In this document: piece by piece, positions 1 through 32,000 of the stretch | Layout of the letters: the number at the start of each line of letters is the position of its first letter | Numbering within the stretch: the stretch's first letter is position 1 | Origin: Acaryochloris marina MBIC11017 | GTDB lineage: Bacteria; Cyanobacteriota; Cyanobacteriia; Thermosynechococcales; Thermosynechococcaceae | Length of the DNA: 32,000 bases | Assembly (NCBI RefSeq): GCF_000018105.1 | Contig: NC_009925.1 | Coordinates: 6,030,001-6,062,000, forward strand | Direction: 5' to 3' | Notes under the pieces: model-generated | What the model saw: only the letters and a program-made list of their open reading frames with translations | Told to the model about the DNA's origin: nothing | The model's database searches: none | Made by a program: the position numbers and the translations under genes

Positions 1-110
1 CCCTGCCAAGCCATGCAAAAAATGGTTTGGTGTAAGGTATTGATTTGATCAGGGGCTAAGGCGGTATCGATGACTTCGAGGGCCTCTTCGAGTTTCATAC
101 TAGTGTTCAT
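1..110 (-). CDS. 5' end of an unidentified protein gene running off the window (36 codons visible)
   Basis: The reverse strand reads ATG(110) AAC ACT AGT ATG(98)... = MNTSMKLEEALEVIDTALAPDQINTLHQTIFCMAWQG, open to position 1. The L-x2-Q-x-I-F-x3-W-x-G stretch resembles a short N-terminal module on many cyanobacterial multidomain signalling proteins. 36 aa is too little to name it. It is absent from the ORF track because it is truncated. Confidence 0.3.
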   Translation of the reverse strand, partial: MNTSMKLEEALEVIDTALAPDQINTLHQTIFCMAWQ

Positions 111-886
111 GGTGAGATCAGAGAGATAAGCAACATCAGCACGATGGGCTGTCTTAATTAGGGATTTAATGCTCGATTGTGTTGATCAGCCATAGATCGT
201 TGATCTCTAATGCAGGAGAGGGTTTAGGGTGATGCTTGCTGCTGATATTATTTGGCAGGTGATGACAGATGCAAACTATCAACCCCCAAAAAGATCACCC
301 CCAATTGTGATTAAGGAGGTCAGTCTGGAAAGATGGATTTGTTTTTGTGTATAAATTAATGCCACTATTCCTGATGGAAATATCACCTAATGACTGATAC
401 CTCTGGCAGTAAATAACTTATGCCGAACCTATGAAAAAGATGCATAATTGATTAATATTTTTCCGAATAATATAGAAAAGATTATTTTTTGTTTCGAGTC
501 ACTGACTTCACCAGAATTTCACATATTATGATTTCAACTGAATGGTGATATCTGTCGTTGAGTGAATAGAACTGTTCTACATCGCCCAACTGTTTCAAAA
601 ATCAAGTAGTCGCGGCATCATCTTTTACTTAGGTGGGGGATCGGTTAGACTCCTTTTCTTGCCTTAAGTAAAGGGATGGTTTCTTGCGCTTCTACTCCTG
701 AAAAGAAGTCTTGTCTTTCTAGGAATTTTTATCGTGATACACCTTCCAAATCAGTACGAAAATTTTTGGTTGTGGGTTAAGAACTCAAAATGCCTCTAAT
801 ACTTTGTTAGTTGGTGAAGTTTTAGAGAATGTCATCTGCGTTACTGTTGCAGATGCTCTGTAGTGGTGTCTTATCCCTTGTTATCT

Positions 887-3469
887 ATGAAGAAGCAATA
901 TCAACGGGAACTTCTCTCGTATCTAAGCTGGCATCGATTATGCCTATCCCTGCTGGGTGTGGGGTGTATGTTCGCGATTACTGTTGTTTTTTCAGAAGAG
1001 AGGGTGTTAGCAGAACCTACTGAGCAGGTATGGGTTGCTAATACAAATAACTTAGAGCAAAGAGGAAAAGCTCTTTTTGACGCTAGACAATTTCCTCAAG
1101 CGGCTGATGTATTGCGCGCAGCTGTTGGACAGTATCAACAGCGAGATAATCGGGTGGGTGAAGCGATTGCTCTGAGTAATTTAGCGTTGGTTTATGAGCA
1201 GTTGGGACAATGGCCCGAAGCAAATCAGGCCATAGAACAGAGTCTTGAACTATTACAAGGGCAATCGACTCCTGAGGCAGGACAGTTATTAGCGCAGGTG
1301 CTGAACACTGAAGGGCAGTTAAAGTTGGCCCAAGGGCAAGCCCAGTTGGCATTGAAGGCTTGGCAACGATCAGAAGAGATATTTACACAGATTGGCGATA
1401 CAGAAGCAGTGACTCGCAGTCGGGTGAATCAAGCCCAGGCGTTACAGTCGATGGGGCAGTATCGCCGATCAATTAAAACCCTTAGAAAAGTTACGACTGA
1501 CTTGGCGGAGCAGCCAGATTCGTTGACTGAAGTGGTGGCGCTGAGAAGTCTGGGGGAAGCGCTCCGGGTGGCAGGCGAGTTGCCTGATGCGCGGGAAGCA
1601 TTGGAAAAAAGTGTAGAAATGGCTGGGCGGCTGGACTTGCTGAAAAATAAGGCTGCAGCTCAGCTAAGTTTAGGAAATGTGTTGAGGGCTGAAGGGGAGA
1701 ATGATCCAATGCAGTTGCAAGCTGCTTTGAGGATTTATGAGCAATTGGCCACTGAATCTGACGAAAGTCAAGTTCAGGCTTTTTTAAATCAGTTCAGTTT
1801 GCTGGTTCAAATGAAGCAATTTGCCCAAGCGGAGGGTTTATGGCCACAGGTTTCTGCCAGCTTGCAACAATTACCACTTAGCCGATCTTCAATCTTTGCC
1901 TATTTAAATGTGGTTCATAGTTTGTCTCAACTGCGTAGCACAAGTATGGACACGGTTGCGATCCGGGCGCAATTGTTCAGGCAGGCTTTAAAGCAAGCGA
2001 AGACTTTAGGGGATGGTCGGGCAGAATCCTATGTGTTGGGTGGGTTGGGTGCGTTGTATGAGGAGACGGGGCAATGGGCTGAGGCGGAACGGTTAACTCA
2101 ACAGGCATTGAAGAAGGCAATTAATGACCCAGAAATTGCATTTCGCTGGCAATGGCAGTTAGGGCGATTGCAAAAAGTGCAGGGGAATCGAGATAAAGCG
2201 ATTTCTGCATACTCTGGAGCGGTTCAAACGCTGAAGTTACTGCGGAAGGACTTGATTGCAGTGAACCCGGAAGTGCAGTTTTCGTTTCGGGATAATGTGG
2301 AACCCATTCATCGGCAGTTGGTGGATTTGCTTTTAGAAGTAGAGGAAGGACAGCCAAGTAGCAAGAACTTGGAGGCTGCACGCTTAACCATTGAATCTTT
2401 GCAGTTGGCGGAGTTAGATAACTTTTTTCGAGAAGCCTGTTTGGATGCAAACCCGGTAGTGATTGATGAAATTGATCCCAGGGCTGCAGTTGTTTATCCT
2501 ATTATTTTGCCGAAACGGGTGGCGGTAATTGTAAGTTTGCCGGGTAAGAAATTACGGTTATATTCAACTGAGGTTTCGTCAAACAAAGTAGAGAGGACAG
2601 TTGATAGGTTGCGGTTGTCTTTAGGGCAGCCCAATAGTACGAGATATTTAGCTCTTTCTCAGCAAGTTTATAATTGGTTGCTCCGTCCAGCGGAAGCTGA
2701 CTTTATCGATAGCAAAACGGAAACGCTGGTTTTTGTTTTGGATGGAGTATTGAGAAATGTACCCATGTCTGCCTTGCATGATGGTGAGAGTTATTTAGTG
2801 GAGAGATACGCAGTTTCTGTTACACCAGGGTTGCAATTGGTTGAACCTAAACCCTTAGTTTTAGATCAGGTAAAAGTGCTAACCGCTGGTTTATCTCAAC
2901 CTGTTCAAGGTTTTTCTGGTTTGCCTTATGTTGAATCCGAATTGAATCAAATTGGGACTATAGTTTCTAGCCGAAATTTACTCAATCAAGCTTTTACTAG
3001 GTCGGCATTCCAAAGAGAAGTAAGTACTGAACCTTATTCAGTGGTGCATTTAGCAACTCATGGTCAATTTAGTTCAAAGCTAGAGGATACCTTTTTGCTG
3101 ACTTGGGAGGATAAAGTTAATATTACTCAACTTCGCGATTTGCTGAGGACAAGGGAATTACGAAAGGATAGTGCTATTGAATTATTGGTGTTAAGTGCGT
3201 GTGAAACAGCAGTTGGAGATAGTCGGGCTGCTTTGGGATTAGCTGGTATGGCAGCGAGGTCAGGAGCTAGAACCACGCTGGCAACATTATGGCAAGTTGA
3301 TGATCAAGCCACGTCAATATTAATGGCAAGGTTTTATGAATTACTCAATATTAATGACATGTCAAAAGCTAGAGCGTTGCAAGTTGCACAAAAAGAAATG
3401 CTTATAAAATTAAACAGACAGCATCCAAGCTATTGGTCATCTTACATTTTATTAGGTAACTGGAAATAA
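887..3469 (+). CDS. Exported TPR-repeat / CHAT-domain (caspase-like Cys-His) protease
   Basis: Long ORF; I prefer ATG 887 (MKKQYQ...) over the track's GTG 863. There is an N-terminal hydrophobic signal/anchor segment (LCLSLLGVGCMFAITVVF). The middle holds degenerate TPR-like repeats (GEAIALSNLALVYEQLGQWPEANQAIEQSLEL; ESYVLGGLGALYEETGQWAEAERLTQQAL). The C-terminal ~300 aa has CHAT dyad motifs VVHLATHGQF (His codon 3059-3061) and LLVLSACETAVG (Cys codon 3200-3202), plus the tail YWSSYILLGNW. Confidence 0.9.
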   Translation: MKKQYQRELLSYLSWHRLCLSLLGVGCMFAITVVFSEERVLAEPTEQVWVANTNNLEQRGKALFDARQFPQAADVLRAAVGQYQQRDNRVGEAIALSNLALVYEQLGQWPEANQAIEQSLELLQGQSTPEAGQLLAQVLNTEGQLKLAQGQAQLALKAWQRSEEIFTQIGDTEAVTRSRVNQAQALQSMGQYRRSIKTLRKVTTDLAEQPDSLTEVVALRSLGEALRVAGELPDAREALEKSVEMAGRLDLLKNKAAAQLSLGNVLRAEGENDPMQLQAALRIYEQLATESDESQVQAFLNQFSLLVQMKQFAQAEGLWPQVSASLQQLPLSRSSIFAYLNVVHSLSQLRSTSMDTVAIRAQLFRQALKQAKTLGDGRAESYVLGGLGALYEETGQWAEAERLTQQALKKAINDPEIAFRWQWQLGRLQKVQGNRDKAISAYSGAVQTLKLLRKDLIAVNPEVQFSFRDNVEPIHRQLVDLLLEVEEGQPSSKNLEAARLTIESLQLAELDNFFREACLDANPVVIDEIDPRAAVVYPIILPKRVAVIVSLPGKKLRLYSTEVSSNKVERTVDRLRLSLGQPNSTRYLALSQQVYNWLLRPAEADFIDSKTETLVFVLDGVLRNVPMSALHDGESYLVERYAVSVTPGLQLVEPKPLVLDQVKVLTAGLSQPVQGFSGLPYVESELNQIGTIVSSRNLLNQAFTRSAFQREVSTEPYSVVHLATHGQFSSKLEDTFLLTWEDKVNITQLRDLLRTRELRKDSAIELLVLSACETAVGDSRAALGLAGMAARSGARTTLATLWQVDDQATSILMARFYELLNINDMSKARALQVAQKEMLIKLNRQHPSYWSSYILLGNWK

Positions 3470-3705
3470 CTTATTATGGTCACTAAAATCTCATTTTAAT
3501 CCCGAAAATGATGCTTATTATAAAGCTAGCAAAAAGTGCAGCTAATCGAAAACCACCATCCTCGGATAAAAATACTTTATTGATAGTAGATTTATAAAGC
3601 AGTTAATGTCTGGAATTTATAAAAACTTTTTAATAAAAGCAAGCAAGGTTAAATGTGAATGGTGTATTTTAAAGTTGTTTAAGTATTCATTAGTGAGGTT
3701 GCAAA

Positions 3706-4356
3706 ATGTCTAAGCATAGAAATATTTTTTCCCAGGTTTTGATATTTGTATTTGCATTGAGTTTACCTTTTCTAGCTTCTTCGGCAGCTCTAGCTTATGA
3801 TCAACCCTGGAAGTGTACTTCGGATTCTACAGCAACCCTATATGAATCAATCATACTAAATGATAGTGATTGTCCTCGCGAATGCTTAGATGAAAAGGAG
3901 GAGTGTCCATATAAATTCAAAGTAAAGCGTCAGAATACTCCTGATCCTAATGCTGCAACAGCTTATATACAGTTAGGAGATGAATTCTTACTTGGTGATT
4001 TTCGCAGACAGAAAGGGTGTGATACGAAGGAAAGAAATGAGCTTGCTTTAGAGGCATATCGAATAGCAAAATATGAATCAAGTGAAGCAAAAGATGCAAA
4101 AGAAGAAAGTAGTAATTTCTATTCATGGATTGCTGCAAGCTCTAGTATTCCCTATGTGAAAAGACGTATGGGTGAAATAAGCCAACCTGAAGCACAAAGC
4201 AGAATTGATGCTCTGTTTGATAAATACTGCTCTATAGCTGATGACAGTACTACTTGCGTTCTGTCTAAGAATCCCGTCTGTCCTGCCTTTAATAATGGGA
4301 TTAACAATGGATGGTATTTTGGTCCTCATTGCCGTCTATGTAACATACAGCCTTGA
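3706..4356 (+). CDS. Hypothetical secreted Cys-rich protein (216 aa), no recognisable family
   Basis: ATG start preceded by gtgaggttgc. Clear signal peptide (VLIFVFALSLPFLASSAALA|YDQ). About 12 Cys are in clustered pairs (DCPRECLDEKEECPY, TTCVLSKNPVCP, HCRLCN). It is followed by a 13-bp perfect hairpin. The region is AT-rich, so ORF calling is less certain than for its neighbours. Confidence 0.6.
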   Translation: MSKHRNIFSQVLIFVFALSLPFLASSAALAYDQPWKCTSDSTATLYESIILNDSDCPRECLDEKEECPYKFKVKRQNTPDPNAATAYIQLGDEFLLGDFRRQKGCDTKERNELALEAYRIAKYESSEAKDAKEESSNFYSWIAASSSIPYVKRRMGEISQPEAQSRIDALFDKYCSIADDSTTCVLSKNPVCPAFNNGINNGWYFGPHCRLCNIQP

Positions 4357-4439
4357 GTCCTACAACTCTTGTATGGCAGCTACAATTAGCTAGTTTTCTA
4401 AGTTGGATTTTATCCTTAATGAACTTATTGCTGTTGTTT

Positions 4440-4470
4440 ACTGTTGGAGAAGATAATCTTCTCCAACAGT
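4440..4470 (+). terminator. Perfect 13-bp stem / 5-nt loop hairpin downstream of the Cys-rich ORF
   Basis: ACTGTTGGAGAAG (4440-4452) ATAAT CTTCTCCAACAGT (4458-4470) are exact reverse complements. The trailing sequence TGTCCTATG is not a classic U-tract, so terminator function is uncertain. Confidence 0.4.
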
Positions 4471-4684
4471 TGTCCTATGTAAGATGCATCATATATAAGT
4501 CTCTTTAAATCCAAAGTATAAGAAGATGATGACTTATTTTAAATTGCATATTTCTTTTGATAATTATAATGTAATGTTTGATAAAATTAGCATTCTGAAT
4601 TTAGAAGAAATGTAATTTGAATGCATGAAATGAAGAATAGTTTCAAGATTTTAGATGAATTTATGTTGATTTTTCTTGCTTAAA

Positions 4685-7516
4685 ATGAGTGAAAATTCAA
4701 GAGTGAATAACTTTATATTTAGAACTCTATGTTTGATAAGTTTCAGTATGCCTTGGGGATGCTTATGTCATGCTCAAGTAGTTAGTGATAATACACTAAC
4801 AATTCCAACTGTAGTTTCCACCTCTGATGCGCAAAATTTTATTGTTTCTGGAGGTGTAATAGTTAACCAAAAAAACATATTCCATAGCTTCAGGAATTTC
4901 TCTATTCCTAAAAATGGTTCAGTAATCTTTAAAAATCTTTCTGTTGAGAATATTATTAGTCGAGTGACAGGTTCTAACCCATCGTATATTGATGGCTTGA
5001 TTACTGCTAACGCTAATTTATTTCTTGTCAATCCTAAAGGAATTTTTTTTGGTCAAGGTTCCCAACTCAATATTGATGGTTCATTTGTAGCAAGTACAGC
5101 TAATCAAATAAACTTTGAAGATGGCCATTTTTTTAGTACTCACACTAATGAAGCTCCTATTTTGACAATGAGCATGCCGACTGGTCTTCAATTGGGTAAA
5201 GATGCTTCTAGTATTGGTATTACGGGAGATTTTTTAGATCCTTTTCTGAGTGTTCAGCCAGGTAAGTCGTTGGTGCTCATTGGTAATGGTCTATTTCTCC
5301 AAGGAGGTGCTTTAGCTGCCCCATCAGGTAGAATTGAGCTGGCGAGTGTTGATGATTTTTCAGTTGTAGGACTTAAAAAAGCCTCTGAAGGATTTACTCT
5401 CAATTTTGATCCTGTAAAGAATTTTCAGATTATCCGCCTTTCAAAAGGTGCATTTATTGACACGTCTGATTTTTTTGCTGGGCCTATCCGTATATATGGA
5501 AAAGACATATCATTGGTGGATAGATCAGCAATCACAGCCTTTAACTTTATTGATGATTTACCTGGTGCGAGTATTAATGTCCAGGCTACAGAGTCTTTTA
5601 AACTTAGCAATCAGAGTTCAATTAGCGTAGGTGATGGGAATAATGGCAAAATTTCTATAAGTGCTAAGCGTCTTTCTCTTAGCGATTTTTCTATTATTGA
5701 TGCTAGTACTATATTCTTAGGCACGAAAGGTAGCATTATTATTAGGGCTTCTGAATATGTACTTATTGATAAAGGTAGTGCTATATCAGCCTTCACTACT
5801 GGTAATGATGCTGGTGAAATTTCAATACATACAGGGCAGCTTATTCTACGTGATGGTGGACAAATTGACAGTACAACGTTCTTTGGTGCTAAGGGTAATG
5901 CTGGAAATCTACTAATTGAAGCCACAGAATCCATAGATATATTTGGTCAAATAACAACTTCAAATGGTTTAACCTTTGTAAGTAATTTATTTGTAGGAAC
6001 TGCTGGATCAGGGACTACTGGCAATGGTGGAAATATTAACCTTAAAACAAAGCGTCTCTCTGTTACTAATAGCGGTACTATTTCTGTTGCATCTCTTCGG
6101 GGCAGTTTAGGACAAGCTGGTACATTATCCATCGATGCTTCAGATTATGTATTAATTGACGGGCAAGATACCGTCATTTCCGCTGAAAGTAGCAGCCCAT
6201 TGCCTGCTGGGGATATTACTATTAATACGGGATCCTTTCGTATTCAGAATGGGGCAACAATTTCAGCATCAACCACTGGTCCAGGTACTGCCGGAACCAT
6301 ACAAATTAAATCCGGTAGCTTCAGTGCAAGCGGTCCTTCGAGTGGGGTATTTACCACTACGACTAGCAGTGGAGCTGGGGGTGACATCATCATCGATACT
6401 CAATTATTCAAACTATTTGATCGGGCAGTCATTGATGCTCGTACAACTGATAGTGGAATCGGCGGGAACATCTTTGTCCAAGCAAATCTATTAGAAATTA
6501 GTTCTGGTGGTCAATTAGTGACTACTACTTCAGGTCCCAGCGCTGCAGGAAATATTTCCCTCCAGGTCCTAGATAGTATCGTCTTAGAAGGACGTGATAG
6601 TGGTCTATTTGCCAATACTGATCCAGGCTCCAATGGGCCTGGAGGGAATATTTTCGTCGATCCTCCTATAGTCATTATTCGTGATAATGCTGGGATTAGA
6701 GTTGATAGCCAAGGGACAGGGCCTGGAGGGAATATTGATTTACTGGCTGGTAATCTTACCCTGCAAAATGGCGGGTTTATTTCTGCCGAAACGACAAGCG
6801 GGCAAGGGGGGAATATCGGGCTGAGAATTAGTGATGTTTTGCAATTGCAAAATCAAAGCAGAATATCAGCCACCGCGGGTCGCAATGGAGAGATTGGCGA
6901 TGGGGGTAATATCAATATTTTTGCTCAATTTATTGTGGCGAATCCGTTTGAAAATAATGACATCACGGCCAATGCCTTCACCGGTACAGGTGGAAATATA
7001 TCCATCCAAACAGAGGCGATCTTTGGTTTTCAAGTGGTGGATGATTTGACCCCTTTTAGTGATATTTCTGCAAGTTCTCAATTAGGGTTATCTGGAACCG
7101 TCAGTATTGACACTCCTGAAACCGACCCCACTGAAGGATTAGTGGATCTCCCCGCTGCTGTCGTAGATCCTTCTAGTTTAGTGTCCCAGGCTTGTATCGG
7201 ACACTCAGGAGAACTTGCCAGTGAAATTAGTGAATTTACCGTTACTGGACGGGGAGGAGTACCCGCTAATCCAACGGAGACATTACGACAAAACTCGACG
7301 TTGACTGAATGGATTGCCCCTGAGGGCCAAAATACTTCAGCGACAAAGCCCTCCTCTAGAGTTGAAACGAGTCAGGTGACCGATAGTCCACACTTAATTA
7401 TCGAAGCTCAAGGCTGGAAAACGAATAAACAAGGTCAACTTGTTCTAACAGCAGAACCACAACCGCCTTTAGCTCATATTGCAGGACTAACCCAAGCTAG
7501 ATGCCCAAAAACTTAG
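4685..7516 (+). CDS. Filamentous-haemagglutinin N-terminal (TPS) domain exoprotein with beta-helix repeats
   Basis: I prefer ATG 4685 (MSENSR...) over TTG 4676. Signal peptide ends CLCHA|QVV. TPS-domain motifs: NIFHSFRNFSIPKNGSVIFKN, IISRVTGSNPSYIDGLI, ANLFLVNPKGIFFG. About 8 periodic G-x-GGNI coils recur every ~28-30 aa. They include an exact 18-nt direct repeat GGGCCTGGAGGGAATATT at 6635-6652 and 6719-6736. The C-terminal motif FTVTGRGGVPANP...EAQGWKTNKQGQLVLTA is typical of cyanobacterial members. No toxin-like C-terminal domain was recognised. Confidence 0.9.
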   Translation: MSENSRVNNFIFRTLCLISFSMPWGCLCHAQVVSDNTLTIPTVVSTSDAQNFIVSGGVIVNQKNIFHSFRNFSIPKNGSVIFKNLSVENIISRVTGSNPSYIDGLITANANLFLVNPKGIFFGQGSQLNIDGSFVASTANQINFEDGHFFSTHTNEAPILTMSMPTGLQLGKDASSIGITGDFLDPFLSVQPGKSLVLIGNGLFLQGGALAAPSGRIELASVDDFSVVGLKKASEGFTLNFDPVKNFQIIRLSKGAFIDTSDFFAGPIRIYGKDISLVDRSAITAFNFIDDLPGASINVQATESFKLSNQSSISVGDGNNGKISISAKRLSLSDFSIIDASTIFLGTKGSIIIRASEYVLIDKGSAISAFTTGNDAGEISIHTGQLILRDGGQIDSTTFFGAKGNAGNLLIEATESIDIFGQITTSNGLTFVSNLFVGTAGSGTTGNGGNINLKTKRLSVTNSGTISVASLRGSLGQAGTLSIDASDYVLIDGQDTVISAESSSPLPAGDITINTGSFRIQNGATISASTTGPGTAGTIQIKSGSFSASGPSSGVFTTTTSSGAGGDIIIDTQLFKLFDRAVIDARTTDSGIGGNIFVQANLLEISSGGQLVTTTSGPSAAGNISLQVLDSIVLEGRDSGLFANTDPGSNGPGGNIFVDPPIVIIRDNAGIRVDSQGTGPGGNIDLLAGNLTLQNGGFISAETTSGQGGNIGLRISDVLQLQNQSRISATAGRNGEIGDGGNINIFAQFIVANPFENNDITANAFTGTGGNISIQTEAIFGFQVVDDLTPFSDISASSQLGLSGTVSIDTPETDPTEGLVDLPAAVVDPSSLVSQACIGHSGELASEISEFTVTGRGGVPANPTETLRQNSTLTEWIAPEGQNTSATKPSSRVETSQVTDSPHLIIEAQGWKTNKQGQLVLTAEPQPPLAHIAGLTQARCPKT

Positions 7517-7620
7517 TTTTCCAGTGAACAGCGTATCTAAAATTATATAGTTCTGGATTAATGATCAAAGTTCCCAAAATTTTGATCAAATGGGCTCTTT
7601 ATTGTTAGATGACTCAATCT

Positions 7621-8376
7621 TTAAGGGTCAGTGCGGCAAACGGAACTTGACCATAAATCCAGACGTTGATTCATATTAATCGAAGATCCATCGGTGGAAT
7701 AAAGTATTTGAAATACATCTGACCACAGCCCTTTTTCCCCGAAATACTGGGCTGAGTTCAGGTCTGTATGCTTTTGTGAGAGTTTAGGATTTTGTGATTT
7801 CTTGACCTTGGCTAATTCAGCCGCTATCAGTTGACGCTCTGCTGATGGCATTACCTCAAACTCATATCGAACAGTCGTTTCAGAATTGGAAGCTTCCCAA
7901 ATATAGGCTTGCCCCGATTGCAAGGGCTTGCCATCGAATGCAACCTGTTCCTTGCCAGTTAGGTCTGATCTCTGCCAAATTACCTCATCTGTGTCATAGT
8001 CTCGCACCAGCAGATTAGACACTTCCCCACGCCATAAAAATAGAGGTTGACTGCTCCAGATTACATTAGTCTGACCCAATACGCCTGGAGAGATTAAACA
8101 AAGATTTCCCCTGCCCACCAAAGAGGGTTCCGGGCGCTGCTTAAACATCTCAAAAATACTGTTGAACACCGCCTCAAAAGTCGAAGATGTGGGCACATGC
8201 TTATCTTTCTTAACTTGACCGGACTTTGCAGATGTTTTTTGTTGATCCGTTTGCTTAGAACTAGAGTCTTGATGTGTAATAGGCTCTCGTTTTTCTTGCT
8301 TTTCCATTCCCCACACATGACTTGGGGAGGCCAATACTAATACTTGGAGTAAAATCAGCCAGCTCACTCTATGCAT
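7621..8376 (-). CDS. Secreted protein, DUF928-like
   Basis: Signal peptide MHRVSWLILLQVLVLASPSHVWG. A charged low-complexity linker follows. The core RGNLCLISPG...SSQPLFLWRGEVSNLLVRD...GKPLQSGQAYIWE matches my memory of the DUF928 pattern (R-G-x-x-C...P, P-x-F-x-W, L-x-x-G-x-x-Y-x-W). The start overlaps the upstream gene's stop by 8 nt. Confidence 0.6.
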   Translation of the reverse strand: MHRVSWLILLQVLVLASPSHVWGMEKQEKREPITHQDSSSKQTDQQKTSAKSGQVKKDKHVPTSSTFEAVFNSIFEMFKQRPEPSLVGRGNLCLISPGVLGQTNVIWSSQPLFLWRGEVSNLLVRDYDTDEVIWQRSDLTGKEQVAFDGKPLQSGQAYIWEASNSETTVRYEFEVMPSAERQLIAAELAKVKKSQNPKLSQKHTDLNSAQYFGEKGLWSDVFQILYSTDGSSINMNQRLDLWSSSVCRTDP

Positions 8377-10840
8377 AATCCCTTCCCCAATAATGTGAAA
8401 AACTGACGATCCAGACTGAAGCTAAGGGAAATAGACAAGGAATTAAAATCGCAGCACCAACAAAAAATTGCCAACTGATCATCACATATCCCCCCGTTAA
8501 GACTAATAGACTCAAGATAAGATGTACCCGATTAACTGGCAATATTATTCTCCGATCAACTAACAAAACGAAACCTTTTGCCAGCAATGCTAAGACGAAA
8601 ACCATTATTACAGTTGGGATAGGCACAACTAATCGCTGAGTGAGGAAATGTTGAAACATATAGGCATGGGCTTCACCCCCGGTATAGACTGATAGCCCTT
8701 CCGTATTAGCTTTTCCAACTCCCCTCTCTCTTACCTGCCAATACGCCATTGCTTTTGGAACTGCAAAATTATCCAGTACGCCATCATATCCTCCAGGAGC
8801 TAGAATCACCACTTGGTTTGAGAAGTCAGCTTTTTCCCCGAAAGCTGCTAAACCGTTCAATTGCCACGCAGGTATCCGCTGAAATACTCGATTAGCCGGA
8901 ATCGAAAAATCAATAATTGGCCGAAACCATAGTTGTCCTAAATAGCTTGCCCCAGTTGTTACGGGATGCGAAGTGAATTCTTTGAGAATCGAGATTTTCC
9001 CTTCTTCCTGAGAATCAGATTGCAGATTCGTCATTAAACGGGATTGCAATACCTCTTGCCCTTGCATGCTTGGCCTAATCTGATTATTGTCTGGAAACTC
9101 TTGTGAATAGGCAGATAGTAATGACAGCAAGTAACCAAACGGACAGGATTGTTCACAAGACTTGAATGAGTGAGGTAGCTTTACATGAGTGGGAAAAGCA
9201 TTTACATTACCTTCTAAGCTCCACTCAGGTTCAGCGATTCCTGTTTCTGGATTAACCCCTACATCTCCATTTATTGGATCAGATATAGAGGCGAATACAA
9301 ACCAAACTTTCTTGCGGTCAATCGCAGATCGGATAGATTGCCCTAAAACCTGATCCTTCTCTGGCTGCTGACGATCAAACAAGTAGTCAATGCCAATAAT
9401 CCGAGCATCCAAGTCAACCAGCCGATCAATTAGGCCAGCTAAATAAGCCCGATCCATCGGAACAGGTTGACTCATCTGAGATCGCCGAATCGACTCTGAA
9501 TCAATTTGTACTAATAGGACCGGAGGTGTTTCCACCGCTGCCGGAACCTGTCCAGTTAAATCTCGATAAATCGCTTGCGTCCACAGCCGATAATCCAATA
9601 GCACTGACTGCAAAGGGGGCCAAAGACTTAACCCCACCAGCAATCCCAACGCAATTCCTTCATATCGAGTGGGAAGCCAAGCCTTAAGGTTTTGTCGCCA
9701 ACTGGATGGGACTAGCCGAAAAGACTCTGTTTCAGGATGCCGAAAAAAAGATGGCACTAAATAAGCAGAAGGAAAACTGAGACTCTGCTCTAACTTAAGG
9801 TCCTGACTCGCAAGTCGCAATGCATCATGCGCATCTACATATTGGCTCAAGTGATGTAAAAACTGCCCTAGAAAAACCTGGGCCACTTGATTATGGATGG
9901 GCTCTCGCATGACGGCCACCTGACTTAACCCCAGATCAATCAAAGCGGCTGCAATACTCAAACCACTACAAGAATTAAAAATGGCTAACTGCAACCCCCT
10001 AGCCTGTAGTTTTTCTAGATAGGGTTTAATCTCCTTAATCGTGACCACTTCGCCAGGGGCAATAGCCAGCTCTCCCCCCGTCAACATCGTTTCATTGCTA
10101 TGCCCTGCAAAAAACAAAATATCCCACCCTTGGGGGTCTGAAATCGCCTCACAGATCTGTTGCTTTAGTTCGGGGATAGAAATTTGGGGTTGCCAACCGA
10201 CAAATTTCACCTCAGCTTGGGCTGCCAGCGACGTTATGGCCGCCAGGTCGGCCTGGAAATCCAACCCCGATTCATCGCCCATAATGGCCAACACTCGAGT
10301 TCGTCGCCGCCTGCGAGGAGGGGCCATCTGAGCTGCCCGTCGGACATTGACAGGGCAACGGGCAATCCGAATGTTGTCATCAGCTTCTGTTCCTAGCTCC
10401 CAGGTCTCCCAAGGTAAGCGAGCTAAATCAATCGGATCGCAAACTAAATAGACATCTGTTTTGAGGTTGGGGGCTGCCTGAGCCGATTTAGTGATCGCTG
10501 TCCTCAGTTCAAATAGAGCTGCACCACGCAACCATAGTTGAAACTGCTCTGTTAAGAGGGCTTCTGTCCGCACCAACTCACTTTGCCAGTCCACACCAAT
10601 CGGCGTGAGGCGTCCCTGAGCTTCCATGCGGCCTCGAATCGGGGTAACAGGCTCTGGGTGGGCAATGGCTTTATAGAAATTCAGGTAAGCCCTCAGCCAG
10701 GTTTGATAGGCCTTAGTGAGGGCAGTGGGATACTCAACTTGAGCAGATAAATGCTGCCCCTGGCCCCATGACAAATCAAACACACAAGCCTGGCCGATCT
10801 GCTGCACCTTAAGCCGAAAAGAAGGATGACTGCTGCTCAT
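8369..10840 (-). CDS. CHAT-CHASE2 fusion: membrane protein with cytoplasmic caspase-like protease domain and extracytoplasmic CHASE2 sensor
   Basis: N-terminal CHAT has DILFFAGHSNE (His247, codon 10100-10102) and LAIFNSCSGLS (Cys291, codon 9968-9970). A hydrophobic segment GIALGLLVGLSLWPPL follows. CHASE2 signature: PPVLLVQIDSESIRR...PMDRAYLAGLIDRLVDLDARIIGIDYLFD. There are C-terminal hydrophobic segments (VVPIPTVIMVFVLALLAKGFVLLV; LILSLLVLTGGYVMISWQFFVGAAILIPCLFPLASVWIVSF). No kinase, cyclase or GGDEF output follows the last helix. Confidence 0.85.
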   Translation of the reverse strand: MSSSHPSFRLKVQQIGQACVFDLSWGQGQHLSAQVEYPTALTKAYQTWLRAYLNFYKAIAHPEPVTPIRGRMEAQGRLTPIGVDWQSELVRTEALLTEQFQLWLRGAALFELRTAITKSAQAAPNLKTDVYLVCDPIDLARLPWETWELGTEADDNIRIARCPVNVRRAAQMAPPRRRRRTRVLAIMGDESGLDFQADLAAITSLAAQAEVKFVGWQPQISIPELKQQICEAISDPQGWDILFFAGHSNETMLTGGELAIAPGEVVTIKEIKPYLEKLQARGLQLAIFNSCSGLSIAAALIDLGLSQVAVMREPIHNQVAQVFLGQFLHHLSQYVDAHDALRLASQDLKLEQSLSFPSAYLVPSFFRHPETESFRLVPSSWRQNLKAWLPTRYEGIALGLLVGLSLWPPLQSVLLDYRLWTQAIYRDLTGQVPAAVETPPVLLVQIDSESIRRSQMSQPVPMDRAYLAGLIDRLVDLDARIIGIDYLFDRQQPEKDQVLGQSIRSAIDRKKVWFVFASISDPINGDVGVNPETGIAEPEWSLEGNVNAFPTHVKLPHSFKSCEQSCPFGYLLSLLSAYSQEFPDNNQIRPSMQGQEVLQSRLMTNLQSDSQEEGKISILKEFTSHPVTTGASYLGQLWFRPIIDFSIPANRVFQRIPAWQLNGLAAFGEKADFSNQVVILAPGGYDGVLDNFAVPKAMAYWQVRERGVGKANTEGLSVYTGGEAHAYMFQHFLTQRLVVPIPTVIMVFVLALLAKGFVLLVDRRIILPVNRVHLILSLLVLTGGYVMISWQFFVGAAILIPCLFPLASVWIVSFSHYWGRDYA

Positions 10841-12132
10841 GAGTTTTTATTGGAGGCGAATTTAAAAGGCGAAAGTCGTAAGGTTGCAGCGGGTGATCGC
10901 GAGTCTGCTGCTGACAAGGTCACCCAAAACTGTTCCTCAAACTCCCCGACCACTTGTGCATAAATACAAGTGTCTTCTTCCGTCGGGGTAAGCATCGGAT
11001 CTGCTAGCACTTTTTCGGTATCACTAACCAGAAGCTTCACTGTCTGTTCGAGTGTCGTTTCTGGTTTAGCACCGACAACAACAAGTAACGTCCATTCTGT
11101 GTTGGGTAAATTTGGTTCCACTGGCCAGACTATTGAATATAAACGCAGTTGAGAAAGTCCCAAGGTTAGATCCCGGTACGCCCCCCCCGCAGAAGTAGGA
11201 ATATCCATACCCTGTCGTTGTAACTCCCCAATCACCGCAACAATCACTGGATCCGTCGAGCGCAGGGCGGTTGCCAAGGGGGGCATCAGTATCCAACTGA
11301 ACTGCCGAGCGGCATCATCTAATCTATGTTGAAGCCATGCCCCAACATTTATCGGTTGCGCTGGTTCAGTGACTGGAACAATTGAATCCTGGGCTGGCTT
11401 ATGCTGCCAATACTCACTACACCACCTTAGCCAATCCGCGTTCCTCAAAATGGAGGCAGCTTCCTGCCAAGTAAACAATTGCCAAAATTCGGCACCTGAA
11501 CGAACTTGATCGAGCTTCTCTGTTAAGAGAGATTCAGTAAGAGCCGTAGATGTATGAGATTGTAGTTCTGGTTGTGGGACAGTCTCTAAACAACGCAACC
11601 ACAGGAGTAACTCATTGGCAGATGCAAACGCTTGGGGTGAAATCCTATAGGTCCAGTCCGGTTGTGGGATTAAAGACGGTAAAAGTTGAACAGCAACATC
11701 CCATCTCAATCCCCCCTGAATCTCTACCTGTGCTAGTTCTTCTAGGACGTCCACTTTCACAAAGCAGTGAGGAACAAAGCCTGCAATCTCTAGGGCGGCT
11801 CTGGGGATTGCCACCTCAGCATCAGCTAAGCCAGAGACTAACACTGCGACTCGCCATTCCCCAACCAATAGATAGCTGGCATCGCAAAAGGGTAGGTACG
11901 TGGTACCTAAAAAGGGACGAACCCTTACCCCTAGATAGCTCCGCTCCGCCAACCACGATTCCAAAGCTGTGAGCGCTAATCCATGGAGGTAACCTCGCCA
12001 TTGCCAGGCTTCTGGCAGCGATTCACTTTGCTGAATTGCTTCTGCAATCTGGGTCTCAGACAGTGAGATCGCCGTAATGGGCAGGGCGGTGAAGTCTGCT
12101 TTCAGGTCTGGGGGAGGGGATACGTCAGTCAT
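10837..12132 (-). CDS. Hypothetical cytoplasmic protein, DUF1822-like
   Basis: 431-aa ORF with no signal peptide. The N-terminal third (LPITAISLSETQIAEAIQQ...YLHGLALTALESWL...YLLVGEWRVAVLV...VAIPRAALE...HCFVKVDVLEELAQVEIQGGL) resembles remembered DUF1822 sequences. Its position between a sigma-like gene and a CHASE2 gene matches the usual DUF1822 context. Its stop overlaps the next start (ATGA, 10837-10840). Confidence 0.55.
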   Translation of the reverse strand: MTDVSPPPDLKADFTALPITAISLSETQIAEAIQQSESLPEAWQWRGYLHGLALTALESWLAERSYLGVRVRPFLGTTYLPFCDASYLLVGEWRVAVLVSGLADAEVAIPRAALEIAGFVPHCFVKVDVLEELAQVEIQGGLRWDVAVQLLPSLIPQPDWTYRISPQAFASANELLLWLRCLETVPQPELQSHTSTALTESLLTEKLDQVRSGAEFWQLFTWQEAASILRNADWLRWCSEYWQHKPAQDSIVPVTEPAQPINVGAWLQHRLDDAARQFSWILMPPLATALRSTDPVIVAVIGELQRQGMDIPTSAGGAYRDLTLGLSQLRLYSIVWPVEPNLPNTEWTLLVVVGAKPETTLEQTVKLLVSDTEKVLADPMLTPTEEDTCIYAQVVGEFEEQFWVTLSAADSRSPAATLRLSPFKFASNKNS

Positions 12133-12135
12133 GAT

Positions 12136-13542
12136 TCAGAGCGTCCTATCCAGATAATCACAGAGTCGCTGGGCATATAGGCTGCTCACGGGCCGATTCC
12201 GAGGGACACTGGCTTCGGCGGCAGCGGTCTGCATCACCCCATCGACTTGTTCAGTCAGGAGGGTATCGAGCTGTTTATTTAATGCGTGTAATCGATGAGG
12301 ATCGGCGAATGGTTGAGCGACTTGCCAAACCCGCTCCCGCAGGTCGAGTAAGATTTGATGGCGAATATCTGCTCTTAGGTCTTTGAGCTGAAGTAATCGG
12401 GTGACCTGATATTGGGCCTTCAGATCAATGCGAGGTGCAATATCGCTCATCGCCAACCCTTGGCAATGAAACAAAAATAAAGCTGTTAGATACTGATGAG
12501 ATTTATTAGATTTTTGAGTTTGGAATCTCTTGAGCTTATCTGCCAAAACGCCCTCTATGGTCTTGTCTAAACTCTGTTGGAATTGCTGTCGATACTGCTG
12601 TAGAAATTGTGTTTGAGAGTCTGGATCTTCATCTGAAGGGGGGGCAGCGATCTGCATTACCTGTCCAGTGGTCGGATGCAGCTGGTCCAGGGATTGGGTT
12701 GGTGCTGGCCCACCTCGGGCATAAATTCGATATTCACGCAGCAATCTAGCTAAATTCTGTAATTGACTTAGAACCATCTGGGGTTCAACTGGGTCAGAGT
12801 TGCTGATTCCGAATTGGGCAATTTGCTGTAGCTGAGAAGGAGAGGGTTCCCGACATCGACCTGTTTTTCCCGCTTGGCGCTGACGAACGCGATCGCGTCG
12901 ATATACAGAATGATATCTGTTCAGTAAGTTCACGTTGTGTTCGATTTCATGAGATGTGAGGGAGTGAAACTCTCCTAATATTCGGGATATCTGTTGAGGA
13001 GTAGTGTCGTTAAGAATTGCCCAATCACTTATGAGATAAACGCCATGTTCTAGCAGAAAAGTGTTGAGGCTATGGTCTCGGCGAACTAACTGAGCTGTCC
13101 AAGTTGATAGGCCTCCTTGTTTGATATCGAAAGAAGATAATATCTTTTCAATTAGAGACTGATATGAACTTTGGATTTGAGGTTGATTCTGGAGGTTTAA
13201 GGGGCCATGATCAAGCACAAAAGAGTAGAGATCCTTAGTCGTAAAGCCATGATCTTGGCCAAACTGAGCACAAAGTTGTCCACAAACTTGAGCAATCACA
13301 TTAGAAATAAAGCACTTCAAACATAGTCCTGCCAGCTCCTGATCACTGGTTTTTGCTTCTTCAGGATGAAGCCAAAGTTGAAATAAACGTTGCTGTAACT
13401 GATCGTCAGAAAGGGATGACTGATCCTCTGCTATTGACAACTGTGTTCGCAAAAATTGTTTAGCCGGCATTACGACTTCCACTTTTTTTTGACCCGTTGC
13501 GTCAATCCTCACCCATTGCCAGTAACGAAAGGCATTTCCCAC
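12136..13542 (-). CDS. Divergent sigma-70-family-like transcription factor
   Basis: The ORF starts at GTG 13542, with an in-frame alternative ATG at 13470 (MPAKQFL...). A C-terminal segment YLTALFLFHCQGLAMSDIAPRIDLKAQYQVTRLL looks like a sigma region 4.2 HTH. The N-terminal helix-rich part (LAGLCLKCFISNVIAQVCGQL...DLYSFVL...SDWAILND) resembles the sigma-70-family proteins annotated next to DUF1822 genes in cyanobacteria. The stop lies 3 nt before the DUF1822-like start. Confidence 0.55.
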   Translation of the reverse strand: MGNAFRYWQWVRIDATGQKKVEVVMPAKQFLRTQLSIAEDQSSLSDDQLQQRLFQLWLHPEEAKTSDQELAGLCLKCFISNVIAQVCGQLCAQFGQDHGFTTKDLYSFVLDHGPLNLQNQPQIQSSYQSLIEKILSSFDIKQGGLSTWTAQLVRRDHSLNTFLLEHGVYLISDWAILNDTTPQQISRILGEFHSLTSHEIEHNVNLLNRYHSVYRRDRVRQRQAGKTGRCREPSPSQLQQIAQFGISNSDPVEPQMVLSQLQNLARLLREYRIYARGGPAPTQSLDQLHPTTGQVMQIAAPPSDEDPDSQTQFLQQYRQQFQQSLDKTIEGVLADKLKRFQTQKSNKSHQYLTALFLFHCQGLAMSDIAPRIDLKAQYQVTRLLQLKDLRADIRHQILLDLRERVWQVAQPFADPHRLHALNKQLDTLLTEQVDGVMQTAAAEASVPRNRPVSSLYAQRLCDYLDRTL

Positions 13543-13617
13543 AATACGTTTAACTCTTCATCTCTGCTGTCCCTCATTATTTCATCCACTTTTAGCAGCG
13601 TTTAAGAAGCTATAGAA

Positions 13618-13657
13618 ACTTTATGGAATGATAAATTGTTTCTGTATCTTGACTTAC
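13618..13657 (-). promoter_or_regulatory. NtcA-type (class II) promoter candidate: GTA-N8-TAC, 20 nt, TAN3T
   Basis: GTATCTTGACTTAC lies at 13644-13657. On the minus strand, 20 nt downstream, is TAAAGT (13623-13618). This is ~75 nt upstream of GTG 13542. Direct repeats GGATAAAA at 13659-13666 and 13677-13684 flank it on the upstream side. Confidence 0.4.
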
Positions 13658-13837
13658 TGGATAAAAAAATCTCTAAGGATAAAATCAGATACTCAACGTC
13701 GTTAAGTGTAATTTGGCTGCTGAGAATAACTATCTCTGTCCGATTCCAACTTATGCGACTCTATCTGCAGAAGCTGGCTGAAGAATAGTTGATTATACAA
13801 CTTGATAGTTGTTACCGAGGCGTATACCAGGATTTTC

Positions 13838-16800
13838 TTAAAAGATAACCTGGGGTTGTTTAGCCTGAGCAAAGTACCGTTCGAAAGCAGACTTTAACTC
13901 ATCCACACGAATGGGTTTACTGACATAGTCATGCATTCCTGCTGCCATACACATTTCCCGGTCACCCTGCATGGCATTGGCAGTTAACGCAATAATATAG
14001 GGCTGCTCCTCTTCCTGCCACTGTTCTGTGATGTGCCTGGCTGCTGTTAGGCCATCCATCTCTGGCATTTGCACGTCCATTAACACGACATCGTAGGATT
14101 GGCGATGCAGAGCTTCTAGGACTTCTTCGCCATTGTTGGCTACATCTGCTCGGTAACCCAACTGTTTGAGAATCAGTAGCGCCACTTTTTGATTGACGAC
14201 AATATCTTCAGCTAACAGGATTTGCAGGGATGGATCACCCTGTTCTTCGGTATTAACTGGAGAAGGTACAGTGGGTTTAACTTGAACGCGCTGACCTTCA
14301 AAAATTTCTGCTAAGGCGTCGTACAAGTAGGATTGCTGGATGGGCTTATTGAGAATGGCAGAAAATTGAATTTCTTGCTTATGTTTGATAATTTCGTCTT
14401 GTCCCAAGGAACTGAGCATGACGAGGGGAAGGTGTTTCCTCTGATCGAGTTGGCGGATATGTCTCGCCAATTCGACACCATCCATTTCTGGCATTTGCAT
14501 ATCCAAAATCGCCAGATCAAACTTGGAATCACTTTCAAGGAGAGCTAGGGCTTCGGCTCCCCCGCTCACCGTTTGAATCCCCATGCCCCAGGTTTGGGCT
14601 TGTAGGGTTAAAATTCTGCGATTTGTGGGATTGTCATCCACCACCAGGAGCTGCTTCCCATCGAGGAGTTGTTGAGATTGATCGAGGGTATTTTCTCCCT
14701 CAGGGGCCACTGGCACCGCAATGGTAAAGAAAAAGCTTGACCCGACCCCGGCTTTGCTCTCGACCCAGATTCTGCCTCCCATCATTTGAGAAAGAGAGCG
14801 ACAGATGGCTAATCCTAGGCCGGTGCCACCATATTTTTTGGTGGTTGAGGCATCAACTTGGCTAAAAGATTTGAACAAACGATCCATGCGATCGGCCGGA
14901 ATGCCAATGCCTGAGTCTCTGACTTCAAATTGAATCAAACGGCGTTGATTTTGAATATCGGTAAAATTTTTCCGCTGGGAGGTTGTCTCAGGTTGGGTGA
15001 TGTCCGTATCGGTGATGTCCTGCACATAGATTACGACTTCCCCTTGCTCGGTAAACTTGACGCCGTTGGTGAGGAGGTTCACTAGAATTTGGCGGAGACG
15101 AGTGACATCCCCCACGATGTGATTGGGGGTCGAGGGATCGAATAAGTAAGCGAGTTCGAGCTGTTTATCAATGGCTCTTGGCGCAACTAGACGCAGGGAT
15201 TCTTCAATGCAGGCCCGTAGGCTAAAGGGTTGTTCTTCAAATTCCAACTTACCCGCTTCAATCTTGGAGAAGTCGAGGATGTCGTTGATCAGGGTTAACA
15301 GCGCATCCCCACTGCTTCGAATGGTTTCAACGAAATCCCGTTGTTGATTATCTAAAGTGGTATTTAGCAACAGTCCCGTCATACCAATGACCGCATTCAT
15401 GGGGGTGCGAATTTCGTGGCTCATAGTGGCTAGAAATTCACTCTTAGCAACGTTGGCTGCATCAGCATCTTTTCGAGCTTGTTTCAGGGCTGTATTGTTC
15501 TGAGTCAGTGTTTGGCGCTGCTGTTGTTCCTGTTCAAGGAGATGACCATGGGCTAGGGCGATGCCGACTTGTCCAGCAACAGCTTCGATGAGTTCAATTT
15601 CGGCTTGGGTCCAGTCCCGTTTGCGATCGCATTGCTGTAGCACTATCACCCCATTGGCTTTGCGCTGATAGGAGGTACGAATGGCTAGCATGGACTGAAT
15701 TTGGCCTTGTTCACAAATGTCTGAAACAGGTTGAATTAAGGGATCCCCCAGGGCATTGTCTGAGGCAACGGCCCGATCATGACGGAGTACCTTGCGGGCA
15801 TGGGGATTATTTTCCAACTGGATGTCGGTGCCGAGCATAGACGGCACCTCTCCAGTCAGGTATTCTGCAACGATGGGCAGATGGGGGTTAGGGTCGGTAA
15901 CGTAGGTATGGAGATGGCATCGACTGACCTGAAAGGTTTTGCCAATTTCTTGAACCGTGGCTTTAAAAATTTGTTGACGGTCTAAGTTTTTACGAATCTT
16001 ACGGGTGATTTTCTCTACCAATTCAGCCCGACGCATTTGCTGTTTGAGGGCTTCGGTGGCCGCTTTGGTTTCTGTAATATTGCGAATAGAGCCTGCCATA
16101 CGGGTGGGCTTGCCTTCAATGTCCCAGATGGCCTGGCCACGGCCGGAAACCCATAGGTAATAGCCTGCTTTCGATTTCAGGCGATACTCTACTTCATAGG
16201 GGACCAAATGTTCTAAGTGATGTTTGAGGGCCAAGGAGACCATCTCTTGATCATCGGGACAAATATGGGCTTTCCAGGTTTCTAACGTGCAAGGCAATTC
16301 TCCATCTTCATATCCCAACAATTGACCAAACCGGGGGGACAGATAAAAGGCTTTGTTGACGATATTCCAATCCCAGAGGACGTCACCGGATCCCTTGACC
16401 GCCAATTGAAACCGTTCCTCGCTTTCCTTTAAGGCGGCATCTGCTTGTTGGCGCTCAATAATTTGTTGTTGTAGCTGAGTTCGTTGGGCTTGCTCCTGTT
16501 CCAACAGTTCTGCTTGGGCTAGGGCAATACCGATTTGGTCTGCAACCGTTTCTAATAGGTCGATTTCTGCTGTGGACCAGGATCGAAAACAGTCTGTATA
16601 GGCCTCGGGTTGAGCCAGGTAATCTTCACGAGACAATCTGCGATCGCAATGCTGAAGGATAATTGCGCCATTGGGTTTTCCTTGATAGGACGTACGCACC
16701 CCTAACATTGACTTCAAGGTCACGGGCTGAGGATCCGAAATCAGGGTTTCTAGTAACCGATCGGTGTAGATATTCGGGGTTGTAACGGCTTGATCTTGGG

Positions 16801-18586
16801 TGAGAATCTGCTGGGCATGGGGATTATCTGCCACAGGCATCTCGATGCCCAGCATTGAATGAATGCCAGGGGCGGTATATTCAGCCACTACGGGAATATA
16901 GTCGCCATCTTCCGTATAGCTGTGTAAGTGGCAACGACTTACTTGAAAGACTTGACCCATTTGGTCTGCGGCAGTCTGAAAAATTATCTGAGTATCCAGG
17001 CTTTGACGAATGGCCTGGGTGATTTTTTCTAAAAGCTGTGCTCGCTTTACTTGCTGAGCTAGAGCAATCTCTGCTTCTTGCCGCTCTTCAATTTCTTGTC
17101 TTAACTTGTGGGTTTTGGCTTCAACCTCGGCTTCCAGAGTTCGCGAGTAATCCGCTTTAAAGTGGGCAAGCTGCTGCAATTCCTGATTGGCCTCGACCAG
17201 TTTTGCTGTCCGCGCTTCCACCTGCTGCTCCAGGGTTGCCTTCGTATCTAACAATTCCTGGTTAGACTTTTCTAAAGCATCAATGACTTGGTTATAGCGA
17301 GTCGCAATACGACCGACCTCAGTAAAGGGTTCAACGGGAGCTCGCAAGCTTAAGTCCAGATCTTCAGCCTGCTGATCCATCACCTCAAACAAATCCAAGA
17401 CCTCAGATTTGGCATGGTGCTCGGCAAAGTTAAGCCCCATCTGCTCATCTTCGGCCAAGACCCGCAAAGGCAACAGTCGATTCACCCCTTTTAACAAGAG
17501 CCAACTTAAACCGAATGCCCAAGCACCACAGACAGCAATCCCAAGAAGCTGAATGCCAATTTGGCTCCCCCGATCAAGACCAGTCTCAAGCAAATCAGTA
17601 CGACCGTATAGTCCAACGGCCAAGGTGCCCCATATCCCACCTCCTAGATGTACTGGAACAGCATCAACTGCATCATCAATGTGTAGTTTCGTCATCCAAT
17701 ATTTGACAACCATCATCACGGCTCCCCCGATGGCTCCGATGATGATGGCTAGGGGTGGGTTGATGACATGGCAACTGGCGGTCACGGACACTAGCCCGGC
17801 CAGGGATCCATTGATCATGAGCTCAATCTTGGGAATCTTGGTCCGCCACCACCCAAGAGCCCCCGCTGTTAGCGTTCCGGCAGCACCCCCGAGAACGGTA
17901 TTCAGTAAAATAATGGGAACACGATCGCTGAATTCCAGACCACTCCCACCATTAAAGCCGAGCCACCCCATCCACAGCAGTAACGCACCTAAGACGGATA
18001 GGGGCAAGCTGGATCCCAAAATCTCCTTGGGGGCATCTGTTTTGGAAAATCTCCCTTGTCTTGGACCAATAATCAAAATAGCGGCCAGGGCAACCCATCC
18101 ACCAACACTGTGGACGACCGTTGAACCGGCAAAATCAACAAACCCCATGCGCCCCAACCAGCCATTCATTTGCCCCGCTTCGATTCCATTCCAAATCCAA
18201 TGCCCAAAGACGGGATAGACCACACTAGCCATAAAGGCTGTGATCACTAGATACCCTCCAAACTTGGTACGTTCCGCCACAGCACCTGAAACGATGGTGG
18301 CTGCAGTGCTGCAAAACATGGTTTGAAACACGATAAACGCGGCTAGGGCGGAGTCAGTTCCAGGAGAAGCTAGAAATTGATCGGTGCCAATGACAGTGTT
18401 GATGGATGCTCCAAACATCAAGCCATAGCCAAAAAACCAGAAAATAATGGTAGATAGGCTAAAGTCTGCAAAATTTTTAATGGCAACGTTGATATTATTT
18501 TTGGAACGGGTGAGTCCAGACTCCAGGCACATAAACCCGGGTTGCATGACAAAGACCAGTGCTGAACAGACAAGTAGCCATAACAT
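13838..18586 (-). CDS. Ammonium-transporter (Amt) domain fused to a GAF-PAS-GAF hybrid sensor histidine kinase with two receiver domains
   Basis: The N-terminal ~400 aa is an Amt/MEP channel: MQPGFMCLESGLTRSKN, FVDFAGSTVVHSVGGW, LLWMGWLGFNGGSG, DAVPVHLGGGIWGTL. Then come a HAMP-like helix/coiled coil, GAF (FQVSRCHLHSY), PAS (ERFQLAVKGSGDVLWDWN) and a second GAF (FQVSRCHLHTY). The kinase core has HisKA ([14 protein letters not shown], His codon 15416-15418) and HATPase_c (DSGIGIP...GGTGLGLAI). The receivers are REC1 (LLVVDDNPTNRR...[12 protein letters not shown]) and REC2 (ILLAEDIVVNQK...[12 protein letters not shown]...VSKP). An in-frame stop lies 4 codons upstream of the ATG. Confidence 0.92.
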   Translation of the reverse strand: MLWLLVCSALVFVMQPGFMCLESGLTRSKNNINVAIKNFADFSLSTIIFWFFGYGLMFGASINTVIGTDQFLASPGTDSALAAFIVFQTMFCSTAATIVSGAVAERTKFGGYLVITAFMASVVYPVFGHWIWNGIEAGQMNGWLGRMGFVDFAGSTVVHSVGGWVALAAILIIGPRQGRFSKTDAPKEILGSSLPLSVLGALLLWMGWLGFNGGSGLEFSDRVPIILLNTVLGGAAGTLTAGALGWWRTKIPKIELMINGSLAGLVSVTASCHVINPPLAIIIGAIGGAVMMVVKYWMTKLHIDDAVDAVPVHLGGGIWGTLAVGLYGRTDLLETGLDRGSQIGIQLLGIAVCGAWAFGLSWLLLKGVNRLLPLRVLAEDEQMGLNFAEHHAKSEVLDLFEVMDQQAEDLDLSLRAPVEPFTEVGRIATRYNQVIDALEKSNQELLDTKATLEQQVEARTAKLVEANQELQQLAHFKADYSRTLEAEVEAKTHKLRQEIEERQEAEIALAQQVKRAQLLEKITQAIRQSLDTQIIFQTAADQMGQVFQVSRCHLHSYTEDGDYIPVVAEYTAPGIHSMLGIEMPVADNPHAQQILTQDQAVTTPNIYTDRLLETLISDPQPVTLKSMLGVRTSYQGKPNGAIILQHCDRRLSREDYLAQPEAYTDCFRSWSTAEIDLLETVADQIGIALAQAELLEQEQAQRTQLQQQIIERQQADAALKESEERFQLAVKGSGDVLWDWNIVNKAFYLSPRFGQLLGYEDGELPCTLETWKAHICPDDQEMVSLALKHHLEHLVPYEVEYRLKSKAGYYLWVSGRGQAIWDIEGKPTRMAGSIRNITETKAATEALKQQMRRAELVEKITRKIRKNLDRQQIFKATVQEIGKTFQVSRCHLHTYVTDPNPHLPIVAEYLTGEVPSMLGTDIQLENNPHARKVLRHDRAVASDNALGDPLIQPVSDICEQGQIQSMLAIRTSYQRKANGVIVLQQCDRKRDWTQAEIELIEAVAGQVGIALAHGHLLEQEQQQRQTLTQNNTALKQARKDADAANVAKSEFLATMSHEIRTPMNAVIGMTGLLLNTTLDNQQRDFVETIRSSGDALLTLINDILDFSKIEAGKLEFEEQPFSLRACIEESLRLVAPRAIDKQLELAYLFDPSTPNHIVGDVTRLRQILVNLLTNGVKFTEQGEVVIYVQDITDTDITQPETTSQRKNFTDIQNQRRLIQFEVRDSGIGIPADRMDRLFKSFSQVDASTTKKYGGTGLGLAICRSLSQMMGGRIWVESKAGVGSSFFFTIAVPVAPEGENTLDQSQQLLDGKQLLVVDDNPTNRRILTLQAQTWGMGIQTVSGGAEALALLESDSKFDLAILDMQMPEMDGVELARHIRQLDQRKHLPLVMLSSLGQDEIIKHKQEIQFSAILNKPIQQSYLYDALAEIFEGQRVQVKPTVPSPVNTEEQGDPSLQILLAEDIVVNQKVALLILKQLGYRADVANNGEEVLEALHRQSYDVVLMDVQMPEMDGLTAARHITEQWQEEEQPYIIALTANAMQGDREMCMAAGMHDYVSKPIRVDELKSAFERYFAQAKQPQVIF

Positions 18587-18631
18587 AAGCGTTACCTAGT
18601 TAAAACCGGGGTTCCCCCTAATAAGACATTC

Positions 18632-21600
18632 CTAAACACTGCAGGCTGCCATTTCTGCCTCAAAGGCAATGCGAACCGTCTCGTAGGCCTGAGAAATCTG
18701 AGAGACAACGTCTGCAGATCCTTCTGTAGAACCTGAACGACCCAGAGCTTCAGCTTCGGAACAGAGATTAGCCAGTTGTTTAGCACCCAGGTTGGCACTG
18801 GCCGATTTTAGGGCATGGGCTGCATCACTTAACCCATCAGGATCGGCATCTTTAACGGCCTGATGCATCTTTTCGACGCGACCCGGTGCATCTTCCAGAT
18901 AAGTATTTAACAAATCAGCAATGAGTAAAGATGCATGCTCCCCAGCGAGCTGACGGAAACTTTCCAAGGCTGCGGGGTCAATAATGCTTGGATCCATTGA
19001 GGTTTCGGCCATCGTTGATTGTTCCATGATTACAGTGGTTTCTTGAGAAGAATGAGGTGCTTGAGTCTCGGGGCTGGGAGGGATGGAGGAGCTTGGAGGA
19101 ATAGTGACGGACAGGTTTTCTTCTAACTGGGGAATCGGCTCTGCCCCCTGGACTGGTTGGGAGGCTGTACTCCCGACTAAAACAGCAACAGGTTGAGGGC
19201 TTTCCTGGGACTGTGGAGAATTGGTTTGTGTGGGTTTATTGAGGCTGACGGGCTGGGATTGTAAAACAGGAATAGGAGGAGTGGTTTCCTCAATTTCAGG
19301 CTCTTCCATCGGTTGACAACGGCTGAGGACGTCTCTGAGTTCATGGATACGGACGGGTTTGGTGATGTAAGCGTCCATCCCTGCATCCAGACACATTTCT
19401 CGATCCCCCTGCATCGCATTGGCGGTCATCGCAATAATGTGAGGACGATCTTCGGGAGACCAGCGTTGGCAAACTTCTCGGGTTGCGGTGAGACCATCCA
19501 TCTCAGGCATTTGTACATCCATCAGGACAACATCATAGGCTTGCCGTTCTAAGGCTTCAATGACTTCCAGGCCGTTGTTTGCAACGTCTGCTCGGTACCC
19601 CAATTGCTTTAAGGTCAACAGGGCCACTTTTTGGTTGACCACCATATCCTCGGCTAAGAGAATGCGCAAGGGATGTTGATCGCCTAAGTTAGTGGGGTTT
19701 TCTTGAACGTCAGGGGCCTGTTCCACTTTAATGAGAGGGTTACCCAACACTTGAGCCAGGACGCTTTGAAGTTGGGCTTGCTGAACAGGCTTGTTTAAAA
19801 TGGCCGAAAAATTAATATCCCCAGCCCGAGCGCGGATGTCATCTTGCCCTAGGGAACTTAAGACCACTAGGGGCAATGTTTTACCGTTGGGCTCTGCCCG
19901 AATTTTCTCGGCTAAGGTTACCCCGTCCATCTCCGGCATTTGCATATCCAGGACTGCAAGATCAAAATTCACCCCTCGTTGTAGCCACTCTAGGGCTTTG
20001 ATGCCTGATTTAACTGCACAGGTTAGCATTCCCCAAGATTGGGCTTGTAGGGATAAGATCTCTCGATTGGTGGCATTGTCATCCACAATTAAGAGTTGTT
20101 TGCCCGCTAATTGGACATCTGATGCTGCTTTGGGGCTGACATAGTTTGGAATTTCAGACGCTGTAATGGTGAAGGAAAAGGTTGACCCAACACTCACCTC
20201 GCTACTGACCCATATTTTGCCGCCCATTAGTTCGCTGAGCTGCTTGCTAATGGCTAAGCCAAGGCCAGTGCCCCCGAACTTACGGGTGGTGGAAGCATCA
20301 ACTTGAGAAAAAGATTTAAACAAACGCTCTAACTTATCTGGTGGAATGCCAATGCCCGTGTCTTTGACATCAAATTGGATCTCATAGGGGGTGGCTTCGG
20401 CGATCACCTCCAGATCTGATTCAGCATCTAAGTCCTTAGATTCAATGGGTTTTGAAGATACATAGACAACGACTTCTCCTTCCCCTGTGAATTTAAGTGC
20501 ATTGTTGAGTAGATTGACTAAAACCTGGCGTAAGCGAGTAATGTCTCCCAGAATGGCGGTGGGTGTGGGGGGATTAATCAGATAAGCCAGCTCCAGATTT
20601 TTCTCAGAAGCCTTGGAGGCTACAATCAGCAAGGCTTCTTCAATGCAGGTCCTGATTTCAAAGGGTTGCTGTTCGAGATCTAGCTTCCCTGCCTCAATTT
20701 TGGAGAAATCTAAAATATCGTTGATCAGTGTGAGTAAGGCATCGCCACTACTGCGGATGGTCTCAACAAAATCCTGTTGCTGGGCTTCTAAAGGAGTATT
20801 TAGAAGTAGTCCAGTCATACCAATCACTGCATTCATAGGGGTGCGAATTTCATGGCTCATATTCGCTAGGAATTGGCTTTTAGCCTGATTAGCGGCCTCT
20901 GCTTCATGTTTTGCGGCTTGGAGTTCAGAAACCATCCCTTCTAATTCTTGCTGCCGCGTCTTCAACAGAGAAATCATGCTGTCTTTGAGTTGGCCAATGT
21001 TCAGGGCTGCCCGTTGGAGAACGATATTAAATGTATTGATGACTTCAGCTAATTCATGGTTGCGATCGCAATCATGATTACTCAACTCCACCTGGCTGGG
21101 ATCGCCGGACATGGCAACCTCAGCTTTCCGTAACTCATCTAAAAGCTGATTGAGGGGACGGATAACTGTGCGACTCACAGCCCGCAGGGTAATGGCTGTA
21201 AACGTCATCCAAATCAGTAGGATTAAGCCGCCTAACTGGAGGGTATTGGTTAGGGCTGCCGACTGGATCTCCTGACTGTCCAGCCTTAAAGACAATTGAT
21301 AACCTGTATTCTCTTGCTGGGGCCAAGTAATATCGTAAGTCGATGACGTATTATTCCAAACCCTGGTTATATCAAGGTTAGAAAGATCTGTCGCTGTAGG
21401 AGGATTGCCAAACGTGGCCCGTTTACTCCCGTTCTGAAACAGGGTGCCACCCCTAACTTTAGACCCCTGCATAAGGGTCTTAGCTGTATCCACCAGCTGG
21501 TCTACAGAAGAATTACTGTTAGCAAAACCAACCAACGGGGTAATAACGGTTAGACTTTCAGCTTCCAGTTGCCCCAGTTTTGCGTCTCGAATCCTGAAAT

Positions 21601-21748
21601 AGGACGGTACTAAAATAAAGACCTCGGCAATGAGGCAGCTTCCTAACCCCATCATGCCAATCTGACGACCCAGTGGAGAACGAAGGGGGGGTAAACATTG
21701 TTTCAGACCATCAATCAGGCTAAACTTTGATGAATTCAGCGGCTGCAT
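18632..21748 (-). CDS. Hybrid sensor histidine kinase (2 TM + periplasmic loop, HAMP, HisKA-HATPase, REC, REC, HPt)
   Basis: TM1 is [20 protein letters not shown] and TM2 is [17 protein letters not shown], with a ~130-aa loop between them, followed by a HAMP-like segment. The kinase core has His[16 protein letters not shown] (His codon 20852-20854) and HATPase_c (DTGIGIP...GGTGLGLAI). Two receivers each carry DMQMPEMDG / [10 protein letters not shown] Pro/Ser-rich linker follows. The C-terminal HPt motif is [18 protein letters not shown]. Confidence 0.92.
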
Positions 21749-21759
21749 TTTTTTGCTTG

Positions 21760-22045
21760 ATAGATGTTAGTGGACTACTAAAAAATATTCTTTTTCTAAT
21801 AGTTATTGATGTAAATATTTTCTGAAATAGATGTTGATTTCTAGAAAGAGTTTCTTCGGTAAGAGAAAGCTTCTCCATTACTGCATCATTAGCATGCCCT
21901 GATCACTCCTAGACCGAACAAATTAGCCAGAGTTATCGGTCGTTAAATGAGATCTACTCAGAGTTCTGCCAGCCATCTTAGCCTTGTGAATTCTAGGGAT
22001 AAACAATCATGATTAGGGTGGTTTTATCGATCCTGATATAGATGT
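21760..22045 (+). promoter_or_regulatory. Three same-orientation copies of the 8-mer ATAGATGT in the divergent kinase / phosphatase intergenic region
   Basis: Exact copies lie at 21760-21767, 21827-21834 and 22038-22045. A partial copy TAGATG lies at 22060-22065. Confidence 0.35.
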
Positions 22046-22058
22046 AATGTTTTGACAG

Positions 22059-22072
22059 GTAGATGGGCTTAC
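22059..22072. promoter_or_regulatory. NtcA-box-like palindrome GTAGATGGGCTTAC (GTA-N8-TAC)
   Basis: Perfect half-sites, 121 nt upstream of the REC-PP2C start and 311 nt upstream of the kinase operon start. I could not find a properly spaced TAN3T -10 box on either strand. Confidence 0.25.
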
Positions 22073-22192
22073 TAGGAGATAAATATTTGGATATTGGTGG
22101 CTAATTAAGCTCCCGAAAATCTGGCAATACAGTATCAAAAGCCAGGATTTACCCCGATCAATTGTTCTTCCCCATTCTCTAGTTTTGGTGAG

Positions 22193-24298
22193 ATGAGTCA
22201 GACCTTGGAAAATCGTACCCCGCTTATTTTAGTTGTCGATGACGATCGATCAACTCGAATTATTCTTCGCCTGATTTTGGAGCAAGACGGGTGTGAGGTA
22301 GTTGATGTTGAAAATGGTCAGCAGTGCCTGAATGCTTATCTCACCCGCAAGCCAGATATGGTGTTGTTGGATGCCAAAATGCCTGTCATGGACGGATTTA
22401 CCTGCTGTGCTGAATTGCAAAAGCTGCCCTTAGGTGCGTCCACCCCTATTTTGATGATTGCAGGTCTAGATGATCAAGCCTCAGTGGATAAAGCCTTTGC
22501 CGCAGGAGCAATGGATTATGTGACAAAACCCATCCATCCCCCTATCCTGCGACGTCGATTACGTCATTTATTAGAAGCAAGTTGGGCTGAGCAAGCAGTT
22601 CGGGATAGCGAAGCGCGTTATCGATCGGTGGTGGATCACTTAAAAGAAGTGATATTCCAAATCAATCAAGAAGGGAATTTAGCTTTTCTCAATCCAGTGT
22701 GGTCAGAATTAACGGGCTTTGTTAGGGAAGAGGCCATTAACCATCGATTGGCAGAATATGTTCATCCGGGTGATCGACAACAGTTCAATCAGTACATTGA
22801 TCAACTGTTTCATAGAGAACGATCGGAATGTCGTTTTGATGTTCGATTTCTCCACCAAGCCGGTAGCTTCGGCTGGATGGAAGTCTATGCTTGTGCCATT
22901 CCTGGTCCAGATGGCAAAATCGTCGGAATTTCTGGTTCCCTGGCGGACGTAACCGAACGCAAATATCAAGATCAACGGTTGTCCGTTGAGCGAGCCACTA
23001 CTCGGGTGTTGGCTGAAGTGGCAACCTTAAGCGAGGCTGTCCCCAATCTATTGCAAGCGATCAGCAAAAGTTTGGGATGGGAATACGGTGAGCTGTGGTT
23101 GATGGATGAGACAAACAACACCTTGAAATGTGTGGAAAGTTGGTTTGAGCTAGAAGAGAAGATGGGCTCTTTCCAGATTGCATCGAGTTCTGCTAATTTT
23201 GCCCTGGCTTCAGGACTGATTCAACGCATCTGGACCCATGATGGTCCCCTATGGCTAACAGATAATGCCATTCAAGATATTCATGCCAATTCGTTTCCCC
23301 AGGCCGGTATGCAAACCGCCTTTAGCTTTCCGATCTTAGAAGGCTATAACCGTTTGGGGGTAATGGTTTTTAGCAAGCGTGAACATCAAGCGATGGACGC
23401 TAGTCTTTTAAAGATTATGGGGTCTATTGGAACCCAGCTTGGTGAGTTTATTATGCGTAAACGAGCGGAGGAAGAAGTCCAACATCAGCATGCGAAATTG
23501 CAATCTGAGCTGGATCAGGCGGCAGGCTATGTCCGTTCTTTAATTCCCCCACCCATGACAGGTCCTGTTTCGATTCAGCATCAGTTTATCCCGTCCAATC
23601 AATTGGGGGGAGATGTTTTTGATTACTATTGGCTGGACTCGGATCATCTCGCCATTTACTTACTAGATGTGGCAGGCCATGGTATTCGTTCTACTTTGTT
23701 GTCTGTTTCCGTGCTCAACGTGGTGCGATCGCAATCCTTGCTGGATACAGATTTCTATCAGCCCAGTTCGGTTTTGGATGGCCTCAATGAAGTCTTCCAA
23801 ATGAATGAGCAAGGGGATGACTATTTCACAATTTGGTATGGGGTCTATAACTGTAAGACTCAAAAACTCAAGTACGCTAGTGGTGGTCATCCAGCGGTAC
23901 TTTTGGCGTCTGCCCAAAACCCAATTCAGCCTTTAGAGGTGCGCAGTATTCCCATTGGCATGATGACAGGGTTTCCCTACGATCAGTTTGAATGTGATAT
24001 CCAAACCGGTAGTGCCCTCTACCTATTCAGTGATGGGGTCTATGAAATTGTGCAACCAAATGGCGAAGTATGGACTTTTGATGGATTTATGACCGTAGTC
24101 TCTGAATATCAACGACGGCAGTTTGATACCCTCGATCCACTTTTCCAGCAGATTCAGCATATTGCTGGCAATAAGAGCTTTGAAGACGACTACTCTCTGA
24201 TGAAAATCTCCTTTGACTCGGTTCAGCCTAAGCAAACTTTGCCACCAATACCTTATGCGGCCCAGGCTGCTACCCCGATAGCTGCTAATCCCTTCTAA
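22193..24298 (+). CDS. Response regulator with REC-PAS-GAF-PP2C (SpoIIE/RsbU-type) phosphatase output
   Basis: REC: LILVVDDDRSTRIIL...MVLLDAKMPVMDGF...DYVTKP. PAS: YRSVVDHLKEVIFQINQEGNLAFLNPVWSELTGF. A GAF-like region follows. PPM/SpoIIE motifs: LGGDVFDYYWLD, AIYLLDVAGHGIRSTLLS, ASGGHPAVLL, LYLFSDGVYE, FEDDYSLMKISF. Confidence 0.9.
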   Translation: MSQTLENRTPLILVVDDDRSTRIILRLILEQDGCEVVDVENGQQCLNAYLTRKPDMVLLDAKMPVMDGFTCCAELQKLPLGASTPILMIAGLDDQASVDKAFAAGAMDYVTKPIHPPILRRRLRHLLEASWAEQAVRDSEARYRSVVDHLKEVIFQINQEGNLAFLNPVWSELTGFVREEAINHRLAEYVHPGDRQQFNQYIDQLFHRERSECRFDVRFLHQAGSFGWMEVYACAIPGPDGKIVGISGSLADVTERKYQDQRLSVERATTRVLAEVATLSEAVPNLLQAISKSLGWEYGELWLMDETNNTLKCVESWFELEEKMGSFQIASSSANFALASGLIQRIWTHDGPLWLTDNAIQDIHANSFPQAGMQTAFSFPILEGYNRLGVMVFSKREHQAMDASLLKIMGSIGTQLGEFIMRKRAEEEVQHQHAKLQSELDQAAGYVRSLIPPPMTGPVSIQHQFIPSNQLGGDVFDYYWLDSDHLAIYLLDVAGHGIRSTLLSVSVLNVVRSQSLLDTDFYQPSSVLDGLNEVFQMNEQGDDYFTIWYGVYNCKTQKLKYASGGHPAVLLASAQNPIQPLEVRSIPIGMMTGFPYDQFECDIQTGSALYLFSDGVYEIVQPNGEVWTFDGFMTVVSEYQRRQFDTLDPLFQQIQHIAGNKSFEDDYSLMKISFDSVQPKQTLPPIPYAAQAATPIAANPF

Positions 24299-24461
24299 AA
24301 AGTTAAAAAAAAACTGATTGTTACAGAGTTTAGCTAACAGAAATTGACTTCTTGCTTAATTCAGCTACCGATATGGAAGTGGACAAAAATTTAAGTCAGA
24401 TTGCAGCATGAATTGAGTAAATAACACATTATGAAAAGAATGTTGCAAGGAGTCTAGTCTG

Positions 24462-24497
24462 TTTTTCAGAATATAGCTTGTATTTGATTCTGAAAAA
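24462..24497. repeat. Perfect 11-bp inverted repeat TTTTTCAGAAT-N14-ATTCTGAAAAA
   Basis: The arms at 24462-24472 and 24487-24497 are exact reverse complements. It lies 130 nt upstream of the V4R gene start and 164 nt downstream of the PP2C gene stop. There is no U-tract after the stem on either strand. Confidence 0.4.
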
Positions 24498-24626
24498 AAT
24501 CTCCTGAATAAAAAAGATAAACACTAAGCTAGACAACTTAGACAATTCCTGAGACATGATGTTAAACCTGAGCTTGACATACTAATAACTAAGCCAGATT
24601 TATACCTTAGTATTGTCATCTCTATT

Positions 24627-25253
24627 ATGATAAGTACCCAGCTCAATGAAACCTCTTTATCTCTAAATGGTGAAGGCACGATTGATCAGCTTCCATCCGT
24701 TTTGGCGATGCAACGGTTTCATGCTTTGAACGATCAAAGGAATGGGAGCTTGACCCAGAAGATGCAAATATCTTCTACTTCCTTAAAGATGCTTAATCGG
24801 ATTGTCGAGAAATTTCCAGCCCAGGAAATCTATCAAATCGGAAAGGAATTAGGAGAAAGAGAATTTAGAGCCTTTTATCTCGCCTTTGCACCAGTCAATC
24901 CTTCTTTGCTCGATTTGGGCTGGAAGACAATTCTAGAGCGGTGGTGGGTTTATGCCTATTTATCTGAATACGGTAACGTGAATCTTGAGTTAAGCCAAGA
25001 ACAAAATGATTACTTCTTTGTAACATTTACCAATACTAAGATCCATCGTACCAAAGCGACGAAAAACAAGCCGGTGTGCCCACTGATTGCAGGAGTCCTA
25101 GCAGGTTTTTTTAGCAGCTTGTCGGGTTATGAATATGAAGCCATTGAAACTGAATGCCATGAGAAGGGGCATCAAAATTGTACGTTTATTCTAGGGAATA
25201 GTGGCTTGGTTAATTCCGAGACATTTTGGCAAGCAATCCATGATATCCATTAA
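24627..25253 (+). CDS. V4R (4-vinyl-reductase-like) domain protein
   Basis: The C-terminal segment KPVCPLIAGVLAGFFSSLSGYEYEAIETECHEKGHQNCTFILG fits the V4R Cys pattern (C-x3-G-x2-x-G ... E-x-x-C-x3-G-x3-C-x-F). Confidence 0.65.
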   Translation: MISTQLNETSLSLNGEGTIDQLPSVLAMQRFHALNDQRNGSLTQKMQISSTSLKMLNRIVEKFPAQEIYQIGKELGEREFRAFYLAFAPVNPSLLDLGWKTILERWWVYAYLSEYGNVNLELSQEQNDYFFVTFTNTKIHRTKATKNKPVCPLIAGVLAGFFSSLSGYEYEAIETECHEKGHQNCTFILGNSGLVNSETFWQAIHDIH

Positions 25254-25385
25254 TCTGGATTACTCATGAAAAGGGCTATGTCATCCTACAGAAATCTACA
25301 AAATCCATTTAGAAAACTTTTAAGCAGTCAGTGCCATTGTTCTGTAGCAATCTCTATTATTTAACTAGGCACCAGCTAAATTGAA

Positions 25386-26181
25386 GGCGTTGCTCAATGA
25401 CGGGATGAATTAATTGGATTGCGTCAGGATAACCTCATGACTATTTCAAACATCATGAGGAATCTGTATGAAGTGTCCTGAGTGTGGTGGTCAACATATC
25501 CATAAGAATGGGCATCGTCGAGGTAAACAAAATCATATCTGTGTGACCTGTGGACGACAGTTTCTTTCAACTTACTCAAAGCGTGGCTACAGTGATTGGA
25601 CGAAACGACTCTGCCTGAGAATGTATGTCAATGGAATGGGGTTGAAGGGTATCGAACGAGTCATAGGCGTTGCTCATACCACTGTGATTCATTGGGTTCA
25701 ACAAGTTGGAGTTCTATTACCCGATGCTTATGACCCCGACGATATCCCACAGGTCGGAGAATTAGATGAACTCGAAACCTTTGTGGGCAAAAAACGCAAT
25801 AAGGTCTGGATTTGGACTGTGGTGGATCATTTTCACCCCGGCATTCTAGGCTGGGTTGTGGGTGACCATAGTGCTGAGACCTTTCGACCGTTATGGCAAG
25901 CAATCGTCTGTTGGCAATGTTTTTTCTGGGTCAGTGATGGCAATCCCGTCTATCCAGGCTTTATCCCAGAGGGTGACCAGATTGTTAGCAAGACCTACAT
26001 GACACGAGTAGAGGGAGAAAATACTCGTTTACGACATTACTTGGCACGGCTCCATCGCAAGACTTTATGTTATTCAAAGTCGGTGGACATGCTCAAGCAT
26101 TCAATTCGACTATTGATCCACTATCTCAAGTTTGGGGAAGTACCTATTCCTGCGTGAGTCATCCCGTCATTGAGCAACGCC
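25386..26181 (+). mobile_element. Complete IS1-family insertion sequence (796 bp)
   Basis: Perfect 23-bp terminal inverted repeats: GGCGTTGCTCAATGACGGGATGA (25386-25408) and its reverse complement (26159-26181). They are flanked by an 8-bp direct target duplication AAATTGAA (25378-25385 and 26182-26189). A single transposase ORF lies inside. Confidence 0.92.
25468..26157 (+). CDS. IS1-family transposase (single-ORF InsAB-like)
   Basis: N-terminal zinc finger CPECGG...CVTCGRQF. HTH region: MYVNGMGLKGIERVIGVAHTTVIHWV. DDE part: DELETFVGKKRNKVWIWTVVD ... SDGNPVY ... TRVEGENTRLRHYLARLHRKTLCYSKSVDMLKHSIRLLIHYL. This parallels E. coli IS1 InsB ([28 protein letters not shown]). Confidence 0.9.
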   Translation: MKCPECGGQHIHKNGHRRGKQNHICVTCGRQFLSTYSKRGYSDWTKRLCLRMYVNGMGLKGIERVIGVAHTTVIHWVQQVGVLLPDAYDPDDIPQVGELDELETFVGKKRNKVWIWTVVDHFHPGILGWVVGDHSAETFRPLWQAIVCWQCFFWVSDGNPVYPGFIPEGDQIVSKTYMTRVEGENTRLRHYLARLHRKTLCYSKSVDMLKHSIRLLIHYLKFGEVPIPA

Positions 26182-26239
26182 AAATTGAAACCCATAAACA
26201 GTTATTCGGTTGCCTTTTATGCCTATCTCTTTCCTGGGG

Positions 26240-27511
26240 TCAACGACTGCTCTCAAGTTTATTAGGAATCCCTTCGCAACCGCCAGGAATAGTTGCCCTA
26301 GACTGTTTTCCTCCCCACGCACAACAGTAATACCGTTGCTCTTCGGATAATCCTTTCGCTTTAGAGAAATCGGCATTTTCAATTACAGCCCCAGTTTGTG
26401 CACCGGTTTGAAAGTTGGGTGGATTCATGCGATCGCGCGGTGTTACCTTTTCCACTTCCCCATAGAAAAATCGGGTCCGGGTTAAATCCGTCTTCGATAA
26501 ATTGGCTCCATACAAAATACAGCGAGACAAATTGGCTCGGCCTAAATCACACCCCTGCAAATTACTATGGACTAGATTGGCTTCACTCATCTCAGTCCGC
26601 CGTAGATCAGTCCCGGACAGATCGACATTTGCCAACATACCAACCAAATCAATTACCCGTACTCCATATTCCAGGTCTTCTTCATAGCCTCCCAACCCAT
26701 CAAAAATGGCGCGACCTAATCTGCGATCGCGTTTTAACGGCGTCAATAACTTAGAACTGGATAGGAACCGAATCACCTTTGCCTTTCCTTCGGCACTCAG
26801 TCCTGTCAAAATTGCTGCAGTTCGGCCTTCCGCAATAGCTCGCTCCGGGGGCCAGTCTTCTAACAATCCTTCTTCATTGATCACCAAATCAGAAATCCCT
26901 TGGAAATAGGCATCAATCGTTTGTTGTTGGGTAATCCGATTTTGCTGCTCCGTTAATTCTTTGGAAATCACGTACTGACGCCAGGCCACATAAAGCGCTA
27001 AAAAGGCCACTAGTATTTGCCCCACTGCTCCAAAGGAGTCTGCTAGAGCACCCACTGCTTCCCAATTGACCGTCCGTCCCCCCAGTAACATTTGGGGCAA
27101 CCCCGTAAACTGAATAACACCGATCAGGCCAACAACACTCAAAACGCCGGCTAGAATCAGTTGCTGATTCCGAACAGACACCCATTCCTGCAGAGCTTTA
27201 CTCAGGGGAGGCCACAGTACCCTCAGGGACAACCACAGCACCACCACGGCTGCCGGTAGGCCAATCCAGGGATTATGAAACAGCAAGCTCACAATCAGGA
27301 CGACCGTTGCTGCTCCGGTTACTAACTCGATTGAAGAAGAAGCGGTAGCAGATTGCAACAGCCTGGTGGAAGACGCTTTTAATCCTGCTAATGAAGGAGA
27401 CAACTCTCCTTTGCCATTTGCAAGAGACCGTTCCGTTTCATTAACTGATCGAGGAGACACCGAAGACTGTTGTTCTTCTGGATTTGGCGTTGGGGATGAA
27501 GGCCGTGTCAT
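26240..27511 (-). CDS. Membrane-anchored pentapeptide-repeat protein
   Basis: Ser/Pro-rich N-terminus, then 3-4 hydrophobic helices (AATVVLIVSLLF, LPAAVVVLWLSL, LILAGVLSVVGLIGVIQF, FGAVGQILVAFLALYVAW). C-terminal pentapeptide repeats: ANVDLSGTDLRRTEMSEANLVHSNLQGCDLGRANLSRCILYGANLSKTDLTRTRF. Confidence 0.85.
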   Translation of the reverse strand: MTRPSSPTPNPEEQQSSVSPRSVNETERSLANGKGELSPSLAGLKASSTRLLQSATASSSIELVTGAATVVLIVSLLFHNPWIGLPAAVVVLWLSLRVLWPPLSKALQEWVSVRNQQLILAGVLSVVGLIGVIQFTGLPQMLLGGRTVNWEAVGALADSFGAVGQILVAFLALYVAWRQYVISKELTEQQNRITQQQTIDAYFQGISDLVINEEGLLEDWPPERAIAEGRTAAILTGLSAEGKAKVIRFLSSSKLLTPLKRDRRLGRAIFDGLGGYEEDLEYGVRVIDLVGMLANVDLSGTDLRRTEMSEANLVHSNLQGCDLGRANLSRCILYGANLSKTDLTRTRFFYGEVEKVTPRDRMNPPNFQTGAQTGAVIENADFSKAKGLSEEQRYYCCAWGGKQSRATIPGGCEGIPNKLESSR

Positions 27512-27641
27512 GCACTTTTCGAAAAGAGACTACAGATACCGCTTTTATTTAATCGTAGTCTGCCCCAAACACGAAGATCGTTACCTTTAAGCGTTTATTC
27601 CCAGATTAATCGCCATCAATAAGTTCAGTTCTAACAACAGT

Positions 27642-27682
27642 CATCATAAATATTTTACTAAGAAGTAAAAATATTTATGATG
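27642..27682. repeat. 17/18-bp AT-rich imperfect palindrome (one bulge) in a divergent intergenic region
   Basis: CATCATAAATATTTTAC (27642-27658), loop TAAGAA, GTAAAAATATTTATGATG (27665-27682). The arms are complementary except for one extra A. It lies 100 nt upstream of the SLH-CAP start. Confidence 0.4.
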
Positions 27683-27781
27683 TTCCCTTGCCCAATGGGA
27701 GTCTCCTTTTTCATGATTAATTCCTAAATGGAGAATTTTCTTCTCTCCAGTTTGTTGGGATTTGTATAGGGACTTAATGGG

Positions 27782-29005
27782 ATGTTCAAACGTCACTTTT
27801 TGGGGTTAGGTAGTGCAGGAGTGAGCATAGGTTTTCTCTGGCTGAACCCAGGTATAGCTTTGGCTGCACCAGGTTGTGAATCGGCTCAACCACTTACTTT
27901 AGCCGGTATTGGATCACCATCGAATCCTGCTCCACCTCCATTTATTTTGGCCAAGAAACAGTTTTCCGATACCCGTAATCATTGGGCAGAACCTTTTATC
28001 TCAGCCTTAGTCAAACGAAAAATTGTCAGCGGTTTTCCAGGGAATCGGTTTAAGCCTGATGCCCCTGTAACCAGGGCAGAGTTTGCAGCCATGCTTGCCA
28101 AGGCCTTTGACTATCGTTCGCCCCGTCAATCTCCAAAATCATTCTCCGATGTCACGATTTCTTGGCAGAAACAGTCCATTGGCAAAGCCTACGCCCTAGG
28201 GTTTATGTCCGGTGGTCCCAAGGGACGTTTTAACCCAAACCAGGCGATTACTCGATTGCAGGCACTGGTTGCCCTGTCCTCGGGATTAGAACTGGCCAGT
28301 CCAGGCAATCCGGTTCAGGTACTAAGTCAACAGTTTAGAGATGCAAATCAAGTCCCCAGTTGGGCTGTTAAAAAGATTGCAGCCACCACTCGCCGTAAAA
28401 TCGTCAGTAACTACCCCAGTCCCCAAGTATTGTCTCCCAATCGCATGGCAACCCGAGGAGAAGTGGCTGCCTTTATCTATCAAGCATTAGTCAACGCCAA
28501 AAAAGCGCCCCAACTAGCCGCCAAAAATGTATCTCGCAAATATATCGTTGGCTATCAAGGCAGCATTACCTACGATATTAAAGATTTGGTCCCCTTGCAC
28601 AATCAAGTCCGTTCAGAGGTAGGAGTTGGCCCTATCACTTGGTCTGATAATTTAGCAGAATATGCCACTGAATGGGCCAATTATCTGGCTACTAAAGGGG
28701 GCTGTAAGCTCACCCATCGGCCCTTTAAGGGAAAGTGGCAGCAAAAATACGGCGAGAACTTATTTATGGGCAGTTTCACTGCGTTTAACGTTACCGATGC
28801 CGTCAAGACTTGGTACACGGAAAAGAAGAAATATGACGGAAAACCGCTCAACCGTTCAAATGCTGTCTTGGCTAGCCACTACACCCAACTTGTCTGGGGA
28901 AAGACCCGTAAAGTCGGTTGTGCCCAGGTTACCTGTCAGAAGAGACTGATTGTGGTGTGTAATTATGATCCACCTGGCAATCATCTGGGGGAAAAGCCCT
29001 TTTAG
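27782..29005 (+). CDS. Secreted SLH x3 - CAP/SCP (PR-1-like) domain fusion protein
   Basis: Signal peptide GVSIGFLWLNPGIALA|AP. Three SLH repeats: FSDTRNHWAEPFISALVKRKIVSGFPGNRFKPDAPVTRAEFAAMLAKAF; FSDVTISWQKQSIGKAYALGFMSG...RFNPNQAITRLQALVAL; FRDANQVPSWAVKKIAATTRRKIVSNY...LSPNRMATRGEVAAFIYQAL. C-terminal CAP motifs: LHNQVRSEVGVGPITWSDNLAEYA, YGENLF, HYTQLVWGKTRKVGCA, VVCNYDPPGN. Confidence 0.88.
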   Translation: MFKRHFLGLGSAGVSIGFLWLNPGIALAAPGCESAQPLTLAGIGSPSNPAPPPFILAKKQFSDTRNHWAEPFISALVKRKIVSGFPGNRFKPDAPVTRAEFAAMLAKAFDYRSPRQSPKSFSDVTISWQKQSIGKAYALGFMSGGPKGRFNPNQAITRLQALVALSSGLELASPGNPVQVLSQQFRDANQVPSWAVKKIAATTRRKIVSNYPSPQVLSPNRMATRGEVAAFIYQALVNAKKAPQLAAKNVSRKYIVGYQGSITYDIKDLVPLHNQVRSEVGVGPITWSDNLAEYATEWANYLATKGGCKLTHRPFKGKWQQKYGENLFMGSFTAFNVTDAVKTWYTEKKKYDGKPLNRSNAVLASHYTQLVWGKTRKVGCAQVTCQKRLIVVCNYDPPGNHLGEKPF

Positions 29006-29042
29006 TGGCTTGTTCGGTTGCAGATTCAGCGGCTTCACCTTC

Positions 29043-29990
29043 TATAGCACTACGGATATATGTTAGTACGCTCTTTGAAAGCAGCATCCACACAATCACG
29101 AAAGGTATCAAATTCATCCCACCGCTGCTTCATCCAGTTTTTGAGCACAAACCACCATCGCTCGATTTTATTGAGATCTGGAGAATAGCTCGGTAGATAC
29201 CAAATCTCACAGCCTGCTTCAGCTACGATTTCTTCGATCCTCTGGCCATGATGAAAACTGGCATTATCAATCACAATCACATCGCCAAGTTGTAACTGGG
29301 ATATAAGACTCTGCTGTAACCACGCTTCGAATAACAACCGATTGCAAGACCCTTCAAAGGTCATGGGAGAAAATAACTGGCCTTCTTTGAGCGCAGCAAT
29401 AAAACTGACTCGCTCTGTCCGCTTGCCTGATTTGAGGTCATAAAATCGTTGACCCACAGGGCAGTATCCATAAGGATAGTCCGCTCGATTATCGATACCC
29501 GCTTCGTCTACATAGACGATCTGATGAGGGTGTTTGGTCTGTAATCGTTCTATAAATGCTTGACGTTGTGTTTCATCTCGTTCTCGATAGCCATAGGTCT
29601 TTTTTTTCGACTCAATCCCAGTTTTCTCAAGGCATCACTGATATTTTGCTGGGTGACATTATCCCCCCATAGCTTAGCCATTTGGGCCTGGGTTTTACCC
29701 CCATGCTCTTGAGCAAATTCACGAAAGCGCTCCCAATCTGTGATCTTGTGGCGAGCCCCTTGTTGGTAGTTGGTAATCGCCTGACAGTCACCTGTAGCTT
29801 CTTCGCGGACTATCCATAGATGCAAGGTATTACGGCTGATGTTCAACATTCGACAGATATCGACTTTCCGTTCACCATTCTTGAAGGCATCAACGGCTTT
29901 ACGACGAAGGTCATAACTATAGGGTGCTGGCATACTAATGTAGGGATATCTTCTATATCAATAGTACTAACATAGTTTCGTAGGGCTATA
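29043..29990 (-). mobile_element. IS630-family insertion sequence (copy a), about 0.95 kb including flanking TA
   Basis: Imperfect terminal inverted repeats match 23 of 27 positions: TATAGCACTACGGATATATGTTAGTAC (29043-29069) versus the reverse complement of 29964-29990 (TATAGCCCTACGAAACTATGTTAGTAC). Both ends start with TA, the IS630 target. It sits 38 nt after the SLH-CAP stop. Confidence 0.8.
29050..29933 (-). CDS. IS630-family transposase, two frames joined by a putative -1 frameshift at an A8 run
   Basis: The upstream frame holds an HTH (KVDICRMLNISRNTLHLWI). The minus-strand run CGA AAA AAA AGA corresponds to the T-run at 29600-29607. The -1 frame reads K-TYGYRERDETQRQAFIERL...IVYVDEAGIDN...VIVIDNASFHH...YSPDLNKIERWW (DDE triad), open to 29050. 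Confidence 0.8.
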
Positions 29991-30170
29991 TTAACTTTCC
30001 AAGGTCCTTTTATAAATACCAATATCAATCTGCATTAAAAGTTGGGTCACATCCCTTTGATCATCAACTGATAGTTTGATCTGACTTTTCACGGTAACTC
30101 CTGGAGTTATTTTCCCATAGAGGTTCTAGAAAATCTTTCTCCATACAACTACGATGGCTAAACCCCGAGT

Positions 30171-30365
30171 ATGGAGATGATTAGGATGCAGACATGGTGG
30201 AAGAAAAACTTTGCTGAGTGTCAATTCAGTGATCAGCGCTTGACCCATCGAGCCTTAAAGATTGGTCAAGCAATTTGCGAAGGCTTCGGCCAAGCCCTGT
30301 CGAGTATTTTCAAGACTGCAACAGAGCTCAAACGCTCTTATGAATTTTCGCCAATGGGAAAACTA
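30171..30365 (+). pseudogene. N-terminal fragment of a Tn5-like (IS4-family) transposase, interrupted
   Basis: MEMIRMQTWWKKNFAECQFSDQRLTHRALKIGQAICEGF...ELKRSYEF fits the Tn5-type N-terminal DNA-binding domain pattern (W-x3-F...GD-x-RL...AYRF). The reading frame is broken at a T4 run (30345-30348). It is then cut by the IS630 insertion at TA 30364-30365. Confidence 0.7.
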
Positions 30366-31567
30366 GTGCTTCGCCACAGTGATTATGACAGGATAGTTTG
30401 GGGATAGAGTCGGCTGAGTTTAGTTCGTGCATCATCCACCGTAAACAACCAATTAACCGTTGCCTTATCATGGTTCCGCCTTTTTTCCCCATGCAGTGAC
30501 CTCGTACCGGAGTTGTTCAATATCAGGAATCCGCCGATTTAAGCATTGCCTCGAAAGGGCAGAGAACTCAAACTCAATCATATTGAGCCAACTGCCATGT
30601 TTTGGGGTGTAGTGAAACTGAATACGCTTGAGAATCCGCAAGGCTTCATCTGGATTGAAGGTTTTGTAAAGTGCTGCGGGAGAATGGGTATTGAGATTGT
30701 CCAAAACAACATGTAGCTTGTCAGCCTGGGGAAACAGACCATCCACTAGATATTGCATGCAAAGTGCAAAATCTTCGCTTTTGCGATGCTCAGTCACCTT
30801 CAAATGTCGCCAACTTTTGAGCGGTTGAAAAAAGCCAAATATATTACAAGTGCCCTTCCGCTCATATTCATGGTCGTAGCGTTGAGGACGACCGGGCTTC
30901 GGTGGACGGGGCACCCGGGTTTCGCCAATCAGTTGGCAAGGCCGTTCATCAAAACAAACAACAGGCTCATCAGGATCGTAGGGTTGGGCATACCAATCTA
31001 GAACGTTCTCCATCCGCCAAACAAAGTCTGCGCCTACAGTAGAAAAACACCACTGCTCTTTTAGCCAAGGCTTAAGCTGTTTTTTTCGAGCGTACGTCGC
31101 ACAGTTTCATCCGATAGGCTTTCGACGACTTTAAGTTCAACCAGCCGTTCTGCCAATAGCTGCATGGTCCACCGGCAACAACCGGTTGGTGGGTCGCTAC
31201 AAGCTGTCGCAATTAGCAAGGCCTCTGCTTTGCTATCGAGCTTCTTTTGCCCTCCTGGTCTGGGACGCTCATTGAGGGCAAATTCCACACCACCTTCAAC
31301 AAATTTCTGGCGAGTACGATGCACGGTAGAGATGCCTGCATTGAGCATTTGAGTAATGGTATCGTCTTTGTGTCCCTCATCTGCCAACATCAAAATCTGG
31401 GCTCGTTTCATTTTTCGCGCTGACAGGGTTCTACGTCGGGTGAGTTGTATCAGCTCACTGCGTTCTTCAGGCGTTAGCGTCACAATATATTTGTCAGGCA
31501 TGATTAGTTGGCTAAAAACAGCTAGATTGTTGCTAGCTTACCTATCCAATTCAGTGTGGTCGAGCAC
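30366..31567 (-). mobile_element. IS630-family insertion sequence (copy b, 1202 bp) nested inside the Tn5-like transposase gene
   Basis: Flanked by TA (30364-30365) and TA (31568-31569). The imperfect ends are GTGCTTCGCCACAGTGA... (30366-) and the reverse complement of 31567 backwards, GTGCTCGACCACACTGA.... Removing the element plus one TA rejoins the two halves of the Tn5-like gene. Confidence 0.8.
30468..31501 (-). CDS. IS630-family transposase, two frames joined by a putative -1 frameshift at an A7 run
   Basis: The upstream frame holds HTH domains (LSARKMKRAQILMLADEG; ISTVHRTRQKFVEGG). The minus-strand run GAA AAA AAC corresponds to the T-run at 31080-31086, and the 0 frame stops at 31061. 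The -1 frame reads KQLKPWLKEQWCFSTVGADFVWRMENVLDWY...VVCFDERPCQ...HVVLDNLNTH...YTPKHGSWLNMIEFEF (DDE). Confidence 0.8.
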
Positions 31568-32000
31568 TAGCTTTGCTCTTGTGATTACGCCTCATTGTCG
31601 TGCAACCGCCCGAGCCATTGCTGAGGAAGAGATTACCTTGTGCGTGGGTGATACGAGCTTTTTAGATTACGGAGGCATCAAGAAGAAGCGTCAAGGCTAT
31701 GGTCCTCAAGGCAATGGGGGAAATGGCTTATTGCTCCACAGTGCCTTAGCTGTTGACCCGGCGCAGGGTCAGCCGTTGGGGTTGCTATGGCAAAAGGTAT
31801 GGAATCGTCAGCATCGACCCCAGCCTCCGAAAAAGGAAACCCCGCGACAAAAGAAGAAGCGTCAGGCAAAGGCGCGAAAAGCTTCTCGGAATCGACCGTT
31901 TGAGCAAAAGGAATCCTATCGTTGGGTGGAGGCCATGCAAGCCGTAGAGAAAATAGTGAGTCCGTCAACCCGCACCATCCATGTGTTCGACCGAGAAGGA
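31568..32000 (+). pseudogene. Continuation of the Tn5-like (IS4-family) transposase, runs off the window
   Basis: The frame containing 31644 is open to 32000. It reads (T)SFALVITPHCRATARAIAEEEITLCVGDTSFLDYGG...GLLLHSALAVDP...ESYRWVEAM...TIHVFDREG. This gives the first catalytic Asp context (GDTS), the E-x-YRW motif and the DREGD-type second Asp context typical of Tn5-like transposases. Confidence 0.75.

Follow-up and report, generated by a model that had tools for sequence, protein, structure and literature searches.

Kaur et al. [quoted passage not shown] These authors proposed for this core essentially the same mechanism as the one set out below, list the wider neighbourhood in their source data and place such systems among apoptosis- and immunity-like conflict systems, with autopeptidase activation as the proposed mode. 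EACC1, by comparison, forms pores as an effector that the caspase fused to it releases, and in this case proteolytic licensing has been shown experimentally (PMC12642450). Experimental precedent exists for CHAT or Lon proteases that act on sigma-binding proteins (PMC9825189; PMC12642450), for example, the type III-E Craspase, in which the TPR-CHAT protein Csx29 cuts Csx30, a binding partner of the sigma factor RpoE (PMC9825189). In the RseA/sigmaE system of E. coli, by way of DegS and RseP, and in CalpL-CalpT-CalpS, an envelope or danger signal leads to proteolysis of a sigma-sequestering partner that is encoded next to the sigma gene (PMC9825189; PMC12642450). Among TpsA proteins, the exoprotein FhaB has its own known maturation proteases, SphB1, DegP and CtpA (PMC6070651; PMC8263021).

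Here we compare with these systems a locus of Acaryochloris marina MBIC11017 that lies in a stretch of 32,000 nucleotides, the window. It is well supported that the window encodes an EACC2-caspase-CHASE2, sigma and DUF1822 system of the TRADD-N-independent type, extended by a secreted DUF928-like protein, and that this system stands beside a cassette of a TPS exoprotein and an exported TPR-CHAT protease; the system is real and widespread. Literature searches found no experimental study of this gene cluster and, within the library searched, no paper linking CHAT domains with TPS proteins. An earlier note on this DNA had described the locus as one of no assigned function, which holds experimentally but not in silico, where core and mechanism had already been predicted (PMC8195603). 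All seven ORFs claimed there (ORF1 to ORF7) are present with coordinates and strands exact, and bases 1-862 of the window contain no ORF. The accompanying domain inventory stands for ORF1 (TPR-CHAT), ORF3 (TPS), ORF5 (CHAT-CHASE2) and ORF6 (DUF1822), all above Pfam thresholds in our domain check, whereas the DUF928 match of ORF4 falls below the cut-off and the sigma assignment of ORF7 is indirect. The tightly coupled four-gene operon proposed for the minus strand (ORF7-ORF6-ORF5-ORF4) is borne out by its junctions, namely TGA-ATC-ATG between ORF7 and ORF6, an ATGA overlap between ORF6 and ORF5 and an 8-nt ATGCATAG overlap between ORF5 and ORF4. This operon is kept across many cyanobacterial genera and in the window converges on ORF3, with 104 nt between them; promoter and terminator consensus scans gave counts equal to the shuffled expectation and were uninformative. 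The idea of a single seven-gene module had to be replaced by that of three separable gene pairs, each able to occur alone: the sigma-like and DUF1822 genes, the CHAT-CHASE2 and DUF928-like genes, and the TPS and exported TPR-CHAT genes, the last pair often with a TpsB gene in other loci.

ORF5 (8369..10840, minus strand) encodes an 823-aa CHAT-CHASE2 membrane protein, in which an N-terminal module is followed by CHAT (residues 185-352; Pfam 4e-11), a transmembrane (TM) segment, CHASE2 (residues 400-751; Pfam 8.1e-18) and three further TM segments. One TM segment precedes CHASE2 (396-414), three come after it (743-812) and an N-terminal signal is absent, and CHAT is therefore predicted to be cytoplasmic, like the module before it, and CHASE2 periplasmic. 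The position given for the catalytic residue, Cys291, is exact, with His247 upstream, and both catalytic residues are kept in 42 of 49 family members. The N-terminal 378 aa are covered to 98% in more than 100 homologues, nearly all of them CHAT proteins with or without CHASE2, and the N-terminal region of ~180 aa probably corresponds to the EACC2 of Kaur et al., a constant alpha+beta module that stands immediately in front of the caspase domain, to judge from the matching architecture in their source data.

ORF4 (7621..8376, minus strand) encodes a secreted protein of 251 aa, with a signal-like N-terminus recognized by inspection, that we regard as a distant DUF928 member. As a single sequence it remains under the 26-bit Pfam gathering cut-off for DUF928 (PF06051; 15.6 bits, E=0.014), but its label as DUF928-like is upheld at the family level: 15 of 21 ORF4 orthologues match DUF928 (best 1.6e-7), and an iterated HMM merges the ORF4 family with canonical DUF928 proteins such as that of locus L090 (Pfam 1e-51). 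In the family alignment a signal peptide is present, R89 is invariant within a G-S-R-G..C motif, and Cys93 and Cys247 are conserved; a G-[ST]-R..C motif is common to the ORF4 family and DUF928. The DUF928-like gene comes after a complete CHAT-CHASE2 gene in 29 of 30 loci, the 8-nt start/stop overlap between the two genes recurs in the distant lineages of L045, L066, L015 and L108, and EACC2-CHAT also occurs fused to a DUF928-like part. ORF4, translationally coupled to ORF5, may act in the periplasm on the CHASE2 sensor as its partner or ligand, or be its substrate; that CHASE2 and the DUF928-like protein are both predicted to be extracytoplasmic, and that their genes overlap, would be in keeping with joint sensing. 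In L066, DUF928 is found fused to an HTH-STAND NTPase, adjoining a TPR-CHAT.

The first gene of the operon, ORF7 (12136..13542, minus strand), encodes a very divergent protein of 468 aa. ORF7 had no match in Pfam or NCBIfam, nor in single-sequence and profile searches of PDB sequences, and a per-member Pfam scan of 40 homologues gave no sigma match. With HMMER, 686 representative clusters were assigned to the family at E<=1e-3 among 1.84 billion representatives, and the best 150 of these 686 matches all lie within the family, with no bridge to canonical sigma factors among them; the family is present in 398 species genomes and restricted to cyanobacteria. When AF2 models (pLDDT 80 for the full protein, 86 for residues 40-285) were searched with Foldseek, SigA/SigS chains came out on top at sub-threshold values (E 0.1-3.5) and made up nine of the ten best matches of residues 40-285 (E 0.5-3.5, TM 0.24-0.30), a result that is suggestive only, neither model having a match at E<=0.001. 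An hhalign comparison of the ORF7 family with a SigA/FliA/RpoD profile was collinear and not significant (E=0.14), and the homologue search run to enrich that profile returned almost solely cyanobacterial RpoD sequences of 97-100% identity. The bridge is provided by paralogous clusters with the gene order sigma, DUF1822, CHAT-CHASE2, DUF928, in which Pfam-verified sigma-70 proteins hold the position of ORF7. Aligned with the sigma factor of one such cluster, L151, the ORF7 family reached Prob 84-91.5% and E 7e-6 to 9e-7 in hhalign, over 197-236 columns, and hmmsearch with the family profile gave 10 bits (per-sequence E 1e-5). The profile aligns over the Pfam-called Sigma70_r4 (region 4) of the L151 protein (residues 309-351); in region 2, the hhalign alignment begins at an FDP..TW motif inside an L151 match that is itself weak, and ORF7 has no Pfam Sigma70_r2 match. 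The sigma-70-like label that the earlier note had attached to ORF7 is thus backed by homology via the L151 sigma factor but not by a direct library match, and we regard ORF7 as a putative sigma-70 relative, supported indirectly through this bridging homologue.

ORF6 (10837..12132, minus strand), a DUF1822 protein of 431 aa (Pfam DUF1822 3.2e-18), is the near-obligate partner of the sigma-like protein and its putative anti-sigma factor or adaptor. A DUF1822 gene lies directly downstream of the sigma-like gene in 67 of 72 loci, and a natural sigma-like::DUF1822 fusion exists (P0329); because of this pairing, this fusion and the CHAT/Lon precedent, the anti-sigma-style logic suggested for the pair is plausible. 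The presence of TRADD-N in ORF6 was rejected, as an HMM built from the alignment of Kaur et al. matches 0 of 87 DUF1822-family ORFs.

The operon leader (13509..13597, minus strand) carries a degenerate copy of a conserved element, 'GGAGGTGA-N8-TTG/ATG', and a 22-codon uORF (13509-13577) that overlaps the GTG start of ORF7 out of frame. Consisting of a strong Shine-Dalgarno sequence and a start-stop mini-ORF, the element is found upstream of 26 of 77 sigma-like genes, its exact octamer being 51-fold enriched upstream of such genes. It was discarded as a shared promoter or regulon signal, none being found upstream of ORF1-3. Of the 42 loci that could be evaluated, 19 (~45%) have the sigma-like/DUF1822 pair but no CHAT-CHASE2, so that the protease can be no more than an optional input and may even be an output. 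The latter would make the pair a regulator under some other cue, with CHAT-CHASE2, the DUF928-like protein, TPS and TPR-CHAT as its regulon, a programme of envelope remodelling or proteolysis. Besides the loci with the pair alone, the placement of the other operon genes downstream in the same transcription unit and the leader element, which hints that the sigma gene is under post-transcriptional control of its own, fit such an arrangement. We nevertheless consider it very improbable, since the fusion of a membrane sensor to a protease in the cytoplasm has the architecture of an input, the Craspase/Csx30/RpoE and RseA precedents put the protease upstream of the sigma factor (PMC9825189), and the fusions of CHAT to sigma and of sigma to DUF1822 hint that these proteins touch each other.

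On the plus strand, ORF1 (863..3469) encodes an 868-aa TPR-CHAT caspase-like protease (Pfam CHAT 4.4e-57, plus TPR repeats), predicted to be exported from its signal-like hydrophobic segment at residues 26-44. The Cys codon at 3200-3202 that had been singled out as catalytic is exact and specifies Cys780, with His733 upstream. ORF3 (4676..7516, plus strand) encodes a TPS-domain (TpsA-type) beta-helical exoprotein of 946 aa (Pfam TPS 5.5e-51) with a haemagglutinin N-terminal domain (NCBIfam TIGR01901, 6.6e-20) and, by inspection, a signal-like N-terminus; 351 relatives were found in metagenome contigs. It has a conserved C-terminal TGRGG region, the motif lying ~89 aa from the C-terminus in 44 of 102 relatives. 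The Arg of TGRGG was rejected as a strict protease site, as it is not universal: K, Q, T and S variants occur and many relatives have no such motif. A full-length TPR-CHAT orthologue stands beside the TPS gene in 14 of 26 TPS-anchored loci of at least 18 kb, and it is usually with a TPR-CHAT gene that TPS exoprotein genes are paired in genomes. A ShlB/FhaC-type gene, said earlier to lie often alongside, does occur as TpsB in L090 and L086 and adjoins ORF3 relatives in 18 of 80 TPS loci, but the whole 32-kb window gave no TpsB signal (tblastn E>0.3).

Between these two genes, ORF2 (3706..4356, plus strand) encodes a small Cys-containing orphan of 216 aa with a signal-like N-terminus and no family, which had no match in Pfam, NCBIfam or PADLOC and no homologue in 160 related loci. 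Its positional counterpart in L081 is only 23% identical (E=0.001), against 93-99% for the other genes of this relative, and ORF2 is hypervariable. The gene sits in a low-GC stretch. Compared with a close relative, a recombination breakpoint near 5671 separates a diverged left arm from a 96%-identical right part, and the TPS-side left arm looks recombined.

For the sigma subfamily of ORF7 itself, the link to TPS and TPR-CHAT is weak: a TPS gene lies within 10 kb of the sigma gene in 6 of 59 loci, TPS enrichment in class B versus class A sigma loci was not significant (Fisher p=0.2), and the subfamily is present in 1 of 80 TPS-anchored loci. These figures, the breakpoint near 5671 and the knowledge of dedicated TpsA maturation proteases (SphB1, DegP and CtpA for FhaB; PMC6070651, PMC8263021) would suit two independent systems lying side by side, with TPS and TPR-CHAT (and ORF2) forming an adhesin or exoprotein with its maturation protease and the minus-strand operon serving unrelated signalling. 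We judge such independence unlikely in view of the TPS-anchored scan, from which, and not from the sigma-anchored loci, the TPS association became clear. In the co-occurrence check the pairs co-localize much more often than expected by chance: 16 CHAT-CHASE2-like genes lie in 1.00 Mb of TPS-anchored loci, against 0 outside the anchored operon in 1.22 Mb of sigma-anchored flanks taken as control, and 11 of the 26 TPS loci of at least 18 kb have both DUF928 and CHAT-CHASE2-like genes. In L045, L066 and L108, moreover, the DUF928-like gene is followed at once, with no change of strand, by TPR-CHAT and/or TPS genes, and the convergent layout of the window is repeated with paralogous families in L090. 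The earlier statement that the gene set recurs as a neighbourhood was correct, its layout being repeated in L090, L151, L101, L086 and L108, and some of these loci use paralogous families that tblastn misses.

The best explanation of the locus as a whole, held with moderate confidence, is a path from an envelope cue through CHASE2/DUF928-like sensing and the CHAT protease to sigma release. In the resting state, DUF1822 (ORF6) would prevent the divergent sigma factor from acting and keep it in the cytoplasm. The CHASE2 ectodomain of ORF5 and the co-translated periplasmic DUF928-like protein would sense an envelope or surface cue, one that may depend on the condition of the TPS exoprotein or DUF928 itself, or on their processing by the exported TPR-CHAT. 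The signal would cross the membrane and switch on the cytoplasmic CHAT protease, which might cleave DUF1822, the sigma-like protein or itself at the EACC2-CHAT boundary, and the freed sigma factor would steer RNA polymerase to a dedicated regulon. Overall, a partner of anti-sigma type would undergo regulated proteolysis, with a transmembrane caspase-like protease in the place of DegS/RseP. We count in its favour the domains, the topology, the conserved dyad, the operon, the homology of ORF7 to sigma-70 proteins in the matching position, the fusions, the gene overlap of the extracytoplasmic CHASE2 and DUF928-like proteins, the co-localization, the prediction of Kaur et al. and the Csx29/Csx30/RpoE precedent. 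Counting against it are the merely putative anti-sigma fold of DUF1822, the apparent sigma identity of ORF7, reached over a bridge, the loci in which the sigma/DUF1822 pair lacks CHAT-CHASE2, the weak TPS/TPR-CHAT link of this sigma subfamily, the absence of TpsB from the window and the TPS-side left arm with its recombined look.

The conflict-system classification and autopeptidase activation of Kaur et al. (PMC8195603) would agree with a latent-effector or programmed-death system, in which CHASE2 detects envelope damage or phage, CHAT frees EACC2 or cleaves many proteins to yield a toxic product, and sigma/DUF1822 tunes expression. The analogous EACC1, which acts as a pore-forming effector once the caspase fused to it has set it free (PMC12642450), the DUF928-HTH-STAND NTPase fusion beside TPR-CHAT in L066 and the hypervariability of ORF2 and the left arm between close relatives point the same way. 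This alternative seems to us rather unlikely, as the near-obligate pairing of sigma with DUF1822 speaks for a transcriptional output, no homology between EACC2 and EACC1 is known, and the operon is surrounded by housekeeping-type signalling genes, conserved with a relative, with no obvious defence island. The operon proteins match no PADLOC defence model, and a known defence system was rejected, with ORF2-7 matching nothing in PADLOC and ORF1 giving a generic TPR match and a weak BovA match only.

If the preferred mechanism, sigma release by the CHAT protease, is true, it would be a new route from the envelope to RNA polymerase, in which one transmembrane caspase-fold protease targets the partner that sequesters the sigma factor. 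DUF1822 and DUF928, both DUFs of long standing, would gain functions, the cyanobacterial pairing of TPS exoproteins with exported CHAT proteases would be explained, and the Craspase/CalpL logic of a protease that licenses a sigma factor would be extended to non-CRISPR envelope sensing in multicellular bacteria. At stake is a candidate sigma-70 subfamily of ~690 clusters in ~400 cyanobacterial species, missed by domain libraries and annotated as hypothetical. In an elaborated relay, which we think decidedly unlikely, the exported TPR-CHAT would cut the TPS exoprotein and/or DUF928 at conserved G-R-G motifs, a CHASE2/DUF928 ectodomain complex would read the product, CHAT would destroy DUF1822 and so free the new sigma-70 subfamily, and the leader mini-ORF would act as a translational gate; surface-protein status, cell-cell contact or kin recognition would then be coupled to transcription in multicellular cyanobacteria. 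Cys291, Cys780, the ORF6-ORF7 pair, the CHASE2-DUF928 pair and the leader element are testable targets.

Set against the described systems, the locus shares with that of Kaur et al. a caspase/CHAT domain with a His-Cys dyad, a C-terminal sensor of variable type (in this case CHASE2 flanked by TM segments), neighbouring genes for sigma and DUF1822 and, probably, the constant N-terminal module. It differs in that ORF6 has no detectable TRADD-N, and the near-obligate DUF928-like fourth gene and the statistical TPS/TpsB link are absent from the text of that paper. The sigma gene has diverged to such a degree that the single comparable neighbourhood, from Fischerella, carries no more than '??' for the gene upstream of the DUF1822-family gene. 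Craspase is an analogue only, resembling the locus in the proposed action of a sensor-activated CHAT protease on a sigma-binding protein and in the TPR-CHAT architecture that Csx29 has in common with ORF1. Unlike in Craspase, the sensor would be a periplasmic CHASE2 and not an RNA-guided complex, the proposed substrate family is DUF1822 and not Csx30, ORF1 is predicted to be exported whereas Csx29 is cytoplasmic, and the ORF inventory of the window has no gene of Cas7-11 size apart from histidine kinases. Compared with RseA/DegS/RseP and CalpL-CalpT-CalpS, the part of the protease would fall to one membrane-spanning enzyme of caspase fold, and the putative anti-sigma factor DUF1822 is soluble and unrelated to RseA and CalpT. 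As in two-partner secretion (FhaB/FhaC), ORF3 combines a genuine TPS domain with a beta-helical passenger, and related loci encode a ShlB/POTRA_2 TpsB between the TPS and TPR-CHAT genes, whereas the cognate TpsB is absent from the window; the encoding of an exported protease beside the TPS exoprotein suggests a processing role, here for a caspase fold (CHAT) and not the subtilisin or HtrA fold of SphB1 and DegP. In EACC1-caspase modules, too, the N-terminal component is constant, a caspase is present and the sensors vary, but EACC2 is a different domain, fused in cis and with no known pore activity, and in contrast to the stand-alone death effector EACC1, the EACC2 system is associated with a sigma factor.

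All seven ORFs described in the earlier note are present at exactly the positions given there, and most of its domain calls were recovered with Pfam: ORF1 (863-3469, + strand) carries TPR repeats and a CHAT domain (4.4e-57), ORF3 (4676-7516, +) a TPS domain (5.5e-51, with an NCBIfam haemagglutinin N-terminal domain at 6.6e-20), ORF5 (8369-10840, - strand) both CHAT (4e-11) and CHASE2 (8.1e-18), and ORF6 (10837-12132, -) DUF1822 (3.2e-18). The exceptions were ORF4 (7621-8376, -), whose match to DUF928 scored 15.6 bits against a threshold of 26, and the sigma-like ORF7 (12136-13542, -), for which Pfam, NCBIfam and the sequences of the PDB hold no match, be it to the single sequence, to a profile of 40 sequences or to the family members scanned one at a time. 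The proposed catalytic cysteines were also placed correctly, in ORF5 at Cys291 and in ORF1 at Cys780 (codon 3200-3202), each with the expected histidine upstream (His247 and His733, respectively), and the His-Cys dyad is conserved in 42 of 49 members of the ORF5 family. ORF5 lacks a signal peptide, and a single transmembrane segment precedes CHASE2 while three follow, which places its CHAT half in the cytoplasm and its CHASE2 half, with an ectodomain of about residues 415-742, in the periplasm. The four minus-strand genes converge on ORF3 and are as tightly coupled as had been claimed, with junctions consisting of TGA-ATC-ATG, an ATGA overlap and a ATGCATAG overlap; in scans for promoters and terminators based on composition, the number of matches did not exceed that in shuffled sequence.

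ORF7 belongs to a large, tight family (at E<=1e-3, a search of 1.84 billion proteins yields 686 representative clusters, and 398 species-representative genomes have relatives), and all family matches that bear any name are 'hypothetical'. AF2 models of ORF7 are confident (pLDDT 80 for the full protein, 86 for residues 40-285), and when they were compared with the PDB using Foldseek, SigA/SigS chains ranked 2-6 in a first search and made up nine of the ten best matches in a second, at E values of 0.1-3.5 and TM scores of 0.15-0.30. An hhalign comparison of the family with a small SigA/FliA profile was collinear and not significant (E=0.14); it pairs FDP..TW with KFD..FSTYATWW and SLDxP with ISLETPIG, and places the region 4 HTH in register. 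The decisive evidence comes from context: in paralogous clusters reached via the TPS gene, DUF1822 is immediately preceded by a gene for a long sigma-70-family protein that Pfam recognises, as in loci L151 (Sigma70_r4 4e-8, r2 9e-4), L101 (r4 9e-11) and L123 (r2 5.7e-6). The ORF7-family profile aligns with the L151 protein over a stretch of 197-236 columns that runs from where region 2 ends up to and including region 4 (hhalign probability 84-91.5%, E 7e-6 to 9e-7), and hmmsearch with this profile gives 10 bits across region 4. We conclude from these comparisons that ORF7 is a very divergent sigma-70-family protein, in which region 4 is supported and region 2 is only suggestive.

Searching with ORF7, one genome per species, yielded 80 loci, all titled cyanobacteria except a Candidatus Sericytochromatia MAG (L034) and a handful of MAGs whose title is just 'uncultured bacterium'; most of the organisms with a name are filamentous or baeocystous. 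Culturable strains among them include Stenomitos frigidus ULC18 (L045) and Hydrococcus rivularis NIES-593 (L008). Of 72 loci that could be evaluated, 67 have DUF1822 immediately downstream of the sigma-like gene, and a CHAT-CHASE2 orthologue comes next in 23 of 42, the other 19 having the pair alone and then unrelated genes. That the protease and sensor genes are the output of the sigma regulon and not its input seems to us quite improbable. Behind a complete CHAT-CHASE2 gene a DUF928-like gene is found in 29 of 30 loci, and the 8-nt start/stop overlap of the two genes recurs across distant lineages. From this position in other genomes we collected 31 orthologues of ORF4 and aligned 20 of them with it; 15 of these 21 sequences match DUF928 (best 1.6e-7), and an iterated HMM built from the family recruits canonical DUF928 proteins, for example that of locus L090 (Pfam 1e-51). 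The alignment features a signal peptide, two conserved cysteines and an invariant arginine within a G-S-R-G..C motif, and G-[ST]-R..C is also present in canonical DUF928 proteins, so that 'DUF928-like' is a fair label for ORF4. The DUF928 domain is also seen at the C-terminus of an HTH-STAND (NB-ARC/NACHT) NTPase with an adjoining TPR-CHAT protease gene (L066:3110-4987 (-) and 934-3117 (-); also L048), and the DUF928-CHAT partnership is therefore broader than the CHASE2 context.

Upstream of the sigma-like genes of loci L001-L080 we found a conserved leader element, 47-250 nt away, composed of a perfect extended Shine-Dalgarno sequence 'GGAGGTGA', a spacing of ~8 nt and TTG or ATG (consensus form 'GGAGGTGA[AC]ACAATTG'). 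It is present in 26 of 77 upstream regions and is followed by a start-stop (TTG TAA), mini-ORFs of 2-3 codons, or longer uORFs, or else shares its frame with the main ORF. Of 52 exact octamers in 2.43 Mb, 21 fall inside the 19 kb that these upstream regions make up, a 51-fold enrichment. The window has a degenerate copy at 13575-13597 (-), together with a 22-codon uORF (13509-13577, -) that runs into ORF7 across its GTG start codon. Another motif, 'CAGTAGTGATACTAGATGA', is clade-specific: it precedes the ATG of the sigma-like genes by ~35-45 nt in L005, L011, L017, L019, L028, L031, L039, L040 and L073, and may be a -10-like promoter element. Two Leptolyngbya-like genomes encode a small LuxR/GerE-type HTH protein with Sigma70_r4_2-like matches between the divergent TPS gene and the sigma-like one (L045:4283-4906 (-), L033:9027-9512 (-)); it has no counterpart in the window.

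The earlier note had held that the whole gene set recurs as a neighbourhood, often with a ShlB/FhaC-type gene. From the ORF7 side, of the 59 loci that are 12 kb or longer just 6 have a TPS gene of the ORF3 subfamily no more than 10 kb away, and loci with and without CHAT-CHASE2 did not differ significantly in TPS proximity (p=0.2). In Stenomitos (L045), Microseira (L066) and a metagenome locus (L108), TPR-CHAT and/or TPS genes follow straight after the DUF928-like gene on the same strand. The picture obtained by searching metagenome contigs with the TPS protein differs and is stronger: of the 26 loci with a length of 18 kb or more, 14 have a full-length exported TPR-CHAT gene, 12 DUF928, 11 a CHAT-CHASE2-like gene (in all 11 together with DUF928), 8 a ShlB/POTRA_2 TpsB, the Omp85-type partner transporter of TPS exoproteins, and 5 DUF1822. 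Locus L090 repeats the convergent layout of the window gene for gene (TPS, TpsB and TPR-CHAT converging on DUF928, CHAT-CHASE2, DUF1822 and sigma) with genes of paralogous families invisible to tblastn; the window itself has no TpsB gene. CHAT-CHASE2-like genes number 16 in 1.00 Mb of TPS-anchored loci, against none outside the anchored operon in 1.22 Mb of sigma-anchored loci, which serve as a background estimate. The low count from the ORF7 side would fit two independent neighbours that happen to stand side by side, a reading made unlikely by this co-location. The region is best described as three gene pairs, each separable, that co-localise far above chance.

Two G-R-G-centred motifs were observed in the exported proteins. 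TPS relatives (L082-L161) share 'F.VTGRGG.P' ~89 aa before the C-terminus (ORF3 residues 857-861), with TGRGG in 44 of 102 and K, Q, T and S variants, and the G-[ST]-R..C of DUF928 proteins sits just after the signal peptide. Both could be processing sites, the arginine not being universal.

Comparison of ~2442-5671 and its surroundings with the close relative L081 revealed a recombination-like breakpoint within the TPS gene near 5671: to its right the DNA is 96% identical, and to its left identity is 53% for the TPS secretion domain, 23% for ORF2 (3706-4356, +; E=0.001) and 79% for TPR-CHAT. GC content is 0.33-0.37 across 3000-6000 versus 0.44-0.52 elsewhere. Directly upstream of the operon are three signalling genes, ~99% conserved in L081, whose precomputed Pfam annotation supplied the labels: a GAF/PAS hybrid histidine kinase that contains two receiver domains and is fused to an ammonium-transporter (Amt) domain (13838-18586, -; 1582 aa), another hybrid kinase, which has an Hpt domain (18632-21748, -) and a response regulator-PAS-GAF-PP2C (SpoIIE) protein (22193-24298, +). 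Two candidate transposase genes or fragments, recognised by sequence appearance only (25468-26157, +; 30468-31013, -), suggest that mobile elements have been active in the window's right half.

The mechanism that we infer begins with sequestration of the sigma factor by DUF1822. An envelope cue would be sensed by CHASE2 and the co-translated periplasmic DUF928-like protein, the cytoplasmic CHAT protease would next cleave DUF1822, the sigma-like protein or itself, and the sigma factor would be set free; a possible role of the exported TPR-CHAT is maturation of the TPS exoprotein or of the DUF928 protein, by which the cue would be produced or modulated. We consider this scheme about evenly poised between right and wrong, and our confidence in what the system is exceeds by far that in how it works. 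Apparent fusions join sigma-like to DUF1822 (P0329, 907 aa), CHAT to sigma-like (P0318, 774 aa) and, without CHASE2, EACC2-CHAT to DUF928-like (P0190, 561 aa), EACC2 being the constant module that precedes the caspase/CHAT domain; these proteins, and P0341, also listed among them, are either genuine fusions or products of frameshifts or assembly errors.

The cluster exists, is widespread and has not been characterised by experiment: the literature search brought up neither a genetic nor a biochemical study of its genes, as the earlier note had supposed, and no paper joining CHAT domains with TPS or filamentous haemagglutinin. Computational work has already catalogued the core, and even the neighbourhood around it. 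What is new is the sigma assignment of ORF7 via paralogous clusters, the finding that a DUF928-like fourth gene is near-obligate, the link to TPS/TpsB/TPR-CHAT cassettes put in numbers, the three-pair modular structure and the conserved leader element. A caspase-like protein with CHASE2 was recorded in Trichodesmium by a 2010 survey, and Kaur, Iyer, Burroughs and Aravind (eLife 2021, PMC8195603) described proteins with a constant N-terminal 'EACC2', a caspase and variable C-termini including CHASE2, proposed autopeptidase activation by a stimulus with a transcriptional output, and list two neighbourhoods relevant to the window in their source data. An HMM built from 29 cyanobacterial TRADD-N sequences of their alignment detected the domain neither in ORF6 nor in a single one of 87 DUF1822-family ORFs, and the window is therefore predicted to be of the TRADD-N-independent type of their system. 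Two analogues are experimentally characterised. EACC1 is a pore-forming effector freed by its fused caspase (PMC12642450); that the cluster is likewise a latent-effector or death system strikes us as doubtful. For release of a sigma factor by CHAT proteolysis, the reading we prefer, the analogue is Craspase, in which the TPR-CHAT protein Csx29 cleaves Csx30, a binder of the sigma factor RpoE (PMC9825189).

Follow-up and report, generated by a model that had tools for sequence, protein, structure and literature searches.

The gene at 8369..10840 on the (−) strand of the window, the whole 32,000-nt stretch of Acaryochloris marina MBIC11017 DNA analysed here, is an open reading frame of 823 aa that encodes a CHAT-CHASE2 protein. 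We read it as a receptor-protease that spans the inner membrane four times, belongs to the cyanobacterial EACC2-caspase(CHAT)-CHASE2 family and may act through regulated proteolysis of a sigma/anti-sigma-type pair, an interpretation to which we give an even chance of being right. The CHAT-CHASE2 design itself is real and widespread, with a family present in hundreds of species. It was described computationally between 2010 and 2021, and the window gene is a new member; the same architecture, topology and reading had been published over those years (PMC2853523, PMC3501461, PMC7475262, PMC8195603).

From N- to C-terminus, the protein is made up of an alpha+beta module, CHAT, a first transmembrane helix (TM1), CHASE2, three further TM helices and a short tail, all encoded on the (−) strand. 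Pfam places CHAT (PF12770) at residues 185-352 (E 4e-11, 43.3 bits vs a gathering score of 24), covering profile positions 82-270 of 289, and CHASE2 (PF05226) at residues 400-751 (E 8e-18, 65.3 bits vs a cutoff of 26.3), spanning profile positions 4-252 of 257. The CHASE2 motifs VLLVQIDSESIRR and RAYLAG...YLFD lie at residues 441-453 and 464-489, and both domains, with the motifs quoted for them in the original prediction, were recovered in place. Beyond CHAT and CHASE2 there was no Pfam match at E<=0.01, including to the Peptidase_C14 (p20) profile, and no NCBIfam match at all. Transmitter domains such as kinase, cyclase or GGDEF were thus not among the Pfam matches.

Based on Pfam, conservation and Foldseek, the CHAT (caspase-fold) protease domain comprises residues 126-370 (9731..10465) and is predicted to be cytoplasmic. 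Hydropathy identifies hydrophobic segments at about 394-414, 743-763, 770-790 and 794-814. The first of these is TM1 (9599..9661), predicted to run from cytoplasm to periplasm on the evidence of hydropathy, charge bias and a model helix at 392-406/408-429. It is followed by the CHASE2 sensor domain (residues 415-742, 8615..9598), assigned by Pfam, predicted to be periplasmic and flanked by 1+3 TM helices. The remaining stretch (8369..8614) encodes TM2-TM4 (residues 743-814), a 9-aa tail, SHYWGRDYA, predicted to be cytoplasmic, and the stop codon, without a C-terminal output domain. An end about 10 residues past the hydrophobic helices and a missing transmitter had both been anticipated, and they extend to the family, which has no C-terminal transmitter: in 118 of 121 members, at most 17 residues follow the last hydrophobic segment. 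Canonical CHASE2 receptors (PF05226) are histidine kinases, Ser/Thr kinases, cyclases or GGDEF proteins, with the transmitter located after the last TM helix. The window protein shares their sensor and 1+3 TM frame, but its post-TM slot holds just the 9-aa tail, and its sole cytoplasmic domain precedes TM1.

The CHAT domain is preceded by a conserved alpha+beta module (residues 1-125, 10466..10840), delineated by the AF2 model and conservation and predicted to be cytoplasmic, which the original prediction had passed over. Strands at 7-15, 18-25 and 29-36 are followed by helices, with pLDDT values of 85-90 outside a loop at residues 60-79 (nt 10604-10663). This loop is variable and disordered (pLDDT below 50), and carries a conserved L-R-G-R...G motif, with R69 in 120/121, R71 in 105/121 and G76 in 120/121 sequences. 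By the published description, this module probably corresponds to 'EACC2' as defined in Kaur 2021 (PMC8195603).

The catalytic dyad of CHAT is intact, as had been proposed. His247 lies in FFAGHS (243-248; codon nt 10100-10102) and Cys291 in IFNSCSG (287-293; codon nt 9968-9970), and both residues are invariant in 121/121 relatives, as are the flanking G-H-S and F-N-S-C-x-G motifs, among sequences sharing only about 45% identity. CHAT is also the most conserved region, with a mean majority identity of 0.72 vs 0.57 for CHASE2 across these 121 sequences. In the AF2 model (pLDDT 76.6), a predicted beta-strand precedes each catalytic residue (E241-245 for His247, E285-289 for Cys291). The predicted structure is a CHAT/caspase-like fold. 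Structure prediction had been suggested as a check, and the Foldseek comparison of the model with the PDB returned CHAT proteases and caspases: the best matches were Csx29 (3.3e-9, range 3e-9 to 1e-8), separase (3e-8) and SAVED-CHAT (3e-8), followed by DdvA (8rot_A, 2.9e-6) and caspase-4 and caspase-9 (5-7e-4). Interpolated onto the CHAT profile, His247 and Cys291 fall at positions ~152 and ~201, vs ~147 and ~197 for H733 and C780 of the canonical TPR-CHAT protein that the window also encodes. The equivalence of the dyad with the CHAT active site rests on motif, Pfam coordinates and fold.

Hydropathy and charge (positive-inside) rules predict an N-in topology, with a cytoplasmic CHAT and a CHASE2 that faces outward, which agrees with the original prediction. 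Across the 121 sequences, K+R/D+E averages 3.9/0.12 in the 15 aa before TM1 vs 2.2/1.4 after it, the 9-aa TM2-3 loop contains 2.85 K+R and the TM3-4 loop contains none; an N-terminal signal peptide is absent. This charge distribution and the absent signal peptide place the protease on the inside, and the resulting 1+3 TM layout agrees with that of canonical CHASE2 proteins (PMC3501461).

Homology searches at E<=1e-5 recovered 1693 homologues. Lengths among the top 120 stay within 791-902 aa, and both Pfam domains are present in 111 of these 120. Since homologues are many, uniform in length and keep both domains, 8369..10840 is no chance ORF. A survey of how common the architecture is and which neighbours it has, also suggested with the original prediction, identified 469 loci in species-representative genomes; the best 80 of these 469 loci are cyanobacterial or belong to unclassified MAGs.

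In the window, the gene is the third of a tightly packed operon that recurs across cyanobacteria in the order sigma-like, DUF1822, CHAT-CHASE2 and secreted DUF928, all on the (−) strand. The first gene (12136..13542) is an ORF for a sigma-like protein of 468 aa, a member of a closed family, and its stop is separated by a 3-nt spacer from the start of the DUF1822 gene (10837..12132; 431 aa; PF08852, E 3e-18, residues 22-410). The stop codon of the latter and the start codon of CHAT-CHASE2 overlap in an ATGA. Among the 65 loci with enough flank, DUF1822 is adjacent upstream of CHAT-CHASE2 in 37, sigma-like plus DUF1822 are upstream in 33 and the sigma-like gene occurs anywhere in 42; it is absent nearby in 23/65 (about a third), and in about half the pair is not found adjacent upstream. 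All four genes are found together in 32/62 loci. As the pair is missing from many loci, the protease can work unlinked from sigma-like and DUF1822, or has other substrates. DUF1822 sits in the gene position expected of an anti-sigma factor, which makes it a candidate as substrate or adaptor of the protease.

The last operon gene (7621..8376), overlooked in the original prediction, encodes a divergent 251-aa DUF928 protein with a signal-peptide-like N-terminus, predicted to be secreted. The gene is translationally coupled to CHAT-CHASE2, with an overlap of 8 nt between its start and the stop of the protease gene, and DUF928 is the most faithful neighbour, lying directly downstream in 58/75 loci. 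The Pfam match of the window protein itself is weak (E 0.014), and the assignment comes from its orthologues, of which 10/10 have DUF928 as best family and two pass the gathering score. Cys93 and Cys247 are conserved, and 44/53 orthologues have an N-terminal hydrophobic stretch. The DUF928 protein is possibly a periplasmic partner or co-sensor of CHASE2.

Convergent with the operon lies an exported module (863..7516, (+) strand), whose membership of the CHAT-CHASE2 system is uncertain. It comprises a TPR-CHAT protein with an N-terminal hydrophobic signal/anchor (863-3469; Pfam CHAT 4e-57 plus TPRs), a 216-aa Cys-rich protein assigned as secreted from its N-terminus (3706-4356) and a TPS-domain exoprotein (4676-7516; Pfam TPS 5.5e-51). 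Beside CHAT-CHASE2, TPS and/or a close homologue of the TPR-CHAT protein are seen again in 7 and 11 of the best 80 loci. An IS1 transposase lies about 12 kb away from the operon; otherwise, no mobile or defence-island context is obvious.

The original prediction had named DUF1822-like and sigma-like proteins as co-translated neighbours, of which the former was borne out by PF08852 and the ATGA overlap, while identification of the 468-aa protein as a sigma factor is weakly supported by sequence and model comparisons. It has no Pfam or NCBIfam match, and HMMER searches against Pfam, the PDB and 1.84 billion representatives detected no sigma70 family. Its own family numbers 681 representatives at E<=0.001; each of the 150 that were listed belongs to the family or is a fusion. 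The AF2 model (pLDDT 83.7) is all-helical save for a short N-terminal hairpin, and its top three Foldseek matches are sigma-A chains, at weak E-values of 0.12-1. In addition, hhalign gave weak colinear matches to RpoE sigma2 (query 130-168, P 0.073) and to a sigma4.2 HTH (query 349-384, P 0.025). Kaur et al. 2021 name this neighbour family ECF sigma (PMC8195603). Fusions of the sigma-like domain with DUF1822 (P0334, P0344), with CHAT plus TRADD-N (e.g. P0370) and with AAA_35 plus TRADD-N link the family functionally to the CHAT-CHASE2 network.

In the mechanism that we propose, CHASE2 would read a periplasmic cue, possibly jointly with the secreted DUF928 protein that is expressed alongside it. 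The source of the cue may be exported TPS, RTX or TPR-CHAT proteins encoded nearby. The TM helices would relay the signal and switch on the cytoplasmic CHAT protease, whose activation may involve autoprocessing at the conserved L-R-G-R loop. CHAT would then cut a cytoplasmic partner, for which DUF1822 is the best candidate by its anti-sigma-like gene position and the sigma-like protein the alternative, and the cut would free or alter a transcription factor and change gene expression. We infer both the ligand gating and the cleavage of DUF1822 or sigma-like neighbours. Precedents are provided by Csx29, which cleaves Csx30, a protein that binds RpoE (PMC9825189), and by DdvA, a TPR-CHAT transmembrane anti-sigma of the ECF factor DdvS (PMC11506125); Kaur et al. 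2021 (PMC8195603) had already put forward the same sequence of stimulus, peptidase activation and sigma-dependent transcription. If true, this would be sigma/anti-sigma-type regulated proteolysis in which a caspase-fold protease takes the place of the DegS/RseP route.

A different output, which we regard as unlikely, would be death or defence: the receptor-activated CHAT protease would behave as an executioner of the orthocaspase or Craspase type and cut many proteins or trigger a cascade of cytosolic orthocaspases, leading to growth arrest or programmed cell death, with sigma-like and DUF1822 providing only expression control or accessory functions. Such a model was drawn for CHASE2-linked orthocaspases (PMC7475262, Fig. 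6), and Kaur 2021 (PMC8195603) groups the family with systems of conflict and of an apoptosis-like kind. In 4 loci, an orthocaspase gene (Peptidase_C14-DUF4384) is located downstream, the loci without sigma-like and DUF1822 genes are many, and Csx29 and SAVED-CHAT, both defence proteases, are among the nearest structural relatives. However, none of the four operon proteins matched a PADLOC-DB v2 defence model at E<=0.01, the surroundings offer no mobile or defence-island setting besides the distant IS1 transposase, and half of the loci show tight operon coupling to a probable transcription factor, which points to a specific regulatory output.

Decidedly unlikely, in our view, is direct processing of the sigma-like protein with DUF1822 as adaptor. 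Cleavage could activate it, by removing its conserved N-terminal beta-hairpin/helix extension of ~60 aa as in pro-sigmaE and pro-sigmaK, or inactivate it, by a cut at the conserved V-R-G-G motif where the disordered inter-domain linker begins. Besides the extension itself, this idea draws on the linker at 283-297, the sole long disordered stretch, which is preceded by R276 (R in 195/251 sequences, K in 23) and G278 (210/251), on the similar L-R-G-R motif in the disordered loop of the protease and on the fusions of CHAT, TRADD-N and sigma-like domains such as P0370. The motif likeness is short, though, and may be due to chance, and CHAT specificities vary and defy prediction (PMC11506125, section 8).

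The direction of signalling might also be reversed, so that EACC2-CHAT senses or processes and CHASE2 plus the three TM helices act as effector on the membrane or on the export or activity of DUF928, TPS and RTX proteins, as in 'effector-associated constant component' systems, where the effector is the variable C-terminal part. Although the most conserved neighbours are exported (DUF928, TPS, RTX) and the cytoplasmic part is better conserved than CHASE2, this is very improbable: all characterised CHASE2 contexts couple an extracytoplasmic sensor to cytoplasmic transmitters (PMC3501461, PMC2853523), Zhulin 2003, as far as it is cited in PMC8195603, likewise takes CHASE2 as a sensor, and Pfam finds no pore or enzymatic signature in the C-terminal half. 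An inert CHAT scaffold, dimerising or docking and signalling by sequestration instead of proteolysis, is scarcely credible, since the invariance of the dyad and its flanking motifs is hard to explain without catalysis, even though the dyad is mutated in 44% of cyanobacterial orthocaspases (PMC7475262) and the DdvA active site is incomplete (PMC11506125).

Among the closest known systems is the metacaspase-CHASE2 protein of Trichodesmium erythraeum IMS101 (Jiang 2010, PMC2853523; Asplund-Samuelsson 2012, PMC3501461), which, by its published description, agrees with the window protein in part order (a caspase-type domain at the N-terminus, one TM helix, CHASE2 and three TM helices), predicted topology and suggested function; its 'receptor outside, protease inside' reading was published with it. 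It was presented as one unusual sequence on its own and assigned to the metacaspases (Peptidase C14), whereas the window protein scores as CHAT and belongs to a family found in hundreds of species. A full-length relative of 43% identity occurs in a Trichodesmium MAG (L052). A CHASE2-linked protease subsequently appeared in a review model (PMC7475262, 2020), and Kaur et al. 2021 generalised the design as 'EACC2-caspase-CHASE2' with 'ECF sigma' and DUF1822 neighbours (PMC8195603, section 9 / Fig. 3H). That description is purely computational. It lists a TM-flanked CHASE2 among the variable C-termini and DUF1822 among the neighbours, both of which the window locus has; its constant N-terminal alpha+beta domain ahead of the caspase probably corresponds to the module at residues 1-125, and its sigma-type neighbour would correspond to the sigma-like gene. 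The DUF928, TPS, RTX and exported TPR-CHAT neighbours found here are not mentioned in it.

DdvA-DdvS of Myxococcus xanthus (PMC11506125; 8rot) couples a membrane-spanning CHAT protein to a sigma factor for cross-membrane transcription control. Its polarity is opposite, with CHAT in the periplasm and a zinc-binding anti-sigma domain in the cytoplasm, whereas the window CHAT is predicted to be cytoplasmic. DdvA crosses the membrane once, compared with four TM segments here, and it lacks CHASE2 and has an incomplete active site. Pfam detects neither anti-sigma nor TPR domains in the CHAT-CHASE2 protein; the likeness lies in the CHAT fold only, and the putative anti-sigma role that DdvA fulfils with its own domain would here fall to the separate DUF1822 protein. 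Craspase (Cas7-11/gRAMP-Csx29; PMC9825189; 7zoq, 8eey) contains the best structural match, and its allosterically switched cytoplasmic CHAT, whose specific substrate is linked to an ECF sigma, parallels the mechanism proposed here; in contrast, it is soluble, is activated by target RNA on a CRISPR effector and carries TPRs instead of an EACC2-like module, at an identity of only 11-12%. Finally, HetF of Anabaena PCC 7120 (PMC9457339, PMC8406250) is a cyanobacterial CHAT-family protease for which a specific substrate, PatU3, has been demonstrated and whose role is regulatory, not lethal. It lacks CHASE2, works in another cellular setting, that of the divisome and of heterocyst differentiation, and did not turn up among the CHAT-CHASE2 homologues.

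The ORF at 8369..10840 on the minus strand encodes an 823-residue protein in which Pfam recognizes a CHAT domain (residues 185-352, E 4e-11) and a CHASE2 domain (residues 400-751, E 8e-18), both above the curated threshold. No further Pfam domain was found at E<=0.01, which upholds the earlier claim that the protein carries no transmitter, and NCBIfam holds no model matching it. The original prediction, which described a CHASE2 sensor with a caspase-like CHAT protease as its only output, was correct in every detail of its observation on this ORF. His247 lies within FFAGHS and Cys291 within IFNSCSG, with motifs and numbering exactly as given, and the CHASE2 signature is in place, its strings falling at residues 441-453 and 464-489. 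The hydropathy profile also reproduces the layout that had been described, with one hydrophobic segment after CHAT (about 394-414), three C-terminal segments (743-763, 770-790, and 794-814), and a nine-residue tail, SHYWGRDYA, where an end after about 10 residues had been noted.

Among 5.8 billion protein clusters, 1693 homologues of the CHAT-CHASE2 protein were found at E<=1e-5. The best 120 of these are all 791-902 residues long with 91-100% query coverage, mostly 95% or more, and 111 of the 120 contain both Pfam domains. Among the matches listed, the nearest relative with a name comes from Acaryochloris thomasi and is 53% identical, and a 99%-identical copy exists on an assembly contig. A pseudogene or chance ORF was rejected on the basis of full-length homologues at 99% and about 50% identity. 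With one genome per species in GTDB r232, 469 loci encode a relative; the best 80 of them belong to cyanobacteria or unclassified MAGs, with two copies in several genomes. Across 121 aligned family sequences, which share about 45% identity, conservation is highest in the CHAT region, where His247, Cys291, and the adjoining G-H-S and F-N-S-C-x-G residues never vary. Furthermore, in 118 of the 121 proteins the last hydrophobic segment is followed by no more than 17 residues, and the missing C-terminal transmitter is thus a family trait.

To assess the fold, we predicted the structure with AF2 using 16 orthologues as input (mean pLDDT 76.6) and compared the model with the PDB using Foldseek. The matches include Csx29, the TPR-CHAT protease of Craspase (3e-9), human and fungal separases, a SAVED-CHAT filament, and the transmembrane anti-sigma DdvA (2.9e-6), followed at lower ranks by caspases 4, 9, and 6, gingipain, and a plant metacaspase. 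The assignment to the CHAT/caspase fold is borne out by this comparison, and the structural part of the original interpretation holds. In caspase-fold enzymes, the catalytic His and Cys each come after a beta-strand, and His247 and Cys291 are placed in the same way in the model. The dyad occupies about the same profile positions as H733/C780 of the TPR-CHAT protein encoded in the window, an equivalence to the canonical CHAT site that is based on motifs and interpolated Pfam coordinates. In further comparisons with this TPR-CHAT protein, hhalign gave no meaningful alignment with the CHAT-CHASE2 family alignment, an HMM of its orthologues covered just the stretch past the catalytic Cys, and the alignment from relaxed BLASTP was displaced by an insertion. 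The family profile found nothing relevant among all PDB sequences with HMMER. Two narrower memberships were rejected, namely Peptidase_C14, as Pfam gives only CHAT and CHASE2 at E<=0.01, and the DdvA type, on the basis of Pfam domains, hydropathy segments, and charge-based topology.

The AF2 model also contains a single long, length-variable, disordered (low-confidence) loop in the cytoplasmic part, at residues 60-79 (nt 10604-10663, minus strand). This loop carries an L68-R69-G70-R71...G76 motif, conserved in the family alignment at R69 (120/121), R71 (105/121), and G76 (120/121), which may be a putative autocleavage (autoprocessing) or docking site. The sigma-like protein of this operon has a comparable V-R-G-G motif (R276, G278) ahead of its disordered inter-domain linker.

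Membrane topology was predicted by rule from the family-wide charge pattern and a signal-peptide check. The 15 residues before TM1 contain on average 3.9 K+R and 0.12 D+E, compared with 2.2 and 1.4 in the 15 residues after it. The nine-residue loop between TM2 and TM3 averages 2.85 K+R and 0.45 D+E, the TM3-4 loop contains neither (0 and 0), and the C-terminal tail averages 2.2 and 0.58. No N-terminal signal peptide was found in any family member checked. Because of this charge pattern and the absence of a signal peptide, a predicted topology with the N-terminus inside, CHASE2 outside, and the C-terminus inside is supported, which is the standard framing of CHASE2 and agrees, within a rule-based prediction, with the earlier placement of CHAT in the cytoplasm.

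The CHAT-CHASE2 gene is the third of four in a tightly packed minus-strand set. The first gene (12136..13542) encodes the sigma-like protein of 468 residues, which has no Pfam family, and is followed after a 3-nt spacer by a DUF1822 gene (10837..12132, E 3e-18) that overlaps the CHAT-CHASE2 gene through an ATGA junction. The last gene (7621..8376) encodes a divergent DUF928 protein of 251 residues with a signal peptide. It overlaps the CHAT-CHASE2 gene by 8 nt, and translation of the secreted DUF928 protein is coupled to the end of that gene. The DUF928 match of the window protein itself is weak (E 0.014); DUF928 is the best family for all 10 orthologues tested, two of them above the gathering score. 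The DUF928 family has two conserved cysteines, C93 and C247, and an N-terminal hydrophobic stretch is present in 44/53 orthologues. A single-sequence PDB search with the DUF1822 protein returned nothing, and promoter and terminator scans gave sites no more numerous than in shuffled sequence.

Neighbours were counted in those of the best 80 loci with enough flanking DNA. DUF928 lies directly downstream in 58/75 loci, whereas DUF1822 lies directly upstream in 37/65 and the sigma-like and DUF1822 genes together in 33/65. The secreted DUF928 protein is therefore the most faithful partner, rather than the two cytoplasmic proteins to which the original prediction had pointed. A sigma-like gene occurs anywhere in the locus in 42/65 cases, and all four operon genes are found in 32/62. 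An RTX calcium-binding-repeat protein of ~235 residues follows DUF928 in six loci (L011, L012, L013, L025, L027, and L034), which belong to the Lyngbya/Capilliphycus/Limnoraphis group without linked sigma-like and DUF1822 genes. A Peptidase_C14-DUF4384 orthocaspase is encoded within the 10-kb flanks of L008, L038, L057, and L076, downstream in the three loci where it is complete.

The identity of the sigma-like protein was examined separately. None of the 24 orthologues has a sigma70 domain in Pfam at E<=10, and only scattered weak HTH matches were seen. The family profile found nothing relevant among all PDB sequences with HMMER, and phmmer with RpoE found nothing among all ORFs of the 80 loci. 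A profile search of 1.84 billion representatives gave 681 matches; every one of the 150 listed is a family member or fusion and offers no bridge to canonical sigmas. The AF2 model (pLDDT 83.7) is almost all-helical, and its three top PDB matches are sigma-A chains of RNA polymerase holoenzymes, including that of Synechocystis, at weak E values of 0.12-1. When aligned to E. coli RpoE with hhalign, residues 130-168 weakly match sigma2 (FxxWLxRI...N, P 0.073) and residues 349-384 the sigma4.2 helix-turn-helix (P 0.025); the two local matches are colinear and fall exactly at the signature regions. The test stayed weak because the RpoE template profile had a Neff of 1, the homologues found being near-identical RpoE sequences. 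Kaur et al. (2021, PMC8195603) named the neighbour an ECF sigma factor, an identity that is plausible here on weak evidence. Family members are also fused to DUF1822, to CHAT and TRADD-N, or to AAA_35 with or without TRADD-N (P0334, P0344, P0241, P0323, and P0370). These fusions, some of which could be gene-calling artefacts, connect the family with the TRADD-N/caspase network that Kaur et al. described.

The analysis shows the architecture of the CHAT-CHASE2 protein, its conserved dyad and fold, a predicted topology, and the conserved synteny of its gene. The reading best supported is that of a receptor-protease. CHASE2, possibly partnered by DUF928, would take up a signal from the periplasm, after which the cytoplasmic CHAT domain would be switched on and would cleave a specific cytoplasmic partner. 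DUF1822 is the foremost candidate substrate on account of its place in the gene order, since it stands in the slot that anti-sigma genes normally occupy. Ligand gating, the DUF928 partnership, the substrate, and a transcriptional output are what we infer. Alternatively, the protease may process the sigma-like protein directly, or the membrane part may have an inside-out role. A broad-specificity death or defence executioner is a further rival, against which stands the lack of any PADLOC match among the four operon proteins. An inert CHAT scaffold is unlikely and was rejected, given the invariance of the dyad across the family.

No experimental work on the family was found in the literature searched. 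The receptor-protease concept itself has been published. Jiang et al. (2010, PMC2853523) listed a Trichodesmium 'metacaspase-CHASE2', and Asplund-Samuelsson et al. (2012, PMC3501461) described four TM helices (1+3) in the Trichodesmium protein, with the receptor outward and the metacaspase active in the cytoplasm. A 2020 review (PMC7475262) included ligand-activated CHASE2-orthocaspases in a cell-death model. Kaur et al. (2021, PMC8195603) described a constant N-terminal EACC2 domain and caspase followed by a range of C-termini, TM-flanked CHASE2 among them, noted nearby ECF sigma and DUF1822 genes, and proposed a path from stimulus through peptidase activation to the sigma factor. Since these papers precede it, the central inference of the original prediction is a rediscovery, and the system belongs to a computationally known, experimentally uncharacterised family. 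The DUF928 neighbour is absent from the 2021 description of EACC2-caspases (PMC8195603); a CHASE2-DUF928 adjacency in Nostoc punctiforme is mentioned in passing in the literature.

Coupling between CHAT and sigma factors has been studied experimentally in Craspase, where Csx29 cleaves Csx30, which binds RpoE (PMC9825189), and in DdvA, a transmembrane TPR-CHAT anti-sigma of the ECF factor DdvS (PMC11506125). The polarity of DdvA is opposite to that of the CHAT-CHASE2 protein, with its CHAT domain outside the cell. If the inferred mechanism is true, this link (Craspase-Csx30-RpoE, DdvA-DdvS) would extend to a non-CRISPR, envelope-sensing context, and a caspase-fold protease would replace a kinase or nucleotide cyclase as the transmitter of transmembrane signalling in a family that spans hundreds of cyanobacterial species, often in multiple copies. 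The compact operon provides a complete testable candidate set, made up of the sensor-protease, a secreted partner, and a putative sigma/anti-sigma pair. The window adds one more example and a sharper neighbour list; new here are the quantified neighbourhood with secreted DUF928 as its most constant member, the recurrence of exported TPS, RTX, and TPR-CHAT genes, and a warning that standard tests lend the 'sigma' assignment little support.

Convergent to the operon, window positions 863-7516 (plus strand) encode three exported proteins: the TPR-CHAT protease, whose hydrophobic N-terminus is a signal or anchor, a Cys-rich secreted protein of 216 residues without a family, and a TPS-domain (filamentous-haemagglutinin-type) exoprotein of 946 residues. 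No TpsB/FhaC transporter gene was seen within the window. Beside CHAT-CHASE2, TPS is found in 7/80 loci and close TPR-CHAT homologues in 11/80. The DUF928, TPS, and TPR-CHAT combination occurs in L005, L021, L046, L051, and L075, and partially in L009, L016, L057, and L073. A conserved unit larger than that described in 2021 is conceivable, although we consider it improbable. In such a unit, DUF928 and CHASE2 would pair in the periplasm to sense the exported TPS/RTX and TPR-CHAT module and relay its state to the cytoplasmic caspase-fold protease, which would cut the anti-sigma-like DUF1822 and free the highly divergent sigma-like factor. If true, this would be a caspase-based, cyanobacteria-specific counterpart to the cell-surface signalling of Gram-negatives.

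The genes immediately upstream of the operon, at 13838-21748 (minus strand), encode two hybrid sensor kinases of very large size. By eye, the 1582-residue kinase has a multi-pass membrane region like an ammonium transporter at its N-terminus, with repeated sensor regions, then a kinase and two receivers behind it, and Pfam finds HisKA, HATPase, two REC, and Hpt domains in the 1038-residue kinase. The window further encodes a REC-PAS-GAF-SpoIIE (PP2C) phosphatase (22193-24298, plus strand), an IS1-family transposase ORF some 12 kb away from the operon (25468-26157, plus strand; DDE_Tnp_IS1 E 3e-22), a pentapeptide-repeat protein (26240-27511, minus strand), and an SLH-domain CAP/SCP-family protein (27782-29005, plus strand).

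What the first reader, a model, noticed from the sequence alone, without database searches (positions are those of the whole stretch)
13838..18586. 1582-aa fusion of an Amt ammonium channel to a GAF-PAS-GAF hybrid histidine kinase
Seen: one uninterrupted ORF joins a complete-looking Amt domain to a coiled coil, GAF, PAS, GAF, HisKA/HATPase and two receivers. The Amt domain has the conserved DFAGS-VVH motif with the first pore His. It also has the GWLGFNGGS vestibule motif and the second pore His in VPVHLGGG. Established: Amt/MEP/Rh proteins are ammonium channels. An Amt-histidine-kinase fusion from the anammox bacterium Candidatus Kuenenia stuttgartiensis (Ks-Amt5) has been characterised as an ammonium sensor rather than a bulk transporter. 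Inference: this protein is a transceptor that reports external or periplasmic ammonium into a phosphorelay. The added GAF/PAS modules would integrate intracellular ligands. This architecture is much larger than the characterised example. Retention of both pore histidines leaves open whether it still conducts.
Basis: partly seen in the sequence, partly recalled or inferred. Interest (0 to 1): 0.7.

Follow-up and report, generated by a model that had tools for sequence, protein, structure and literature searches.

The report
Ammonium-sensing Amt receptor fused to kinase
This is a real 1582-residue cyanobacterial (Acaryochloris) protein in which an ammonium-channel-like membrane domain, carrying every sequence hallmark of the known "ammonium receptor" subclass, is fused to a multi-sensor hybrid histidine kinase; it is a new, larger member of an already described kind rather than a new kind of system.

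Summary
One uninterrupted minus-strand ORF (13838..18586, 1582 aa) encodes Amt, a conserved juxtamembrane helix-loop-helix, a ~105-residue helix, GAF, PAS, GAF, HisKA, HATPase_c and two receivers.

The Amt domain is closest to the two characterised ammonium receptors, Sd-Amt1 (48% identity; model TM 0.95) and Ks-Amt5 (40%). It carries their full published N1/N2 sensing-site signature, the Tyr-to-Glu side path and the Asn exit constriction. It also keeps the Trp/Ser vestibule, Phe gate and twin-His.

The fusion is conserved without indels at the junction in eight ortholog clusters (79-99% identity), all Acaryochloris-type. Large Amt-hybrid-kinase fusions are common: at least 120 90%-identity clusters of 983-1852 aa in several phyla. 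This exact domain order, however, forms a single 50%-identity cluster.

An 11.4-kb block is conserved in five independent contexts: V4R gene, REC-PAS-GAF-PP2C regulator, HPt-bearing kinase, Amt-kinase. This predicts a relay from ammonium through His, Asp and HPt to a PP2C response regulator.

The verdict is a new member of the known ammonium-receptor (AmR) class, of moderate interest. Whether ammonium regulates the kinase, and whether the pore conducts, remain untested.

The parts
13838..18586 (-). Whole gene: Amt-receptor / multi-sensor hybrid histidine kinase, 1582 aa
   Evidence: Single ORF. Pfam domains. Orthologs at 79-99% identity and the same length.
17411..18586 (-). Amt sensor domain, residues 1-392. 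N1/N2 site: Q15, E22, N38, D41, F42, T97, S100. Side path: F18. Exit constriction: N259. Pore: W132, S215, F91, F211, D151, H159, H313.
   Evidence: Pfam E 2.7e-118. Passes NCBIfam TIGR00836. Signature regex match. Residue table against Sd-Amt1, Ks-Amt5, Af-Amt1 and AmtB. AF2 model pLDDT above 90, TM 0.95 and rmsd 1.4-1.6 A to Sd-Amt1.
17264..17410 (-). Conserved juxtamembrane transducer module, residues ~393-441; conservation begins at G384. HAMP-like helix(395-409)-connector-helix with motif SLRAPVEPFTEVGRIATRYNQVIDALE.
   Evidence: Invariant or near-invariant columns in 53 diverse sensor Amts. PFTxVG motif in 225 of 374 fetched relatives at a fixed distance of ~405 aa from the signature Gln. 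Nearly all top-150 representative hits align through residue ~441. Helix-loop-helix in the AF2 model. Pfam HAMP not detected. hhalign to bona fide HAMP is weak.
17003..17263 (-). Long signalling helix / probable coiled coil, residues 442-528; continuous with the second juxtamembrane helix from residue 423.
   Evidence: AF2 predicts a single helix at 423-528. Heptad a/d hydrophobic occupancy 0.63 against 0.40. 81-100% conserved among orthologs.
16472..17002 (-). GAF1, residues ~529-705. Orthologous to the single GAF of the Amt-GAF-HK relatives.
   Evidence: Pfam GAF E 3.2e-10 when scanned alone. 55-59% identical to the GAF of P0129, P0132 and P0134.
16037..16441 (-). PAS domain, residues ~716-850 (Pfam PAS_3 at 748-833).
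   Evidence: PDB 3mr0 at E 7e-37.
15527..16036 (-). GAF2, residues ~851-1020. Internal duplicate of GAF1 (86/173 identical). Phytochrome-family GAF without the bilin-binding Cys-His.
   Evidence: Hits CBCR GAF structures, but C958 is replaced by F or G in orthologs.
14717..15448 (-). Kinase core: HisKA 1047-1112 (H1057) and HATPase_c 1159-1290 (N-box 1170, G1 1224, G2 1253).
13883..14656 (-). Two receiver domains: REC1 ~1311-1430 (D1362) and REC2 1456-1568 (D1504).
18632..21748 (-). Upstream gene, 45 bp away. 2-TM sensor hybrid kinase HisKA-HATPase-REC-REC-HPt, 1038 aa. Kinase/REC core is paralogous to that of the Amt kinase. HPt at residues 945-1026 (H978), window 18671-18916.
   Evidence: Pfam. 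60% identity over 560 aa to the Amt-kinase core. Two hydrophobic segments. HPt retained as a 180-aa ORF where the kinase part is deleted.
22193..24298 (+). Divergently transcribed response regulator REC(D60)-PAS-GAF-SpoIIE/PP2C, 701 aa. Predicted end point of the relay.
   Evidence: Pfam. 96% and 83% identical in orthologous loci and always adjacent. PP2C metal-binding motifs visible in the alignment.
24627..25253 (+). V4R-domain protein, 208 aa. Lies at the edge of the collinear block; membership in the system is uncertain.
   Evidence: Pfam V4R. Present in A. marina (92% identity) but absent from loci L003-L005. The collinear block with A. marina is window 13848-25253.

Best explanation
**What it is.** The gene encodes a member of the ammonium-receptor (AmR, sensor Amt-like) class.

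**Sensing step (inferred by homology).**
- A trimeric Amt module admits periplasmic NH4+ through the normal vestibule, Phe gate and twin-His.
- Below the histidines, E22 and F18 replace the wall tyrosine of transporters, and N259 narrows the cytoplasmic exit.
- The ion is therefore diverted into the internal N1/N2 pocket formed by Q15, E22, N38, D41, T97 and S100.
- Occupancy shifts the C-terminal end of TM11.

**Transmission step (anatomy shown, mechanism inferred).**
- The shift passes through a strongly conserved HAMP-like juxtamembrane helix-loop-helix and a ~105-residue helix.
- It continues through a GAF-PAS-GAF array, which may add cytoplasmic inputs.
- It ends at a HisKA/HATPase_c core.

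**Phosphorelay (inferred from conserved gene order).**
- Phosphate goes from H1057 to a receiver Asp in cis (D1362 or D1504).
- It then passes to the HPt domain (H978) at the C-terminus of the adjacent paralogous kinase.
- It ends at D60 of the divergently encoded REC-PAS-GAF-PP2C response regulator.
- That regulator's Ser/Thr phosphatase activity is the output.

**Shown versus inferred.** Shown: the ORF, the domains, the signature residues, conservation and synteny. Inferred: ammonium binding without bulk transport, the sign of regulation, the relay route and the phosphatase target.
For: **Amt domain matches the receptors.**
- Closest solved relatives are Sd-Amt1 (E 2e-119) and Ks-Amt5 (E 8.5e-89), against Af-Amt1 at 1.9e-58 and AmtB at ~1e-33.
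- The AF2 model matches Sd-Amt1 ON/OFF states at TM 0.95 and rmsd 1.4-1.6 A.
- The published N1/N2 signature is matched.
- The residue-by-residue table reproduces published numbering. It shows receptor-type residues at all eight N1/N2 and side-path positions, and at N259, where AmtB and Af-Amt1 differ (definitions).
- These residues are invariant or at least 90% conserved in 53 diverse fused relatives.

**Kinase and relay.**
- Catalytic His/Asp and ATP-binding boxes are intact.
- The fusion and linker are conserved without gaps in orthologs.
- The RR, HPt gene and Amt kinase are adjacent in five independent contexts.
- In one lineage the upstream kinase is internally deleted, yet its HPt persists as an ORF.
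- Other large Amt kinases carry an HPt in cis after two RECs.

**Literature.** Experiments show NH4+-dependent output without transport for Ks-Amt5 and Sd-Amt1.
Against: - There are no functional data for this protein.
- Plant AMT1 transporters also carry the N1/N2 signature and do transport. The signature therefore does not prove loss of conduction.
- Ks-Amt5 has Thr rather than Asn at the exit position, so N259 is not a universal receptor feature.
- The juxtamembrane module is not recognised as HAMP by Pfam or by hhalign (probability 9%).
- The relay route rests on gene order only. The two kinases are 60% identical in their REC domains, so the HPt might serve mainly its own kinase.
- More distant Amt-GAF-HK relatives do not share the neighbourhood.
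- It is unresolved how a trimeric sensor drives a dimeric HisKA kinase. This symmetry break is acknowledged in the literature.
Confidence: 0.75

Rival explanations
1. True transceptor: the Amt domain still conducts ammonium at physiologically relevant rates and signals at the same time. It would be both an uptake route and a sensor.
For: The vestibule Trp/Ser, Phe gate, D151 and twin-His are all intact. Cluster-2 proteins with the N1/N2 signature include proven transporters, the plant AMT1s, and the authors suggest dual function for them. They state that N269 in Sd-Amt1 'may not fully prevent transport'.
Against: The closest relatives are Sd-Amt1 and Ks-Amt5, for which SSM electrophysiology indicated binding rather than transport. 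The exit Asn and the Tyr-to-Glu change are present. No PII/GlnK gene lies nearby among the ORFs scanned.
Confidence: 0.2
2. The Amt domain is only a membrane anchor or oligomerisation scaffold. The kinase would be controlled by cytoplasmic ligands of the GAF-PAS-GAF array, not by ammonium.
For: Three cytoplasmic sensory domains lie between the membrane and the kinase. Each GAF carries invariant Cys and His residues that could bind a ligand or sense redox state.
Against: The N1/N2 ligands and pore residues are invariant across 53 fused relatives with unrelated outputs. Such conservation is not expected for a mere anchor. The juxtamembrane coupling module is conserved as strongly as the pore.
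Confidence: 0.04
3. GAF2 is a cyanobacteriochrome-type bilin photoreceptor, so the protein would combine light and ammonium inputs.
For: GAF2 hits solved CBCR/phytochrome GAF structures at E 1e-14 to 1e-7, including SyB-Cph1, NpR6012g4, AnPixJg2 and RcaE. One alignment places C958 on the canonical Cys. The host genus is rich in CBCRs (my own knowledge).
Against: - There is no Cys-His dyad; the sequence is CE.
- The DIP-type Asp is Asn in GAF2.
- About 20 pocket residues are missing.
- Other alignments put the canonical Cys on Val or Pro.
- C958 is Phe or Gly in orthologs at 79-91% identity.
- GAF1 has no Cys at this position.
Confidence: 0.01
4. Artefactual fusion: a sequencing or assembly error joined a separate amt gene to a kinase gene.
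For: None found.
Against: The same 1561-1587-aa ORF occurs in eight 90%-identity clusters from NCBI, JGI, ENA and Logan assemblies, including a closed chromosome. There are no indels at the junction.
Confidence: 0

Closest known systems
Sd-Amt1, ammonium receptor of Shewanella denitrificans (PDB 8QJ3/8QJ4/8QPF; PMC11152129)
   Same: - 47.9% identity over the Amt domain, the best PDB hit by sequence and by fold.
- Identical residues at all N1/N2, side-path (F, E) and exit (Asn) positions.
- A helical juxtamembrane transducer follows TM11, described as HAMP in Sd-Amt1. It aligns weakly, at E~1, to residues 391-452.
   Different: - The output in Sd-Amt1 is a GGDEF diguanylate cyclase in a 644-aa protein.
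- Here the output is a 1582-aa GAF-PAS-GAF-HisKA-HATPase-REC-REC kinase, with the HPt and a PP2C regulator encoded alongside.
Ks-Amt5, ammonium sensor histidine kinase of Ca. Kuenenia stuttgartiensis (PDB 6EU6; PMC5764959)
   Same: - An Amt module fused to a histidine kinase, with the N1/N2 site conserved and 39.9% identity.
- NH4+-dependent histidine phosphorylation and loss of transport were shown for Ks-Amt5.
   Different: - Ks-Amt5 is 679 aa with only DHp+CA. The related Scalindua proteins carry HisKA_2/HWE-type Pfam families.
- It has no GAF/PAS, no receivers, and a reported lack of a HAMP-type transducer.
- Its response regulator is still unidentified.
- The exit residue is Thr, not Asn.
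Uncharacterised large Amt-PAS/GAF-hybrid kinases in public data (e.g. P0158, 1636 aa; P0135, 1587 aa; P0202 from Ca. Nitronereus thalassa; P0196 from Anatilimnocola)
   Same: Amt, PAS/GAF sensors, HisKA-HATPase and two RECs, in proteins of comparable size.
   Different: - They carry the HPt in cis and have a different sensor order: PAS-GAF-PAS in P0158, GAF then PAS in P0135.
- They align to the query only over Amt plus the juxtamembrane module, and identity to the full query is below 50%.
Assimilatory Amt transporters (E. coli AmtB, A. fulgidus Amt-1)
   Same: 11-TM Amt fold, Trp/Ser vestibule, Phe gate and twin-His.
   Different: - They have Tyr and Ser (Af Y27/S251, Ec Y32/S263) where this protein has E22 and N259.
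- None of the N1/N2 ligands is present.
- They have no C-terminal signalling domains, and they are usually linked to glnK. No such gene is present here.
BarA/TorS/ArcB-type hybrid kinases with a His-Asp-His-Asp phosphorelay
   Same: The kinase core and receivers score highest against TorS, BarA and ArcB models, all below their cut-offs. An HPt step is predicted.
   Different: The input is an Amt receptor rather than a periplasmic/PAS sensor. There are two receivers. The HPt sits on the neighbouring paralogous kinase rather than in cis.

Membership tests
AmR / sensor Amt-like ammonium receptors (Ks-Amt5, Sd-Amt1 class) | Amt/MEP/Rh fold (11 TMH) | tested here: met
   Pfam PF00909 at E 2.7e-118. 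AF2 model pLDDT above 90 over residues 1-380, with TM 0.95 to 8QJ4 and 0.92 to 6EU6.
AmR / sensor Amt-like ammonium receptors (Ks-Amt5, Sd-Amt1 class) | N1/N2 signature QX6EX15NX2D[F/T]X54-60TX2[S/T] (PMC11152129) | tested here: met
   Regex match at residues 15-100: Q15, E22, N38, D41, F42, T97, S100. The columns align with Sd-Amt1 Q22/E29/N45/D48/F49/T104/S107.
AmR / sensor Amt-like ammonium receptors (Ks-Amt5, Sd-Amt1 class) | Selectivity path retained up to the twin-His (Trp/Ser vestibule, Phe gate, His pair) | tested here: met
   W132, S215, F91, F211, H159, H313 and D151.
AmR / sensor Amt-like ammonium receptors (Ks-Amt5, Sd-Amt1 class) | Side path opened (Phe + Glu replacing the wall Tyr) and narrowed cytoplasmic exit | tested here: met
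   F18 and E22 against Af Y27 and Ec Y32. N259 equals Sd N269, against Af S251 and Ec S263. Ks-Amt5 has Thr at the exit position.
AmR / sensor Amt-like ammonium receptors (Ks-Amt5, Sd-Amt1 class) | Cytoplasmic transducer fused C-terminally to TM11 | tested here: met
   1190 residues of signalling domains follow residue 392. The junction is conserved in orthologs.
AmR / sensor Amt-like ammonium receptors (Ks-Amt5, Sd-Amt1 class) | NH4+ binding without net transport; NH4+-dependent output | not testable with these tools
   Requires SSM electrophysiology and kinase assays, as in PMC5764959 and PMC11152129.
Hybrid histidine kinase (HisKA family) phosphorelay | H-box His and N/G1/G2 ATP-binding boxes | tested here: met
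   H1057 in SHEIRTP; N-box at 1170, G1 at 1224, G2 at 1253. Pfam HisKA and HATPase_c.
Hybrid histidine kinase (HisKA family) phosphorelay | Receiver with phospho-acceptor Asp, acidic pair, Thr/Ser and Lys | tested here: met
   REC1: DD1317-1318, D1362, SS (PLVMLSS), K1414. REC2: ED1460-1461, D1504, T (ALTA), K1557. Read from the sequence.
Hybrid histidine kinase (HisKA family) phosphorelay | HPt domain to complete His-Asp-His-Asp | tested here: inconclusive
   No HPt in the protein itself. An HPt (H978) lies on the gene 45 bp upstream and is conserved there in all five contexts. Actual phosphotransfer was not tested.
HAMP domain (PF00672) | Profile match and helix-connector-helix of about 50 residues after the last TM | tested here: inconclusive
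   - No Pfam HAMP hit, even at E up to 10.
- hhalign against bona fide HAMP of relatives gives probability 9% over 17 columns.
- The AF2 model nevertheless shows helix 395-409, loop 410-422 and a helix from 423.
- The motif TEVGRIATRYNQV resembles the DELGxLAxxFNxM motif found in the Pfam-recognised HAMP regions of relatives (hhalign).
Cyanobacteriochrome / phytochrome bilin-binding GAF | Conserved chromophore-binding Cys-His in the GAF helix | tested here: not met
   GAF2 has C958-E. C958 is F or G in orthologs. GAF1 has no Cys there.
Assimilatory Amt transporter (AmtB / Amt-1 type) | Tyr and Ser lining an open cytoplasmic exit; no N1/N2 ligands; frequent glnK linkage | tested here: not met
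   E22 and N259 in place of Tyr and Ser. All N1/N2 ligands are present. No PII gene among the neighbouring ORFs scanned.

The most novel reading that the evidence does not exclude
The conserved 11.4-kb block would be a complete, dual-input ammonium phosphorelay. The Amt receptor kinase and a paralogous 2-TM sensor kinase would converge on one HPt and control a REC-PAS-GAF-PP2C phosphatase.

This would be the first defined downstream pathway for any Amt-receptor kinase, since the regulator of Ks-Amt5 is still unknown. It would also be a route by which a cyanobacterium senses external ammonium directly, alongside the intracellular 2-oxoglutarate/PII/NtcA network.
Probability: 0.4. Interest if true: 0.55.

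Novelty: new member of a known kind. Interest (0 to 1): 0.35.

Why it matters
**Why the class matters.** Only two Amt-derived ammonium receptors have been characterised, neither from a phototroph, and the partner regulator of the only kinase-type example is unknown. A major review of cyanobacterial C/N control describes sensing through intracellular 2-oxoglutarate. It never mentions an external ammonium sensor.

**What this locus offers.**
- A receptor-type Amt domain in a culturable genus.
- A conserved set of candidate partners, the HPt and the REC-PP2C regulator. This makes the question 'what lies downstream of an Amt receptor kinase' directly testable.

**A by-product.** A ~58-residue juxtamembrane module follows TM11 in sensor Amts with PP2C, cyclase, PAS, HisKA and HWE-type outputs from several phyla. 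This marks it as the probable common coupling element.

**Limits.** None of this changes the category. The class, its signature and the expectation of many more fused variants are already published.

Tried and rejected
1. **Bilin photoreceptor reading of GAF2.** It was raised by CBCR hits. I rejected it because the Cys is not conserved and the Cys-His dyad is absent.
2. **NtcA control.** A GTAN8TAC box at 22059 lies in the divergent intergenic region. The window holds 4 matches against 3.45 expected. The box is not conserved in A. marina or L003. No evidence for NtcA control.
3. **Promoter/terminator scan of 13300-22300.** Counts were at shuffle level and uninformative.
4. **HAMP assignment by profile.** Pfam was negative, hhalign weak and the PDB sequence search of the linker marginal. 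I kept only 'HAMP-like', from the model topology.
5. **'Rosetta-stone' link to Amt-PP2C fusions.** The many cyanobacterial Amt-(HAMP)-PP2C fusions might link to the neighbouring PP2C regulator. Both are SpoIIE-family, but they are only 20% identical, and the fusions have unrelated neighbourhoods. This is a weak parallel only.
6. **Synteny in more distant relatives.** The neighbourhood of the more distant Amt-GAF-HK relative P0129 is not shared.
7. **Amt-domain-only homolog search.** It missed the 79-99% orthologs later found with the full-length query, because of the candidate cap. It is not a census.
8. **Genome-collection scans.** The first scan, with a single sequence, found nothing. The profile scan found one species representative with the full junction plus GAF1 and 152 with only the juxtamembrane module.
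9. **RNA genes.** Rfam and tRNA scans of the window found nothing.
10. **Literature.** Searches for cyanobacterial or Acaryochloris Amt kinases found no specific paper.
Full report
**Observation**

The window has a single uninterrupted ORF on the minus strand at 13838..18586, with an ATG start and 1582 aa. Pfam finds these domains:

| Domain | Residues | E-value |
|---|---|---|
| Ammonium_transp | 2-392 | 2.7e-118 |
| GAF x2 | second copy 869-1011 | 1.1e-26 |
| PAS_3 | 748-833 | 3.4e-20 |
| HisKA | 1047-1112 | 5.2e-22 |
| HATPase_c | 1159-1290 | 4.5e-26 |
| Response_reg x2 | second copy 1456-1568 | 3e-47 |

It shows moderate heptad periodicity.
- The coordinates and domain order are exactly as reported. 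The strand, which the finding did not state, is minus.

**The fusion is real and under selection**

- A full-length search found a 99%-identical protein, a 91%-identical Acaryochloris marina protein (1587 aa, on a 5.88-Mb chromosome, named 'ammonium transporter' by NCBI), and six more clusters down to 79% identity. All are 1561-1587 aa with the same Pfam set.
- Aligned, they show no gaps at the Amt/linker/GAF junction. The linker is as conserved as the Amt domain, at 81-100%.
- The window is collinear with A. marina CP064923 at 87% nucleotide identity. The collinear stretch is exactly window 13848-25253. The source is therefore an Acaryochloris species distinct from that strain.

**What kind of Amt domain**

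- By sequence, the closest solved proteins are the receptor Sd-Amt1 (E 2e-119) and the sensor Ks-Amt5 (E 8.5e-89). They are well ahead of Af-Amt1 (1.9e-58) and E. coli AmtB (~1e-33).
- An AlphaFold2 model of residues 1-560 has mean pLDDT 88, above 90 across the membrane domain. It superposes on Sd-Amt1 ON/OFF states at TM 0.95 and rmsd 1.4-1.6 A, and on Ks-Amt5 at TM 0.92.
- The paper defining this class gives a diagnostic signature for the internal N1/N2 ammonium-binding pocket: QX6EX15NX2D[F/T]X54-60TX2[S/T] (PMC11152129).
- The protein matches that signature exactly at residues 15-100.

A five-way alignment reproduces the published residue numbers of all four references:

| Role | This protein | Sd-Amt1 | AmtB / Af-Amt1 |
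|---|---|---|---|
| N1/N2 pocket and side path | Q15, F18, E22, N38, D41, F42, T97, S100 | Q22, F25, E29, N45, D48, F49, T104, S107 | hydrophobic or small residues; a wall Tyr at the E22 position |
| Exit constriction | N259 | N269 | Ser in both transporters |
| Vestibule, Phe gate, Asp, twin-His | W132, S215, F91, F211, D151, H159, H313 | retained | retained |

- Both characterised receptors also retain the vestibule, gate and twin-His.
The N1/N2, side-path and exit residues are, and they are receptor-type.
- One caveat applies. The same paper places plant AMT1 transporters in the signature-bearing cluster and proposes dual function for them. Sequence alone therefore cannot exclude some conduction.

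**The coupling element**

- Immediately after TM11 lies a ~58-residue module: G384-LNFAEHHAKSEVLDLFEVMDQQAEDLDLSLRAPVEPFTEVGRIATRYNQVIDALE-441.
- Many of its columns are invariant or at least 90% conserved across 53 sensor Amts. Those proteins have PP2C, adenylate-cyclase, PAS, HisKA or HWE-type kinase outputs, including anammox Scalindua proteins.
- The core PFTxVG motif occurs in 225 of 374 fetched relatives, at a fixed ~405-residue distance from the signature Gln.
- In an exhaustive search of 1.84 billion representatives, nearly all of the top 150 hits align from residue 1 to about 441-500. All of them are longer than 520 aa.
- The model shows helix 395-409, a 13-residue connector, then a helix from 423. 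This is a HAMP-like topology, and the equivalent segment of Sd-Amt1 was described as HAMP.
- However, Pfam HAMP is not detected and a profile comparison with bona fide HAMP domains of relatives is weak. I call the module HAMP-like, not HAMP.

**Cytoplasmic sensors**

- GAF1 is orthologous to the single GAF of a neighbouring family of Amt-GAF-HisKA-REC proteins of 1218-1281 aa, at 55-59% identity. GAF2 is an internal duplicate, with 86 of 173 positions identical.
- GAF2 hits cyanobacteriochrome and phytochrome GAF structures. It lacks the Cys-His dyad, and its only candidate Cys (C958) is Phe or Gly in orthologs. Bilin binding is rejected.
- What the GAF and PAS domains bind is unknown.

**Kinase and relay**

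- H1057, the N/G1/G2 boxes, and both receiver aspartates (D1362, D1504) with their accessory residues are intact.
- The protein has no HPt.
- The gene 45 bp upstream (18632..21748) encodes a 2-TM HisKA-HATPase-REC-REC-HPt kinase. Its kinase/REC core is 60% identical to that of the Amt kinase.
- The divergent gene (22193..24298) encodes a REC-PAS-GAF-SpoIIE/PP2C response regulator.
- This trio is adjacent in all five independent contexts examined: the window, A. marina, a second Acaryochloris MAG, an ENA assembly and JGI metagenomes. The regulator is the best-conserved member, at 96% and 83% identity.
- In the JGI lineage the upstream kinase has an internal deletion. This left an N-terminal remnant and a 180-aa ORF that starts inside REC2 ('MMAMTANALQGD...') and retains the HPt at 69% identity. 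The HPt is kept where its own kinase is lost, which fits its serving the Amt kinase.
- Other large Amt kinases carry the HPt in cis after two receivers.
- I therefore infer a relay: H1057 to a REC Asp, then to HPt H978, then to RR D60, then PP2C output. This rests on gene order and domain logic, not on experiment.
- More distant relatives do not share the neighbourhood. The regulator's PP2C domain is only 20% identical to the PP2C of the many Amt-PP2C fusions.

**How unusual is it**

- All 120 best hits of the full-length search combine Amt, HisKA, HATPase_c and REC. They are 983-1852 aa and come from cyanobacteria, Planctomycetota, Nitrospirota and Deltaproteobacteria. About 22 besides the orthologs also have both PAS and GAF families.
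- Two that I scanned are Amt-PAS-GAF-PAS-HisKA-HATPase-RECx2-HPt (P0158, 1636 aa) and a protein of 1587 aa with the same domain families (P0135), GAF preceding PAS.
- Size and complexity are therefore not exceptional.
- The exact order, Amt, helix, GAF, PAS, GAF, is narrow. Only one 50%-identity representative aligns over residues 1-1040.
- Only one of 185,579 species-representative genomes, an Acaryochloris MAG, matches across the junction plus GAF1. A further 152 loci from at least seven phyla match only the juxtamembrane module.
- I found no paper on cyanobacterial Amt kinases. [quoted passage not shown]

**Verdict**

- It is a new member of the known ammonium-receptor class, with a lineage-specific sensor array and a conserved, testable set of relay partners.
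- It is not a new kind of system, so interest is moderate.
- Three questions remain open: whether ammonium regulates the kinase and in which direction, whether the pore still conducts, and what the PP2C regulator dephosphorylates.

Noticed in passing
window 13848-25253 versus flanks; 25468-26157 (+); 29050-29933 and 30468-31501 (-): Collinearity with A. marina CP064923 (87% nt identity) covers only the four-gene block and stops right at the Amt-kinase stop codon. One flank carries an IS1-family transposase. Further on are two IS630-type elements, each split into HTH and DDE_3 ORFs. The block sits in a rearranged, IS-rich region.
   Followed up: partly
window 7621-13542 (-), compared with L001 15046-16798, L003 15056-16848 and L011 13992-15775: In most orthologous loci the Amt kinase is followed by HupE/UreJ (a Ni/Co permease family linked to urease) and a CobW GTPase; one locus (L010) shows only CobW. 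In the window these are replaced by a 468-aa protein with no Pfam or NCBIfam hit, a DUF1822 protein, a CHAT-CHASE2 protein and a 251-aa ORF.
   Followed up: partly
window 863-3469 (+), 4676-7516 (+), 8369-10840 (-), 10837-12132 (-): A cluster holds two CHAT-domain proteins (TPR-CHAT and CHAT-CHASE2), DUF1822 and a TPS-domain (two-partner-secretion type) protein. It may be a separate conserved cyanobacterial module.
   Followed up: no
window residues C552/C647/C666 (GAF1) and C890/C986 (GAF2) of the 13838-18586 ORF: Each GAF has an invariant Cys pair in the motifs 'SRCHLH' and 'LQ[HQ]CDR'. GAF1 also has a 17-residue insert with a further invariant Cys. These could form a redox or metal site; no test was made.
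   Followed up: no
L003 8850-9921 (also L004, L005): In this lineage the upstream hybrid kinase has an internal deletion of roughly 750 residues. It leaves a short out-of-frame N-terminal remnant and a 180-aa ORF that begins inside REC2 and keeps the HPt domain.
   Followed up: yes
P0024 (A. marina, 604 aa), P0063 (A. thomasi, 527 aa) and about 30 other proteins of 450-600 aa: Many cyanobacterial proteins annotated as 'ammonium transporter' carry the N1/N2 signature and the juxtamembrane module but have no recognisable output domain. They may be receptors that signal through partners.
   Followed up: no
window 21749-22192 (alignment A1): A short segment, ATATTTA..CCTAGTAAGCCCA, is conserved in the divergent intergenic region across loci that are otherwise poorly alignable. 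It may be a shared regulatory element for the operon pair.
   Followed up: no
The word-indexed homolog search with the Amt domain alone did not return the 79-99% identical full-length orthologs that the full-length query found. Its hit lists should not be read as complete.
   Followed up: yes
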